DNA from: Candidatus Cloacimonadota bacterium
Lineage (GTDB): Bacteria > Cloacimonadota > Cloacimonadia > Cloacimonadales > WRIO01
DNA: 62,938 bases
Assembly (NCBI GenBank): GCA_029553545.1
Contig: JAKPKU010000237.1
Span: 1-62,938 of the forward strand
Direction: 5' to 3'
A program made the translations under genes and the position numbers. The notes below the pieces were generated by a model, which was given only the letters and a program-made list of their open reading frames with translations, made no database searches and was not told the DNA's origin. Positions 1 to 62,938 of the stretch are shown here, one piece after another (within the stretch, counting starts at the first letter, position 1; every line of letters starts with the position of its first letter).

Positions 1-140
1 GTCTATTTCTGAATCGATAAAGCTACCTGACATTGAACACCTCTTTTATTCTTTAATTAATGCCATTATATAATACCCTATATTATTGTCAAGTAATATT
101 TTAACTATATTTTTTGTCTGCTTTCTAATTCAAAGCTCTC
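1..140 (-). mobile_element. Left end of an IS5-like insertion sequence (terminal repeat, promoter, first 11 codons of transposase), truncated by the window edge
   Basis: The reverse complement of 1-140 matches 62719-62858 with 6 mismatches by manual alignment. It begins GAGAGCTTTGAATTAG. The ORF starts at 33 (MSGSFIDSEID) after AAGAGGTG. Confidence 0.8.
65..92 (-). promoter_or_regulatory. Sigma70-type promoter of the IS transposase
   Basis: Perfect TTGACA-N16-TATAAT on the minus strand, upstream of the RBS and the ATG at 33. Confidence 0.7.
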
Positions 141-1687
141 AGGTTTTGAATGTATTGACACATTTGAATTTCATCTTTTTTATCTGTTAAGACTATCAGA
201 TAATCTCCACCAAACATTTGGGTGTTTCCTTTTGGAATAATCTCTTGATGCCCTCTACGAATGCCCACAAGTAAACATGACTTTGGCCACTCTACGTCCA
301 TAATTCTCTTTTGATCGATGCTTGAGCCTAACCTTACAGCTATTTCTAAAATCACTTTATCATGTTTATCTTCAGATAATATATTCTTATTATCTTTAAT
401 AAAACGAGTTAAAAGGGTCTCATAAATTGGCTCAGACCTCATCAGATCAGAGACTAAATAAGCTGTTATAGAAACAACACTTAGAGAAAGCAAGTGGCTA
501 AATGATCCTGTCATCTCTGTTATTAAAAGACTGCCAGTGATAGGAGCTTTAACTATAGCTGTAAAATATCCAGCCATTGCTAATACAATAAAGTTGTTCA
601 AATAAATAGGGTCAATATTTGTTGCCTTTGTTGCAATATAACCATACACATTGCCAATTAAAGCGCCAATGACTATTAAAGGTAAAAAGATACCACCAGG
701 TGCACCACTACCATAGCTGATCATAGTAAAGATAAATTTTACAAACAAAAGTACTAATAGAAACTGAAGAGTCGTACTTTTATGGACGAGATCTATGACT
801 AAATGGTGCCCACCACCTAAAACATCAGGTAAGAAAAAACCTAAGATACCCGCAATAAATATCGGTAAGACTAATTTAAAAGGCTCTGGTAACCATTTGA
901 TACTCTTATAATAATTGAGAGAAAAAATTAGTGATTTGTTAAAAAAAACTCCTGATATACCAATAACTATGCCAAGTAAAACTATGAGCCCGTAATATTT
1001 CAAAGGTAAAATCTCTAAAGCTGACAGATTGAAAACAGGCTGGAAGCCAAAAATAACCTTATTAAAAAAATCTGCTGTTATACAAGCAACAGTAGTGGGG
1101 AGGAGGACAAGGGGAGAGAAATTCTTATGAACTTCTTCTAACACAAAAACTATACCAGCTAATGGTGCGCTAAAAGCCCCTGATAGTCCAGCGCCGGCAC
1201 CTGAACTGATAAGATATTTTTCTTCAATTCTTATACGTTTGAAAATACGACTAACACCTTTACCAATTAAAGCACCCATTTGAACGGAAGGTCCTTCACG
1301 CCCCAGGGATAAACCTGCTCCAATCATCAATGCGCCGTTTATAAACTTATTTACAAGAGTTTTCCACCAACTCATATCAATATGTCCTAATAACTCGCCT
1401 TCAACTTGAGGAATGCCGCTTCCACTAATCATTGGTACTTTCTTTGTGCGATATTTGACAAAAATAGCCACTCCAAAAAGGATCAAAAACCAAAGAGGTA
1501 TAGCCCAATAGTTATTTTTCATATAAGTATAGGCATGATTAGTAAATTTGCCAGCATAGTCAAGCATGATGCGATATGCAACAACAACAATGCCTGCAAT
1601 GAGCCCAACAAGAATAGATTCAAAAACTAATTTCATTTTAATATCTTGCCAATGTCTCATTGTATTTAATAAACTATTTTTTCTCAT
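125..1687 (-). CDS. clcA: ClC family H+/Cl- exchange transporter with C-terminal TrkA-C domain
   Basis: GSGIP, GREGP and GGIFLP signature motifs, many TM helices, and a C-terminal RCK_C-like segment (LLVGIRRG..EIIPKG). Confidence 0.9.
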   Translation of the reverse strand: MRKNSLLNTMRHWQDIKMKLVFESILVGLIAGIVVVAYRIMLDYAGKFTNHAYTYMKNNYWAIPLWFLILFGVAIFVKYRTKKVPMISGSGIPQVEGELLGHIDMSWWKTLVNKFINGALMIGAGLSLGREGPSVQMGALIGKGVSRIFKRIRIEEKYLISSGAGAGLSGAFSAPLAGIVFVLEEVHKNFSPLVLLPTTVACITADFFNKVIFGFQPVFNLSALEILPLKYYGLIVLLGIVIGISGVFFNKSLIFSLNYYKSIKWLPEPFKLVLPIFIAGILGFFLPDVLGGGHHLVIDLVHKSTTLQFLLVLLFVKFIFTMISYGSGAPGGIFLPLIVIGALIGNVYGYIATKATNIDPIYLNNFIVLAMAGYFTAIVKAPITGSLLITEMTGSFSHLLSLSVVSITAYLVSDLMRSEPIYETLLTRFIKDNKNILSEDKHDKVILEIAVRLGSSIDQKRIMDVEWPKSCLLVGIRRGHQEIIPKGNTQMFGGDYLIVLTDKKDEIQMCQYIQNLRALN

Positions 1688-4293
1688 ATATTATACTTTT
1701 CTTTTAGATAATTAATTTCATCATCTTTGTTGTTTATTTCTTTATTAATTTTTGCAACATATAATTCTTTAAGTACTTTTGCTATGGTTTTACCTTCTGT
1801 TACACCTCTGTCAATGAGGTAATTACCGTTTAACTCAACATTAATAAAACTGTCGTATAATATGTAGTTCTTGATAAAGTCGAACATCTCTTCATCATGG
1901 TAACATGAAGCAATAGACAATAATATTTCATGCCTTAAAGTTCTTATTGATAAACAAAGCTCGCCTTTGCTTTTCTTGTTTAGATTTGTAGAGAGGAATT
2001 CATAGGCTTCAAAAAACTCTTTAAGTGTTTTTTTTGCAAGTGATGGGAATTTATATTGTTCAAAAAACTTCTCAGCAGAGCGATAACTCATATCATTACA
2101 GAGTATACAAGTAAAAATAAGCCATTTTAATATTGTTCTTTTTTTAAACGACTCTTTGTACCAAAGAATGATACGCTCCGCACGCTTCATTTGCTTTTGC
2201 TTTTCATTTGTCATGTTTAGATTGGGATTAATACTTTTTAGAATACTAAGCTCTTCTAATCTGGCAAAAAATAGGTTTACATGCTCATCATCACATGCTT
2301 TTACAAACTCTTGTGTAATACGCTCAACTGCTACATTTTGTATTAATTTTAAGTCAAGGGCAGACATAATCAAATGCTTTGTCTTTGTATCAATTTCAAA
2401 TTGGTATCTTTGTTCAAATCGTACTGCTCTAAGGATGCGGGTAGGGTCATCGGAAAAGCTCATATTATTGAGCGTTTTTATTATCTTATTTTGGATATCT
2501 TTACGCCCATTATAAAAATCAAATAACCTACCAAAATGTTTTTGATTAATCTGAACAGCAATACTATTGATCGTTAAATCACGCCTATATAAGTCGTTTT
2601 TAATTGATGACATCTCAACAGCTGGTAAAATGCCAGGTTTGTCATAAATCTCAGAACGCGCACTTGCAAAGTCAACTTTTATGACATTAGTACGTTTATT
2701 ATTAAATACAACGACAGCAGTTCGAAACTGTGAGAACCCAGCAAAAGGTAAGTTTAGTCTGTCACTGAGTGCCTTACTAAACTCTATAGCATCACCTTCA
2801 ATAACAATATCTAAATCCATACTCTCTTTATTCATTAAAAGATCACGTACAAATCCGCCAACAAGCCATGCATCTTTTTGTAATATATCTGCAAAATCAG
2901 CTATCACTTTTATGACTTCAAGAACACTTGGATTTATTTTGTTCAAAAGCCCTTTTACATTATCAAAGCTCTCTTGATTGAGTTTTGTTTGTTGTTCAAA
3001 TGTAGCTTTTATTATATCTCTACGAGATACAATCCCGACAAGTTTTGAATTGCCTTTGCTGTCCGTATCAATAACAAGTAGACGCCCAATGCTATGCTTG
3101 ATTAACATCTCTTGCGCTTTATAAATAGAGGTGTCTGAAGTAATAGAGATAATGTCTGTCGACATTATATGATCAACAGTCTTTGAACTTAGCTTGTGCA
3201 ACACAGCTTGCCCAACATCTTTTTTAGTTACGATGCCAACGACCTTTTTGTCCTTTAGGATAGGTATAGCCCCAAAATTATGATTACTAAGTTTTTTGCC
3301 TACTTCAAAAATTCTGCTTCGAACATTGGCAGTTTCAACATCTTTGCTCATTATATCAGCTACAGTCCCATATTCTTTAATACTGCGTAAAATAAGGTCA
3401 TATACTTTCTTTTTTAGAGATTCAAGATCAGTTTGTTGAACTGATGCTGAAGCTGAAGATGGATGACCACCACCACCAAAATCTTTTAGTATAGAGTTCA
3501 CTTGGATAAATGAATAGTCACTTCTACCAATAATGATTATTTTTTCAGGCAGTTTCATAAAAAAGAACATACATTTCATATTTTCAGACTGCCTAATATA
3601 ATAAAGAAGGTTTGAGATATTATAAATCTCCTCTTTTAGCTCTATATCAAGATAATTTATTATGACTCCTCTTATCTCATATGTTTCTAAAGAAGAGGCG
3701 ATTTGGTTCATAATCTTCAAATTCTTAGTGTTGAGTTGTGGCTGTATATAGTTTTTTATAAACCCAATAGATGCTCCATTATTTAGTAAATATGCCATAG
3801 CAGAAAAATCATCTGGACTTGTGTTTATGGCTTTAAATGAGCCTGTATCAGAGTATATACCCAATGCCAAAATACCAGCAGTTAAAGGGTCAGGGGAGAT
3901 GCCTTGATCGATCATTTCTTTAATTAATATAGTTGTACATGCACCATAATCTTCATGCCTAAAACAAACAAAATCATCTCTATTAGAGGGTGGGGTATGG
4001 TGATCGTAGCAGATGATAGGGATATTTGGTTTGGTTTTTAAGAAAAGACCAATTTTCCCAGCTCTATCAAAGTTAGAGTTGTCTACCAAGATAACACTTT
4101 TAATCTTATTAAGGTTTACATTTTTTTCTTTAATTAAATCAAATCTTTCAGGGTAATCTTTGAGAAGCTGCTTTACTCCGACATCAGGAGCACCAGAAAG
4201 GCATAGTTTTGCTTCAGGAAATAATAACTTTGCTGCAATCATCGAAGAGAAAGCGTCTAAATCGCAATTCACATGGCTAATAATGATAATCAT
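1684..4293 (-). CDS. cca: DHH-CBS-CBS-tRNA nucleotidyltransferase (CCA/A-adding enzyme)
   Basis: N-terminal DHH motifs (DLD, DHH, DTG, GGGH), a CBS pair, then class II NTase motifs GGFVRD, DLD, RRDLTIN and DDPTRILRAVRF. Confidence 0.88.
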   Translation of the reverse strand: MIIIISHVNCDLDAFSSMIAAKLLFPEAKLCLSGAPDVGVKQLLKDYPERFDLIKEKNVNLNKIKSVILVDNSNFDRAGKIGLFLKTKPNIPIICYDHHTPPSNRDDFVCFRHEDYGACTTILIKEMIDQGISPDPLTAGILALGIYSDTGSFKAINTSPDDFSAMAYLLNNGASIGFIKNYIQPQLNTKNLKIMNQIASSLETYEIRGVIINYLDIELKEEIYNISNLLYYIRQSENMKCMFFFMKLPEKIIIIGRSDYSFIQVNSILKDFGGGGHPSSASASVQQTDLESLKKKVYDLILRSIKEYGTVADIMSKDVETANVRSRIFEVGKKLSNHNFGAIPILKDKKVVGIVTKKDVGQAVLHKLSSKTVDHIMSTDIISITSDTSIYKAQEMLIKHSIGRLLVIDTDSKGNSKLVGIVSRRDIIKATFEQQTKLNQESFDNVKGLLNKINPSVLEVIKVIADFADILQKDAWLVGGFVRDLLMNKESMDLDIVIEGDAIEFSKALSDRLNLPFAGFSQFRTAVVVFNNKRTNVIKVDFASARSEIYDKPGILPAVEMSSIKNDLYRRDLTINSIAVQINQKHFGRLFDFYNGRKDIQNKIIKTLNNMSFSDDPTRILRAVRFEQRYQFEIDTKTKHLIMSALDLKLIQNVAVERITQEFVKACDDEHVNLFFARLEELSILKSINPNLNMTNEKQKQMKRAERIILWYKESFKKRTILKWLIFTCILCNDMSYRSAEKFFEQYKFPSLAKKTLKEFFEAYEFLSTNLNKKSKGELCLSIRTLRHEILLSIASCYHDEEMFDFIKNYILYDSFINVELNGNYLIDRGVTEGKTIAKVLKELYVAKINKEINNKDDEINYLKEKYNI

Positions 4294-4296
4294 ATT

Positions 4297-5040
4297 TTAA
4301 TAATACAAATCCAATGCTTTTAGTTTTATAGGCTTATTATAATGCACTACAAATAGTTTGTTTAATAGTCTTTTAAAATGGTTTATAAATAGTTCGTTTT
4401 CTTGCAGGTTTTCTATCATACTCCAAAAAGAATTTGGATAATAGAGTATAAAACTGAGAGTACTATCCAGCATCTCGATTGTATCTGCGTGAATAATATC
4501 TTTTGAGCACAAATTACAGGCAGCCCTATCGTTTTCATCAAATGCGACTATCTGGTTTTTTTCTGATTGACAATAATCACAAGGAATAGACGTAATGTGT
4601 GGGTTAATTATTCTAAGAAGATTAATGCTAAATCTTGCAAAATATACCAAATACAAAGACTCAATAGTCTTGGAAAACAGGAAAAACCTCTTTGTGTAAT
4701 TATAAACATTATTAATTTCTTCGTCACTTATATAAATATTTCTTAAGAGCTCAATAGCTGCTGATAAACATACAAGTTGCTTAAATGAGCTATTTTGAGA
4801 ATATCTATTAACAACAAAACAGTTTTGTAAAACATAAAGCTCGGCATTTGCTCCTTTGGTTAGCTTTAATTCAAGTTCATTATAGAGTTGAATAGCATCT
4901 TGGTTTGGGTTATTTGCTTGTTTTAGCCCATGAGCTATAAATGAAATAAAACCAAGATCTAAAGAAAAGCATTGTACAATTGCACTTGATTCTTTCCAAT
5001 CAGTCTTTTGTATAATAATAGCTTTAGTAGTATAGTTCAT
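4297..5040 (-). CDS. recO: DNA repair protein RecO
   Basis: N-terminal OB-fold pattern (AIIIQKTDWKESSAIVQCFS..G), CxxC...CxxC zinc finger, 247 aa. Confidence 0.75.
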   Translation of the reverse strand: MNYTTKAIIIQKTDWKESSAIVQCFSLDLGFISFIAHGLKQANNPNQDAIQLYNELELKLTKGANAELYVLQNCFVVNRYSQNSSFKQLVCLSAAIELLRNIYISDEEINNVYNYTKRFFLFSKTIESLYLVYFARFSINLLRIINPHITSIPCDYCQSEKNQIVAFDENDRAACNLCSKDIIHADTIEMLDSTLSFILYYPNSFWSMIENLQENELFINHFKRLLNKLFVVHYNKPIKLKALDLYY

Positions 5041-6947
5041 TGAGGATTTAAATATTTATTAATTGTACTATTCAGCTCATCAATTGAAAATGGTTTAATT
5101 AACACTGCATCGAAACCAAAGTTACGATAATTAAGTACAATTGGGTCGTCAGGAAAACTACTCAGGAGTATAATATGTAGATTTGGATTTATGATCCTTA
5201 ATCTATCAATTATATTGTTTTCTTCATCTGTTTCTATGGTAACTGAATCAGCAATAAGTATATCATATGGCTTTTGACTATAAATGCTTGCTTTGTATTT
5301 ATTTAATAAATCATCTTTGTTTAATGCACAACCTACATCAAACCTAAGGTGTAATAATAATTTCTTTATCATTAAGCATTCTATTTCGTCTTCGTTTAGA
5401 ACCAAGATATGGGTTTTATTGTTAACTGACGAAATATTATCATTGTTTACTTTTTTATTTATTCTGTTAGACATGTCTTCTGAAGGTATAGTAATATAAA
5501 AAGTGGACCCAATGTTTTCTTTAGATTCAACGTCTATATAACCATTGTGTTGTTTTATTATTGAGTAACTGGTCGTCAATCCCAAACCATTAGCCATTCC
5601 TTTTGTTGTATAATAAGGGTCAAAAATGTATTTTTGGTTTTCTTCGCTTATACCATTGCCATTATCTTCAATACTTATTCTTATATAATTTTGGTCATAA
5701 AGAGGCATAAGTGTATTATCAGTAGGGGAATAATTATACACTTTTATGTACACTATACCAATATCATTCATTGCTTGTTTTGCATTAATTACAATATTGT
5801 GGATTACTTGAGAGATTTGTTCTTGGTCTATCATAACCAGATGCAGATTAGGATCAAAAACAAAGCTACATGATACATTTGATCCAATCACAGCAAGAGT
5901 TGCAGCTTCTGTTATTAGCTCTTTGATATCGATTCTTCGCTTCATGGGTGACCCACCACTTGAAAAAGTGAGCAATTGATTACTCAGTTCTTTAGCTTTA
6001 TTGCATGCGTTTTCTGCCTCTTCAAGGTATTTATAAATATTAGAATTGCTTGATAACGAAAGCTTGCTTAGGTTAACATTCCCCATTATTGCTGATAGTA
6101 TATTATTAAAACCATGAGCCATGCCTGCTGCGAGGTGCCCTATGGAGTTTAATTTGTTTTCTTTAATATGGAATTCATCGATTCTTTTTTTTTCTGTATT
6201 ATCTGTTATAATGAACAATACGTTTTTGGTGTTTTCGTATGTTAATGGTAGAATCTCTATTTGTGCAAAGAATTCTTTGCCATGAAGATTAATTAGGGTA
6301 CACTCAAATTGAAGGTATTCTCTTGTCTGAAAAACATTTTGGGCATGTTTAATAATTGTTTCCTTAGATTGATCAAAGAATAATGTATTAAATGCAATTT
6401 CAGTGTTATTCTTCAATTTAAATATATTAAATAGTGTTTTGTTGAAGTAAACGATATTAAACTCTTGGTCAAGCTCAAAAATTGCAAATGGTGATCTATT
6501 AAATATATTATTAAGTCGGTCATTAGCTTTTGCAATTTCTTTATCTTTTTCTTTTAAAGACTTTTTAATATACCAATTGTCAAGAAACTTATTTACAAGG
6601 TTTGGTAAATCATTAAACATTTCGGGGCTTTTCACCAGGTAATCAAGAGCGCCCATTTTTATAGCTTTTACAGCATATTCTTCATTTCCGAAGCTGGTCA
6701 TTAGGACGATAGGAATTAGATCTATGGTGTTTGTGTTACTTATTAAACAAATCCCTTCTGCATCAGGTAGTATTAGATCAGAAATAATGATATCTGGAGG
6801 ATTGTTTTTTATTTGAGAAATAGCATTTTCTACTGTTGTTGCATGGGTTAATGTATACTTATCTGATCGATTTCTAAAGGAGTAATCAATAAGATAAAAA
6901 TGATCAAAATTATCTTCGACGATTAATATTTTTATTTTTTTTTTCAT
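5037..6947 (-). CDS. Cytoplasmic hybrid histidine kinase (REC-PAS-HisKA-HATPase-REC)
   Basis: N-terminal REC (IVEDN, DLILPD, GALDYLVK), PAS, H-box AHGFNN, N-box NIVINA, DNGNG, GLGL, and a degenerate C-terminal REC (KPF). No TM segments. Confidence 0.9.
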   Translation of the reverse strand: MKKKIKILIVEDNFDHFYLIDYSFRNRSDKYTLTHATTVENAISQIKNNPPDIIISDLILPDAEGICLISNTNTIDLIPIVLMTSFGNEEYAVKAIKMGALDYLVKSPEMFNDLPNLVNKFLDNWYIKKSLKEKDKEIAKANDRLNNIFNRSPFAIFELDQEFNIVYFNKTLFNIFKLKNNTEIAFNTLFFDQSKETIIKHAQNVFQTREYLQFECTLINLHGKEFFAQIEILPLTYENTKNVLFIITDNTEKKRIDEFHIKENKLNSIGHLAAGMAHGFNNILSAIMGNVNLSKLSLSSNSNIYKYLEEAENACNKAKELSNQLLTFSSGGSPMKRRIDIKELITEAATLAVIGSNVSCSFVFDPNLHLVMIDQEQISQVIHNIVINAKQAMNDIGIVYIKVYNYSPTDNTLMPLYDQNYIRISIEDNGNGISEENQKYIFDPYYTTKGMANGLGLTTSYSIIKQHNGYIDVESKENIGSTFYITIPSEDMSNRINKKVNNDNISSVNNKTHILVLNEDEIECLMIKKLLLHLRFDVGCALNKDDLLNKYKASIYSQKPYDILIADSVTIETDEENNIIDRLRIINPNLHIILLSSFPDDPIVLNYRNFGFDAVLIKPFSIDELNSTINKYLNPQ

Positions 6948-6976
6948 TATAACCCCATTTAATTACATATGATATG

Positions 6977-8047
6977 CTAATTTAACCCATCTACAACATT
7001 GTCTACAAACCAGTTAATTTCTAAGATCTCTTTTTCATTTAAAACATTATTTTTATCAACTCGCAGTTCGCCTTTATTATCATAAATAGGACCTGCAAAG
7101 GGATGTAAACTATGATTTATTATTTCTTGTTTTTTACTTTCAACGATTTGTTTTATTTCATTAGATACAAATGAATTAAATGGTGCAAGAGTAACTAAAT
7201 CCTGTTCAATACCCCAATAAATATCTTCATTTGTCCATGTTTTATTATAGACTGCTTTACTTATATACTCATAAGCACTATACCAATTCCAAATAGGAGA
7301 TGTTATATTTGAGTTTGGTGCTGCACTTCTCATATTATTATTATAACCAACTGATAGGATACCGAGCTTCTCTGCTTCTTTTTGCACAGCAGGTGAGTCT
7401 TGATCTTGCATAACAATATCGCAACCCATCGATTTGAATTCATTCACCGCTATACGCTCATTAACTTCATCGCTCCATGTATGCATCCATTTTACATACA
7501 ATTTTGCATTTGGATTAACTGATGCAATTCCCCTTGCATATGAATTGATGTGCCCAACCACTTCGGGTATGGGGTCTGATACAACTATACCAATTTTGTT
7601 AGTTTTTGTTAATAAGCCGACAGCAACGCCAGCTAAATAAGTTGCTTGATACATTTTTCCAAAATAAGTTCCAACATTACTTGATGTTTGTTTTCCACTG
7701 CAATGCATAAAAGTAATATTTGGGTACTTATTGGCAACTTTAAAAAGGGCTTCTCCATGATCATATGATGTCGCAAAGATAAGATTATAGCCATTTCTTG
7801 CAAGTTGTTCAATTGCATCTTGTGCTTCTTTGGTCGATGAAATGTTTTCTATAGCTGTCGTTTTTTCAACGAAATCAAGTTTGTTTAGAGCTTGTCTTGC
7901 TTGTTCGTGCGCATAAGTCCAACCAGAATCACCAATGGGACCAATATAAATAAAACCTGCTTTAATTTTTTGATTCTCTTCTTTTGATTTACAAGAAATA
8001 AGAATAATACAGGATATACACATAAGTACAATAAGTATATTTTTCAT
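6977..8047 (-). CDS. BMP family ABC substrate-binding lipoprotein
   Basis: Lipobox LISC, then GFIYIGPIGDSGWTYAHEQAR, typical of BMP/PnrA proteins. Confidence 0.9.
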   Translation of the reverse strand: MKNILIVLMCISCIILISCKSKEENQKIKAGFIYIGPIGDSGWTYAHEQARQALNKLDFVEKTTAIENISSTKEAQDAIEQLARNGYNLIFATSYDHGEALFKVANKYPNITFMHCSGKQTSSNVGTYFGKMYQATYLAGVAVGLLTKTNKIGIVVSDPIPEVVGHINSYARGIASVNPNAKLYVKWMHTWSDEVNERIAVNEFKSMGCDIVMQDQDSPAVQKEAEKLGILSVGYNNNMRSAAPNSNITSPIWNWYSAYEYISKAVYNKTWTNEDIYWGIEQDLVTLAPFNSFVSNEIKQIVESKKQEIINHSLHPFAGPIYDNKGELRVDKNNVLNEKEILEINWFVDNVVDGLN

Positions 8048-8065
8048 TTTAATAACTCCTAATCA

Positions 8066-9139
8066 TTAAAGTCCGTCGATAACATTGTCTGCAAACCAAT
8101 CAATTATGAGTAATTCATAATCGTTTATTACTTTACCTTCATTCACGCGTAAATTACCATTATTATCATAAATGGGTCCACTAAATGGGTTTCTTAAATC
8201 ATTTTTTAATTCATACTTTCTTTTTTCTACTTCATCTTTTACTTCTTTTGGAACGGAATTATTAAATGGTGCTAAATCGACTAACCCTTCTTTAATGCCC
8301 CAAAAAATTGGTTCATTATCCCAAGTTTTATTATATACTTGCTCTGCAACATACTTGTACACGACATACCAATTCCAAATTGCTGCGGTAATTTGAGAAT
8401 TTGGAGCCAGTTTACTCATATCGTTACTATATCCAACAGATAAAAGCCCTTGACTTTCGGCTTCAATTTGTGTTGTAGAAGAGTCTGTATTATGTAAAAT
8501 AATATCACAACCCATTTTTTTAAACTCTTTAATATATTCAGTTTCTTTTTTTGGATCATTCCAAGAATTAGTCCATTTGACATATAATTTGGCATTGGGG
8601 TTTGTTGATTTAATACCAAGTGCATAACCATTAATATGCCAAATAACTTCAGGTATAGGTTCTGATGCCACTATTCCAATCTTGTTAGTCTTAGTTAGCA
8701 TTCCAACGCTTACTCCTGCTAAATAAGTTGCTTCTTGCATTTTACCTAAAAATGATCCAACATTAAATGCTCTGCCAGAATCACGACATTGCATAAAAGT
8801 GATATCAGGGTATTTGGTTGCAGATTCGATAACTGCATCGTAATGCTCATATGAAGCAGCAAAGATGAGTTTATAGCCATCATCAGCAAGTTCCGATATT
8901 ACTCGCATAGCATCTTCTTTTGTACTAATATTTTCAATGGCTATTGTTTTTTCTACAAAATCAAGCTGTTTAATCTGTTGTCTACCTTGTTCATGTGCAT
9001 AAGTCCATCCAGCATCGCCAATAGGTCCTACATAAATGAAAGCGATTTTAAGCTTATTGTTTTGATTAGTATTTTTATGACATGATGATACATTAAGTAA
9101 TAGCAATAAGCATATTAGCACTACTACAGTATTTTTCAT
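8066..9139 (-). CDS. BMP family ABC substrate-binding lipoprotein (tandem paralog)
   Basis: Lipobox VSSC and AFIYVGPIGDAGWTYAHEQGR. Collinear with the 6977-8047 protein. Confidence 0.9.
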   Translation of the reverse strand: MKNTVVVLICLLLLLNVSSCHKNTNQNNKLKIAFIYVGPIGDAGWTYAHEQGRQQIKQLDFVEKTIAIENISTKEDAMRVISELADDGYKLIFAASYEHYDAVIESATKYPDITFMQCRDSGRAFNVGSFLGKMQEATYLAGVSVGMLTKTNKIGIVASEPIPEVIWHINGYALGIKSTNPNAKLYVKWTNSWNDPKKETEYIKEFKKMGCDIILHNTDSSTTQIEAESQGLLSVGYSNDMSKLAPNSQITAAIWNWYVVYKYVAEQVYNKTWDNEPIFWGIKEGLVDLAPFNNSVPKEVKDEVEKRKYELKNDLRNPFSGPIYDNNGNLRVNEGKVINDYELLIIDWFADNVIDGL

Positions 9140-9165
9140 ATAACCTCCTAAAAGTCATTTTAATA

Positions 9166-10758
9166 CTATTTTTTAGCTGCCTTTATAAAATGTCTAAATA
9201 ATGGGTGAGGGGTCTCTGGGTTTGATTTAAACTCTGGGTGGAATTGGACACCTATAAAGAAAGGGTGATCCTTGATTTCAACGGCTTCAACAAGTAAATT
9301 ATCAGGGGATAAGCCACTTATTTTCATCCCAAATTCTTCAATAACGCTTCGATATTTATTATTAAATTCATATCTATGTCTATGACGCTCAGATATACTC
9401 TCTTTTTGATAGATTTTTGCTGCAAGGCTATCAGGTTTTAGAATACAAGGATAAGCACCTAATCTCATGCTGCCACCTAAACCATTAATATATTTTTGGT
9501 CTGACATTAAATCAATAATAGGGTTTTTGCAGTTTTCATCAAATTCACTACTATAAGCATCTTCTATCTTACATACATTTTGTGCAAATTCAATCACAGC
9601 AACTTGCATACCTAAGCATATTCCCAAAAACGGTATATTATTTGTTCTTGCATATTTTACAATATTAATCTTCCCGCTTATGCCTCGAATGCCAAAACCT
9701 CCTGGTACTAAAATCCCATCAATATTACCCAAAAGCTCTTTATAGTCTTGTTCATTATAATTTGCTTCTGAGTCGATCCATTTAATACTTAATTTCACAT
9801 TGTTCCAAGCAGCAGAATGGCTTAATGCTTCTACTACACTTTTATAAGCGTCTTTATGATCTATGTACTTACCACATAGCGCAATATTCACAGTGCCATC
9901 TTGAGGGTTTTTGTTATTAGTTAAAAACTTATCCCACTTTATAAAATCTACTTCTTTTTCCTCAATTCTTAAATGCTTGCATATGCGGCTTTGTACCCCG
10001 TGTTGGTAATAGATTTTTGGTATTTCATAAACACAACTGACATCGATAGCACTAAACACATCATGCTCATTTACATTGGTAAAAAGAGCTATCTTTTGTT
10101 TTATCTCTTCATCTAATTCTTGTTCGCATCGACATAGAATAAGGTCAGGTTGAATACCTATTTCTCTAAGTTTATAAGCACTATGTTGTGTTGGTTTTGT
10201 TTTAACCTCGCCAGCTGTATGAATATATGGCACATACGATAAAAAGATAAACATTGAGTTTTCATACCCAACATCTAACCTAAATTGTCTTACAGCTTCT
10301 AAGAAAGGTAAGCTTTCGATATCGCCAACAGTTCCGCCAATTTCAGTGATTACTATATCATTGTCTTCTGCAAGCTTGCTAATAAAGTGCTTAATTTCAT
10401 TTGTAACATGTGGTATAACTTGTACAGTCTTGCCTAAGTATTCGCCTTTTCTTTCATTTTTGATTACATTTTCATAAATAACACCTGAAGTGGTATTCGA
10501 GTTTCTGTTTGTAGAAAGTCCTGTAAAACGTTCATAATGCCCTAAATCTAAATCTGTTTCTGATCCATCATCGGTTACAAATACTTCACCATGTTGAAAG
10601 GGACTCATTGTTCCTGGATCAACATTTAAATATGGATCAAGCTTTTGCATTGCTACTTTGTAACCCATCTTTTGCAACAAAAAACCGATTGATGCAGATG
10701 CAATACCTTTACCAAGAGATGATAATACACCTCCTATTACGAAAATATGTTTTGCCAT
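9166..10758 (-). CDS. pyrG: CTP synthase
   Basis: GGVLSSLGKG, DPYLNVDPGTMSP, GICLGMQ, RHRHRYE and QFHPEF motifs. Confidence 0.98.
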   Translation of the reverse strand: MAKHIFVIGGVLSSLGKGIASASIGFLLQKMGYKVAMQKLDPYLNVDPGTMSPFQHGEVFVTDDGSETDLDLGHYERFTGLSTNRNSNTTSGVIYENVIKNERKGEYLGKTVQVIPHVTNEIKHFISKLAEDNDIVITEIGGTVGDIESLPFLEAVRQFRLDVGYENSMFIFLSYVPYIHTAGEVKTKPTQHSAYKLREIGIQPDLILCRCEQELDEEIKQKIALFTNVNEHDVFSAIDVSCVYEIPKIYYQHGVQSRICKHLRIEEKEVDFIKWDKFLTNNKNPQDGTVNIALCGKYIDHKDAYKSVVEALSHSAAWNNVKLSIKWIDSEANYNEQDYKELLGNIDGILVPGGFGIRGISGKINIVKYARTNNIPFLGICLGMQVAVIEFAQNVCKIEDAYSSEFDENCKNPIIDLMSDQKYINGLGGSMRLGAYPCILKPDSLAAKIYQKESISERHRHRYEFNNKYRSVIEEFGMKISGLSPDNLLVEAVEIKDHPFFIGVQFHPEFKSNPETPHPLFRHFIKAAKK

Positions 10759-11811
10759 TTATACCTCACTTAAAATATTTATATCTTGTTTATAAAGCTT
10801 CGCTTGCGGATTTGCTAAGTTTATGATTTTATTGTTTATTAAGAGTCTTATGTTACAATTTTTCAACACACATTCGTCGTATAAAGAGTAACCAATGGGT
10901 GATTTTAGGTTAGGATTCATGCCTATTACAAGGTGTGCTTCCTGGATATTGTTGGAAAGAAGACTCATTAAAAAATTATCACCATTACGACTTAAAAAAT
11001 CAACAGCAATAATTTTTCCTTTTTCAAATATAATTTGGACATCTTTAATACATTGATTTTCATAATATATTTGCTTGGCAAAAAGAATTCCATCGAGGAG
11101 TTTGTGATTGATCCTCTTTTCAATTTTACCTGTAGGTAATACAATATAGCAACGATTAAAAAACTCGCCATTATATATTAAGCTATCTTCAATGTTAAAA
11201 GTTATTTGTAAAGATCTATCATCGGTCATCAAACTCCACACCACATTATCTTTTAGCATATTATCTATAATAAATGTTTGTTTTTTTAAATCGTGATAAT
11301 TTATGCCAAGCGCTCTTAAATAGAGGTTTTGTAGAATGGAATAATCAAGTTGATAATATTTAGCCAATGCCTTTGTAGGAAGTCCCATTAATACAACTTT
11401 TTTCCCTTGTTTTTTAATCTGGTGCCACATATCATCAGCAGAATGGTTGTATCGGTTGAGATAATAATCAGGAATGTCTTGTATAAAGTATGGGTTTGAT
11501 TTCCAACTAAAATCGATAAAAATATCTGCAAGGCTGACCCATTTTTCATAGTAGTGACTGGGAAGAGCAATAGTTTCATTGTTAAACTCAGAAAATACTC
11601 TTTTTCTTAGGTTTTCAGAGGCAATATCCAAAATAGGAAACGCTGATGCCTTTCGAACTGCTATTGCAAACTCCTCTAACATAGGTAGCTCTATCAATGG
11701 ATCATCCAAGTTGTAGCCATTATGAATTTCAGCACTTAGGTTTACAATATGATTCTGTTTGATTTTGATAACATTATGAGTAATGTTAAATACAATTGCA
11801 GCAATGTCCAT
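10759..11811 (-). CDS. Degenerate M29 (aminopeptidase T-like) family protein
   Basis: Layout resembles M29 (LPTG, FEKGKII, IGMNP, YDE), but the expected Glu and His metal ligands appear substituted. Confidence 0.55.
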   Translation of the reverse strand: MDIAAIVFNITHNVIKIKQNHIVNLSAEIHNGYNLDDPLIELPMLEEFAIAVRKASAFPILDIASENLRKRVFSEFNNETIALPSHYYEKWVSLADIFIDFSWKSNPYFIQDIPDYYLNRYNHSADDMWHQIKKQGKKVVLMGLPTKALAKYYQLDYSILQNLYLRALGINYHDLKKQTFIIDNMLKDNVVWSLMTDDRSLQITFNIEDSLIYNGEFFNRCYIVLPTGKIEKRINHKLLDGILFAKQIYYENQCIKDVQIIFEKGKIIAVDFLSRNGDNFLMSLLSNNIQEAHLVIGMNPNLKSPIGYSLYDECVLKNCNIRLLINNKIINLANPQAKLYKQDINILSEV

Positions 11812-11816
11812 GTTTT

Positions 11817-12650
11817 TTACTCTGGGTTTAAATAGTTATTTTCAATATACCAAGTCTCACCAAGTTTGACTTTGGATAATGAAAAATTATTAATATTAAG
11901 AATGTCTTGCGCAATTTTGCAAAACTTATCTTCATTATCACTTACGAAGAAAAAGTCCTTACCGATACAATTATCGGTATTCTTTGAGATTTTGGATTCA
12001 ATATCAGTCAATATTGAGATTGCTGAATCTACAAGATGAACATCTTTGCCCATAACTTCTTGAATTACTGGCTTTAGGATAGGGTAATGAGTGCAACCTA
12101 ATACTAAAGTATCAATATCTTTGTCCTTTAATTCGTGTAAATACTCATTTGCAATATCTTTGGTTATTGGATGATTTACCCAACCTTCTTCTGCAAGAGA
12201 TACAAATAGGGGACAGGCTTTAGAATAGATTTCTGCATCAGGCTTTATTGACAGTATTGTCTTTTTGTAGGCTTCGCTGCGTATGGTGCCTTCTGTTCCA
12301 ATTACACCTATTCTACCATTCTTTGTATGTGCTACTGCATTTCTTGAACCTGCTTCTATTACGCCAATAATTGGAATATCGAATATTTTTTGTAAAATAT
12401 CGAGAGAAACGGCTGATGATGTATTGCACGCAATTACGACCATCTTAACGCCTTCTTGTATCAAAAATCGAGTATTTTGAATGGAATAATCAATCACTGT
12501 GTGTTTTGATTTAGGACCGTATGGTACACGGGCTGTATCGCCAAAATAGATGATATCCTCATAAGGGAATTTCTTACGAATCTCTTTAAAAACGGTTAAA
12601 CCACCGACACCAGAATCAAAAACACCAATTGCTTGTTTTTTATTTTTCAT
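11817..12650 (-). CDS. murI: Glutamate racemase
   Basis: DSGVGG, PYG, ACNT and LGCTHY motifs. Confidence 0.97.
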   Translation of the reverse strand: MKNKKQAIGVFDSGVGGLTVFKEIRKKFPYEDIIYFGDTARVPYGPKSKHTVIDYSIQNTRFLIQEGVKMVVIACNTSSAVSLDILQKIFDIPIIGVIEAGSRNAVAHTKNGRIGVIGTEGTIRSEAYKKTILSIKPDAEIYSKACPLFVSLAEEGWVNHPITKDIANEYLHELKDKDIDTLVLGCTHYPILKPVIQEVMGKDVHLVDSAISILTDIESKISKNTDNCIGKDFFFVSDNEDKFCKIAQDILNINNFSLSKVKLGETWYIENNYLNPE

Positions 12651-12659
12651 TTATTTCTC

Positions 12660-13724
12660 TTATGGTAGTATTTTTTCTAATACCTTTTCATCTATCGTTT
12701 CAATTAGTTTTATGATAAGATCTAATGTTGCTTGGTAGTCAGACATTTTCATCATGCAATTATGACTATGTGCATATCGTACGGGTACAGCTAAGACGAT
12801 AGTTGGAACACCTATATTTGAAATATGAATCTTTCCAGCATCTGTTCCACCAGATTTTCGGACTGCAATTTGATAAGGTATTTTATATTTTTCGCAAACA
12901 TCAATCACAAGGTTTTTGAAAGCAGGATTTGTTAGCATTGTTGGATCGATTACTCTCATTTGTAGACCTTTACCCATACCACATTGAACTTCGTCACGAT
13001 TTCCTGGAAAATCATCTCCAGGTGATCCCTCAAGTACAATTGCAATATCTGGTTTAACTAAGTTTGCGATAGTTTGAGCGCCTCTCGTTCCGACTTCTTC
13101 TTGGGCTGAGCCTGCGCAATATATTGTATTTGGATGATTATTATTTTTAAAATACTGTGCAGTTTCTATGGCTAAAGCAATCCCAGCTCTGTCATCGAAC
13201 GCTTTAGATATCATGATGTCTTTTTTATCGATGAAATGATAATGGGGGATAGGTACCACAAAATCTCCCTTTCTAATTTCAAATGACTCTTCGATCTCTT
13301 TATCAGATTCAGCACCTAAATCGATATACATATCATCAATACTAAGTTTGCCTGAAGTATCTTTTAAATGATGAACAGGGACAGATCCAATTATTCCAGT
13401 AAAACGCTCACCTTTATGATTAATAACTTCAACAGGAGAGGACATTAATGTACGTGGATCCCATCCGCCAATACTGATAAATCTTAATAAACCATTTTTT
13501 GTAATAGAATGTACCATAAAGCCGATTTCATCGAGATGTCCAACAACTAATATCCTTGGTTTTTCAGAAGTGCCTTTCAATTCAAAAGCAATAGAGCCTA
13601 AATTGTCTTTAACAAAAGGAACGTCGGTTCCAATTTGATTTTGCATATATTCTTTGATTAGTCTTTCATCACCTGATACACCAGATAAAAGTGTAATTTG
13701 TTTTAAGATTTCTTTTGATTTCAT
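12660..13724 (-). CDS. M42 family (TET) aminopeptidase
   Basis: HLDEIG, KAFDDR, QEEVG, GGTDAG and RYAHS motifs. Confidence 0.93.
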   Translation of the reverse strand: MKSKEILKQITLLSGVSGDERLIKEYMQNQIGTDVPFVKDNLGSIAFELKGTSEKPRILVVGHLDEIGFMVHSITKNGLLRFISIGGWDPRTLMSSPVEVINHKGERFTGIIGSVPVHHLKDTSGKLSIDDMYIDLGAESDKEIEESFEIRKGDFVVPIPHYHFIDKKDIMISKAFDDRAGIALAIETAQYFKNNNHPNTIYCAGSAQEEVGTRGAQTIANLVKPDIAIVLEGSPGDDFPGNRDEVQCGMGKGLQMRVIDPTMLTNPAFKNLVIDVCEKYKIPYQIAVRKSGGTDAGKIHISNIGVPTIVLAVPVRYAHSHNCMMKMSDYQATLDLIIKLIETIDEKVLEKILP

Positions 13725-14097
13725 AATATTCTCACTTTCATTATATGTTTATTACATTATTTCATTTTTTTATATTTTGTCAAGGTTTTTCATATTTATT
13801 TTACGATATTTATATAATTGATTCTTGTAAGGGTTTAAATAGGAATATTTACAATAAAGATGTTAGCAAAATAATCAATAATCATATATATACAATTAGT
13901 AAACAACGATCTCCTTATTTATTGGAAGGACTATTATGGGTGGGGTAAAATTTATTTGAATCTAAATCTTCAGATGTCAATTTTAAGCAGTTTTATAAAA
14001 ATATTATTTGGTGCTTGCATGGTAAATAGAGTTTATTAATCTTTAGTTGATACAAATCTTAATTTTTATTAATTCACATTTTTAAGGCAATAAATGT

Positions 14098-14188
14098 CCC
14101 TTTGATCTCCTTTCGATACCTATAAGATTCTCGTTCATTCTCCAAGATAGCAAGGGGAATGTAAGAGGTATCAAAGGGGTAATGTATT
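14098..14188 (+). repeat. Phased 11-bp inverted-array element, copy 1
   Basis: CCCTTTGATCT/CCTTTCGATAC/CTATAAGATTC/TCGTTCATTCT, core CCAAGATAGCAAGG, then GGAATGTAAGA/GGTATCAAAGG/GGTAATGTATT. Confidence 0.85.
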
Positions 14189-14388
14189 GAAAGATAGTTC
14201 TTTCCAGTTTGTGTTATCATAAAGGTAAAAAGAGGGTAAAATGGTATATCTTGTAGGTTGATTTTAAGTGTAATTTACTATTATTTTGGAACTGAAGTCA
14301 GGGCGTAATAGCTTATATTTAGATATTAGTTTGTTTTGAATAAAGTAAAAATAGGGGAGGGGTGGTTACTTAGTAAATGAAATTATAT

Positions 14389-14669
14389 GGATGCGTTGAT
14401 AATTGCATAAATCAGAATATCAGACTTGAAAATTACTAAAAGATGAAAACTGAGATAAGTAATGTAATTGATCTGATCCAGCTAAGAAGAGTTGTTCGTA
14501 CAAAAAAAAATCATCTCTAAAGCCGCTTGTAGTAGGCATCTGCTGATTTGGTCGAAAATAGTTTTCGAAAAACTCCATTTTGTAAACCCTATATATATAG
14601 AGGGTGGTGTTTTTATTTTTGATTTTGCTTTATTCTTGTATAAGCTATTTTGAGTACGATGTAACAGTC
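14389..14669 (-). mobile_element. MITE-like ~280-bp repeat, copy A (inverted relative to B and C)
   Basis: The reverse complement aligns end to end with 41926-42200 and 51619-51887. Terminal repeats are degenerate versions of GGCTGTTGCATA. Confidence 0.75.
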
Positions 14670-15220
14670 TTTATTAGGAGAGTTGGTTCGAGCTTTGTAA
14701 AGGGTAATAAAGTGTATATTAAAGAGAATTAGAGCAATATGATGCTAAATCGTTGAAGATATATTAAAATTTAATAATGTTTATTAATATTTTTTGCTAT
14801 GCAATGATAAAAATATCCGTTAAAATGTTATAGTTTATCAATTTTTTAATAATTAAATTTAAAAATTTGTTTTTCTCATTTCGAGAAGAGAAGAGAAGTA
14901 AAGATGAATTATAGTTAATAAAAGATTTGACTTTATTTATTATTAAGAAAGAAAAATCATTATATTTGTAGAGCAGATTTAAAATTATTGTATATTGAGA
15001 ACTATGTAGATTTGATATGTTTTTTTAGGTTATTTGTTTAATTGACTTAGTATTAACAAGAAGTTTTATTATAATGACGATTTGAAAGTTATTATTTACA
15101 GGATAATACAATTTTAATCAAAAAGAGTATAAGTAGCCTATCAATTAGCTTGCTTATTATTACCTGATTACAATTAGAATCATAAGCAATATTATGTAAA
15201 CCATAAGATGAAGCAAAATA

Positions 15221-15244
15221 ATAGAGCCAGGATACTGGCTCTAT
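15221..15244 (-). terminator. Rho-independent terminator of the marR-osmC-trx unit
   Basis: ATAGAGCCAG-GATA-CTGGCTCTAT hairpin 4 nt after the stop, followed by TATTTT on the minus strand. Confidence 0.75.
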
Positions 15245-15248
15245 ATAA

Positions 15249-15698
15249 TTATTTTTTAAGTAAAGATTTCAAATGATCAATGTAAGCAGTTGCTCCACCT
15301 TTTTGATAACCAGTGACATTTATTACTTTACCTTTGGAATCTGTTAAGACGATAGTTGGAAATCCTTGTACTTGGTATTTTTGTGCTAAAGCGCGATTTG
15401 AGTTTTTAACCTGTTCAGTTTGAGCAATTTTTTGAGGGAAATCTATTTTTAGAAGGATTAAATTCTTTTTTGCATAGTTCTCGAATTCCTTCGTATCAAA
15501 AACTTCTTCGCTGAGTCTTTTGCACCAGATACACCAATCTGATCCTGTAAAGTTTATTAGAATTGGTAATTTGCTTTCTGTTGATTGTTTTAATGCTTGA
15601 TCATAATCTTCTAACCACACTAAATTATTAGAGCTTTTTGCGCAAGCAACGACGAAAACACTTAGAAATACTAAGAGTATAATAAATTTTGTTTTCAT
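15249..15698 (-). CDS. Thioredoxin-fold lipoprotein
   Basis: Lipobox VVAC, FTGSDWCIWC active site, GFPT cis-Pro loop. Confidence 0.9.
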   Translation of the reverse strand: MKTKFIILLVFLSVFVVACAKSSNNLVWLEDYDQALKQSTESKLPILINFTGSDWCIWCKRLSEEVFDTKEFENYAKKNLILLKIDFPQKIAQTEQVKNSNRALAQKYQVQGFPTIVLTDSKGKVINVTGYQKGGATAYIDHLKSLLKK

Positions 15699-16117
15699 AT
15701 TTCTTCTCCATTAAGAATTATTTTTACTTCGATTTCAAATGCTTTTTGCAGCATTGCTGAAACAGCGCAATACTTATCCTTTGACAAGCTAACTGCTTTT
15801 TTAATACTGTCTGGTTTTAAGCTTTCGCCTTCGAAAATATATGACAATACTGCCTTTTTGAATACCATTGGATGAGTGTCTTCTGTATCAGCCGATACTT
15901 TTAATTGAAATTTAAAGTCTTTAAATTTCATCTTTTCTAAAATAGATACTACATCCATCCCAGTACAAGCTCCCAGAGCTGACAATAAGAGTCCTTTTGG
16001 ACGTGGCCCTCTATCATCTCCACCACCTTCTTTTGATACATCGAGTACAAATTCGTGGTTATCTAATTCTGTTAAAAAAGTAAATCTTTCTTTCCAAGTT
16101 AATGTTGTTTCAATCAT
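15695..16117 (-). CDS. OsmC/YhfA family protein
   Basis: GPRP, LGACTGMDV and KYCAVS two-Cys pattern. Confidence 0.9.
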   Translation of the reverse strand: MIETTLTWKERFTFLTELDNHEFVLDVSKEGGGDDRGPRPKGLLLSALGACTGMDVVSILEKMKFKDFKFQLKVSADTEDTHPMVFKKAVLSYIFEGESLKPDSIKKAVSLSKDKYCAVSAMLQKAFEIEVKIILNGEEI

Positions 16118-16126
16118 AATTTTACC

Positions 16127-16588
16127 TCATTTCTTTTTTTTGTTTTTTTGTGGCATCTTCTTGAGCAGATTTAACCACAAATTTAAAGCTTCATATATAC
16201 TTAAACGCTCATTATCGGTTAATTTAGATAGCATTTTATTGTATTTATCGACTGATTCTATTGTATATTTTTCAACCATTTTCTTTCCCTTATCGTTGAT
16301 TTGAGTATAGAAAATACGTCTATCAGTGTCTGATTGTTTCCTTACAACGAGATCTTTACGTTCCAAACTATCAATTAGATGAGTAATTCTACTATGTGTC
16401 ACACCAAGTTTGCCTGCAAGTTCTTTCATAGTTATTATTGAGTTAGTGTGCAGTAAAATATGTAATAAGTTACATTCTACTCTGCCAAGCTTTGAGCATT
16501 TTCTTTGCATGAATTCGACATTTCCCATAAGCTTGGCAATTTTATTAGTAACTTCGTTTAATCTTTCTCCAACTTCTATTTTTTCCAT
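16127..16588 (-). CDS. MarR family transcriptional regulator
   Basis: Winged HTH (MKELA..LGVTHSRITHLIDSLERK) and DRR motif. Start moved to the ATG at 16588, behind GGGGG; the track's N-terminal extension looks spurious. Confidence 0.88.
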   Translation of the reverse strand: MEKIEVGERLNEVTNKIAKLMGNVEFMQRKCSKLGRVECNLLHILLHTNSIITMKELAGKLGVTHSRITHLIDSLERKDLVVRKQSDTDRRIFYTQINDKGKKMVEKYTIESVDKYNKMLSKLTDNERLSIYEALNLWLNLLKKMPQKNKKKK

Positions 16589-16863
16589 TTTGCCCCCATA
16601 TATTTGGTTATTATTAGTATTAAAAACTATATATATTATAAGTGATAGTATAAAAAAAGCAAATATAATATAAATAATTATTGTTAGTAAGCTCATAAAA
16701 TCATTTTTCTTGCTAACTACCATAGAAAACATTGGTGAAAAATATTATTTAATATTATATAACCACCTTATATACAATTGATTAGAGAAATGATCAACAA
16801 ACAAATAAATAGATAGATTAAAAATTAATTGACAACAATACATTAAAACTATTTAATAAACTT

Positions 16864-19800
16864 ATGAATGATTACAAACATCCAACAGCTAAAAAAAATA
16901 AGCATGGTATCAAAAAACCATTCGAAGAAGAGGTTTATAAAAATTTTCAATTAAAGGAAAATGATATCATTGCAGATAAATATCGTATTATAGAAAAGAT
17001 TAATTCAGGATTATTAAGTGAAGTATATCTTGTCGAAAACATGACAAATAATAAGTTCCAAGCAATTAAAATCTTTGGTAAATATAATGAGATCAGAGAC
17101 ATATACGATTTTATTCGTATCAATACAACCTTAATGCAAAAGCTTAATCATAAGAATATCGTTAAAATTAGCGATTTTATTGATTCAAATTATGTTTTAC
17201 AGGAAATGGAATACGTAAAAGGGAATTCACTTGAATCTTTGATATATAAAAAAGACATTAAGAAATCACAGCTTCTCCCCTACTCTTTACAAATAGCTGA
17301 AGCAATGAAAGAAGCACATGATAACAATATTCATCATACCGACTTAAAGCCTGCTAATATATTAATAAATGATCAAAACACAGTAAAGATAATAGATTTC
17401 TCACACCCTCAAATACATAAAATGTTATTTATCGAAGAAGTTTTGACAAATGAATATCTTGCACCTGAATTTTCAAACCTTACTAATGAGCCTGATGAAC
17501 TTGATTATAATCAACAAGATATATTTGCATTCGGAGTTACCTTATACGAATTATTGTATAAAAAACTACCTTTCCATAAAGATGGTAGAGTGATAAATTA
17601 TAAGATTCCAAGAAGAATAAGGCACAGTAAGAATCCTATTGATAAGATAATTAAAGGTTGTTTATACTATTATCCTGAAGATAGGTATCAAAGCTTTGAC
17701 GAAATAATTGAAGATTTAAAAAAGATTAAACCACAAAAAGACTTTTCATTCAATATGATTAAAAAAACTATTTCAAAGCAATTTAAGTTTACAAGCCTTA
17801 AACCATACATACAAGATGATTTTAAATACCTTTGGCTCGCTTTGTTGTCACTCTTTTTAATTCTACCGTTTTATCTAATTGTCCAAAGGAATACAGAAAC
17901 ACTTGACAATGAGATACTTATCGACTCTCCCCCATTTTCAACATACATTAATATGAACTATCAAGGTAAACCGCCATTTAAAACTCGATTGACCAAAGGA
18001 GATCACATAGAGTTTGTAGATGAGAATGGAAAGAGTCAATTTGAGATGATATATGACCAAGAAAAGAAAATAGACCTTAAGTTTACTAAGAAAAAGATTT
18101 TTTTAAATAATCGTCTTTATGGGCAAATTGTGGATAATGTAACAGACCTTCCTCTGAGCCCATCCCTTAAGTATGTTAAATCTAAAATCTATTTATCAAA
18201 GAAAGACTTTAAGCGACAAAAAAAGAGGCTAATTATTAGTCTGGGGGAGAATATAGATGAGCAGATATTGGATCAGTTGCCTGAAAAAACTGAATTTATA
18301 AATCTAAAAAACAATAATCGAATTCGAAGTATTAAAAAGCTCCTCAAGCTTCAAGGTTTACATGGGCTAAACCTTGAAGGCTCAACAGTTAATACTGATG
18401 ATATTAAAGAGTTTAGAAACCTCAAGCATTTAAATTTAAAAAAAACAAAAATCAAACGCATCTCCCCCATTGTCAGAAATTCTAAATTAAAGAATCTTGA
18501 TATAAGCAATACCGATATTAGATCAGTTGATGCGATTGTAAATCTGAAAAATATCGAAAACATTCATGTATCTGGCGATTCTCTCAAAGATATTAGACCA
18601 TTTTTAAATCTACCAAATCTAAAATCAATCAGCACTAATAGAGAAATATACCCTGACTTAGATATGGATTCATTAAATAGACTGATAAAGAATAATCATG
18701 AGCATCAAACGGTAAAACGTATTTACAATAATAAGAAAAAAAACAATTACAATTATATTATCTTTTTTTTAGTAACACTTTTAATGTCAATTATCATAGT
18801 CTTTTTGATAAGGATATTTTTCTATAGAAAGCATAACAATCTGCAGGAGTCACATCTTGATGAGCATGTCGAATCCACTGACGATGAGACAATTCCTAAA
18901 ACACAAAAATATAGTGATAGAGAAATTGGGCATATAAAAAAAGCTATTGCAGATAAGCGGCTACATTTACCTCCTAAAGATAATGCCTTATACTATCTTA
19001 GTGCTTTATTAAAAAACAATAATAACGATGAAACTCTTTTAGAGTTAAAGAATGAAGTCCTTAATAGTCTGAAAGAGAAATGTGAGTTACACACAAAACG
19101 TTCAGAACATGAAGCCGTATATCTTATTAGTTCTGAATGCAATAAGTTTTTCCCTGATCCAATTTATAGCAAAAAGCTAAATGAAATTAAGAGAAAGTTA
19201 ATTAAAAACTATGGGCTTCATATGGTTAAATTAAAAGGTGGTAAGTTCTTAATGGGAGACTACACTGTTCAATATACTGACAATTTTAACTCTGCTCACG
19301 AAGTACATTTAGATGCATTTAAAATAAGCCGGACTGTAATAACTAATAGCCAGTTCTGTGATTTTTTAAATTCACAAGGCAACCAAATAGAGTTCGGCAC
19401 ACCCTGGTATAAAGAAGATAGCCAGTATGCAAGAATAGAGAAATCCAAAAGTTTCTATGTGTGTAAAGAGCCTTACCAAGACTTCCCTGTATACGATGTC
19501 AGTTGGTTTGGTGCAGTGCGTTTTTGTGAATGGAAAGGTGGAAGGTTGCCTACTGAAGCTGAATGGGAGTATGCTGCTCGTTCTGGCGGCAAACAGCATC
19601 TTTACGCTGTTAAAGGCGAGTTAAATAAAAATAAGGCAAATTACCTTGTAGATATAAATGATACTTTGTGGCATTCTGTTTTTCCAGTCAAAAGCTTTAA
19701 ACCCAATAATGCTAAGCTTTATGAGATGAGCGGTAATATACTTGAATGGTGCCAAGACTGGTATGATAAGTATTATTATGAAATTTCACCTGATAAAAAC

Positions 19801-19953
19801 CCTAAAGGACCACAACAAGGCGAAATGAAGGTCGTACGAGGTGGTGCATGGTGCTTTGGAACTGAACATATGAAAACCTTTTACCGTGGTAGTGCAAAAC
19901 CTTTGACACGTAACAATTTTATAGGGTTCCGTATGGTAATACCCCATAATTAA
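16864..19953 (+). CDS. Hanks-type Ser/Thr kinase domain, TM, LRR, TM, FGE-sulfatase (SUMF1) domain fusion protein
   Basis: AIK, HTDLKPAN, DFS and YLAPE kinase motifs. Hydrophobic helices YLWLALLSLFLILPFYLIV and YIIFFLVTLLMSIIIVFLIRIFF flank LxxLxLxx repeats. C-terminal RLPTEAEWEYAAR, MSGNILEW, RGG and IGFR. Confidence 0.88.
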   Translation: MNDYKHPTAKKNKHGIKKPFEEEVYKNFQLKENDIIADKYRIIEKINSGLLSEVYLVENMTNNKFQAIKIFGKYNEIRDIYDFIRINTTLMQKLNHKNIVKISDFIDSNYVLQEMEYVKGNSLESLIYKKDIKKSQLLPYSLQIAEAMKEAHDNNIHHTDLKPANILINDQNTVKIIDFSHPQIHKMLFIEEVLTNEYLAPEFSNLTNEPDELDYNQQDIFAFGVTLYELLYKKLPFHKDGRVINYKIPRRIRHSKNPIDKIIKGCLYYYPEDRYQSFDEIIEDLKKIKPQKDFSFNMIKKTISKQFKFTSLKPYIQDDFKYLWLALLSLFLILPFYLIVQRNTETLDNEILIDSPPFSTYINMNYQGKPPFKTRLTKGDHIEFVDENGKSQFEMIYDQEKKIDLKFTKKKIFLNNRLYGQIVDNVTDLPLSPSLKYVKSKIYLSKKDFKRQKKRLIISLGENIDEQILDQLPEKTEFINLKNNNRIRSIKKLLKLQGLHGLNLEGSTVNTDDIKEFRNLKHLNLKKTKIKRISPIVRNSKLKNLDISNTDIRSVDAIVNLKNIENIHVSGDSLKDIRPFLNLPNLKSISTNREIYPDLDMDSLNRLIKNNHEHQTVKRIYNNKKKNNYNYIIFFLVTLLMSIIIVFLIRIFFYRKHNNLQESHLDEHVESTDDETIPKTQKYSDREIGHIKKAIADKRLHLPPKDNALYYLSALLKNNNNDETLLELKNEVLNSLKEKCELHTKRSEHEAVYLISSECNKFFPDPIYSKKLNEIKRKLIKNYGLHMVKLKGGKFLMGDYTVQYTDNFNSAHEVHLDAFKISRTVITNSQFCDFLNSQGNQIEFGTPWYKEDSQYARIEKSKSFYVCKEPYQDFPVYDVSWFGAVRFCEWKGGRLPTEAEWEYAARSGGKQHLYAVKGELNKNKANYLVDINDTLWHSVFPVKSFKPNNAKLYEMSGNILEWCQDWYDKYYYEISPDKNPKGPQQGEMKVVRGGAWCFGTEHMKTFYRGSAKPLTRNNFIGFRMVIPHN

Positions 19954-19956
19954 AGG

Positions 19957-20586
19957 ATGTACATGCGTAGTGTTTTAATTATTATATTTTCTTTTATTTC
20001 AATTAGCTTGTTTGCACAATATAGCGAAAGCCTTATTTCAGAAGCTTATGATGATATTGTGAGCTTGATGAACACAATGCCAAATGAGTCATCATTGATT
20101 CTTTATGAAGAATTTAATGGCAATTTTGGTGCTGAATTTACTAATGTATTAAAAGCTAAATTGAGCAAAGATAAAGGCTATAGTTTTATTAATGAGCAAG
20201 AGCAAAAACGTCTATTCTCTGAACAGTTGAAGCTAACTGATCCTATATATGACAATATGCCAGCTACACCTACACTGCAACCGCCTAAATGGCTTTTAAC
20301 AGGGGAAGCTAATTTATTGATTACTAAGAAATACTGGAAAAAGCACTATCTATTTAATATCAACTTTACTTTGTTAAATATACAAAATGGTACAAACGAC
20401 TTTATTTATGCTAAGAGTTTTAAAAGGAAATGGTCGCCACCGATTTTTATAACAGTAATAATCTTTATTGCTTTTATAGGTATTTTACGTTATATTGTAT
20501 ATAGTTTTAAAGGTTATTATGCTTTACAAGTGTATCTTAGCGGTACGCTTTTTTTAATAATCTATTTAATATGGGTATTTTTATAG
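19957..20586 (+). CDS. Exported hypothetical protein with two C-terminal TM helices
   Basis: Signal peptide ending SLFA and a hydrophobic C-terminus. Starts 3 nt after the kinase stop. Confidence 0.7.
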   Translation: MYMRSVLIIIFSFISISLFAQYSESLISEAYDDIVSLMNTMPNESSLILYEEFNGNFGAEFTNVLKAKLSKDKGYSFINEQEQKRLFSEQLKLTDPIYDNMPATPTLQPPKWLLTGEANLLITKKYWKKHYLFNINFTLLNIQNGTNDFIYAKSFKRKWSPPIFITVIIFIAFIGILRYIVYSFKGYYALQVYLSGTLFLIIYLIWVFL

Positions 20587-20598
20587 TTAGAGGGAGTT

Positions 20599-22101
20599 AT
20601 GAACATATCAGGTAAACTGTTATTAGAAGGCAAAAAAAGGGTATGGGATTTAGATACTTGGCTTGGGCAAACTAAAGATTTTATTATACAAGAGATCAAT
20701 TTATTTGCAAAGAAAGAGAAAAATGATACAATTTTTTTAAGGAAGACTATATATGAGAATATCCTTTCCTGTCTTACTAATAATAAAGTATTTACGAAAG
20801 AGATAAGGCAAAAAATTATTGTTTCATATATCTTTTTCCAAACTAAAGAATACAAGCTATCAGAAGAATATATAACTTCTATAATTGATAAAATCAATCC
20901 AAAGTCGACAGACGAGTATCGAGTCAGATCGTATATTGACTTTTGTTTCGCACAAATTTATTTGCAGAAAGCTGATTTTCGTCGATCAAATGAGTTCTTT
21001 ATAAAATCTTTTATTGGGCTTAAAGACAGTATGAGTCCACATGAAAAGGTCTTTTTTATACTGTCATGGATCTTCTTGTTTATAGAATGCAAATTTTATG
21101 ATTATACAGATCAACTTCTATCATTGATTAGCAGTTTCTATTTACCAAGACAAGATGACAACTATGCAAGACTACTCTACTTAAACTTTCTTAATCAAAA
21201 AAAACAGAATAATTTGGTTACTGCAATAAATTGGGCAAACATGCTCTTGCCCATGGATACTAATAATTTGGATGAAGATGACTGGTATTCTGTACATATT
21301 TTTGCTGGAGAATACTATGCCTCAATCAATAAAAACTTTGACAAGTCTATCTACCATTTTACTTTTGCTAACTCTTTTTTGTCATTAAAATGGAAAAAGT
21401 TTATTAACTTTATAAGTGAATTGAAAAACTATCTAAAGATTACTGATTATTTGAAAGTTAGGCTTGTTTATGAAGATAAGATGCTGGAAATTATCCTGGA
21501 AAACAATCTACACAGCTCGCACTATCTACACTCTTTAAAATCAGCATACGAAGAGCTGGAGATTTTGTATAAACAAGTGCGTGAAATGTCAATGACAGAC
21601 AGCCTTACAAGTTTGAATAATCGGCACTATTTATGGGACAAAGCACCTGAATTTATGAACCTTGCAAATCTCCAAAACGTAAGTATTAGCTGCATAATGA
21701 TCGATCTTGATGACTTTAAAGATATAAATGATTTATATGGTCACCAGATAGGCGATGATATCTTGAAACAGGTCGGAGCAATAATAAAGGGGGCTTTTAG
21801 AAGATCTGATATAGTAATAAGGTTTGGAGGGGAGGAGTTTTTAATACTACTTTTAAAATCAAACTTAGAAAATAGTAATATGTTGTGTCAAAAACTTAAA
21901 GAAAAAATAGAAGAGCATATCTTCAGTGTAAAAGGCATCGAAATCAAAATCAGTGTGTCTATAGGAATTAGCTATCGGAAGAATGTTGTAAATAGCATGA
22001 AATTACTTGAAGAAATGATTGAAGAAGCGGACTTAGCAATGTACTATTCAAAAACAAATGGTAAAAACCAAGTTACCTTTTATAAAAAAAAATGTAAGTG
22101 A
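20599..22101 (+). CDS. Diguanylate cyclase with helical (TPR-like) N-terminus
   Basis: [28 protein letters not shown]-site and GGEEF active site. Confidence 0.9.
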
Positions 22102-22108
22102 GGGAGAA

Positions 22109-23212
22109 ATGGCTCAAGTTTTAATAAAAAATGTGAACAAAATCTATGAAAATGGCTTTCATGCCGTTAAAGACGTCAATATTTTAGCAGAAGATGAAGA
22201 ATTTGTCGTTTTAGTTGGACCTTCAGGCTGTGGGAAAACAACTACTCTACGTATGGTCGCAGGCCTTGAAACAATCAGCTCAGGTGAGATATTAATCGAC
22301 AACAGGGTCGTCAATGATGTTTTACCAAAAGATAGAAATATAGCTATGGTCTTTCAAAACTATGCTTTATACCCACATATGACCGTTTTTGAGAATATGG
22401 CTTTTGCTTTAAAACTAAGAAAAATGAATAAAGCTGAGATCAAACAAAAAGTTAAAAACGCTGCTGAGATGTTAGGCATTGATATGCTTTTAGATAGAAA
22501 GCCAAAACAACTGTCAGGTGGTCAACGACAGCGTGTTGCTCTGGGAAGAGCTATTGTACGCAATCCACAAGTATTCCTATTTGATGAACCATTGTCTAAC
22601 CTTGATGCTAAAATGAGAGTACAAATGAGAGCTGAAATATCAAGACTGCATAAAAACTTGAAAACAACAATGTTATATGTTACTCATGACCAAATTGAAG
22701 CAATGACCATGGCTGACAAAATAGTTGTCATGAAAGATGGTGTGATACAACAAATTGGAAGCCCTTTAGACGTATATAATAAGCCATCAAATCTATTTGT
22801 GGCTGGCTTTATAGGAAGCCCTGCTATCAATTCATTCACAGGAAAGCTTTATACCGAAAACAACCAATTATTCTTTGTTTATGAAAACATGAAAATAGCA
22901 TTGACAAATGAACAAAGAAATGCAATAAAAGATTATAAGTCTGAAGAAATTATCTTTTCTATTAGACCAGAAGATATTTATGATGCAAACTTCGATAGCT
23001 TGATTGAGCAAAAACAAACAACAGAAGCCTTTTGTGAAATTGTAGAGCCTTTGGGAAATGAATATATGGTTTATTTAAAAATAGGCACAAAGGATATTAC
23101 TGCTCGTTTTGACCCTAAAAAGTTGCCTGAAACTAATAAGAATCTGATGGTAAGTTTTGATATATCAAAAACTCGCTTGTTTGATGTAAATACGCATCTA
23201 AGATTGTTTTAG
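22109..23212 (+). CDS. CUT1 sugar ABC transporter ATPase (MsmX/MalK/UgpC type)
   Basis: [24 protein letters not shown] and FVAGFIGSP. Start moved to the ATG at 22109 after GAGGGAG. Confidence 0.93.
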
Positions 23213-23220
23213 GCGTATTT

Positions 23221-24012
23221 ATGCAAGAAACATTATTTAAATTAAACCCAGAGAATAATATCGTTGCAGCTGCCATACATGCAGGAAGCCATATCAGAAA
23301 AGAACTGGAAGAGATAATAGGCTTAAACAGGAATATTCTTTTGCATGAAGAAGACCCGATGACTGATCATATTGCAATCTTGTTCGACTCTTTTATCATT
23401 CAAAATACAAGCAGGTTTGAATACGATACAAATAGACCTATATCCTCTGCAGTTTATCAAAAGCCACCGGATTGTTGGGGATTAGAAATATATCCAAACC
23501 AAATTGATAGCAAAATGGTGCTTATTTCAGAGAATAAATATCGTGAGTTTTATAAACACATTGATATGTTTTTTAATGAATTGTGCAAAGAACATAAACA
23601 AATATTTGTGTGGGATATACATAGCTTTAATAATAGAGGACGCCCAGATATTAGTCACGAGCATATAGACAATGCAGTGCCTGATATATGTTTGGGCACA
23701 AGCAATACTAACCCGAAGTTTCATGATTTATTTAAGGAAATAGCCAATAATATAGCGAGAGAAGACTATTTAGGAAAAAGACTTTCTGTAGAATTTAACA
23801 ATCCTTTTCCTGGCGGCACTTTTCCAAGGTATTTAAATGCAAACTTTGATGGCAAGGTCGTAGCGTTTACTCTTGAGATCAACAAAAGGATCTTTATGAA
23901 AAGCAATAAGCATCGATTTGATGAGTCTGATGCGATAATTGATTTGCGAGCCTTGGCAAGATTGAGAGAAATCATCCATAACCAAAGCTCGCTTATTAGT
24001 TCAAGTCTTTAA
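23221..24012 (+). CDS. hutG: N-formylglutamate amidohydrolase family protein
   Basis: AIHAG, EED, SRFEYDTNR, DIHSF, PDICLG, PFPGG and LEINK motifs. Confidence 0.8.
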   Translation: MQETLFKLNPENNIVAAAIHAGSHIRKELEEIIGLNRNILLHEEDPMTDHIAILFDSFIIQNTSRFEYDTNRPISSAVYQKPPDCWGLEIYPNQIDSKMVLISENKYREFYKHIDMFFNELCKEHKQIFVWDIHSFNNRGRPDISHEHIDNAVPDICLGTSNTNPKFHDLFKEIANNIAREDYLGKRLSVEFNNPFPGGTFPRYLNANFDGKVVAFTLEINKRIFMKSNKHRFDESDAIIDLRALARLREIIHNQSSLISSSL

Positions 24013-25031
24013 TCTTTTTTACTCTGTCTAATAATAGTTTTTGCAAAGTCAACCAAATACAAATCTATAGGGAAGAATGTTTTATTGATTTCTTTGACAA
24101 AACGTTCTGTTGCGGTCTTAATGCCTTCTTTTATTTTAGCTCTATTCTCCTTTTGATATTCCCTTACTTCTTTTTCAGGCACTTCTTCTTTGGTCTCCCA
24201 AGTAGCGAATATCCCGTCATAATCATTATAATCATAGTCTGTGCTGGGATAATAGCCGTATAAAGAAAGGTTGATTACATAGTCGATATCAGGTTCATAA
24301 AAAAGGTCTTTAACATTAAATGCCTTACCACCCCAAATTTTGTTCAATTCATCAGCTAACTCTTCAAGAATAGTATGCAACTTCTCTATTTTGAAGTTTT
24401 CTGGTTTTACCAATGCTTTTACTAATTCAACGAACTTTTATTCCAAATCATGCTTTAGTTGCTCTGTTGTTTCACTAAAGTAGTCAGAGAGTTTTCTGAG
24501 ATAAATGTCAACCCGAGTATCGAGGCTGTCATCGTTTGGACGTGTTTTCACTACACCAGGGTTTGATGGCAACTTATACCATTCAAAAGCTTCCATATAC
24601 TTTTCAGTGATTTCTTCGAAATGTTCATTTAACAAGTATCGTTTTATAAAACTAAATGGGTTGTCGACTTTACTATCGTATAAAAGCCTAACAGATTGTT
24701 TAATCTTTATTAATACATCTTCAGAAAGATCCTTAGCGTCAAAATCAGAGATAATATCAAAAAAGTCATAGTCCTCTTCATATTGATCAACGTAAGGCGC
24801 ATAGGTATTGAGATTATTAGACCTTCTTTGCTTTTCTTTTTCTACTTTTTGACGGAGCATTCTTTCTGCTAATTCAGCTTCACTGGGTTCTTTAGTTTCT
24901 TCTTTTTCATTCGCAAACGCACTAAAAAAGCTTCGAATGCCTTCAGCAAGGTTACGGGCTGTTACTTTTTCCACTTCTTCGACTTCTTCGACTTCTTCGT
25001 CGTGTCTTTCATTCAAGTCTTCGTTTTTCAT
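24009..25031 (-). pseudogene. Allele of the 25706-26773 gene interrupted by one in-frame TAA at 24438-24440
   Basis: Track ORFs 24438-25097 and 24009-24413 are in the same frame. DLE*KFVELV here corresponds to DLEKKFVQLL in the intact copy. ATG at 25031 follows GGAGG. Confidence 0.88.
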
Positions 25032-25062
25032 GTTATCCTCCATTTTGTTTTTTGTTGGCAGA

Positions 25063-25093
25063 ATTATAACATATGGTTTGGACACAGTGTGTC
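25063..25093 (-). promoter_or_regulatory. Putative WYL operator plus extended -10 promoter, copy 1
   Basis: Palindrome GACACA-G-TGTGTC at 25081-25093, 12 nt upstream of the TATAAT hexamer of a TGtTATAAT extended -10 (25071-25063). Confidence 0.7.
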
Positions 25094-25109
25094 TCAAGTG
25101 GTAAAAAAG

Positions 25110-25186
25110 TTGGCATATTTATTCAATTTATTTAAAGACTGCTTGATTACATCTATTAATTCTGTGAGTTACAATACTTTAACATT
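25110..25186 (-). pseudogene. Remnant 3' tail of the WYL regulator gene
   Basis: Translates NVKVL*LTELIDVIKQSLNKLNKIC, versus NVKVLEPQELIDEIKKPLKEINELY in 26852-27826. Confidence 0.8.
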
Positions 25187-25341
25187 AGACTTTGCATGAG
25201 CAAATTCTTTAAAAAAGTGAGAGTATAAAGATTGCTGCTGTTTCATAATCTCCAAATTACAAATTGAGAAATTATCACTACTTGAAAAATTAGATGATAA
25301 TACAAACCTTTTCTTACCTCATAAAAATTCATAATAAATCT

Positions 25342-25432
25342 CCTTTACATTTCCTTTAGAATCCTATAAGACTACCGTTCATTCTCCAAGATAGCAAGAG
25401 GAATGTCAACGGATTCATATAGGCATATTACT
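25342..25432 (+). repeat. Phased 11-bp inverted-array element, copy 2
   Basis: CCTTTACATTT/CCTTTAGAATC/CTATAAGACTA/CCGTTCATTCT, core CCAAGATAGCAAGA, then GGAATGTCAAC/GGATTCATATA/GGCATATTACT. Confidence 0.85.
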
Positions 25433-25626
25433 AATAAATAGACATATACAACAATAGAAAGAGACATGGTGATAAGTAGGGAAATCAGCCCTGATAATAG
25501 GAATATTTATTTTTATTGCCATCTTTAATATTAAAATATGGCTCTTTTCAAAATGTAATTTTCCCAGGCTGTTTTGATTCTCTGTGAAACAGCATCAGAT
25601 TATACAGGTCAACTTCTATCCATTAT

Positions 25627-25703
25627 TAATTGATTTACGAGCCTTGGCAAGGTTGAAAGAAATCATTCATAATCAAGGCTCGCTTATTAGTTCAAGTCTT
25701 TAA
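25627..25703 (+). pseudogene. Orphan duplicate of the last 24 codons of hutG
   Basis: IDLRALARLKEIIHNQGSLISSSL* versus IDLRALARLREIIHNQSSLISSSL* at 23938-24012. Confidence 0.9.
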
Positions 25704-25705
25704 TA

Positions 25706-26773
25706 TTATCTACTCTGCTTAACAATAGTTTTTGCAAAGTCAACCAAATGCAAATCGATTGGGAAGAATGTTTTATTGATTTCATTTGCAAAGCGATCAT
25801 ATGCAGTCTTAACTGCATCTTTTATTTTAGCTTTGTTCTCCTTTTGATATTTTCTTACTTCTTCCTCAGTTACTTCTTCTTTACTTTCCCAAGTGCAGAA
25901 TATTCCATCATAATCATTATATTTATAATCTATGTCGGGATAATAGCCGCTTAAAGAAAGATTTACTACGTAGTCAATATCAGGTTCGTAAAATAAGTCT
26001 TTAACACTAAATGCTTTAGCACCCCAAATTTGATTCAATTCATCAGCTAATTCGCCAACAATTGCATGCAATCTTTCTATTTTGAAGTTTTCAGGTTTAA
26101 TGTACGCTTTTAATAATTGAACGAATTTTTTCTCCAAATCATACTTTAGTTTCTCTGTAGTTTCACTAAAGTAATCAGAGAGTTTTCCGAGATAATCATC
26201 TATACGGTTGCTAATACTGTCATCATTTGGGCGTATTTTTACTACACCAGGGTTAGATGGCAGCTTATACCATTCAAAAGCTTCCATATAAGTTTCAGTA
26301 ATCTCTTTGAAATGTTCATTTAACAAGTATTGTTTTACAAAACTAAATGGGTTGTCAATTTTGTAATCATATAAAAGCTTTACAGATTGTTTAATCTTTA
26401 TTGTTACGTCTTCAGAAAGATCCTTAGCATCAATGTTTGAGATAAGCTCTAAAAAGTCATATTTTTCGACATCTTGATCAATATAAGGTGCAAGTATTGT
26501 AAGGTTTTCAGCCTTTCTTTGTTTTTCCTTTTTTGCATTTTTGAAGTTTTCAATGATTTTTTGCTTTTCCTCTTTTGATTTAGGATTAAGCCAGAAGAGA
26601 ATGTTTTTGAGTTCTAATTCTTCTTCATTTAGCTCTCTACCACTGGGTTCTTTAGGTTCTTCTTTTTCATCTGAAAACATACCAAAAAGATTTTGCATGC
26701 CTTCCCAAATATTATTAAGTTTTAGTTCTTCCACTTCTCTGTCGTGTCTTTCATTCAAGTCTTCGTTTTTCAT
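25706..26773 (-). CDS. Hypothetical acidic, helical protein (gene X), putative WYL-regulated target, 355 aa
   Basis: Intact ORF with ATG at 26773 after GGAGG (MKNEDLNERHD). No recognisable catalytic motif. Confidence 0.85.
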   Translation of the reverse strand: MKNEDLNERHDREVEELKLNNIWEGMQNLFGMFSDEKEEPKEPSGRELNEEELELKNILFWLNPKSKEEKQKIIENFKNAKKEKQRKAENLTILAPYIDQDVEKYDFLELISNIDAKDLSEDVTIKIKQSVKLLYDYKIDNPFSFVKQYLLNEHFKEITETYMEAFEWYKLPSNPGVVKIRPNDDSISNRIDDYLGKLSDYFSETTEKLKYDLEKKFVQLLKAYIKPENFKIERLHAIVGELADELNQIWGAKAFSVKDLFYEPDIDYVVNLSLSGYYPDIDYKYNDYDGIFCTWESKEEVTEEEVRKYQKENKAKIKDAVKTAYDRFANEINKTFFPIDLHLVDFAKTIVKQSR

Positions 26774-26804
26774 GTTATCCTCCATTTTGATTTTTATGGG
26801 CTGG

Positions 26805-26835
26805 ATTATAACATATGGTTTGGACAGAGTGTGTC
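26805..26835 (-). promoter_or_regulatory. Putative WYL operator plus extended -10 promoter, copy 2
   Basis: GACA-GAGTG-TGTC at 26823-26835, 12 nt upstream of the TATAAT hexamer of a TGtTATAAT extended -10 (26813-26805), and 16 nt past the WYL stop. Confidence 0.7.
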
Positions 26836-26851
26836 TCAAGTGGAGAAAGTT

Positions 26852-27826
26852 TTAGTATAATTCGTTTATTTCTTTTAAGGGCTTTTTTATTTCATCTATT
26901 AATTCTTGAGGCTCTAATACTTTAACATTTGCGCCATATGATAAAACATATTTCTTTATTTCATTTATGGAGGTTGCTGGTATTTGTAATAAGACTTTAC
27001 CATCATCGAGTAATTTGACTTTTTGTTTTGGGTGCCAAATGCGCTCTTTGATGTAAGCTGCAATCTTTTCAGAGAAAAGCAGTTTAACTTGAAATGGCTT
27101 TCCCGCATATATACCAAAGGAATCTTCAAAGAATTTTTGTGCATTAAACTCAACATTGTCTCTTGGTTCGGAAACAATCTCTGTGCTACGCATACGGTTT
27201 ATGGCATATATAAGAATTGCTTTTCTCTCTTTAGAAAAGGCTGCAATATAGATATTATTCTCATGAATCTTTAGGCATAATACGGTTACCAAGTGTTCTT
27301 TTTCGGTATTGGATAAGACACTATTATATTTAAAATACAATTTTTTACCTTGTATTAGAGACTGTAAAATCTTTTTCAAGTTTTTACTTTCTTCTTGGTT
27401 CCATACAATTGTTGATTTGGTATCTGGCAGAATTGAGTTCCATACCTTTTGATAGAATTTTAATAATTCTGGAGAAGATTGGCTATGCATCTTGTCAAAA
27501 CAGTTTTTTACTACATCATCAAAGTAGCTTTGTAAAGGATGTGCACTCTTAAACATAAATAACAAAGTTAAAAACTCTTCTTGATTAAAGCTTATAGATG
27601 GGAATCTATAATGTGGGAGCATTTTGTAAATAACTTGGTTGTTCTGACTAATGTTTTCAGAATAAATAGGAAAAGATAAAGAAGAAAGATATGAAATATC
27701 ACGCTGAATTGTTTTTTTAGATACCCCTCTTTCCCTTGCAAGAGTACTTAAGGAGATTCCTCTATTGGCATGAGCATAAATACTCTGCAAAATGCACCAC
27801 TGCCTAAAAAAGCTTTTTTCTTCCAT
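26852..27826 (-). CDS. HTH-WYL-WCX transcriptional regulator (YafY/DriD/PafB-like)
   Basis: N-terminal HTH (LARERGVSKKTIQRDI), WYL core (FKYNS..NIYIAA..YAINRM), SFGIY, and WCX (ERIWHPKQ, LSYGANVKVLEP). Confidence 0.93.
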   Translation of the reverse strand: MEEKSFFRQWCILQSIYAHANRGISLSTLARERGVSKKTIQRDISYLSSLSFPIYSENISQNNQVIYKMLPHYRFPSISFNQEEFLTLLFMFKSAHPLQSYFDDVVKNCFDKMHSQSSPELLKFYQKVWNSILPDTKSTIVWNQEESKNLKKILQSLIQGKKLYFKYNSVLSNTEKEHLVTVLCLKIHENNIYIAAFSKERKAILIYAINRMRSTEIVSEPRDNVEFNAQKFFEDSFGIYAGKPFQVKLLFSEKIAAYIKERIWHPKQKVKLLDDGKVLLQIPATSINEIKKYVLSYGANVKVLEPQELIDEIKKPLKEINELY

Positions 27827-27828
27827 GC

Positions 27829-28242
27829 TTACTTCATAAACGTACAGTTCTGAGCAAACTTATAACCATCTGCATTCCTAAAAAGCTGGACTTTCTTTTT
27901 ACCTATATAAAGTTGAGCATTTTTCACTATTTGCTCAGGTCTATTAATCTGTTGTTTTTCTTTCTCATTGTATAATCGAACTTCAACATTGCCCCCATTT
28001 AAAAATTCAGAAAGAGATGATACAATGATCTCTTGTCTAAGCCCGATTTTTGTAGTTGAAAAATGGATTACTTCATCATCATTTACATAAATACCATGAT
28101 TGTAATATGGCGTAAAGGTATCCCATCTTTTTACCCTGATGTGGTCTCCAAACTTTGGGTTATCATATTTCCATTGGCTTTTATTTTTAAATAACGAAAA
28201 ACCTTGTACACCCAAATCTGGCACATTATTCTTACTTTTCAT
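27829..28242 (-). CDS. LRAT / permuted NlpC-P60 family protein, probably catalytically inactive
   Basis: GDHIRV, NHGIYV, VIHF, SLSEFL and A..YIG pattern. The canonical NNCEHFA motif is replaced by NADGYKFA. Confidence 0.8.
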   Translation of the reverse strand: MKSKNNVPDLGVQGFSLFKNKSQWKYDNPKFGDHIRVKRWDTFTPYYNHGIYVNDDEVIHFSTTKIGLRQEIIVSSLSEFLNGGNVEVRLYNEKEKQQINRPEQIVKNAQLYIGKKKVQLFRNADGYKFAQNCTFMK

Positions 28243-28253
28243 TTTTCTTACCT

Positions 28254-29384
28254 TTAAAAGGATATGGACATTGATTCTTGTCCATTCTGTTTTTTAGGTT
28301 CTTGTAAGGAAATACGGTCGCCAGCCTTTAGCCCCTGCAAGATTTCTACTTTTTGTAAATCATTGATACCCAATTTCACTTGTACACTTTGCTTAATAGA
28401 GTCTTCTGTTGCAAAGTATACTATGTCATTGCCTTGTTCATCATTAAAGATTGCTCTAATTGGTATAGTTACAATTTTAGAGCGTTTTTCACCGTATATT
28501 GTAACATTGGCTGAAAGTCCTGGTTTTAATCGATTATCTTTTTGACTTATAACGATTTCTACAGGAAAGACTTTAACATTGTTTTCAGAAATAGCTTTTG
28601 CTGAGATCTTACTAATAAAGCCATTATAAGAGTCATATGGGAAGGCATCAATATGTATATCGCATTGTTGTTTCATCTTAATTTTTGCAATATCAACCTC
28701 ATTTATAGTGGTTTTGACGAGCATTTGAGTTATGTCTGCCACTTTAATTAAAACAGTTCCATCGCTATATGAACTATTACTTGAAGAAACCATCTCCCCC
28801 TCTTCTACATTGCGCTCTATAACAGTTCCTGAAGCTGTTGCGTACACTTTTGAGACATTATTTGAAGTATCAATTTCTTTTATTAAATTAAACTGGTCTA
28901 ATGTTATATTGTAGTCAAGCCTTGCCTTTTCGAGTTCATCTTTTGCATCATCAAATTCTTTTGTTGATACATAATCGCCACGGTGTAAAGTTTGTATGTT
29001 TTCAAAGTTATTTTCTGCATTTCTGAGCCGAATTTCAGCAACTTTAAGCTCATTTTTGATTGATGATATACTACGGGCTTGATTGTAATCAGGTTCTATA
29101 TCAGCTATTAAATCGCCAACTTTTACATAATCATTTTCATCAACATATAGTTTCAACACCTTGCCGCTAATTTTTGATTTAATTGCAATTTCTTTTATGG
29201 GTTGTATTTCACCAATTTCTTCTATTTTGATGGTTATTTCTCCCAGAGTAACTTCAAGAGTTTGTATTTTTTGAGTATCGACTACTTTATCTTTTTTCTT
29301 GGCAAAAACGAATATTAGAATAGCTACTATAATAATGATTATTATTGCCAATACGACCCATTTCTTTTTAGATTTTTTCTTCAT
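28254..29384 (-). CDS. MacA-like efflux periplasmic adaptor subunit
   Basis: N-terminal TM, ISGKV lipoyl motif, coiled-coil hairpin, INEVDI and LKPGLSA. Confidence 0.9.
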   Translation of the reverse strand: MKKKSKKKWVVLAIIIIIIVAILIFVFAKKKDKVVDTQKIQTLEVTLGEITIKIEEIGEIQPIKEIAIKSKISGKVLKLYVDENDYVKVGDLIADIEPDYNQARSISSIKNELKVAEIRLRNAENNFENIQTLHRGDYVSTKEFDDAKDELEKARLDYNITLDQFNLIKEIDTSNNVSKVYATASGTVIERNVEEGEMVSSSNSSYSDGTVLIKVADITQMLVKTTINEVDIAKIKMKQQCDIHIDAFPYDSYNGFISKISAKAISENNVKVFPVEIVISQKDNRLKPGLSANVTIYGEKRSKIVTIPIRAIFNDEQGNDIVYFATEDSIKQSVQVKLGINDLQKVEILQGLKAGDRISLQEPKKQNGQESMSISF

Positions 29385-29394
29385 TTGCCCTCCC

Positions 29395-30654
29395 CTACCA
29401 TCTATCTAATATTTTATTAGATTTGAGATAATTCAATTCTTGTTGCTTTTTTAAAAGTGTATAATATTTAGAATTCATGCTTAACTGTGCTTCGAGGTAT
29501 TGTATTCTTGATTTATCAAGATCAAGAATATTTATCAGACCCATTTCAAAACGCTTTTGTGCAATTTCTAAGTGAGTTGTTGATAATGCAAGCTTTTGCT
29601 TGTATATTTCATAGCTTTGTTTATAAATATTGAACTCATTAATTGATTGCTGGTATTTGACCTTTTGCTGGCTGGTAAGGTCTTTGTGGTTAATCTCTAA
29701 CATCTTACTTTGCTTTTTTTGTACACTATGCACTGACCCTTTATCTAAAAAGCTAAACAATGGGTATGAGAAATAGACCCCATAAGTATAAGAATCATCA
29801 TACTCTTTTGGTTTAAAAATAGGGTTAGCCTCTTTATCGGTAACCCCAACTCTATAAGCATAACCGAAATAGATATTTGGGTAGAGCGATAATTGGGAGG
29901 AAGTGATATTTAGTTTGTTTTGTTTTAACTTGTTTTCACTGATCTTGATTGCATTATTATCAGTAAAATCGTTTTCGATACTATCTGTATTTGATAATTC
30001 AATATCCTCAAATTCATATCCTAAATCCTCGGTATTGAGCATTTGAAATAAGTCTTGCCTTTTTGAATACAAAGTCTTCTCAAGCTCTAACAGATCGGTC
30101 ATTGCAGTCAGTGTATCTATTTGGCTGGCTTGTAAATCGTATATTGTCTTTTTATCGTTCAAATACTGAATGTTTATTTGTTCATATATCTTTTTTTGCA
30201 AGAGGAAGTTTTCATTAAGGATATTTATATTCTTTTGAGTCTGGAGTATATCTATAAATAGATAAAATACATTCAAAGCTATTTCTTTTTTCTTATCTTC
30301 AAATTCGAGTTTGCTATTAGTTTTTTCAAGTCGTGTTTTTTTAAAATTAAAATAAGTTGGATCATTTAAATAAATGTTTTTTGAAACAGACAAAGAGGAA
30401 TTATATTGCCGACCCATTGTCCCATCTTGCGCAGAGAGATTATAATCGGCATTTGGTAAGAAATCATATATTGCTGAATTATAGTTTTGATCTGTAATAT
30501 CTTTTTGAATTTGTTCAAGCTGCATACTATTTGAATTTTGTATTGCAATGCTTATTAAATCGACTAATTCATATTTCTCAGCAAACAGTGCATTTAGCCA
30601 GCCGACAGCTACTATGCACGCAATTATAAATACCTTTTTATGTGATTGATGCAT
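29395..30654 (-). CDS. TolC family outer membrane protein
   Basis: Signal peptide, twofold OEP repeat (FLP, LYP, RFEMG..NILDL), adjacent to the adaptor gene. Confidence 0.85.
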   Translation of the reverse strand: MHQSHKKVFIIACIVAVGWLNALFAEKYELVDLISIAIQNSNSMQLEQIQKDITDQNYNSAIYDFLPNADYNLSAQDGTMGRQYNSSLSVSKNIYLNDPTYFNFKKTRLEKTNSKLEFEDKKKEIALNVFYLFIDILQTQKNINILNENFLLQKKIYEQINIQYLNDKKTIYDLQASQIDTLTAMTDLLELEKTLYSKRQDLFQMLNTEDLGYEFEDIELSNTDSIENDFTDNNAIKISENKLKQNKLNITSSQLSLYPNIYFGYAYRVGVTDKEANPIFKPKEYDDSYTYGVYFSYPLFSFLDKGSVHSVQKKQSKMLEINHKDLTSQQKVKYQQSINEFNIYKQSYEIYKQKLALSTTHLEIAQKRFEMGLINILDLDKSRIQYLEAQLSMNSKYYTLLKKQQELNYLKSNKILDRW

Positions 30655-30706
30655 TATATCTCCTTTTTTATAATAATATATGCATTTTTTATGCCATGGC
30701 TAATAA

Positions 30707-32626
30707 TTAATTTAAGAAGTTCCAGCGTATTTGACCAGAAAACTGCATTAAGTTGATTTCTTCTGCTAAATAGCTTCCTTCATTGGTGATATTATGGGCT
30801 TTAATTGTAATGTCAAAAAGCTTTGTTATCTGTATTTTTGCAAAAATATCAGTAATAAAAGAACGTTCACTAATAGCAGTTTTAGTAATAACTTGATCTG
30901 CAAAATATGTATCAACGCCAAGAGTTACATAGTTGTCTCTATGAAAATCTCTCTTAATTGCGATTTGAGTTTTATTTAAAAACCTTGGTTCGTAGTGTAG
31001 GATATCAGTGTTTTGGTATTCAAGTAATTGTCTCATATTCAAAGTATATAAGCTATATGGTATAGAAATATTATTTTTAAGAGTGACAAATGCATAGCTT
31101 TCTTCTTGACTGTACATATTATCGTAGTAAAGAGTCTGGCTTTGCTTTCTATTGCCAATGACTATTTCTGAATTGCTCTGTGCCCAATTCATTGCAAGGT
31201 TAATGCCTATTTGATTTTTTACATTCTGATTAACAAAAAGGTTCTTGTTAAAGATAGAATTAAAACTGTTATTATAAAAAGAAACCCCAAGTGCATAGTG
31301 TTTCATAAAGGTAATGTCAGCTTTGGAACTTAACTGTTTCTCAGAATTTTTAGCATCGTATATGAATTCATTGTCAAAAGACAAGATGCCTTTATTAAAA
31401 TTATGATTAACTCCTAATAATGAATTTACTTCTTTATTATATGAGATAGAGTCTAAGTCGGTATTAAGATCTTTGGTGTAATACTGCCAAAATAGGTCGA
31501 ATTTGTTATTAAAAAGTGGTTTGGGTAGTTGTATGCCTAATAGATAAGATTTGCTCTGAAAATCGATTTTTTGCATAGAGCTAACACTCTGTTTTTCATG
31601 AACTTTGTTGTAACCCAAAAATAAGTTTTTATAAGAACCTAAAGCCCAAGATTCATAGCTTTTCTCATTTATTAAGTCTTCTATCCCATTAGCAAAATAG
31701 TAATTATTCAAGCGCTCTGAAGAATAATCATGGTCATGATTTTCATATCCAATATTTACATTAAAGCCGTTTCTTTTATAGGAAACGCTATTTCGCATGA
31801 TTGCTGCACTTTCATTAATCTGAGGGACTTCTCCCTGATAAGCAAGAAAACTGCTCTCAAACAATAAATTCTCTATGTTAAAAACATGGTTCTTTTCTGC
31901 TTTAACATTTGCAAAAGAAATGTTGTTCTCTGCCATTGCTAAATCAGCAGAAATCAGCATAACTTGCTCTGGATAGTTTTGAGTATGGATATTTGTGATA
32001 TTAATCTTATTTTCTTCAAAATGATATAAATTAATATTATTTTGATATAAAAGGTTAAGGTTTTTATTGTTATAATTACTTATAAAGCCATTTTTCTTAA
32101 TAATCTGATTATGATATAATAATCCTTTTGGATATACATTTACAGGGTAATAAAAGTTATTATAGTATGATTTATCCTTTTCTGCTATGTTTCGTTCTAT
32201 ATAATTTTCAATCTGTATTTTAAGTGTATCTGGATCAATACCTTTCTTTTTCATAAATAATTTATCAAAAATATTAGGTTGATTGTTTTCTATTTCGAAT
32301 ATCACTACCAGCTCTTCGGCTACTGTTTCTTTATTTTTATAAGCAGGTGTAAAAATGCTTTTATTCAGTGCGTCAATGATGTACATTGATATATCATTTG
32401 CGCTTTCAGGCATATGTAATATTTCAAAAGATCCGTCTTCCTTAATTAATAATTGAATTTCAACTATCTGCTTTTTAATTCGAAGGTTGTCTGGGAACTC
32501 TGGTTTAGCAAGTTTTATCACTTCTGCCTTAGATGAATCAGGAACGACTATGTAATTGTCTGCAAATAATAAAACATTGATACTTAGAAAAATAAAAACT
32601 AATAATTTGGTTAAAGATGTTTTCAT
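30707..32626 (-). CDS. Exported protein with TonB C-terminal-like domain fused to a probable outer-membrane beta-barrel
   Basis: Signal peptide, then KPEFP..VEIQLLIKEDGS..FTPAYKN (TonB_C pattern). The C-terminal two-thirds has alternating aromatic beta strands ending QIRWNFLN. Confidence 0.6.
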   Translation of the reverse strand: MKTSLTKLLVFIFLSINVLLFADNYIVVPDSSKAEVIKLAKPEFPDNLRIKKQIVEIQLLIKEDGSFEILHMPESANDISMYIIDALNKSIFTPAYKNKETVAEELVVIFEIENNQPNIFDKLFMKKKGIDPDTLKIQIENYIERNIAEKDKSYYNNFYYPVNVYPKGLLYHNQIIKKNGFISNYNNKNLNLLYQNNINLYHFEENKINITNIHTQNYPEQVMLISADLAMAENNISFANVKAEKNHVFNIENLLFESSFLAYQGEVPQINESAAIMRNSVSYKRNGFNVNIGYENHDHDYSSERLNNYYFANGIEDLINEKSYESWALGSYKNLFLGYNKVHEKQSVSSMQKIDFQSKSYLLGIQLPKPLFNNKFDLFWQYYTKDLNTDLDSISYNKEVNSLLGVNHNFNKGILSFDNEFIYDAKNSEKQLSSKADITFMKHYALGVSFYNNSFNSIFNKNLFVNQNVKNQIGINLAMNWAQSNSEIVIGNRKQSQTLYYDNMYSQEESYAFVTLKNNISIPYSLYTLNMRQLLEYQNTDILHYEPRFLNKTQIAIKRDFHRDNYVTLGVDTYFADQVITKTAISERSFITDIFAKIQITKLFDITIKAHNITNEGSYLAEEINLMQFSGQIRWNFLN

Positions 32627-32627
32627 T

Positions 32628-33608
32628 TTAGTCCTTAATCCAATTGTGCAATTTATACCAATTGTATGTAATAGATAAATTATCTAAGAGTTGTTTTCTG
32701 GGTTTAAATCCCAAAGTGTTAACAAGTTTAGAATTTGAACACAACCAGTTCTTGTGTTTAAATTCGGTTGCCTTTTGTTCATTAAAAATGGGTAGTTTTT
32801 TGTTTAATCTGCCAAGCATTTCTGTTATAGAACCTGACATTAACACTAAATAATCTGGTATAGAGAAAGATACTATTATTTTACCCATCGCCAAAGCTAA
32901 GTTATTTATAAAGCTTTTAATTGTATAAATGCGCCCGTCTGAGCAATAAAACACTTGTGAAAAAGCTTTTTCATTATTCATTGTAGTTTCAATTATTCTT
33001 ATGAAATCATCAATATAGATTAAGCTTATATACTTGTCATTTGTGCCTGGATGTAAGGCTATATGTTTATTAACGAGCTGGAAAAATGCTAAAAAGTCTT
33101 TATCCCCTGGTCCATAAATAGAAGCTGAGCGTAGTATTGTCCAATTCTTTTTACAAAACCTTTGAATATTCTTTTCAGCTAATAATTTTGATTTACCATA
33201 CCAGCTAACAGGTTGAGGTATATCAGTTTCTTTTACTGAGCTATTATCATCGCCAGGACCACCAGCAGCTTGACTACTTATGAAAATAAAATGCTCAAGC
33301 TTTTCTGATTGGTTGGCTATATGAACTAAATTACATGTTAAATCAACGTTATTTTTACATATCTCTTCAAATGACCGAGCTTTTGTTTGCGCTGCGCAAT
33401 GTACCATAATTTCAGTATTATCAATAAGGCTTTGAATTAATACCTTGTCGTGGTAATCAACACACTTTATTGTTACTTTTCCGTTAAGCAAAGCTGTGTT
33501 GGATCCCTCACGGACTAAACCAATTACATTATAGCCTTTTTGAGCTAAATAATTACAAAGTCGGCTACCAACAAAACCATTTGCACCGCTAACTAATACT
33601 CTTTTCAT
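32628..33608 (-). CDS. NAD-dependent epimerase/dehydratase (extended SDR)
   Basis: GANGFVG and YGKSK motifs. Confidence 0.9.
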   Translation of the reverse strand: MKRVLVSGANGFVGSRLCNYLAQKGYNVIGLVREGSNTALLNGKVTIKCVDYHDKVLIQSLIDNTEIMVHCAAQTKARSFEEICKNNVDLTCNLVHIANQSEKLEHFIFISSQAAGGPGDDNSSVKETDIPQPVSWYGKSKLLAEKNIQRFCKKNWTILRSASIYGPGDKDFLAFFQLVNKHIALHPGTNDKYISLIYIDDFIRIIETTMNNEKAFSQVFYCSDGRIYTIKSFINNLALAMGKIIVSFSIPDYLVLMSGSITEMLGRLNKKLPIFNEQKATEFKHKNWLCSNSKLVNTLGFKPRKQLLDNLSITYNWYKLHNWIKD

Positions 33609-33617
33609 ATAAAACCT

Positions 33618-35129
33618 TTATTTAGAAGCTTTGATTATTTGAGGGGTTATTTGTATTTTAATCTTACCATTAAGTTTGGTCTTTATATAGTCAACTACTA
33701 TTTCACGATCGAACTTTTGAGATATTGATAATTTCTTACCATTTAAAAACTCTGTATAAGAGTCTCCCCCATTTGCCAAATACGAATTAGTAAGTATTCT
33801 GTATGTTTTATTTGCTTCAATTACTTTGTTATTCAGTTTTATCTGCTCAATGCTCTTATTGGCATTGAGAGTTATTTTTATATTATTAGAAAAATGTAAG
33901 TACCCGCCAGTATTAACTTTTGTATTAATAGATTTTTCAACAATGTTTATTATATCAGCACCTCTTAATTCAAGTAAAACTGTGTAGTTATCGAATGGAA
34001 ACACATTGTAAATATCTTCTTTTTTAACATCGCCTTTATTTAGAAAATGTCTAACGCCACCTCCATTTGTCACACTAAAGTCAGGCTTTTCTTTTTCATA
34101 ATACCATAACATTGCTTGTACGCAGAGGCTTGCAAGTTCGTTTTCTTTCATACGAACAGTTTCTGTACCATAATACTTATCAGACTTTCCGATTATTTCT
34201 CCCATTAATTGTGTTGCTTCTTTTAAATAGGGCGACAGTAGATCGTGTAATACTTTATCATCTTTTTCTGTTGAAACGATACTTATAGGCTCCCAATTCA
34301 AAAAAGTAAGACCTTTATCAGAAATATCAAACTCAGCCTTGCCAATATGTGTACCCCAGCAATTCGCTTGTACAACAGGCACTTCTTTCTTTGTCTTTTC
34401 ATTTGTTACAAAAATAGGTTTTTCAAGGTATGTGTGACTATGCCCATCAATTACAAGGTCAATATTATCAACTAATCTCGCCAATCTTAATGAACCATAA
34501 TTGTCATCTTTATTTATGCCTAAATGAGTTAAGGCAATGATATAATCGACTTTATCTTTAATTAAATCTACTATTTGTTGTGCAACTTTTACTTCATCGA
34601 TTATCTGTAGCTCATTAGTGACAGCGATTGGTGCTGAGTATTCAATGGTAGTAGTAGTCAACCCAATTATTCCAATTTTAAGTCCATTCATCTCAATAAT
34701 TAAATATGGCTCAGCTAAATATGATCCATCTTTATTTAGAATATTAGCACATAAGAATGGGAATTTCGCCTCTATTTGTTGGTCTTTTAAGTTTTGTAGT
34801 GATTTATAGAACTCATGATTTCCTAAAGTCATTGCGTCATATTTTAGATAATTATATCCTAAGAAGTCAGGTGCTGCATTAAACAAGTTTGATTCAAATA
34901 ATCCATCATTAATATCACCACAATCTAATAGAATAACATTTTTATTTTCTTCTCTAATCTGATTAATAATTGTTGCACGTGCTGGTAATCCGCCTACCAT
35001 TATTTCGTTTTCTTTAAAACCAAAAGGCCTCCCGTGATGGTCATTTGTATGCAAAATAATTAACTTCTCTCCATAAATATTTAGCACAAGAACAAACAGT
35101 AATAATAAAACGATGTAATACTTTTTCAT
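33618..35129 (-). CDS. Bifunctional metallophosphatase / 5'-nucleotidase
   Basis: Signal peptide, TNDHH, DCGD, GNHEF, GHSH, NGGGVR and PFDN motifs. Confidence 0.92.
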   Translation of the reverse strand: MKKYYIVLLLLFVLVLNIYGEKLIILHTNDHHGRPFGFKENEIMVGGLPARATIINQIREENKNVILLDCGDINDGLFESNLFNAAPDFLGYNYLKYDAMTLGNHEFYKSLQNLKDQQIEAKFPFLCANILNKDGSYLAEPYLIIEMNGLKIGIIGLTTTTIEYSAPIAVTNELQIIDEVKVAQQIVDLIKDKVDYIIALTHLGINKDDNYGSLRLARLVDNIDLVIDGHSHTYLEKPIFVTNEKTKKEVPVVQANCWGTHIGKAEFDISDKGLTFLNWEPISIVSTEKDDKVLHDLLSPYLKEATQLMGEIIGKSDKYYGTETVRMKENELASLCVQAMLWYYEKEKPDFSVTNGGGVRHFLNKGDVKKEDIYNVFPFDNYTVLLELRGADIINIVEKSINTKVNTGGYLHFSNNIKITLNANKSIEQIKLNNKVIEANKTYRILTNSYLANGGDSYTEFLNGKKLSISQKFDREIVVDYIKTKLNGKIKIQITPQIIKASK

Positions 35130-35132
35130 TAA

Positions 35133-36752
35133 TCAATTCCTTTCAAAGTTTAAATATTTTATTTTCTCGCCAACACTAAATACGACGATTGCTGTAAAGA
35201 TTAAAAGTAAAGACATATTTGTAGCTGATGCAAATTGCCTTGCAGATATATATCGATAAATGCAAATAGGGATTGTTACAAACCTGTTTGCGAGCATTGA
35301 AGCAGAGCTTATTTCACCTAATGATATTGCAAAAGAAAAAGACAGAGCAGTTATTAAAGGCTTATAGATTAAAGGCAAAACGACTTTGATATATGTTTTT
35401 TTCATACCAGCACCAAGGCTTTGTGCAGAGTGTATCAAATTTATCCCAACACTATCAATAGCAGCAGATATGGAGCTATAACAAAAAGGTAAACAAATAA
35501 TGGACTGAGCTATTACTAACAGCATAAAAGGTTTGTGCATCGCTGACTTAAAAATAAATAAATAGCCTAAACTAAAAGTTATACCAGAAATGCCTAATGG
35601 CAATAGTATTAAGCTTTCGATTGCCTTTCTATATTTACAGTGTGATAATGAAACTCTAAATAAAAGGCTAATTACCAAGCTAATCAGTGCTACTAACGAG
35701 CCCAAGATGACACTATTTAAAATGGGCTGATATGTATAAGTACCGATATAAGGATCAAATTGAAAAAGCTTAGTTAAGAATAATAAAAATGTTTTAAATG
35801 AATATACAAATATTGACAGTAACGGTGAAATTATAAACACTAAGAAAAGAGATAATACTATTATTGATATTACTTTTAAACTGTTTATTTTTTTAAACAA
35901 AGGGGTACTAAGTTGTTTTGGTCCTTTTGTTAATCCAAGGACTCTTTCATTTTTCTTGGTAAAGATCGAGGATAATGTGAGCATTATCAATGAAATAAGA
36001 ACTTGAATACAGCTTAAAGCTATACCTTTTTCTGTTTCTAATAAGTGTTTAACAAAGATAAAAATATTTACTTCAATGGTAGTATATTTTATGTCTCCTA
36101 ATACTAAGACTATTCCAAATGACATAAAGCAATAAAGAAATATTAAAACAGAGACATTAATCAAGGCTGGCATAATACAAGGGATCGTGACTTTAAAAAA
36201 ACTAATAAACCTATTTGCTCCAAGTGTTCTTGATGAGATAATTAGATTAGAATTAAAGCTTTCTAAGGTATCGCTAAGCATTTTGACTAATAAGGGGACA
36301 TTATAAAAAACATGAGCCATTAGTATTGCTTTTAATGAATATAAGATCTGGATATTTAGATTAAAAAAAGATAATATCTTATTTACAAAACCTTGTTGCC
36401 CATAAAAAAGTATAAATCCCAGTGCAACACTGATCCCAGGCAATACAAAAGGAACCATCAATACTGCTCTAATCTTATCTTTAAATGGAAAGTCATAATA
36501 TGAAAATACTAAAGTAATTGGTAAACCAATTAATAGAGTAAAAAATAAGCTTAATATAGCTTGTTTAAAAGTAAAAAAGATAACTGAACGTTGCCAATTT
36601 TGTTGAAAAATATTAGTAAATACATCAAAGGTAAATGAACCATTTTGTATAAATGCTTTTTGTAGTATAAACAGAATAGGATAATAAAAAAATATCACTA
36701 AAAAGGCAAGAGGTAGTACTATAAGAAGGTTGTAATAATGGTAATTTCTCAT
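35133..36752 (-). CDS. Iron/thiamine ABC transporter permease (ThiP/FbpB type)
   Basis: Two permease repeats, PFVLP, AHVFYN, EAA-like loops (SRTLGA, AQSLGA) and SLGE. Confidence 0.85.
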   Translation of the reverse strand: MRNYHYYNLLIVLPLAFLVIFFYYPILFILQKAFIQNGSFTFDVFTNIFQQNWQRSVIFFTFKQAILSLFFTLLIGLPITLVFSYYDFPFKDKIRAVLMVPFVLPGISVALGFILFYGQQGFVNKILSFFNLNIQILYSLKAILMAHVFYNVPLLVKMLSDTLESFNSNLIISSRTLGANRFISFFKVTIPCIMPALINVSVLIFLYCFMSFGIVLVLGDIKYTTIEVNIFIFVKHLLETEKGIALSCIQVLISLIMLTLSSIFTKKNERVLGLTKGPKQLSTPLFKKINSLKVISIIVLSLFLVFIISPLLSIFVYSFKTFLLFLTKLFQFDPYIGTYTYQPILNSVILGSLVALISLVISLLFRVSLSHCKYRKAIESLILLPLGISGITFSLGYLFIFKSAMHKPFMLLVIAQSIICLPFCYSSISAAIDSVGINLIHSAQSLGAGMKKTYIKVVLPLIYKPLITALSFSFAISLGEISSASMLANRFVTIPICIYRYISARQFASATNMSLLLIFTAIVVFSVGEKIKYLNFERN

Positions 36753-37552
36753 TAGAAAAGTTTTATTTTTTTATCTTTAGGTTCGCTTACAAAACCTTCA
36801 ATAGGTTTTTCTGCGGTAATTGCATACCACTCTATCTTCTCCAATTCAGTTTCGTTTTGGTTACCAAGTTTTGATACTTTAAAGTTCTGATAGTTTAATC
36901 CTTCAATAATACCTTTAATTGTCTCAAAAGTAAATGGATAATATATTTCATAAAACTGCCTTTTACTGGCTATTTTATTATCTATCTCTTCAAAAATAAG
37001 ATAATTAAAAGTAATTGAACCACTTTTATTATAGTCCCAAACTTGCACATAATTGACTCGCCCTTTATCTCTAATGATTGGGTTAAACAAATAAAACCGC
37101 TGTTGTCTTTTGAGAATATTATCCCAATTTCGACTATCAATATAGAGAGTACCGCCAGGTCTCAGTACGCTATCCATCTGTTTGATTGTGTTTTCTAAAT
37201 CTTCATTCTTTGTATGAGCTAAAGAATTACCAGTGCACATAACACAATCGAAGTCTCTTTTCATGTTTTTAGACAATTCCTTATAATCAGACAGAATAAA
37301 CTGTGCAATCAAATTCTCTTTTGCAAAGTTAATTTTAGCTTTACGGATCATGTTTTGATTGATATCTGATCCTGTACATGAATATCCTAATTTAGCCATT
37401 GGTAACAACATTTTGCCTGTTCCGACAGAACAATCTAATATGTCTTGAAATTTCTTTTTAGCAAAAATCGACTTATAAAAAGACAAACATTCATCTTCAA
37501 AAGCTTCTGAGTAAAACAAATCATAAAGATCAGGAAAATCATAATATTTCAT
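36752..37552 (-). CDS. Class I SAM-dependent methyltransferase
   Basis: ILDCSVGTG, GNSLAH and LRPGG motifs. Confidence 0.9.
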   Translation of the reverse strand: MKYYDFPDLYDLFYSEAFEDECLSFYKSIFAKKKFQDILDCSVGTGKMLLPMAKLGYSCTGSDINQNMIRKAKINFAKENLIAQFILSDYKELSKNMKRDFDCVMCTGNSLAHTKNEDLENTIKQMDSVLRPGGTLYIDSRNWDNILKRQQRFYLFNPIIRDKGRVNYVQVWDYNKSGSITFNYLIFEEIDNKIASKRQFYEIYYPFTFETIKGIIEGLNYQNFKVSKLGNQNETELEKIEWYAITAEKPIEGFVSEPKDKKIKLF

Positions 37553-37574
37553 AACATAACCCTGTATTATATTT

Positions 37575-37603
37575 AATGGGGTCAGTGGCTAACTGACCCC
37601 ATT
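37575..37603 (-). terminator. Rho-independent terminator after the oxidoreductase operon
   Basis: AATGGGGTCAGT-GGCTA-ACTGACCCCATT perfect 12-bp stem, 16 nt past the stop. Confidence 0.75.
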
Positions 37604-37619
37604 TATTTATTGTAACTAA

Positions 37620-38156
37620 TTATCTTGCCAATTCCATACCTTTTTTAATTGCTTCAAGGTTTAATGCTAATAATTCTGCATTTCTATCTTTTAAAAAAGA
37701 TGTAAGGTGGTCAGCTAAAGTATCGTATTTGATAATATTGGTTTTCTCAATAATGATTCCAATAGCGATCATATTTAAAACTTTATCATCACCAATTTCT
37801 TTTGAAATCTTATTAAGAGGCGCAACAACATAATCAACGCCGTCTCTTTTTACAACATTTGGACAAAGATCTTCATTTACCACAATTAAACCATTAGCTT
37901 TAACTGAAGGTCCAAATTTATCCAATGATGGCTGGTTTAATGCAACCATTATATGAGGAAAAGAAACAACAGGAGAGGCGATTTCTGTATCAGAAACAAC
38001 AACAGATACGTTTGCAGTACCGCCGCGCATTTCTGGTCCGTATGATGGTAACCAAGATACATTTTTACCCTCGCTCATAGCTGATTGTGCGATAAATTTA
38101 CCGATTGCTAAAGCGCCTTGTCCACCAAAGCCTGAGAATATCATTTCAGATTTCAT
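37620..38156 (-). CDS. 2-oxoacid:ferredoxin oxidoreductase gamma subunit
   Basis: GFGGQG and SYGPEMRGG motifs. Confidence 0.93.
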   Translation of the reverse strand: MKSEMIFSGFGGQGALAIGKFIAQSAMSEGKNVSWLPSYGPEMRGGTANVSVVVSDTEIASPVVSFPHIMVALNQPSLDKFGPSVKANGLIVVNEDLCPNVVKRDGVDYVVAPLNKISKEIGDDKVLNMIAIGIIIEKTNIIKYDTLADHLTSFLKDRNAELLALNLEAIKKGMELAR

Positions 38157-38908
38157 TTTTGACCTCCTTCAGTCCCTTTATCTCTAAAGACACCTGGTTT
38201 GAAGAATGGAATCATGTTTTCTTTTGCCCATTGTTGTGATTTTACTGGATCTAATCCCCAGTTAGTTGGGCAAGTTGATACAAATTCTATAAATGTGAAT
38301 CCACGTCCTTCTTTATTGTAAGTCAATGCCTTTTGAACCGCTTTTTTAGCTTTGATAATTTCTGGCACGCTTAATAAAGATACTCTTTCAATATAATATG
38401 GTGCTTCAAGTGTATTAAGAAGCTCACAAACTCTTACAGGATAACCAATATCATTGGCATCACGTCCATATGGAGATGTAGTTGTTTTCATTCCAGGTAA
38501 TGTAGTTGGAGCCATTTGTCCACCAGTCATGCCGTAAATTGCATTGTTTACAAAGAAAACTGAAATATGTTCGCCACGATTTGCTGCATGAACAATTTCA
38601 GCGGTACCAATAGCTGCCAAGTCACCGTCGCCTTGATATGTAAAAACATTCATTTCTGGACGTGCTCTTTTCATACCAGTAGCAACAGCTGGTGCACGCC
38701 CGTGAGCTGCTTGAGCCATATCAAAGTCAAAGAATTTATATGCAAATACAGAGCAGCCAACTGGAGCCACACCTGTCATTTGATTTTTTAAGCCAAGTTC
38801 GTCAACGGTTTCTGCGATAAGTCTATGTGCTACACCATGCATACAGCCGGGACAATATGTAAAACTGACTTCACGTAGTGAATCAGGTCTTTTTGCTATA
38901 ATTGCCAT
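38153..38908 (-). CDS. 2-oxoacid:ferredoxin oxidoreductase beta (TPP-binding) subunit
   Basis: YCPGC, HGRA, GDGD, NNAIYGMTGGQ and CP motifs. Confidence 0.93.
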   Translation of the reverse strand: MAIIAKRPDSLREVSFTYCPGCMHGVAHRLIAETVDELGLKNQMTGVAPVGCSVFAYKFFDFDMAQAAHGRAPAVATGMKRARPEMNVFTYQGDGDLAAIGTAEIVHAANRGEHISVFFVNNAIYGMTGGQMAPTTLPGMKTTTSPYGRDANDIGYPVRVCELLNTLEAPYYIERVSLLSVPEIIKAKKAVQKALTYNKEGRGFTFIEFVSTCPTNWGLDPVKSQQWAKENMIPFFKPGVFRDKGTEGGQK

Positions 38909-38917
38909 GTACTTCTC

Positions 38918-40000
38918 CTATAAATAAGCTTTAATTTTTTCTTTAATTTCTTCTGGGGTAAACACTAAACCGCCAACTTTACCCATAAATTCAACTGGAA
39001 CTTTACCATTTACAGCAAGTTTAACATCTTCAACCATTTGTCCTAAGTTCAATTCGAATACAAACACTCTTTTTACATTTCCATGTATAGTTTTTGCAAT
39101 TTCTTTATATGGATAAGGCCATACAGTAATTGGGCGAATTAAACCAATATTGCGACCTTCTGCATTTAGATCATCTATTGCAGATTTCACAATACGCGCT
39201 GCTGTTCCAAATGCAACACAAACAAATTCATTATTATCATTGATGTTATATTCTTCATGTTTTACTTCATTTTTTTCGATTTCTTTATAAATCTGTTCTA
39301 AATTAAGCACATGACGTTCTAATACATTTGGATCTATTTCAAGAGAGTTGATTTCATTATGGTGATGACCTTTTCCGTCTTCATTTGTATGAATACACCA
39401 ATCATAATGCTGTTTACCGAGTTCTTCGATTTCTTTGTCTGTTTTGTATTCTTTAAATTCAACAGGTTCCATCATCTGACCTAAAAGCCCGTCTGATAAA
39501 ATCATCACAGGAACTCTATATTTGTCAGCTAAATCAAAGGAATCTGATGCCATGTCGGCAAATTCCTGTACTGAGCTTGGTGCGAGAACTATTAAGCGAT
39601 AATCACCATGTCCGCCACCTTTGGTTGCTTGAAAATAATCGCCTTGAGCTGGTTGAATATCACCAAGACCTGGACCACCACGTTGAACATTAATGATGAC
39701 TGCTGGGAGTCTTGCACCAGCAAGATAAGAGATACCTTCCATTTTTAAAGATATACCTGGTGATGATGATGAAGTCATGACTCTTTTTCCCATACCTGCT
39801 GCACCGTATACCATATTAATTGCTGCAACTTCGCTTTCAGCTTGCAAGAATGTTCCTTTTACTTTTGGCATCATCTTTGCCATATATTCGATCAACTCGC
39901 TCTGAGGAGTAATTGGGTATGCAAAATACAATCTACATCCTGAACGAATAGCTGCCTCTGCGACTGCTTCATTACCTTTCATTAAAACTTTGTTGCCCAT
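38918..40000 (-). CDS. 2-oxoacid:ferredoxin oxidoreductase alpha subunit (VOR, branched-chain type)
   Basis: KGNEA, YPITP, QAESE, SSSSPG and RGGPGLG motifs. Confidence 0.93.
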   Translation of the reverse strand: MGNKVLMKGNEAVAEAAIRSGCRLYFAYPITPQSELIEYMAKMMPKVKGTFLQAESEVAAINMVYGAAGMGKRVMTSSSSPGISLKMEGISYLAGARLPAVIINVQRGGPGLGDIQPAQGDYFQATKGGGHGDYRLIVLAPSSVQEFADMASDSFDLADKYRVPVMILSDGLLGQMMEPVEFKEYKTDKEIEELGKQHYDWCIHTNEDGKGHHHNEINSLEIDPNVLERHVLNLEQIYKEIEKNEVKHEEYNINDNNEFVCVAFGTAARIVKSAIDDLNAEGRNIGLIRPITVWPYPYKEIAKTIHGNVKRVFVFELNLGQMVEDVKLAVNGKVPVEFMGKVGGLVFTPEEIKEKIKAYL

Positions 40001-40009
40001 CTTTCCTCC

Positions 40010-40213
40010 TTACTTTTGAACTGTTATTGCCACATCGGGGCAAGTTCTGTAACACATTGCACAAGCAATGCATTTCTCTTGGTCAAAACATTCTGCGTAA
40101 TGATAACCTTTTTCATTGATATTCTCAGAAAATCTTATAACTTTCTGAGGACACACACTAATACACAAACCACAGCCTTTGCAGTAGTTAGGATCAACCG
40201 TCATTTTTTGCAT
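40010..40213 (-). CDS. 2[4Fe-4S] ferredoxin, oxidoreductase delta subunit
   Basis: Two CxxCxxCxxxCP motifs. Confidence 0.93.
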   Translation of the reverse strand: MQKMTVDPNYCKGCGLCISVCPQKVIRFSENINEKGYHYAECFDQEKCIACAMCYRTCPDVAITVQK

Positions 40214-40292
40214 ATTGGCTCTCCTTTATTTTTTTGTTGTTTTGTTGATTATATTTCATATTATTATTTGTTCATTTTTTCTTAATACTATA

Positions 40293-41087
40293 TTATAGAT
40301 AGTCATTGATCTCAATTCTCAAGCTATTTGCAGACTTATAAGCAGCTTCTGCAAAGTTTGTTGAGCTATCGGCAAATATTATTGCCCTCGATGAGTTGAT
40401 TAAGAAGCCAGATAAATCAGAATTAATTTTTGCATTAACAGCTACATCCTTTACTGATCCACCTTGTGCCCCAACACCTGGTACAAGGAATAAAGACTCA
40501 GGCATGACTTCTCGTAGAGTTCTTAGCTGCTCAGTCTGAGTTGCGCCAACAACGGCACCTACTTTTGATTTTCCCCATTTATTTATATCTTGAGAAATAG
40601 ATTTGAATAAATCATTTGGTAAAAGATAATCTTTTGCTGAAGGGTTAGAAGTCAAAGCTAAAGAAAATACAAAACGATTCTCTTTTTTAAAAATAGCATT
40701 ATATACATCATTACCCATAAGTGGATTTACAGTAATTGCATCTACTTTCATTTCGTCAAAATAACCATCTGCATAATGCTCCATCGTATTGCCTATATCA
40801 CCGCATTTTACATCTAAAATTATAGGTATATGTGTAGGTATATATTCAATTGTTTTTTCAAGTGCTTCAAGACCTTTTTTCCCAGCAGATAAATAAAATG
40901 CATAGTTTGGTTTATAAGCAGCAACGACACTCTTTGTTGTATCGATTATTTCTTTATTGAAGCGCCATATAGGGTTTGGGTCATTCTTCAGGCAATCTGG
41001 AATTTTATTTATGTCACTATCTAATCCAACACAAACAGAACTATTGTTTGCTTGAATTATGTCTAATGTTTTTTTATAAAAACCCAT
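40293..41087 (-). CDS. pyrF: Orotidine-5'-phosphate decarboxylase (type 2)
   Basis: CVGLD, YKPN, DVKCGDIGNT, PGVGAQGG and NSSR motifs. Confidence 0.95.
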   Translation of the reverse strand: MGFYKKTLDIIQANNSSVCVGLDSDINKIPDCLKNDPNPIWRFNKEIIDTTKSVVAAYKPNYAFYLSAGKKGLEALEKTIEYIPTHIPIILDVKCGDIGNTMEHYADGYFDEMKVDAITVNPLMGNDVYNAIFKKENRFVFSLALTSNPSAKDYLLPNDLFKSISQDINKWGKSKVGAVVGATQTEQLRTLREVMPESLFLVPGVGAQGGSVKDVAVNAKINSDLSGFLINSSRAIIFADSSTNFAEAAYKSANSLRIEINDYL

Positions 41088-41093
41088 ATATCA

Positions 41094-41630
41094 TCACCTT
41101 ACCCAGATTTTAACAGAATCTTCTTCATCTGTTTCTGTAAAACAGACTTTAATAATTTCATCTGATGAAGTGGGTACATTCTTCCCAACATAGTTTGCTT
41201 TAATTGGCAATTCACGATGACCACGATCAATTAGTACACAAAGCTGTATTTCTTTTGGTCGTCCATAGTCCAATAATGCTTCCAAAGCAGCTCTTACTGT
41301 TCTCCCTGTGTATAAAACATCATCACATAAAACTATTCGTGAACCTACAAGTTCAAAGTTGATTGACGAGCTCTTTATAACTGGTTGATGTGCAATTGTG
41401 GTTAAATCATCACGATAAAGAGTAATATCTAATAATCCAACAGGAATGTCTATATTTTCTATGGATTTTAAATAACCTTGCAATCTTTGAGCTATAGGAA
41501 CTCCTCGTGTTCTTATCCCAACTAAATAGAGATTATCCAATCCTTTGTTTTGTTCAATAATTTCATGTGCCATACGTTTTAAAGCTCTATCAATAGCATC
41601 GCTATCCATGATGACACTTTTTAAATTCAT
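41094..41630 (-). CDS. pyrR: PyrR pyrimidine regulator / uracil phosphoribosyltransferase
   Basis: [17 protein letters not shown] and DRGHRELP motifs. Confidence 0.96.
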
Positions 41631-41925
41631 AAATCCTCCCTTGAAAGCATAAGAAGCTTTACTAAATAAAATATAATATTCACACTATATTTAAACAAAT
41701 TAAAACTATAACAATTTTTGTCAAGAAAATTCACATTATATTTGATTGTTTTCTTTAATACTCTCAAAAGTAAATTGACTTTTTGTGATAATATTTATAG
41801 ATATCCATTCGTATTTAGCTATACTTAGTATTTTAAGATTTCTTAATCTCAATGCTTTACGCTGCCAGGATAACAAAAAAAAGAACTTATTATTAATATT
41901 ATTAATTAAATTGTATGTTTAAAAA

Positions 41926-42200
41926 GGCTATTGCATAGTAACCAAAATATCTTATAAAAGAATAAAGCTGAATCATAAATAAAAACAAAGCCCTCTATAT
42001 ATATAGGGCTTATAAAATGGAGTTTTTCGAAAACTATTTTCGCCCAAATCAGCAGATGCCTACTACGAGCGGGTTTAGAGATGATTTTTTTTTCAACAAC
42101 TATCCTTAGTTGACTCAGATCAATTACATTTCTTCCATCTGTTCTCCGTATTTAGTATCGTTCGAGTCTGTAAAGCTGAATTTTGCATTAATGAACAGCC
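41926..42200 (+). mobile_element. MITE-like ~275-bp repeat, copy B
   Basis: Imperfect terminal inverted repeats GGCTATTGCATA and AATGAACAGCC. No ORF. Homologous to copies A and C. Confidence 0.78.
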
Positions 42201-42317
42201 TTAGTAATATAATATATTGTATTATCTTATAGCTTATACTTGACAAATTTTTGCCTTGTATTATTTTGATCAATAATCATCTTAATAAGACAATTGTAAT
42301 GAAAGGAGGCTTTTCAA

Positions 42318-43187
42318 ATGAAAAACCCAATACCTCGGATTGCTGCGATACATGACCTTTCTGGATTAGGTAAAGTATCACTGACTGCGATAATCCCAAT
42401 ACTATCAACGATGGGCGTACAAGTTACTCCTCTTGTAACAGCTGTTTTATCTTCTAATACTGAATATGATGGATTTGAAATGCTTGATTTAACAAAAGAG
42501 ATGAAGCTATTTTTGAACCATTGGAAAAAAGAGAACATTAAATTTGATGCAATTTATAGTGGTTTTTTGGGCTCAGAGCAGCAAATTGATATAGTTAGAG
42601 ATGTCATAGATTATTATCAAAATGATGATTTGCTTGTTGTTGTCGACCCCGTTTTAGGAGATGATGGTAAAGCTTACAAACCCATGACAACTGGATTAAT
42701 AGAGCAAATGAAAGTCTTAATCAGCAAAGCAAATACAATAACTCCAAACCTAACTGAGCTATGTCTTCTCTTGGATATCCCATATATAAACACTCCAGAA
42801 ATAGGACAAATCAAAGATTGGGCTTTTCAATTATCGCAAAAAGGACCTGAGAACGTAGTTATTACAGGAGTACAGAATGATCAAAATCCTCATTTAACAA
42901 GCGTAATTGCATACACAAAAGCTATCAATAAGTTTTGGAGGGTATCGTGTAGTTATTTACCAGCGTCATATCCAGGCACGGGCGATATCTTTACCAGCGT
43001 CTTAATTGGTAGCCTTTTACAAGCTGATTCTTTGCCAATTGCAATTGATCGTGCTGTCCAATTTACCTCGCAAGCGATTCGTAGCACTTTTGCCAGAGAT
43101 AGAAATATCAAAGAGGGTGTTCTGATAGAAAAGGTTCTCGACAGTTTAAAGTCACCAGCAATAATTAGTAGTTATGAGCTTATTTAA
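42318..43187 (+). CDS. pdxK: Pyridoxal/pyridoxamine kinase
   Basis: DLSGLGKVSL, YSGFLG, DPVLGDDG, TPNLTE and GTGD motifs. Confidence 0.92.
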   Translation: MKNPIPRIAAIHDLSGLGKVSLTAIIPILSTMGVQVTPLVTAVLSSNTEYDGFEMLDLTKEMKLFLNHWKKENIKFDAIYSGFLGSEQQIDIVRDVIDYYQNDDLLVVVDPVLGDDGKAYKPMTTGLIEQMKVLISKANTITPNLTELCLLLDIPYINTPEIGQIKDWAFQLSQKGPENVVITGVQNDQNPHLTSVIAYTKAINKFWRVSCSYLPASYPGTGDIFTSVLIGSLLQADSLPIAIDRAVQFTSQAIRSTFARDRNIKEGVLIEKVLDSLKSPAIISSYELI

Positions 43188-43272
43188 CTCTATACAAAAA
43201 AAATCAAATTGTTTATTGACATATTTTAAATATTAATTAAATTGGAATTATGAACAAGAATATGGGGTATAA

Positions 43273-44094
43273 ATGAATATTAATGAACTAATAGTATTAG
43301 CTTACAAAGAAGATATTGGCACAGGCGATCTCACTACACAGTATCTTGATTTACCTAAAAAAGAGTCACTTGCTCATTTAATTGCAAAGGAACAAGGCGT
43401 AATTTGTGGGCTTGATGTTGCAAAGCAGGCTTTTCTTTATATTGATTCATCGACACGTTGGGTTGCATACAAAAAAGACGGTGATTTTGTAGAGAAAGGC
43501 GATATTATAGCCAAAGTAGAAGGTTACTCATGCTCTCTTTTGCAAGCAGAAAGGGTGGCATTGAATTTTTTACAAAGAATGAGCGGTATTGCAACTCTCA
43601 CCCGAAAACATGTAGATCTGATTAAACCCTATAATGCAAAGCTTTTAGACACAAGAAAAACTACCCCACTATTAAGAAGCCTGGAAAAATATGCAGTCCG
43701 CACAGGTGGAGCTTTTAATCATCGTTTTGGTTTATATGATATGATTATGATAAAAGATAATCATATCCTAGCAGCTGGATCTATTACAGAAGCTGTTTCA
43801 AGAATCAAATCAAAGAATACAAGTTATAAAATCGAAGTTGAAGTCAAAAATTTAACTGAGCTTCAAGAGGCCGTTAATAATAATGTTGATCGAGTAATGT
43901 TAGATAATATGTTGCTTGATCAAGTAAGTGAAGCTGTTAATTTATACAAAGGAAAAGTTGAAATGGAAGTATCAGGCAATGTTAAGCTCGATACTATTGA
44001 AGCTATAGCTGCTACAGGAGTTGACTATATTTCAAGTGGTTCATTAACCCATTCTTATCAATCTATGGATATAAGCCTGTTATTTAAGGAGTAA
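43273..44094 (+). CDS. nadC: Quinolinate phosphoribosyltransferase
   Basis: ERVALN, DTRKT, HRFGLYD, KDNH, EVE and LDN motifs. Confidence 0.97.
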   Translation: MNINELIVLAYKEDIGTGDLTTQYLDLPKKESLAHLIAKEQGVICGLDVAKQAFLYIDSSTRWVAYKKDGDFVEKGDIIAKVEGYSCSLLQAERVALNFLQRMSGIATLTRKHVDLIKPYNAKLLDTRKTTPLLRSLEKYAVRTGGAFNHRFGLYDMIMIKDNHILAAGSITEAVSRIKSKNTSYKIEVEVKNLTELQEAVNNNVDRVMLDNMLLDQVSEAVNLYKGKVEMEVSGNVKLDTIEAIAATGVDYISSGSLTHSYQSMDISLLFKE

Positions 44095-44098
44095 TTTT

Positions 44099-44809
44099 AT
44101 GAATAAACAGTTAGAGACTCTCATTAAAATGCAAGAAATCGACGATATTATTGGTCATAAATATGTATTAAAAAATGATTTACCAAACAAATTAAGCGAA
44201 TTAATCAGCGACGTAGATATTTGTGAGGCAGAGCTTTCAAAAATATCAATCGAGCTTGATAATAATGTCAAAAAACAAAAAGATAAAGAGCTTGATGTAA
44301 AAAACCAAAAAGATAGTATCAGAAAGTATGAACAACAACTCGATGGAATCAAAAACAATAAAGAATATAAGGCTCTGAACAGCCAGATATCAACATTAAA
44401 AGATAAGATATTTAATTTTGAGTCAGAACTAATTGCTGTGATGGATGAAGAAACCGCATTAAAAGAAAGAAAAAAGCAAGCAGAAGAGAGCCTTAAATCA
44501 GCCAAAAAGGCATTAAGTGAAAATGAAGATATCCTAAAAAAGGAAATCATAAAAGTCGAAGATGATATTGTTGAGCTAAAAGGCAATCGAAATTCAATTG
44601 CTCATGAAATACCAATGTCTTTGGTAAAAAAATACGCTCAATTAATAAAAAATAAGAATCGCAAAGCAGTTGTATTTCTAAATGGCAACTCATGCGGTGG
44701 ATGTGGTTTTCATATCAGACCGCAATTGCTAATTGAAATAAAACAAAATGACAATGTAAATTATTGCGAGAATTGCGGGCGAATTATTGCCCCAAATGTT
44801 GATAATTAA
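44099..44809 (+). CDS. Coiled-coil protein with C4-type zinc ribbon (DUF164/CT398-like)
   Basis: Long coiled coil followed by CGGC and CENC. Confidence 0.88.
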   Translation: MNKQLETLIKMQEIDDIIGHKYVLKNDLPNKLSELISDVDICEAELSKISIELDNNVKKQKDKELDVKNQKDSIRKYEQQLDGIKNNKEYKALNSQISTLKDKIFNFESELIAVMDEETALKERKKQAEESLKSAKKALSENEDILKKEIIKVEDDIVELKGNRNSIAHEIPMSLVKKYAQLIKNKNRKAVVFLNGNSCGGCGFHIRPQLLIEIKQNDNVNYCENCGRIIAPNVDN

Positions 44810-44824
44810 ATTATTATAGAGTGT

Positions 44825-45219
44825 TAAAGAGAAGACTAAATGTCTGCTCGCAATAGCGAGAGGAAAGTCCGAACACCACAGGACAAGATACTTCCTAACG
44901 GGAAGACGCAGCGATGCGTAACAAGCTCCACAGAAATAAACCGCTTGATACATGCTATCAAGTAAGGGTGAAATGGTAGTGTAAGAGACTACCAGTCATG
45001 TCGGTGACGATATGAGCTCGGAAAGCTTTATCTGGTGCAATACCAAATAGAAGTGATTTTGTTTTATACAAGCAGAATTGTCCGTTTTGCATATCACTTG
45101 GGTAGGTAGCTAAAGTCGTCTCAAATGAGCCATTTGGATAGCGATATACGGCTGAGATGAATAGACATTGTTTTGCCTTTTAAGCAAAATACAGAATTCG
45201 GCTTATGGTCTTCTCTTTA
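44825..45219 (+). ncRNA. rnpB: RNase P RNA, type A
   Basis: GAGGAAAGTCC, AGGGTGAAA and ACAGAATTCGGCTTA conserved blocks. P1 pairs TAAAGAGAAGAC with GTCTTCTCTTTA. Confidence 0.97.
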
Positions 45220-45253
45220 TTATAGCTAAAATTATAGCTTAAAAGCTAAAAAT

Positions 45254-45330
45254 GCCCCCGTAGCTCAGTAGGATAGAGCAATTTCCTCCTAAGAAAAAGG
45301 TCAGCCGTTCGAATCGGCTCGGGGGCGCCA
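45254..45330 (+). tRNA. tRNA-Arg (CCT)
   Basis: Cloverleaf with acceptor GCCCCCG/CGGGGGC, anticodon loop CT-CCT-AA, GTTCGAAT T-loop and encoded CCA. Confidence 0.97.
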
Positions 45331-45363
45331 TCTGATTTACAAATACTAAATATGAGGTAATTA

Positions 45364-46251
45364 ATGACCTATCAAAAAGCAGTACAAGATTTGAAAAAAC
45401 TTGAAGAAAACCCTATTAAAACCATGTATTACAATGAAGTTTTGCTTAGTTGGAGTAAAGTATTAAAAAGTCTAAATGCAGATTATAATATGGAAAACTT
45501 TGAGGCAATGGCAAAAGCCTTAAGTAGCCACCTACAATATTTAAAAAATCCAAAATTTCTCTTTAAGAATAAAGATTTTGAAAACGGTTTTCAAGAATCA
45601 GATCCTGTCTTCAATATATCTTATTTACACGATATAATTAGTTATTTGCTTAAACCTTCTGGTTTATTAAATGAACCATCATTAGAGCTAAATCTACAAT
45701 CGTTTAATTATAATATGCATCTAAAACTGTGTTCTTTTTCAAATATTGTTGCGCACAATCAAATTGAATTTGAATCAAGTGACCCTGTTTTCTCACTATG
45801 TATAAAAATGTTTATGCAATATAAGGCTGTCAGCAAACAGGGATTTAAAAATGACTCCTTTAAATACCCACTCCTTATATTTATGGTTTTTAAAAGCTAT
45901 GGTAAAAAAGAGTATAATCAAGTTGATGTTATCAAACAACAATTATTCAAATGTAATCCAAACGCTTATTTAGGAGTCATTGCGGAGTCTATTGACAAAA
46001 ATGCAGCAAACTATATATTAAACAAAAATACTAATGTTTTTATTCTTAGAAGCGGACATAATTATGATAGCAGGCATCTCCAAAGGGTATTGTTTAATTT
46101 TAGAACTAAAATATATAACTATCTAAATGAGAGGCAAATTGACTTCTCTGAATTTGTCAAAAATGGTTTTTACCAAGAAAATTATACTTCAAGTAATAAA
46201 AACTATAAAAAGAAAAAATTTATAAATAATAATCGGAGGAATGATGGATAA
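45364..46251 (+). CDS. Hypothetical protein, possibly a degenerate Bpu10I-like restriction-endonuclease fold
   Basis: Intact 295-aa ORF with RBS GAGG. The C-terminal pattern (P-LIF..KS, NPNAYLGVIAE, VFILR) recalls Bpu10I-family proteins; the fold call is tentative. Confidence 0.5.
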   Translation: MTYQKAVQDLKKLEENPIKTMYYNEVLLSWSKVLKSLNADYNMENFEAMAKALSSHLQYLKNPKFLFKNKDFENGFQESDPVFNISYLHDIISYLLKPSGLLNEPSLELNLQSFNYNMHLKLCSFSNIVAHNQIEFESSDPVFSLCIKMFMQYKAVSKQGFKNDSFKYPLLIFMVFKSYGKKEYNQVDVIKQQLFKCNPNAYLGVIAESIDKNAANYILNKNTNVFILRSGHNYDSRHLQRVLFNFRTKIYNYLNERQIDFSEFVKNGFYQENYTSSNKNYKKKKFINNNRRNDG

Positions 46252-48247
46252 GATTGCAATTAACGACGCAATGTTTGTGAAACTATCAAGTGATCTACCT
46301 GAGAAAAAAGAGTTTCAAAAAGGCATTAGGCGTGCACCATCTCGTGGATATCACTTAAATGAGCAAGATACGTTAACAGCACTCAAAAACGCATTGAGAT
46401 ATGTGCCACAAGAATTACACAAAACTCTTGCGCCAGAATTTTTAGAAGAGCTTAGGACAATGGGCAGAATTTACGGCTATAGATACCGCCCAAATGGTAG
46501 AATTTATGGTAAACCAATCAATGAATACAAAGGCATCCCACAAGCTCGCGCAATGCAGGTTATGATAGATAACAATCTTGACTTTGATATTGCACTATAC
46601 CCATATGAATTAGTCACCTATGGAGAAACAGGGCAAGTGTGTCAAAATTGGATGCAATATCAATTAATAAAGAAATATCTTGAAGTAATGACAGAAGACC
46701 AAACACTTGTTGTAAACTCTGGTCACCCATTAGGACTATTCCCCTCAAAACCAGATGCACCACGTGTTATCTCTACAAATGGCTTGATAATTGGCAAATG
46801 GGATAATCCAGAAGACTTTAAAAGATTAACTGCTTTAGGCGTTGCAAACTATGGACAGATGACAGCGGGCGGCTGGATGTATATTGGACCTCAAGGCATT
46901 GTTCACGGCACTTATATTACCTTACTAAATGCTGGACGTCAATATTTGAATATTCCTTCTGATAAAGATCTAAAAGGTGTTTATTTCGTATCATCAGGTT
47001 TAGGTGGAATGTCTGGTGCACAATCAAAAGCAGCTGAGATAGCAGGCGGTATCGGAATTATTGCAGAAGTAGATAAAAGTAGAATTGATACACGCCACTC
47101 ACAAGGTTGGGTAAATCTTGTTTCTGATGATTTGTCACAAATTGCACTTTGGATGAAAGAATATAAAGAAAAAAAGACGCCTATATCTATCGCCTATCAT
47201 GGGAATATTGTTAATCTACTCGAGTACTTTGATGAGAATAATATCCATGTCGAACTGATTTCAGATCAAACATCTTGTCATGCTGTTTACGAAGGTGGCT
47301 ACACTCCTGCAGGCACATCTTTCGAAGAAGGTCGCCGCTTAATAAAAGAAGACCAAAACAAATTTAAACAACTTGTTGATGAATCTTTAATCCGTCATTT
47401 TAAAGTGATTAAACGATTAACAGCTAAAGGGTCTTATTTCTGGGATTATGGCAATAGTTTTATGGCTTCTATCTTTGATGCTGGCGAAAAAAGCATTGCA
47501 AAAAATGGCGTCGATACAAATGAAGGCTTTATTTGGCCCTCTTACGTAGAAGATATTATGGGACCTATTTGCTTTGATAATGGTTATGGTCCATTCCGTT
47601 GGGTTTGTTTGAGTGGCAAAGACGAAGATTTGCACAAAACAGATCAAGCAGCAATGAGCTGTATAGACCCCAATAGGTCTCCTCAAGATAGAGATAATTA
47701 CCATTGGATAGCATCAGCTGAGGAGAATAAACTTGTTGTAGGTACTAAAGCAAGAATCCTCTATGCCGACGAAGAAGGTCGTATTAGAATTGCTCTCAAG
47801 TTTAATGAAATGATTAGAAAAGGTGAAATTGGTCCAGTAATACTCGGTAGAGATCACCATGATGTTTCAGGTACAGATTCACCATTTAGAGAAACTTCTA
47901 ATATTTATGACGGCAGTAATCTAACAGCCGATATGGCAACACAATGCTTTGCTGGAAATGTGGCACGTGGCATGACTTTAGTAGTATTATCAAATGGTGG
48001 CGGAGTTGGCATCGGACGTTCAGTCAATGGTGGTAATGGTATTGTGCTTGATGGAAGCAAAAGAATGGACACTATTGTTTCTTCAGGCTTGTCTTGGGAT
48101 GTGATGGGTGGCGTTGCAAGAAGAAATTGGGCACGTAATGAAAACGCTATTAAAACTGTCAGTGAATGGAACATAAAACACCAAGGACTTGGACATATAA
48201 CGATACCATATGATTGCGATCAAGATTATTTAAAAACACTTATATAA
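46241..48247 (+). CDS. hutU: Urocanate hydratase (long form)
   Basis: ELVTYG, GQMTAG, YIGPQGIVHGT, GLGGMSGAQ, DQTSCH and GRDHHD motifs. Confidence 0.97.
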   Translation: MMDKIAINDAMFVKLSSDLPEKKEFQKGIRRAPSRGYHLNEQDTLTALKNALRYVPQELHKTLAPEFLEELRTMGRIYGYRYRPNGRIYGKPINEYKGIPQARAMQVMIDNNLDFDIALYPYELVTYGETGQVCQNWMQYQLIKKYLEVMTEDQTLVVNSGHPLGLFPSKPDAPRVISTNGLIIGKWDNPEDFKRLTALGVANYGQMTAGGWMYIGPQGIVHGTYITLLNAGRQYLNIPSDKDLKGVYFVSSGLGGMSGAQSKAAEIAGGIGIIAEVDKSRIDTRHSQGWVNLVSDDLSQIALWMKEYKEKKTPISIAYHGNIVNLLEYFDENNIHVELISDQTSCHAVYEGGYTPAGTSFEEGRRLIKEDQNKFKQLVDESLIRHFKVIKRLTAKGSYFWDYGNSFMASIFDAGEKSIAKNGVDTNEGFIWPSYVEDIMGPICFDNGYGPFRWVCLSGKDEDLHKTDQAAMSCIDPNRSPQDRDNYHWIASAEENKLVVGTKARILYADEEGRIRIALKFNEMIRKGEIGPVILGRDHHDVSGTDSPFRETSNIYDGSNLTADMATQCFAGNVARGMTLVVLSNGGGVGIGRSVNGGNGIVLDGSKRMDTIVSSGLSWDVMGGVARRNWARNENAIKTVSEWNIKHQGLGHITIPYDCDQDYLKTLI

Positions 48248-48252
48248 ATTAG

Positions 48253-48280
48253 AAAAGCGGGCTTTAAAGCCCGCTTTTTT
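48253..48280. terminator. Bidirectional Rho-independent terminator
   Basis: AAAAGCGGGCTTTAAAGCCCGCTTTTTT between convergent genes. Confidence 0.88.
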
Positions 48281-48888
48281 TATAAATCAGTTACTGTTTC
48301 ACCTTTTTGTTTAATAGGTTCACCTTCTAAAGTAAATTCAACTAATGATACTCCACAGGGCTTAATATTTTTTGACTTTAATTTCCAATATTTACTTATC
48401 ACTGCATAGAGCAATAATGCATGAATTCTCGCTGAATGAGAGACGACCAATATACCTTTTTCTCCAGACATAAAAAAAAGACGATATAAATCTCTAATCT
48501 CTTTTAATTGCTTAATAAATAAAAACGAGTACAAAGACTTAATTACGCACGTTGCAATCCACATATTTGTCGATAGCTTGATCCCTTTTAAAAAGAAAGG
48601 CGGCTTCATAGTTATTTCTTGCAAATTATCTTCATAATAAATTGGACGTTTTGAAATGTTTACTATTTTTGCTGTTTCCTTTGTTCTCTCGAGAGGGCTG
48701 GAAAACACGACACTATATTTACCTTCTAATTCTTTTGCGACATCTTTACACTGCTCGACGCCATTTTCAGTTAACTCTGAATCACCCCAACGGTAAATGC
48801 TTTCAATAAAATCATTATAGCTAATTCTCAATGACCAATCTTCCAGAAGGTGCTCAGCTTCTCCATGTCTTAATATATATATTTTCAT
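48280..48888 (-). CDS. Histidine phosphatase family protein
   Basis: LRHGE, SSPLERTKETA and VVSH motifs. Confidence 0.88.
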   Translation of the reverse strand: MKIYILRHGEAEHLLEDWSLRISYNDFIESIYRWGDSELTENGVEQCKDVAKELEGKYSVVFSSPLERTKETAKIVNISKRPIYYEDNLQEITMKPPFFLKGIKLSTNMWIATCVIKSLYSFLFIKQLKEIRDLYRLFFMSGEKGILVVSHSARIHALLLYAVISKYWKLKSKNIKPCGVSLVEFTLEGEPIKQKGETVTDL

Positions 48889-49874
48889 ACTCTTTTCATT
48901 TCTCTTTGTTTTCTTAAATGCTCCTGATAAGTTTTAGTGAAAATATGCCTTCTATCTGGCATTGCAAAAAAGAATAAATAATCTGTTTTATCAGGATTAA
49001 TGCAAGCGTCTATAGTTGATACTGCGGGCGAGCAAATCGGCGTAGGCGGCAACCCAAAGTGTTTGTATGTATTAAATGGTGTATCAGATTTTAAATCACT
49101 GTAATAAAGCTTCCCTTTTTTGATGCCATACTCTTCTAAATGATAGGTAGTAGTTGGATCAGCTTGTAACAGCATCTTTTTATTTAATCTATTTATATAA
49201 ACACTTGCAATGAGTGGTTTTTCATCATTAAATACAGCTTCTCTTTCAACAATTGAGGCAAGCTTTAGTATTCGATAAAACTGGGCTTTATTTTCAATAT
49301 TAATGTTTTTGGCATGTAGCCTTGCAAATAGGTTAAAAACCATTTTTTTTAGAATCTCTTCTTCTTGATTATTCTTGTTAAAGATATATGTGTCTGGATA
49401 TAAAAAACCTTCAAGGGTCGACGCTTTAAAACCTGTTATTTGGCGAGTAAATACTGAATCATTGACTAATTCTGTCATGCGCTCTAAAGAACCTAATTCA
49501 TGGCTATTTATCAGTCTTATAGTAGCATACATTGACAAGCCCTCAGGTATAGTTATCTGCTTTACTTCTATTTCTCCACTGATGATTTTTTCTATTGCAG
49601 TTTTGATAGATATTTTACCATTAAATAGATATGTACCTTTTTTTAGTTGCTTGTCACAATTCTTTATTCTTACAAGTATATTAAAAGCAAAGCTTGATTT
49701 TATGATTCCTTCCGTTTGTAGTTCTTCAGAAATACTACGTGCAGGTTGCCCGTTCCTAATAGTGAATAGTTTATTATCTACTTTAACTTGAATATTTATC
49801 ATTATCAAAAATACAGCAGTAATAAAGAGAAACAATAGAATAATTGATAAGATTAAAAAAGTGTATTTATTCAT
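48885..49874 (-). CDS. mltG: Endolytic transglycosylase MltG
   Basis: TIPEG, LEGFLYPDTY, LASIVERE, LQADPT and GLPPTPI motifs. Confidence 0.95.
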   Translation of the reverse strand: MNKYTFLILSIILLFLFITAVFLIMINIQVKVDNKLFTIRNGQPARSISEELQTEGIIKSSFAFNILVRIKNCDKQLKKGTYLFNGKISIKTAIEKIISGEIEVKQITIPEGLSMYATIRLINSHELGSLERMTELVNDSVFTRQITGFKASTLEGFLYPDTYIFNKNNQEEEILKKMVFNLFARLHAKNINIENKAQFYRILKLASIVEREAVFNDEKPLIASVYINRLNKKMLLQADPTTTYHLEEYGIKKGKLYYSDLKSDTPFNTYKHFGLPPTPICSPAVSTIDACINPDKTDYLFFFAMPDRRHIFTKTYQEHLRKQREMKRV

Positions 49875-50286
49875 TTACATTTACTTTCAAATAGCTCGTT
49901 AAAATAAGTGCAGCAGCGGTTTGATCTATTACTTTTTTACTATCTTTAATACTTAATCCTTTTTCAATTAGTATCTTTTTAGCATCTGATGTTGAGTATC
50001 TCTCATCCCACAAGATAATTGGGATATTTATACTTTCTGATAAGCTTTCATAAACCCTACGGACTTCTTGTGTTTTTTGAGTATCAAACCCAGCCACACT
50101 GATTGGCAAACCGAGTATTATTTTACCTACATTTTCTTTTTTTATTATTATATTGATTTCTTGAATCAGAGTGTCAATTCCGTTATTATTTAAAGTTAAA
50201 TATGGTTTTGCTATTATTCTAAGTGGATCACTTAAAGCTAAACCAATATTCTTTTCACCGTAGTCAACTGCTAATAATCTGTACAT
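49867..50286 (-). CDS. ruvX: YqgF/RuvX family nuclease
   Basis: AVDYGEKNIGLA, GLP, WDERYST and IDQTAA motifs. Confidence 0.94.
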   Translation of the reverse strand: MYRLLAVDYGEKNIGLALSDPLRIIAKPYLTLNNNGIDTLIQEINIIIKKENVGKIILGLPISVAGFDTQKTQEVRRVYESLSESINIPIILWDERYSTSDAKKILIEKGLSIKDSKKVIDQTAAALILTSYLKVNVNE

Positions 50287-50295
50287 AATCTAATT

Positions 50296-50865
50296 CTAAA
50301 CTATTGATTCATCTACCCAAATAGCAATTACCCAGCGTCCATCCTCTTGCTTTAAATAAAATCGTGCATATCCAATAGCAGTAATATCTGAGGAATAATT
50401 GTAATATAAATGCAAGTAAAAAGGACATAAAACAACCACCCAGTTTTCGTGTCCAATTTGATTATCATTTACCCAAGATGACTGTGGGGGTATTTCAAGT
50501 GTTAATAGAATATTGTCTGGTGAAGCAAAAGATCCATCGCTCGATCCCTTTGAAAAAAGATTAGTATGATATTCGACTTCTTGTTCAAAGCCCCACCAAT
50601 CAACGCCAACAGCACTGATATCAGAGTTCAAGATTTGAAATCTAAAAGACTTTGATAAGCAAGATTTATACAATTCTATATCTTTTTGATTATAAGCTAA
50701 AGTTAAATTTCTTAGCACATTATCTGGTGTTGTTGGTGGATAACCAAGTGTTTCTGGATTATTTTGTTTATTTTCAATTCCTGGGTTAAAGGGGTTTTCA
50801 CATGACAGAGTGAATAAAGCAATAAACAAAACTATTGCTGTAGTAATCTTATAGCGCAAATTCAT
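50296..50865 (-). CDS. Hypothetical lipoprotein (NTF2-like fold likely)
   Basis: Lipobox TLSC and TPDNVLRNL..AYN..Y...L...F.F. Distant paralog of the next gene. Confidence 0.7.
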   Translation of the reverse strand: MNLRYKITTAIVLFIALFTLSCENPFNPGIENKQNNPETLGYPPTTPDNVLRNLTLAYNQKDIELYKSCLSKSFRFQILNSDISAVGVDWWGFEQEVEYHTNLFSKGSSDGSFASPDNILLTLEIPPQSSWVNDNQIGHENWVVVLCPFYLHLYYNYSSDITAIGYARFYLKQEDGRWVIAIWVDESIV

Positions 50866-51427
50866 TCTTTATTCTCCCCCATGTCCAACTTGATGATAGT
50901 CGATAGTCATTCCACTCTTTTATAACCCAAAAACCATTATTATCTTTGATCATATATATTCTAAATTGCCCAGCAAAAACATGTGGTAATCCATTTATAT
51001 TATGTGGGATTGTTAACTCATAATTTCTATAAAACCATGCACGGTCAACTTGAATATTATCATTTTGTGAAGTTATTTTACTTAAAGTTAGTGCCATTGC
51101 TGAGTTTGCATTGATTCTTTGAAAAGCGTTGATTAACATTTCTGTTTCACTACTTTTATTCCATGAAACAGGTAATGAGAAGTCTGAGACATCTTGATTG
51201 TCGAAAAAGAAACTAAATCCATCAGCAAATAGGTTTTGATAATTATACACATTTTCTCTATAATTATATGAAAACAAGAGGTTTTCAAGTGTTTTTTCTG
51301 GTGTAATAGGGAAAGAATTCCACTCCGCTGGCTTATCAGGTTTTTCCGATTCTCTTGGTGTAAATACATCACAACCTGATAATGCTATAATACAAATAAA
51401 TAAAACTAAATATAATAACTTTTTCAT
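50849..51427 (-). CDS. Hypothetical lipoprotein (NTF2-like fold likely)
   Basis: Lipobox LSGC, TPEKTLENL..SYN..Y...F.F and W.IKEW.D. Confidence 0.7.
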   Translation of the reverse strand: MKKLLYLVLFICIIALSGCDVFTPRESEKPDKPAEWNSFPITPEKTLENLLFSYNYRENVYNYQNLFADGFSFFFDNQDVSDFSLPVSWNKSSETEMLINAFQRINANSAMALTLSKITSQNDNIQVDRAWFYRNYELTIPHNINGLPHVFAGQFRIYMIKDNNGFWVIKEWNDYRLSSSWTWGRIKNEFAL

Positions 51428-51618
51428 AATTCAAATATAGACTGAATGCAAAAAATGTCAAGAGTTTTTTGTAGATCTTTTTTATTCTGCATCTTCTCTG
51501 CCCTTCAAGTAGCATTTATATAATATACTCAGCCACATTATAATAACCAAAACCTGTTAATATTACAACATTATTTTATTGTTAAACTGAACTTTTTTCA
51601 TTTACCAAGATTATTAGA

Positions 51619-51887
51619 GGCTGTTGCATAGTATCCAAAATAGCCTATAAAAGAATAAAGTAGAATCAAAAATAAAAACATCACCCTCTACATATATAGG
51701 GTTTACAAAATGGGGTTTTTGATAAACTATTTTCACCTAAATCAGCAGATGCCTACTACGAGCTGATTTACAGATGATTTTTTTCATAGCAATTACTATC
51801 ATTAGTTGAAACAGGTCAATTACATTACATCTTTAGTTTTCAGTATTCTTCAATTCTGTAAACCTATATTATTCATTAATCAACATC
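51619..51887 (+). mobile_element. MITE-like ~270-bp repeat, copy C
   Basis: Starts GGCTGTTGCATA and shares the core AAATCAGCAGATGCCTACTACGAGC. The right end is degenerate (TAATCAACATC). Confidence 0.75.
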
Positions 51888-52034
51888 AAATCACTCAAAA
51901 ATATATAAACAATATATCTTTTTGTTATTATTTATTGTGCTTATTATTCTGTTTCTCTCTATTATTCAGCTATTATAGGTTTTTAATAAATTGGCACTTA
52001 AAATGCTATATTAAAGTATTACAAGGAGGGTAAA

Positions 52035-52763
52035 ATGGACAAGATATTCTTAATAACGATTGTGGTACTATTATTACTATTACCCATTTTAAATACAGAA
52101 GCAAAGTCAAATAACAGTAATACCAGCTTAACTGAATTAGATCTAAAATCTGTAAATAGTGTAGAGACTTCTATTGCATGTGCGATCTATTTAACCCAGG
52201 GTAAAACGCCAAGTATTAGCGTTAAAGGACAAGGTAAAGATAATTTAAACATCTATGTTAAAGGGAAAACACTCTATATTAAAAGCAAAGATGAAGGTTT
52301 TTCTTTAAAGCACATTTTTAAGAACAAAACTGCAGACTTGGTTATAACTATATGTTTAAAGGACATTAAAGGTATTAATGTAAAAGGGGCAGCGTCTATT
52401 GAGAATAGCACACCATTAGAGGGTAGCGATCTAAGTATTAGACTAAATGGTGTAGGAGCAATTGAGCTAACTGAGCTAAATTACAATAATATAAATGCCA
52501 AACTCGAAGGTACAGGCGCAATAGAACTCGAAGGCACAACTAATACTCTATATTTAAGTTTAAAAGGCGTAGGCAGTATTGAAACTGAAAACTTGAAAGC
52601 ATATTCTTGTAAAGCATTTAATTATGGTATTGGTGCAATAAGCCTCTATGCTGAAAACGAGTTAGAAGCAACTTTATCAGGTGTTGGCTCAATAGAATAT
52701 TATGGTAATCCAAAAGTAATAAAACACGTGAATGGTATAGGTACAATCGACAAAGCAAATTAA
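52035..52763 (+). CDS. DUF2807 / head GIN domain exported protein
   Basis: Signal peptide and repeated GxGxI beta-solenoid units ending Y.GNP. Confidence 0.85.
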   Translation: MDKIFLITIVVLLLLLPILNTEAKSNNSNTSLTELDLKSVNSVETSIACAIYLTQGKTPSISVKGQGKDNLNIYVKGKTLYIKSKDEGFSLKHIFKNKTADLVITICLKDIKGINVKGAASIENSTPLEGSDLSIRLNGVGAIELTELNYNNINAKLEGTGAIELEGTTNTLYLSLKGVGSIETENLKAYSCKAFNYGIGAISLYAENELEATLSGVGSIEYYGNPKVIKHVNGIGTIDKAN

Positions 52764-52764
52764 A

Positions 52765-54111
52765 TTATTGAAGCTTTAAATGACACAAGCTTTCAATATG
52801 CCATGTATGTGGGAACATATCGTAAGGGTGTATCACATCAATGCAATACCCTTTTGAAATAAACAAGTTTAAGTCGCGCACTTGAGTTGATGGATTGCAG
52901 CTCATATAGATAATCTCAGATATCTTCAAATCTGCAATTAGGTTAATTGTCTCTGTTTCCAATCCCTTACGAGGTGGATCAAAAACTATCAAGTCAATTT
53001 TATTATCTTTCACTACTTTTGGCAGAACGGCTTCTACCCCACCTTGAACAAACTCGATATTGTTAATATTATTGTACTTTGCATTATATTCTGCATTAAC
53101 TATTGCCTCAGAGTTTGATTCAATGCAAATGACTTTATTATGTCTTTTTGTTAAAATAAGCCCAATTGTGCCTGTGCCAGAGTATGCGTCAACTATTGTT
53201 TTATTTTCACCAGTAATGCTTAAAATGTGTTGATATATGGTAAAAGCTTGTTGATGATTCACTTGATAAAAAGCTTTATAATGTACTTGTAGTTTAAGAT
53301 CATCAATTAACTCATGAAGATATGCCCTTCCATAAAGCACTTTCTCCTCTCCTCCCAAAATAACATTACTCTTATCAGGCTGTATGTTTTGAATTATACC
53401 AACTACCATAGGAAATTTATCAGTTATCCTTTTAACAAGAAGCTTTGAAAAAGGCAGTTTTCTTGTCTTTGTAACAAGTATCAAAAGGACTTCGCTTGTG
53501 TCATGATTAGTTCTAATGCCAATGTGCCTTAAATTGCCACTGTGGCTATCTTCTTCATATATCTTAATATTAGTGTCTTTGACATAGTCTATTATTTCAT
53601 CAGCTATCATGTTAAACAAAAGAGGATGAAGCAAGCATTCTTTTTGTGGCTTTACATTATGCGAGCCTCGCTCAAACATCCCATAAGCTGGCACTCCATT
53701 AATCATACTTAAAGGCAAGAATGACTTATTTCTATAATGATATGCTTGCGGAGAAGGTTTAATGGGATGAACACATGCAGCACTATTTAAACTTTTATAA
53801 ATATCTTTTATAATAATGTCTTTTAATTCAAGTTGTTGTTGGTAATCGATATTGACCCAATTACACCCCCCACAGCGGTCGGATATACTGCATTTAATGT
53901 CTTTTCTTAGCGGAGATGGTTCAATGATCTTTGTTATTTGAGCAAAGGCGTTTTTCTTTTTGAAATATAAAACTTCAACATCGACGATATCATTGGGCAG
54001 GGCATTTTCTATAAAAACAGTAGTATCATTTGCATAAGCAATACCATAGCCTTGATGTATGCATTTTTCAACTTTAAGGCTTGTTAAATATTTTGTATTA
54101 TCAAGACTCAT
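52765..54111 (-). CDS. rlmD: 23S rRNA (uracil-C5)-methyltransferase
   Basis: TRAM domain, C..CGGC..C cluster, YRNK, FYQVN, DPPRKG, SCNP and DMFPHT. Confidence 0.94.
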   Translation of the reverse strand: MSLDNTKYLTSLKVEKCIHQGYGIAYANDTTVFIENALPNDIVDVEVLYFKKKNAFAQITKIIEPSPLRKDIKCSISDRCGGCNWVNIDYQQQLELKDIIIKDIYKSLNSAACVHPIKPSPQAYHYRNKSFLPLSMINGVPAYGMFERGSHNVKPQKECLLHPLLFNMIADEIIDYVKDTNIKIYEEDSHSGNLRHIGIRTNHDTSEVLLILVTKTRKLPFSKLLVKRITDKFPMVVGIIQNIQPDKSNVILGGEEKVLYGRAYLHELIDDLKLQVHYKAFYQVNHQQAFTIYQHILSITGENKTIVDAYSGTGTIGLILTKRHNKVICIESNSEAIVNAEYNAKYNNINNIEFVQGGVEAVLPKVVKDNKIDLIVFDPPRKGLETETINLIADLKISEIIYMSCNPSTQVRDLNLFISKGYCIDVIHPYDMFPHTWHIESLCHLKLQ

Positions 54112-54120
54112 TTAATCTGT

Positions 54121-54879
54121 TTATAATCTGCCGATTAATTGCATAAACTTGAGTTTCCATACCATATAAACTGCTTCATAGATAATCTTTTTAGACATCT
54201 TAGACTGACCGCTTCTTCTATCAGTAAATACAATTGGCATTTCATGAATATCAAATCTGTTTACCCATGCTCTAAAGTTTATTTCAATTTGAAATGAATA
54301 ACCATCAGCCATTATTTTTTCTAAGTTAATTTTCTTTAAAACATCAGAGCGTATACATTTAAACCCACCTGTTGGGTCTTTAATAGGCATACGAGTTATT
54401 ATTTGAACATACTTAGAAGCAAAATAGCTCAAAATTAGTCTTGATAGGGGCCAATTTACAACATTTATCCCACACACATATCTCGAACCGATAATAACAT
54501 CATGCTCTTCGGATAGTTTTACCATTTGGGGTATCATATTCGGATCATGTGAAAAGTCGGCATCCATTTGTATAATAGCATCATAATTATGTTTTAATGA
54601 ATACATAAAACCTTCAACATATGCCGTACCAAGCCCCATCTTACCTTTTCTTTTTAAAAGATGAATTCGACTATCTTCTTGCGACATCTCTTCGACTTTT
54701 GTTGCCGTATTATCAGGAGAATTATCATCGACTATTAATATATCTATGTCAATATCAGCTTGACTGTCAGAATCATGTGTATGTGCAAAAGGTATTCCTG
54801 TTTGTTGAAATACTGCTTTTATAATAGCTTCAATATTATCCATTTCATTGTATGTAGGTATTATCAAAAGGTATTTCAT
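54121..54879 (-). CDS. Polyprenol-phosphate mannose synthase (DPM1/Ppm1-like GT2)
   Basis: IPTYNE, DDNSPD, MDADFSH, GSRY, GYSFQIE and SKMS motifs. Confidence 0.9.
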   Translation of the reverse strand: MKYLLIIPTYNEMDNIEAIIKAVFQQTGIPFAHTHDSDSQADIDIDILIVDDNSPDNTATKVEEMSQEDSRIHLLKRKGKMGLGTAYVEGFMYSLKHNYDAIIQMDADFSHDPNMIPQMVKLSEEHDVIIGSRYVCGINVVNWPLSRLILSYFASKYVQIITRMPIKDPTGGFKCIRSDVLKKINLEKIMADGYSFQIEINFRAWVNRFDIHEMPIVFTDRRSGQSKMSKKIIYEAVYMVWKLKFMQLIGRL

Positions 54880-54882
54880 TTC

Positions 54883-55641
54883 TTACTCCTTTTTATCTTG
54901 GTTATTATCAAGTAATTGAGAGTCAGGAACAGGCTTTGAATATTTTGCTGGGCTCCCAATCCAAATTTCTTTTTCAGGCACGTCTTTTGAGACAAGCGAA
55001 GCACCAGCAACAAGGCAGTCCTCATTAAGGGTTTTACCTGGTAAGACTATCGATCCAACACCTATCCTGGCGCCTCTCTTCATTGTAATGCCTTTAAAGT
55101 GCTTAAATCTTTCTTTATCACGGCCCGCATAATTATCATTGCTTGTAGCAACACAGGGAGCAACAAAGCAATAATCTTCAACTGTTGAATATGCAGTCAA
55201 ATAGACATTTGTTTCAAGCTTATTTCTATTACCGATAGTACAATAATTCTCAATAGCCACACCACGACCAATGATATTATAGTCATGTATTTTAACATTT
55301 TCACGAATGGTAGCCATGTCAGCAATTAGATTATTATTTCCAATTTCACACTGAATATAGATTATTACATTTGCACCAATAAGGCAATTATCTCCTATGA
55401 TAGTAGGTGACCAATTGTTTTGATCTTTAAAAATACTACGAGGTGAAAACATAGGCTTTTTGCCAATTATTGTATTATCGTCGATTCTACAACCTGAGCC
55501 TATCTTTACATTATCGTGAATTACTACATTGCAACCCAAAACGCAATCTTCGCCAATTTCAACATTATCCATAATCACAATATTATGCCCTAAAATAGTA
55601 TTATCTCCAACTGATGCAGTTGGCGCTATATATTGGTTCAT
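54883..55641 (-). CDS. Hexapeptide-repeat N-acyltransferase (WbpD-like)
   Basis: Extensive [LIV]GxxxxI repeats, SND and W.GSPAK. Confidence 0.85.
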   Translation of the reverse strand: MNQYIAPTASVGDNTILGHNIVIMDNVEIGEDCVLGCNVVIHDNVKIGSGCRIDDNTIIGKKPMFSPRSIFKDQNNWSPTIIGDNCLIGANVIIYIQCEIGNNNLIADMATIRENVKIHDYNIIGRGVAIENYCTIGNRNKLETNVYLTAYSTVEDYCFVAPCVATSNDNYAGRDKERFKHFKGITMKRGARIGVGSIVLPGKTLNEDCLVAGASLVSKDVPEKEIWIGSPAKYSKPVPDSQLLDNNQDKKE

Positions 55642-55660
55642 TTATTCTCCCTAATGTTTA

Positions 55661-56590
55661 TCAATTAATCTTTTCTTTAATTGAAATATTCTTTTGTTTA
55701 TTATATTTACGGCTTTGATTTACAAGCAGCTCACCTATAAGCCCGATTGAGATAAATTGGACACCTACAACGAGTAATAGTACAGCAAAGAAAAGTATTG
55801 GACGATTAGACAGATATGTTAAATGAAGAACACGCATGATAAATAAATAAGCTGTTATAAAGAGTCCAATAGAAGACAAGACAGTACCAATACCGCCAAA
55901 GAGATACAAGGGGCTTCTGGAAAAATCAGTAACTAATTTTACTGTTAATAAGTCTAAATATCCCCTTAAATAGCGTTCAAAACCATATTTCGACTTACCA
56001 TATTTTCTGGCACGATGTTCTACACTTATTTCTTTAATTTTAAAGCCTTTTGCTTTTGCTAAAGCTGGTATATAGCGGTGCATTTCTCCATACACATCAA
56101 TCTCTTTAACAACCTCGTTTCGATAAGCTTTAAAACCACAATTATAATCATGAAGCTTCAAACCAAATGTCTTAGATGTCACAAAATTAAAAAGCTTAGA
56201 AGGTATTGTTTTAGAAATAGGATCATGTCTTTTTTGCTTCCATCCAGTGACTAAATCATAACCTTCATTAATTGCTTCGATAAATTTAGGTATTTCTTTT
56301 GGATTATCTTGCAGATCAGCATCCATTGTAAAGACTATATCGCCATCTGCTTCTTCAAAGCCTATTTGTAGGGCAGAAGACTTGCCGAAATTCTTACGTA
56401 AAGAAATGACACGTACACATGTGTCTTCAAGGGCAATCGCTCTCATAATCTCGAGTGTTTTATCAGTGCTGCCGTCGTCAATAAAGATTACTTCATAATC
56501 ATAACCTGAGATATGTTCTATTATTTCTTTATATAGAATTTTTATACTACTCTCTTCATTAAATGCTGGAATTATAAGCGATAACTTCAA
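55661..56590 (-). CDS. GT2 polyprenol-phosphate glycosyltransferase (ArnC/GtrB-like) with two C-terminal TMs
   Basis: IPAFNEE, DDGS, NFGK, MDADLQD, and two TM helices ending IGLIGEL. Confidence 0.9.
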   Translation of the reverse strand: MKLSLIIPAFNEESSIKILYKEIIEHISGYDYEVIFIDDGSTDKTLEIMRAIALEDTCVRVISLRKNFGKSSALQIGFEEADGDIVFTMDADLQDNPKEIPKFIEAINEGYDLVTGWKQKRHDPISKTIPSKLFNFVTSKTFGLKLHDYNCGFKAYRNEVVKEIDVYGEMHRYIPALAKAKGFKIKEISVEHRARKYGKSKYGFERYLRGYLDLLTVKLVTDFSRSPLYLFGGIGTVLSSIGLFITAYLFIMRVLHLTYLSNRPILFFAVLLLVVGVQFISIGLIGELLVNQSRKYNKQKNISIKEKIN

Positions 56591-56600
56591 TCTAAGACTC

Positions 56601-57248
56601 CTATTTAAACAAAATACGATAAATATTACTTGAAGATTCGATATTTTCTGGCAATAAAATATAAGTTAAAATCATAATCAATCCAGAAATAACTGGAATT
56701 CTAACATTATCATCGACTGGTATATTTATAAACTCTGCTATTGTTGCTCCTAAAGCGCCAGTAAAAGCAATGATTGGGTTAATATAGAATAAAGAAAATA
56801 CAAATGTACTTAAAAAGCAGGCGATAGACCCTTCAAGACTCTTACTCACAAATGTAAATTTACGTTTACCAAAAGTAATACCTATTAAAGCAGCAAATGT
56901 ATCGCCAATCGACAAGAAACATAGTGAGAGGAAGGCAATATCTGGTGGATAGAATGCAATACAGAAAATAGAAGAAGTAAGAAGAAATGATGCACCACTA
57001 AAATTATATATCTCATGTCGGCGTAGCATCACCCCAAATACAGTGTAGAAAACACGCTGAAAAGACTTATTTTCGAGTCTTAAGTACTCAATGATGATAG
57101 AAACAATAGCCAAAAAGAGTAATATTAATAGAGCTGTTTTTTTCTCAGAATCTAATACATAACGATAAAGCATAGGTATTAGAATTGAGCTAAAATGTAT
57201 GCTCTTACGCATCAATTCTTTTGTTTCTTTTGTCATACTACCAATCAA
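56601..57248 (-). CDS. Dolichol/phytol kinase family (SEC59/DGK1/VTE5) membrane protein
   Basis: RKSIH, GDTFAALIG..FG, KSLEGS and DDN motifs. Confidence 0.88.
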   Translation of the reverse strand: MIGSMTKETKELMRKSIHFSSILIPMLYRYVLDSEKKTALLILLFLAIVSIIIEYLRLENKSFQRVFYTVFGVMLRRHEIYNFSGASFLLTSSIFCIAFYPPDIAFLSLCFLSIGDTFAALIGITFGKRKFTFVSKSLEGSIACFLSTFVFSLFYINPIIAFTGALGATIAEFINIPVDDNVRIPVISGLIMILTYILLPENIESSSNIYRILFK

Positions 57249-58446
57249 ATTTAATCTTAGATGCTAAGAATGATGTTGCCATCTTTGCAACGAGCATCGG
57301 CTCTTCTTTTAATGCAACTTTAAACAGTGCATGCAGATTCAATTCATCTTGATTTATACTTTTAACAGCGCCAACAATACTATTAAACTTCTTGTCGCTC
57401 ATTTTAATAAATGATGATTTTACAGAATACATAAATCTTTGGTTTGCACCCAATACTTTATCCCAGCGTTTTTCATATTCGCTCATGAACTTTTTACTAA
57501 AATCATTAGCTTGCAATGCTTTTGTACATGTTTCACCACAAATTCGACCTGCAATCATTGCTTGAACTATCCCGCCGCCTGTAATTGGGTTTACCTGTCT
57601 TGCTGCATCGCCAACCAGCATTACATGATCTGCTACAAAATCAGTTCCATGTTTGGTAGGCACACCACCGCCAACTGTATAGCTCACAGAAGCATTAGGA
57701 AAGTTTTTTTCCATAAATTTATTTAAATAATATAAAGGTCCAATATTAGGCTTTGTTTCTATTCCACAAATACCTATTCCTATATTTGCTGAATATTCAG
57801 ACTTGGGAAATAACCAAAGATAGCCTCCAGGAGAGACTTCTCTACCAAAATAAAACCGGCACAATTCTGGGTTTATTTTAATATTGTTAACTGTGTATTG
57901 AACGCAAGTCTCCAAGTCTTCCAGTTTTATTGTAGTGTTTATACCTGCCCACTTGCCGACTTGTGATTCAATACCATCAGCACCAATAATAATCTTACAA
58001 TTCACAGAGTAATTCTTTCCAAGATATCTGTATTGTACACCAGATATTTCACCGTCATTGTTTTTTGTAAAGCCAATAGCATCAGCTTTTGTGAGGATTG
58101 TTGCACCTTTAGAACAGGCTAAATCTACTAATGCTCTATCAAAAATACGTCTTTCAAGCACATATCCGTCACCATTATTATACATTTCAACAAAATTACC
58201 ATCTGGTGAATGTAAAGATGCTCCCTTGATCATTGTACAAATCCACTGTTCATCTGGTTCAATAAAAGGAGAAATACCTGTAACAGACACTCCTTCTGCA
58301 CAACGCACAGGAATTCCGACTTCTCTATCTCTTTCCAGAATTAAAACTGATGCTCCATTTTCCGCAGCATATCGAGCAGTTACAGCACCAGCAGGACCTC
58401 CGCCGATAACAACAACATCATAATATGGGGCAATCTGCTTAATCAT
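57238..58446 (-). CDS. Geranylgeranyl reductase family flavoprotein (DGGGPL reductase-like)
   Basis: GGGPAG, PVRCAEG, GADG, PGGYLWLFP (YxWxFP) and GDAA..NPITGGGI motifs. Confidence 0.9.
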   Translation of the reverse strand: MIKQIAPYYDVVVIGGGPAGAVTARYAAENGASVLILERDREVGIPVRCAEGVSVTGISPFIEPDEQWICTMIKGASLHSPDGNFVEMYNNGDGYVLERRIFDRALVDLACSKGATILTKADAIGFTKNNDGEISGVQYRYLGKNYSVNCKIIIGADGIESQVGKWAGINTTIKLEDLETCVQYTVNNIKINPELCRFYFGREVSPGGYLWLFPKSEYSANIGIGICGIETKPNIGPLYYLNKFMEKNFPNASVSYTVGGGVPTKHGTDFVADHVMLVGDAARQVNPITGGGIVQAMIAGRICGETCTKALQANDFSKKFMSEYEKRWDKVLGANQRFMYSVKSSFIKMSDKKFNSIVGAVKSINQDELNLHALFKVALKEEPMLVAKMATSFLASKIKFDW

Positions 58447-58628
58447 TTCTCCTCCTCCTCAATAGCTTCAAATGGGCATACTTTTACACAATTTAGGCAT
58501 TTAATACATTTTTCATTATCAATATTTATTTCAAATTCTTTTACAACAATAGCACTTACATAGCATACGCTTACGCAAGTCCCACATACATCACACAAGG
58601 ACTTATTTACCTTCAAAACACCCTCCAT
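58443..58628 (-). CDS. 2[4Fe-4S] ferredoxin
   Basis: CDVCGTCVSVC and CIKCLNCVKVCP. Overlaps the GGR start. Confidence 0.9.
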   Translation of the reverse strand: MEGVLKVNKSLCDVCGTCVSVCYVSAIVVKEFEINIDNEKCIKCLNCVKVCPFEAIEEEEK

Positions 58629-60274
58629 TATTCATAATTAACTACGTTCAATTTTGTACAATCTTTGGAATACTTTATGTATATTGCCTCAATAGTATTA
58701 CCTTGTGAACTATTAAAAGATTCAATAACTTTTTCATAGTTGTTGAAAACATTCTTATGTTCATCTAATACACATGGTTTTAAAACTTTAAATACGGGGT
58801 ATGGGTTACCATCACCAAATGGCATAAACAAATTGTATAATTCGATAAGCTCTTCATAAACAGCATCATAGTATTCGAAAGTAATAAAATCATTTGAAGC
58901 AATATACTCATTTTTCTTCTTATTATGTTCTACATATTCATGGTATTGTTCGATAAAAGCACTAAAATTAGTCTTTTTTAATAAGAAACCTGCTGCCCTT
59001 GCATGTCCTCCATAATTTTCAAACAATTCAGACATAGTTTTAAAACAGCTTATCCAATTAAAATCACCAATACTTCGTGCTTCACATGCGATATTATTTT
59101 CATCTTTATCTATTAGCATAACAATTGGGCATTTATACTTACTCAATAATAAATTCGCTAATGTCCCAAGTATTGAATATGCAAGACTATTACTGTTATC
59201 ATAAAACACTATACTAATAATCTTTTGACCGTAATAAAACAAATACAGGCGATCGTCTATTGACTGAATACGATCATAGTTCATTTGTTCATCTATTATC
59301 TTTATAACGTGTTCATTTATATAGCTTTCATTAGTTTGCAATACTTCATTGTAATTGTTTTGTAAGCTAATTATTTCATTATACACATTTTCAAGATCTT
59401 CTCTCTTATTAGAATTTAAAAAAGAAAAACATAAGTGCTCGCCATTTTCTTGTCTGCCATAATAAAATAGTTTTACTGTGTTTAATAGAAAATCATATTT
59501 TTCATGACGATGTATTAAATATCTACTCTTTTCTAATAAATACTGTATTGCTGGGTGTGCTAAGGAAATATCCCAATCATGGATTAATTGTCTTATAATG
59601 AGTCTATTAATGCTCACTAATGGTACTCTGTCAGCGATTGTACCAATTGCAGCCCAAAACAAATAATCTTTTTTAAAATATGCTTGCTTTAGTTCTTGGC
59701 TCAATAAAAAAACAAAGAAGTAGGCTACACCAGCACCCGCAAGCATCTCGAGCGATATATTATCTTTGAAATACAAATCATTTTTTTCTATCTTTGTAAA
59801 CAACTTAGGATTGACAATTGAGTAGGCTTTTGGCACGATATCAGGTATAATATGATGATCAATAATAATCGTATCTATTTCCATTTTATTGAGCTTTACA
59901 ACACCCTCAATCGAACTCAAACCATTATCAATAGCAATAAAGAGATTTACACCGTTCTTTGCAGCATAATTAATTACATTAGAATAAATGCCATGATGCT
60001 CTATTTCTCGGTTTGGTATATAATAATCTACCTTATCATATGCTTGTTTCAAAAAATCATATAATATGAAAGTACCAGTTATTCCATCTGCATCGTCATG
60101 ACCGAATATTAAAATTTTCTCATCATTTTTAACAGCCTTAACAATTCGTTCTATTGCCTTCTCTGAGTGTTTTGATATCTCTTCAAGATTAACAAGATCG
60201 ATTTCTCCATCTAAAAAACAAATATCTTTGTTTCTGCTTTCATTAATAAAATCAATTACTTTCTTATAAATCAT
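58628..60274 (-). CDS. recJ: RecJ-like DHH/DHHA1 exonuclease
   Basis: GHDDADG, DNG, DHH, GTIADRVPL, GGHARAAG and PFGDGNP.P motifs, with a divergent middle region. Confidence 0.7.
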   Translation of the reverse strand: MIYKKVIDFINESRNKDICFLDGEIDLVNLEEISKHSEKAIERIVKAVKNDEKILIFGHDDADGITGTFILYDFLKQAYDKVDYYIPNREIEHHGIYSNVINYAAKNGVNLFIAIDNGLSSIEGVVKLNKMEIDTIIIDHHIIPDIVPKAYSIVNPKLFTKIEKNDLYFKDNISLEMLAGAGVAYFFVFLLSQELKQAYFKKDYLFWAAIGTIADRVPLVSINRLIIRQLIHDWDISLAHPAIQYLLEKSRYLIHRHEKYDFLLNTVKLFYYGRQENGEHLCFSFLNSNKREDLENVYNEIISLQNNYNEVLQTNESYINEHVIKIIDEQMNYDRIQSIDDRLYLFYYGQKIISIVFYDNSNSLAYSILGTLANLLLSKYKCPIVMLIDKDENNIACEARSIGDFNWISCFKTMSELFENYGGHARAAGFLLKKTNFSAFIEQYHEYVEHNKKKNEYIASNDFITFEYYDAVYEELIELYNLFMPFGDGNPYPVFKVLKPCVLDEHKNVFNNYEKVIESFNSSQGNTIEAIYIKYSKDCTKLNVVNYE

Positions 60275-61506
60275 TTGTACAATCCTATATCGTCTGGTTT
60301 AGGGATCTCCCTATGATCTTTCCTATTCAAAGGTTTTTTAAAAATATCAAAACCATTTGTTCCAATACTAAACATGATACCGTTTTCTTTGTAATCAGTT
60401 TGATTACTACTTCTATTAAAATATTTAACAGCAAAATCTATTCTTGCCTCACTTGATTTCACAGGTACTGAGAGCCCGTATGTCAAAGAAGTTTCACTTA
60501 ATTCGTGAGAGTTATTCTGGATGCTATTTAAAGGCATTGTTTGATATGCACCACCGATTCTTTGTGATATTTTCTTAAATTTCTTATTACTACTTTTATC
60601 ACCTTGATATTCACCACCTAAAGCAATTCTATATGTATCATTTGCATTATTATATGCATCGCTTTGGCTCCACATATCATAATCAATATCTGCAGCAATT
60701 GCAAGGTGATTATCGAATTTATAAGCCATACCAAAAGATGTTCTTAATGGCATTTCAAATGTATCAGAGCTGACTTGCTCATTAATAGTAACTGTTTTAT
60801 AATTCTGTTTTCCTTCAAGCTTTATAGGTGTGCATATAGCACCACCAATGGAAAAGTTTGGGTTTATGAGCTTTGAAAAACTTACAGTAAATCCAGGGTT
60901 TTTAAAAGATTGCTCGATTTCGTACTTTGGGTTAATCATATTATCATCATCAAATTCAACTTTAACATAGTCAACTTTATGCCCAAAAAGGTAATTAGCA
61001 GCTAAACCAAGATTAATTTTCTCAAATTTGTATGCATAAAATAAGTCAACTTGATATATCGAATTGTCTGCTTTTCTGATTTCTGAAAAACTACTTTCAG
61101 CACTATCATTATCACTTTCAGAAGTAAACTTGCCATTTGCAACAGATTGATAATTAAGCCCAATTCTGTTTTTATAGATAGGGACACTTATATTAAAAAA
61201 AGGTAAATATGAAAAATCTCCATTAAAAGAGGTATGGCTATTAGTATCTTTTGTATTGATAGAACCAAAATTAACGCCTGTAGAAAACATTGTGTAGTGA
61301 CTCTGGCAAGCAAGTGATGCATTTTTGAGGCTTGTATTCGGTCTTAATAGATTCCCTATACCAGTCCCACCCATTCCAAGTCCATAAACATCGCGCCCTG
61401 AATAAGTCTCTGGCATACCGTAATAGCTAAAAACAGACGTACTCATTAGCAAAATAGGCAATGCTGCCAATGTAAGTATAATCACAATTTTTTTTACCAT
61501 AATCAC
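60271..61506 (-). CDS. Outer-membrane beta-barrel protein (FadL/PorV-like)
   Basis: Signal peptide, S.YG and GMGG..N.A hatch motif, amphipathic beta strands. Confidence 0.7.
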   Translation of the reverse strand: MIMVKKIVIILTLAALPILLMSTSVFSYYGMPETYSGRDVYGLGMGGTGIGNLLRPNTSLKNASLACQSHYTMFSTGVNFGSINTKDTNSHTSFNGDFSYLPFFNISVPIYKNRIGLNYQSVANGKFTSESDNDSAESSFSEIRKADNSIYQVDLFYAYKFEKINLGLAANYLFGHKVDYVKVEFDDDNMINPKYEIEQSFKNPGFTVSFSKLINPNFSIGGAICTPIKLEGKQNYKTVTINEQVSSDTFEMPLRTSFGMAYKFDNHLAIAADIDYDMWSQSDAYNNANDTYRIALGGEYQGDKSSNKKFKKISQRIGGAYQTMPLNSIQNNSHELSETSLTYGLSVPVKSSEARIDFAVKYFNRSSNQTDYKENGIMFSIGTNGFDIFKKPLNRKDHREIPKPDDIGLYK

Positions 61507-61908
61507 CTCGATAATATATTAAATAAAACAAAAAAATACTATAACATTACAAAGTTTATTATTTTTTGTATTTTGTCAATTAAAATTATATTGTTCATTA
61601 AAAATACCATACCCAAAAAACTATTGAATGTATAATGATTACTTATTACTTGCCAGAGTATAGCTGATTGTATCAACATTTAATGTTTGTATATGTATTG
61701 CCCCAAAGAGCCTACTTTGAGTACAATATAATGATTGTTAGCGCATTTTATCTTTCTTCATGATCAAGGTTGTGAATACTTAATCTCACTATAGAAAATA
61801 AAACACATTTTTGAATAAAAATTGTTTGCCATAACCATCAAATCTCTTTAAATTATATTAATAGATAAAATGAGTTTTATTACTCAAAGTAAATATCTAT
61901 AATAAAGT

Positions 61909-61999
61909 CTCTTACATTCCCTTTTGATGCCCTTTAGTTTACCTTAAGTTCTCCAAGATAGGAATAGGAATGTCAAGGGAATGCGAAGGAAAAAGAAGG
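61909..61999 (+). repeat. Phased 11-bp inverted-array element, copy 3
   Basis: CTCTTACATTC/CCTTTTGATGC/CCTTTAGTTTA/CCTTAAGTTCT, core CCAAGATAGGAATA, then GGAATGTCAAG/GGAATGCGAAG/GAAAAAGAAGG. Confidence 0.85.
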
Positions 62000-62093
62000 A
62001 GGTTTTTGGTGAATATTTTGGATAAAAGAGCGAGTTTCGAGGTAATATATTTTTTTGTTTGTTTATTTGATAAAGAAGATATGGAGGATAGTT

Positions 62094-62672
62094 TTGAGAG
62101 TATATTTAAAGGGTGATCATAATTTTCCTAAGAGGATAGATGGCAATATATTAGCCTATTATGCTAATAATAATGTTGTGATAATGCGCAAGTCAGTGAA
62201 GAGGGCTATATTGCCACAGAATATTAATATAAAGAATAATCAGCCTTATCTTTGTGCCTTATGGAACGAGATGAGCCTTGGTATTAAAGCTGTATTTACT
62301 GATTATGCAAAGGCTTACAAGATAGATACCAGACAAAAAAGAACTCAAGGCGTCTCTTCATTTAGCATGTTTATTTATTTTTTATATAGATTACAGAAGC
62401 GCTATCAGGTTCAGATAAAGGATATGACTGTAAGTTTTATAATGAAAATTTTCAGTCAATTTAATACGATAAAAAAATTGATGAAGAACTCCCTTTTATA
62501 CTCCTTAAACAGGAGGTTTTCCTTACAAAATAGCAAGCTGGTGAAGAAAGAAAAACAACCTGAGTTACCACCAGAAGCCAATATAAATGAGTTTGATAAA
62601 GAAAAAGATACAAATGAGTGTGTGCATAATAAGAATAGCATTAAAGCCAAAGATGATGGGGGAATTCCATAG
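62094..62672 (+). CDS. Basic hypothetical protein directly downstream of the phased element
   Basis: GGAGG at 62083-62087 precedes an in-frame TTG at 62094 (MRVYLKG...). 192 aa, K/R-rich, no signal peptide. Confidence 0.65.
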   Translation: MRVYLKGDHNFPKRIDGNILAYYANNNVVIMRKSVKRAILPQNINIKNNQPYLCALWNEMSLGIKAVFTDYAKAYKIDTRQKRTQGVSSFSMFIYFLYRLQKRYQVQIKDMTVSFIMKIFSQFNTIKKLMKNSLLYSLNRRFSLQNSKLVKKEKQPELPPEANINEFDKEKDTNECVHNKNSIKAKDDGGIP

Positions 62673-62718
62673 CTTTTTTGTCTAATTATAAAGCATTTTA
62701 CCAATAAATAATAGTATT

Positions 62719-62938
62719 GAGAGCTTTGAATTAGAAAACAGACAATAAATATAGTTAAAATAATACTTGACAATAATATAGGGTATCATAGAATGGTATT
62801 AATTAAAGAATAAAAGAGGTGTTCAATGTCAGGTAGCTTTATCGATTCAGAAATAGACAGTATTGTTGAGAAATTCTCAGATGAACCAGTAATAAAAGTT
62901 TTAAAATTATTAGATTGGTCTCGAATTAATAAATTATC
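62719..62938 (+). mobile_element. Left end of an IS5-like insertion sequence with transposase start at 62826, truncated by the window edge
   Basis: Inverted copy of 1-140 with TTGACA-N16-TAGAAT. The ORF MSGSFIDSEIDSIVEKFSDEPVIKVLKLLDWSRINKL is open to the edge. The LxxLxDW pattern is typical of IS5/IS1182 transposase N-termini. Confidence 0.8.

Follow-up and report, generated by a model that had tools for sequence, protein, structure and literature searches.

Integration of a circular DNA molecule by a single crossover, the Campbell type of event that includes the translocatable units of IS26, is expected to leave two direct copies of the homologous region that are complementary mosaics of resident and incoming DNA, with non-homologous 'vector' DNA lying between them. 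Gene families are also said to expand by transfer rather than by duplication, giving xenologues, a view reportedly put forward by Treangen and Rocha in 2011. Tandem duplication can arise by homologous recombination when a fragment pairs in an alternative register, as described by Johnston et al. (2013, PLoS Genet, PMC3784515), who also describe that the duplicated gene copies evolve independently, with one inactivated and the other functional.

The locus considered here belongs to an uncultured wastewater bacterium of the phylum Cloacimonadota, which carries two side-by-side copies of an orphan gene, termed X, that are about 82% alike. The window is a stretch of 62,938 nt from a 2.88-Mb draft genome of 268 contigs (G000). 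Alignment confirms the original prediction that a block composed of a hutG tail, gene X and a WYL tail occurs twice, at 23936-25186 (copy 1) and 25627-26929 (copy 2), with the blocks again about 82% alike (82.6% over 920 nt and 76.6% over 308 nt) and no further copy of either found anywhere in the genome (Table 1). X1 has one in-frame TAA at 24438-24440, a region which was covered in all four runs examined (four studies) with no differing letter there, and the two indels that separate it from X2, of 69 nt and 18 nt, keep the reading frame. In the close relative L008, which is syntenic over 13 kb at 87-91% nucleotide identity, a single X lies between WYL and hutG, and the species G001 has the order FGase-X-WYL-LRAT, also with one X. 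The hutG-like gene has 89% amino acid identity to its L008 orthologue (dS 0.48) and the WYL regulator 91.7%, and the LRAT / NlpC-P60-like protein is a conserved neighbour of X and WYL that is also present in G001 and G003.

Table 1. Features of the duplicated locus and its surroundings, with positions in the window
Feature	Position	Strand	Evidence and remarks
Site in resident GGDEF gene	21100..21130	+	Sequence match; resembled by the 31-nt junction piece
FGase (hutG-like) gene	23221..24012	+	PF05013, E 7.7e-20
hutG tail 1	23936-24012	+	Last 77 nt of hutG; left end of copy 1
X1 (gene X copy 1), pseudogene	24009..25097	-	Likely ATG 25041-25043; orthologue of the single X in L008
Putative crossover zone	24881..25108 (copy 2: 26641-26850)	.	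Site patterns; odd-one-out switches from copy 2 to copy 1
WYL tail 1	25109..25188	-	Relic of last ~26 codons of WYL-regulator gene; stop, many replacements; the diverged one of three tails
IS-like remnant	25188..25229	+	~42 nt from the outer end of a high-copy IS-like repeat; abuts the end of the WYL homology exactly
MITE, 363 bp	25234..25596	+	Imperfect terminal inverted repeats
31-nt GGDEF-like piece	25598..25628	+	27/31 to 21100-21130, inside the GGDEF gene 4.5 kb upstream
hutG tail 2	25627..25705	+	Unattached to any gene; 6 differences from tail 1
X2 (gene X copy 2)	25706..26839	-	Intact 377-aa ORF; likely ATG 26783-26785
WYL tail 2	26852-26929	-	Last 78 nt of WYL gene; orthologous to L008 tail
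HTH-WYL-WCX regulator, intact	26852..27826	-	PF25583, PF13280, PF08279; PADLOC WYL models
LRAT / NlpC-P60-like protein	27829..28242	-	PF04970, E 3.5e-13

A chimera of two co-occurring strains, made during assembly, was a risk that the original prediction had itself named, and the draft does break at repeats. At least 57% of the sampled words of the locus are present in 20 public runs from 13 studies, and in all four runs examined (four studies, 2016-2025) contigs without a mismatch bridge the path from WYL tail 1 through the junction into the MITE (for example 25018-25398) and that from the MITE through the junction and hutG tail 2 into X2 (for example 25377-26770), with the depth at both novel joints equal to that of the flanks, although the source sample may be among these four. 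One run (X5) gave a single contig that might speak for a chimera, joining 24998 to 26741 across 49 shared letters and skipping 1742 nt; this could be a collapsed form, an uninserted form or a graph artefact, and, being indistinguishable from a graph path through the shared letters, it is given no weight here. Runs with just 57-68% of the sampled words might represent single-copy strains. As the contigs of four studies bridge both new joints without mismatch, the duplication is no chimera and is real and fixed; two independent public assemblies also carry both an X1 fragment and X2, and the target duplication of the MITE links the two sides of the spacer, making an assembly error extremely improbable.

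The two copies of X differ considerably in their relationship to the single X of L008 (P0002). The X1 protein is identical to P0002 at 294 of 343 positions (86%) without gaps, and is 75% identical to X2. Synonymous divergence (dS) is 0.50 between X1 and L008, 0.675 between X1 and X2, and 0.79 between X2 and L008. Of the seven orthologues that flank the locus, six have values of 0.43-0.70, which bracket that of X1 and L008, and TolC has 0.16. A recent local duplication followed by fast evolution of X2 was rejected because the synonymous divergence of X1 and X2 exceeds that of X1 and L008. With G001 as outgroup, 12 informative amino acid sites group X1 with the X of L008 and X2 with G001, against 3 and 3 for the two other arrangements. 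By these sites X2 lies outside X1 and L008, and the two alleles are not each other's closest relatives, the outcome that the original prediction had listed against itself.

This relationship changes along the block. Between 24013 and 24880 copy 2 is the outlier, with 129 sites unique to it and 38 unique to copy 1, and in the WYL tail (25109-25149) it is copy 1, with 11 unique sites against 2 for copy 2. WYL tail 1, in which about 20% of positions are unique changes, reads ...NVKVL*LTELIDVIKQSLNKLNK in translation, compared with ...NVKVLEPQELIDEIKKPLKEINELY*, and over the 60 nt from 25123 to 25182 copy 2 matches L008 at 53 positions, copy 1 matches L008 at 46 and the two copies match each other at 43. 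The change of outlier falls in a zone that holds a 44-nt stretch identical in both copies (25004-25047 and 26746-26789). A single crossover within the conserved 5' part of X would account for two copies that complement each other in this way. The switch of outlier that a single-crossover integration predicts is thus found, at one point near 24881-25108; an old duplication that had collapsed in L008, the reference relative, predicts the same pattern.

The DNA between the copies had been described as 440 bp of unrelated sequence containing a dispersed 'phased element'. The element is there, but the spacer is not one unit: a MITE of 363 bp, with the 5 bp of its target-site duplication, lies within an older junction of 72 bp. 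This older junction is a patchwork of about 42 nt of the end of an IS-like repeat followed by the 31 nt of GGDEF-like sequence, and together with the MITE it records three separate mobile-DNA events, which left the end of an IS, a scrap copied from a gene and, afterwards, the MITE.

The IS-like similarity begins no more than 2 nt from the end of the WYL homology (25187/25188), so that an IS terminus lies exactly at the breakpoint, as IS-mediated rearrangement would predict. The remnant matches repeats located at contig ends at 18/18 and 19/20 positions and is identical at 32 of 44 positions in an ungapped alignment (hand count), making it about 27% diverged from live copies; its alignment score of 24 was reached in none of 2000 shuffles (maximum 17). 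The repeat itself is 96-99% identical at no fewer than 19 places in G000, mostly contig ends, and no complete copy was found in G000 and 20 relatives, in which it is seen as ends where contigs break off and as short, old relics. No intact IS or transposase of a known family is present at the site, where about 42 nt remain, and the left 47 nt of the junction had no other significant source in the genome. The 31-nt piece, which before the MITE inserted was continuous with 25230-25233, gives this site a best ungapped score of 20 within 10 kb on either side, not reached in 200 shuffles (maximum 16), and matches the L008 GGDEF gene at 25/31. An Rfam scan of 23000-28000 at E<=1 gave two chance-level matches and no RNA family for the spacer.

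It had been proposed that the dispersed element captured a flanking chromosomal fragment, brought it in and now stores alternative alleles, and one copy of the element does sit between the two blocks. The element has the three marks of a MITE, which are terminal inverted repeats, a target duplication of fixed length and many dispersed copies too short to encode a transposase. There are 87 nhmmer matches to the family in G000 (profile of 345 positions), of which 17 are near full length, and the left (GAGGCTGTTGCA) and right (TGCAACACCCTC) consensus ends are reverse complements in most of these 17; the inverted end is degenerate in the window copy, with about 9/12 at the left end (hand count). 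The window copy is flanked by AGATT on both sides (25229-25233 and 25597-25601). A perfect 5-bp direct repeat in exact register is found in 7 of the 17 near-full-length copies, this one included, where the chance of one perfect 5-bp match is about 0.002 (hand estimate), and the insertion is therefore of the ordinary cut-or-copy kind. As the window copy has inverted ends and an AGATT duplication of its own, it must have jumped into a junction that already existed, and its excision in silico restores a continuous older junction. It is also separated from the duplicated blocks by 72 bp of other DNA, the IS-end remnant and the GGDEF-like piece. The MITE landed later in the pre-existing junction and did not carry the duplicated DNA, so the element was not joined to captured DNA as had been supposed.

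The original prediction had further named the lack of any link between other element copies and duplications as the outcome that would speak against it. After 13 of the 87 copies were dropped for short flanks, 74 were tested, and any flank-to-flank match was seen for 5 of these, compared with 11 of 300 random positions. The window copy is the only one of the 74 that separates a duplication of more than 170 bp. Since none of the other 73 testable copies flanks a gene-sized duplication, the notion of a dispersed repeat that moves alleles about and archives them is unsupported and can be removed, and capture by the element is very improbable.

A recount of the hutG tails gives the same six differing sites of 77 that had been reported earlier, four synonymous and two conservative replacements (R>K, S>G). 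Had this DNA been neutral since the split of X1 and X2, some 20-26 differences would be expected (hand calculation from a pS of 0.445 between the X copies), and hutG tail 2 is thus far too conserved for DNA dead since that time. It has 5/77 unique changes and shares derived states with G000's own gene against L008 at 3:1:0 sites (outgroup G001), and the 31-mer, with about 2 unique changes, does so at 2:1 (hand count, same outgroup). These shared states point to a close relative, or to G000's own lineage, as the source of both pieces, with X2 being older. The apparent contrast in topology between tail plus 31-mer (5:2) and the body of X (3:12) is one of few sites; a near source of tail and 31-mer beside an older X2 would fit a close relative whose allele belonged to an old class.

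It had been argued from these sites that both tails evolved as functional gene ends in different lineages. The conservation of tail 2 is in keeping with this, but a conserved hairpin, or an earlier state in which the tail closed a complete second hutG of this genome, could also account for the synonymous pattern, and the coding-like pattern is therefore no proof of a separate lineage. A hairpin with a 10-bp stem is predicted in tail 2 at about 25638-25681, some 26 nt beyond the X2 stop on the minus strand, and in all three hutG tails, with pair-preserving changes and z-scores of -1.5 to -2.6. It has a 27-nt loop and no T-run and was missed by a consensus terminator scan, and we therefore do not name it a terminator.

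Two main explanations are considered for how the second copy arose. The one we favour, giving it about an even chance of being right, is the additive, IS-associated import of a diverged allele at the homologous locus. The other is an old local tandem duplication, also associated with an IS, that predates the split from L008, covered no less than hutG to the 3' end of WYL and may have started within the GGDEF gene; the X paralogues would then have diverged, L008 would have lost its second copy through a crossover in the conserved 5' part of X, and the redundant DNA of G000 would have been trimmed by deletions. Crossover loss of this kind between two old copies would yield the same three-sequence mosaic as an import, and the age of parts of the joint could be read either way, with WYL tail 1 (about 20% unique changes and a stop) and the IS remnant (32/44) both about as diverged as neutral DNA dating from the X1/X2 split should be; such ages would suit an old local event equally, or an IS long resident in the donor's WYL gene. 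No donor lineage turned up in the public collections searched, the 31-nt piece from a gene 4.5 kb away resembles a templated insertion in a chromosome with this neighbourhood, and dN/dS is raised on the X2 side (0.18-0.20 compared with 0.08), a rise that is common after duplication.

Against this older duplication stand the 31-nt piece and hutG tail 2, with their few unique changes and the derived states they share with G000 against L008. Dead DNA older than the split of G000 and L008 is not expected to look like this unless extra events are added, such as a late templated deletion or gene conversion, and the conservation of tail 2 would have to be put down to a whole second hutG that persisted until recently, to the hairpin or to gene conversion. 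An independent and precise collapse in L008 is also required. Tandem copies that start out identical are unstable, and prolonged selection would be needed to preserve them long enough to diverge. A duplication that is 18% diverged from the outset would resist collapse. We regard the old local duplication, taken as a whole, as the main rival, less probable than the import. Unequal crossover between flanking repeats would leave one and the same repeat both in the joint and on the two outer borders, and the borders at 23936 and 26929, which are both inside coding sequence (hutG and WYL), have no MITE or IS copy. The earlier view that a fragment from a relative fits better than a local tandem duplication thus keeps the support of the outgroup position of X2, the conserved tail 2 and the mosaic, but loses the element as its carrier, and no donor was found.

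The data show the structure itself, the make-up of the junction, the separate insertion of the MITE, the single X of the relatives, the mosaic and the outgroup position of X2. In the import that we favour, we infer that the second copy is foreign, that an IS took part and in what order the events came. The resident locus would have been FGase(hutG)-X-WYL-LRAT with a single X, as it is in L008 and G001, and a second, already diverged X cassette from another lineage of the same locus would have been added by homologous recombination. The incoming block may have run from the WYL' tail through the IS end, residual upstream DNA and the hutG' tail to X', and would have recombined with the resident X in its conserved 5' leader at about 25004-25108 (equivalent to 26746-26850), either as a Campbell-type integration of a circle or, equally, as the join-point of a duplication imported on a linear fragment. 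In copy 1 the resident hutG and the body of X1 would then run into a foreign WYL tail, and in copy 2 a foreign hutG tail and the body of X2 would run into the resident leader and WYL. That an IS terminus abuts the WYL' breakpoint suggests that an IS insertion, or a circle made by an IS, created it. Later deletions would have trimmed the junction to 72 bp, the MITE would then have transposed into it with the AGATT duplication, and the resident X1 probably gained its nonsense mutation, leaving X2 as the putative working copy.

Gene X has no Pfam, NCBIfam or PADLOC match, and an exhaustive search of 1.84 billion proteins gave 7 representatives of the family, all from G000, L008-type or distant, with X always near a WYL regulator and/or an NlpC/P60-LRAT protein. 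The AF2 model of X2 is all helices (mean pLDDT 73), Foldseek of the model against the PDB gave no match at E<=0.001, and X is thus predicted to be an orphan all-helical protein family. A likeness to the stalk of dynamin, IniA and Mx (VIA-align, Z 8-9, rmsd >7 Å) was set aside as that of a generic helical bundle, below the level that is meaningful for bundles. The dN/dS between X1 and X2 is 0.20. No lineage that might have donated X2 was found by a word-indexed search (2 clusters) or by the exhaustive search (the 7 representatives), which is no proof of its absence in nature. In a collection of 15 billion proteins all 6 X2-type proteins are the G000 form with at most one amino acid difference, the only other lineage being L008-type, and a metagenome scan with the X1-type query P0002 returned L008 alone.

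It could be imagined that X is a locus of fast turnover with old allele classes that outlast species splits, in which recombining fragments made by an IS stack a new allele beside the resident one and the resident is then silenced, so that replacement proceeds step-wise through a transient two-allele state as in genes of the immunity or defence type. We consider this unlikely; were it true, the window would show the midway state, with X2 intact and the single stop of X1 fixed in all four populations examined. Should the import alone be correct, the locus would be a clean natural case, in an uncultured phylum, of a second diverged allele gained at the homologous locus without displacing the old one, which then decays, and would offer one route from transfer to apparent paralogues.

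None of the mechanisms involved is new in kind. The spacer element resembles bacterial MITEs such as Correia, ERIC, RUP and the Tn3-derived TIMEs in being 363 bp, non-coding in size, with inverted ends, a target duplication of fixed length and tens of diverged copies, and differs in having no demonstrable part in the duplication beside it. The merodiploids of Johnston et al. (2013) are of 100-900 kb, bordered by IS861 repeats, made with near-identical DNA and seen in the laboratory, whereas the present duplication has a unit of 1.3-1.7 kb, an incoming copy diverged by about 18% and no repeat on its outer borders, and the event is a reconstructed one. The IS-terminus remnant exactly at one breakpoint is in keeping with Campbell-type or IS-circle integration, although no intact IS, circle or donor is seen at this locus and about 42 nt of the IS end survive. 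As with xenologues, a second family member adjoins the first and yet predates the species split, as would be expected of an acquired copy; unlike them, the copy occupies the very locus to which it is homologous and retains pieces of the genes on both sides, and it would therefore be an allele of the same locus and not a gene from elsewhere.

The diverged duplication of one gene cassette around gene X is real and fixed, with blocks 23936-25186 and 25627-26929 forming direct repeats (82.6% identity over 920 nt, 76.6% over 308 nt), and no further copy of either block is found in the draft genome (268 contigs, 2.88 Mb). The window stretch, a complete contig of 62,938 bp, occurs in 20 public runs, which come from 13 studies on wastewater, activated sludge and digesters. 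Names on near-identical proteins from a relative assign the genome to uncultured Cloacimonadota/Cloacimonadales. In each of four runs compared with the window (four studies, 2016-2025, one run possibly being the source sample), mismatch-free contigs span from WYL tail 1 across the junction into the MITE (e.g. 25018-25398), and from the MITE across the junction and hutG tail 2 into X2 (e.g. 25377-26770), with depths over the joints equal to those of the flanks and contig breaks falling at internal repeats, as expected. The two-block structure of the original prediction is confirmed, and the strain-mixing chimera it had allowed for is ruled against by the joint-spanning contigs; that the duplication is an assembly error can in effect be set aside as extremely improbable. 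In one run from a biogas fermenter a single contig connects 24998 to 26741 through 49 shared letters, skipping 1742 nt, with the 5' part of X1 meeting the WYL side, which could stem from a second strain in the sample, lacking the insertion or carrying it collapsed, or from a path in the assembly graph.

Features of the duplicated locus and of the junction between its two copies
Feature	Positions	Strand	Remarks
FGase/hutG-like gene	23221-24012	+	PF05013
Gene X copy 1 (X1)	24009-25097	-	
WYL tail 1	25109-25188		WYL-gene 3'-end relic, 80 nt
Spacer			440 bp, between WYL tail 1 and hutG tail 2
IS-end remnant	25188-25229		42 nt, left part of older junction
MITE, window copy	25234-25596		AGATT on each side
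GGDEF-like piece	25598-25628		31 nt, right part of junction; match to 21100-21130
hutG tail 2	25627-25703		hutG 3' relic, 77 nt
Gene X copy 2 (X2)	25706-26839	-	
HTH-WYL-WCX regulator, intact	26852-27826	-	
LRAT/NlpC-P60-like gene			follows the regulator in gene order

X1 carries one in-frame TAA (24438-24440); all four runs cover the region and agree with the window at this site. X1 and X2 differ by two indels, both multiples of three, which argues that X1 evolved as a gene until recently. Gene X is an orphan, with 7 representatives among 1.84 billion proteins, the X1 fragment itself being one, and no match to family models; its AF2 model consists of helices throughout (mean pLDDT 73), with structural matches that suggest generic helical-bundle likeness alone. 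A WYL regulator and an LRAT/NlpC-P60-like protein sit beside gene X in this genome, in the metagenome contig of a close relative (L008) and in G001, a second species of the genus. In a further relative (locus L004, G003:C7:32176-36018) the X homologue has a DUF676-type esterase gene on one side and an LRAT-like gene on the other, and the 3.8 kb covered contain no WYL gene; in these loci the LRAT-like gene thus accompanies X more regularly than WYL does.

The spacer does hold a copy of the predicted element, but it is not one unit and consists of three parts, the MITE, an IS-end remnant and a GGDEF-like piece. A spacer-derived nhmmer profile finds 87 MITE copies in the genome, 17 of them near full length and with inverted ends; a perfect direct repeat of 5 bp flanks 7 of these 17 in exact register. 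As AGATT flanks both sides of the window copy, the MITE transposed into pre-existing sequence, and before its insertion 25598-25628 joined 25230-25233 directly. The IS-end remnant looks like the outer terminus of an IS-like repeat, distinct from the MITE, that is present in many copies of 96-99% identity (32/44 positions identical by hand count; score 24, reached by none of 2000 shuffles), the similarity beginning no more than 2 nt from the end of the WYL homology. The GGDEF-like piece and a GGDEF gene 4.5 kb upstream agree at 27/31 positions, a score that 0/200 shuffles reach within 10 kb on either side. The junction is a three-layer mobile-DNA structure.

The IS-like repeat terminates at least 19 contigs of the genome (C40:1-218, C55:1-213, C128:15141-15352), its copies 96-99% identical, and is also found at a contig end of the other species (G001:C54:10882-11052) at 98% identity; short old remnants of 82-86% exist too, and no complete copy is assembled. 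Such identities suggest that the repeat multiplied recently and spread from one species of the genus to another. Two more partial MITE copies lie in the window at 14088-14264 and 61890-61992 (model positions 87-263 and 77-180), with the conserved centre alone surviving. Direct repeats elsewhere on the contig are 41925-42102 and 51618-51795 (178 nt, 85%, 9.7 kb apart) and a diverged pair at 7469-7679 and 8555-8765 (211 nt, 73%, spacing 1086), the latter being possibly a second tandem gene duplication by its sequence.

That the MITE captured the allele, mobilising flanking DNA as had been proposed, finds no support in the other copies. When 3-kb left and right flanks were compared for every copy (13 of the 87 dropped for a flank below 300 bp, 74 tested), five had a flank-to-flank match at E<=1e-6, and only the copy between the X1 and X2 blocks had one longer than 170 bp, against 11 of 300 random positions with a match. 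The repeat at 7469-7679 and 8555-8765 surfaced in this control also, as a 330-nt match of 70%. The tie to the element is refuted and capture by the MITE is very improbable, effectively excluded, whilst allele capture as such remains plausible.

The relatives bear on where the second copy came from. Over window 18000-31000 L008 is collinear, at 87-91% nucleotide identity, and has a single X between WYL and hutG, and G001 has FGase-X-WYL-LRAT, also with a single X; single-copy X is either ancestral or was restored in both. X1 and the L008 protein align without gaps at 86% identity, whereas X1 and X2 share 75%, and X2 and the L008 protein 65%. With G001 as outgroup, 12 informative amino-acid sites group X1 with L008, against 3 and 3, which goes against the two alleles being each other's closest relatives. 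The dS of the X body is 0.50 for X1-L008, 0.675 for X1-X2 and 0.79 for X2-L008, flanking orthologues of this genome and L008 giving 0.43-0.70 in six of seven (TolC 0.16); dN/dS reaches about 0.2 in comparisons with X2, against 0.08 between orthologues. In a three-way alignment over 24013-24880 copy 2 is the outlier (129 unique sites vs 38 in copy 1), but over the WYL tail at 25109-25149 this is reversed (11 unique sites in copy 1 vs 2), and in the 60-nt stretch 25123-25182 copy 2 matches L008 at 53/60, copy 1 matches L008 at 46/60 and the copies match each other at 43/60. The switch sits in the X N-terminal and leader region, where a 44-nt stretch is identical between the copies. Such a mosaic is what one reciprocal crossover of an incoming diverged copy with the resident locus would produce, and is predicted equally by an old duplication collapsing in the L008 lineage.

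The scraps at the junction differ in apparent age. WYL tail 1 has one stop and about 10 replacements in 20 codons, and by hand count the IS remnant diverges by about 27% from the ends of live IS copies; the age of both seems to match that of the X1/X2 split. DNA neutral since that split should differ at about one third of sites (hand calculation, pS 0.445), yet unique changes number 5/77 nt in hutG tail 2 and about 2/31 in the GGDEF-like piece, thus both either were under constraint until recent times or are young. Polarised by G001, and in small numbers, hutG tail 2 has three derived states in common with the resident hutG against L008, including P>S, with one site opposite, and the 31-mer shares two, with one opposite. 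Between the hutG tails there are six differences, as claimed; four are synonymous, the others R>K and S>G. A hairpin of 10-12 bp is predicted in the last 25 hutG codons of both tails and of L008 (23946-23991, 25638-25681 and L008 about 5290-5340), and as two of the six differences keep pairing, coding constraint is not the sole possible cause of the conservation. One stem pair varies C-G, U-G and U-A over the three sequences, and the hairpin lies about 26 nt beyond the X stop on the opposite strand; it may be a common 3'-end structure of convergent genes, a canonical terminator being ruled out as the T-run is absent.

An even chance is given to the reading that a diverged allele was imported from a close relative. 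A single step would account for the age of the X2 body and WYL tail, for the likeness of the hutG tail and GGDEF scrap to this genome, for the mosaic and for a duplication that is stable, with the IS end marking how the fragment was cut. Against this the left-hand scraps look old, and no donor lineage was found in very large collections. An old IS-associated local duplication, trimmed later and collapsed in L008, accounts for both the old scraps and the missing donor, but requires additional events for the young-looking scraps, and is held possible though somewhat doubtful.

The duplication event is of an ordinary kind, well documented here. IS26 translocatable units are a related phenomenon, and Treangen and Rocha (2011) reportedly treat the expansion of families by transfer rather than duplication. 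Merodiploids generated by transformation are described by Johnston et al. 2013 (PMC3784515).
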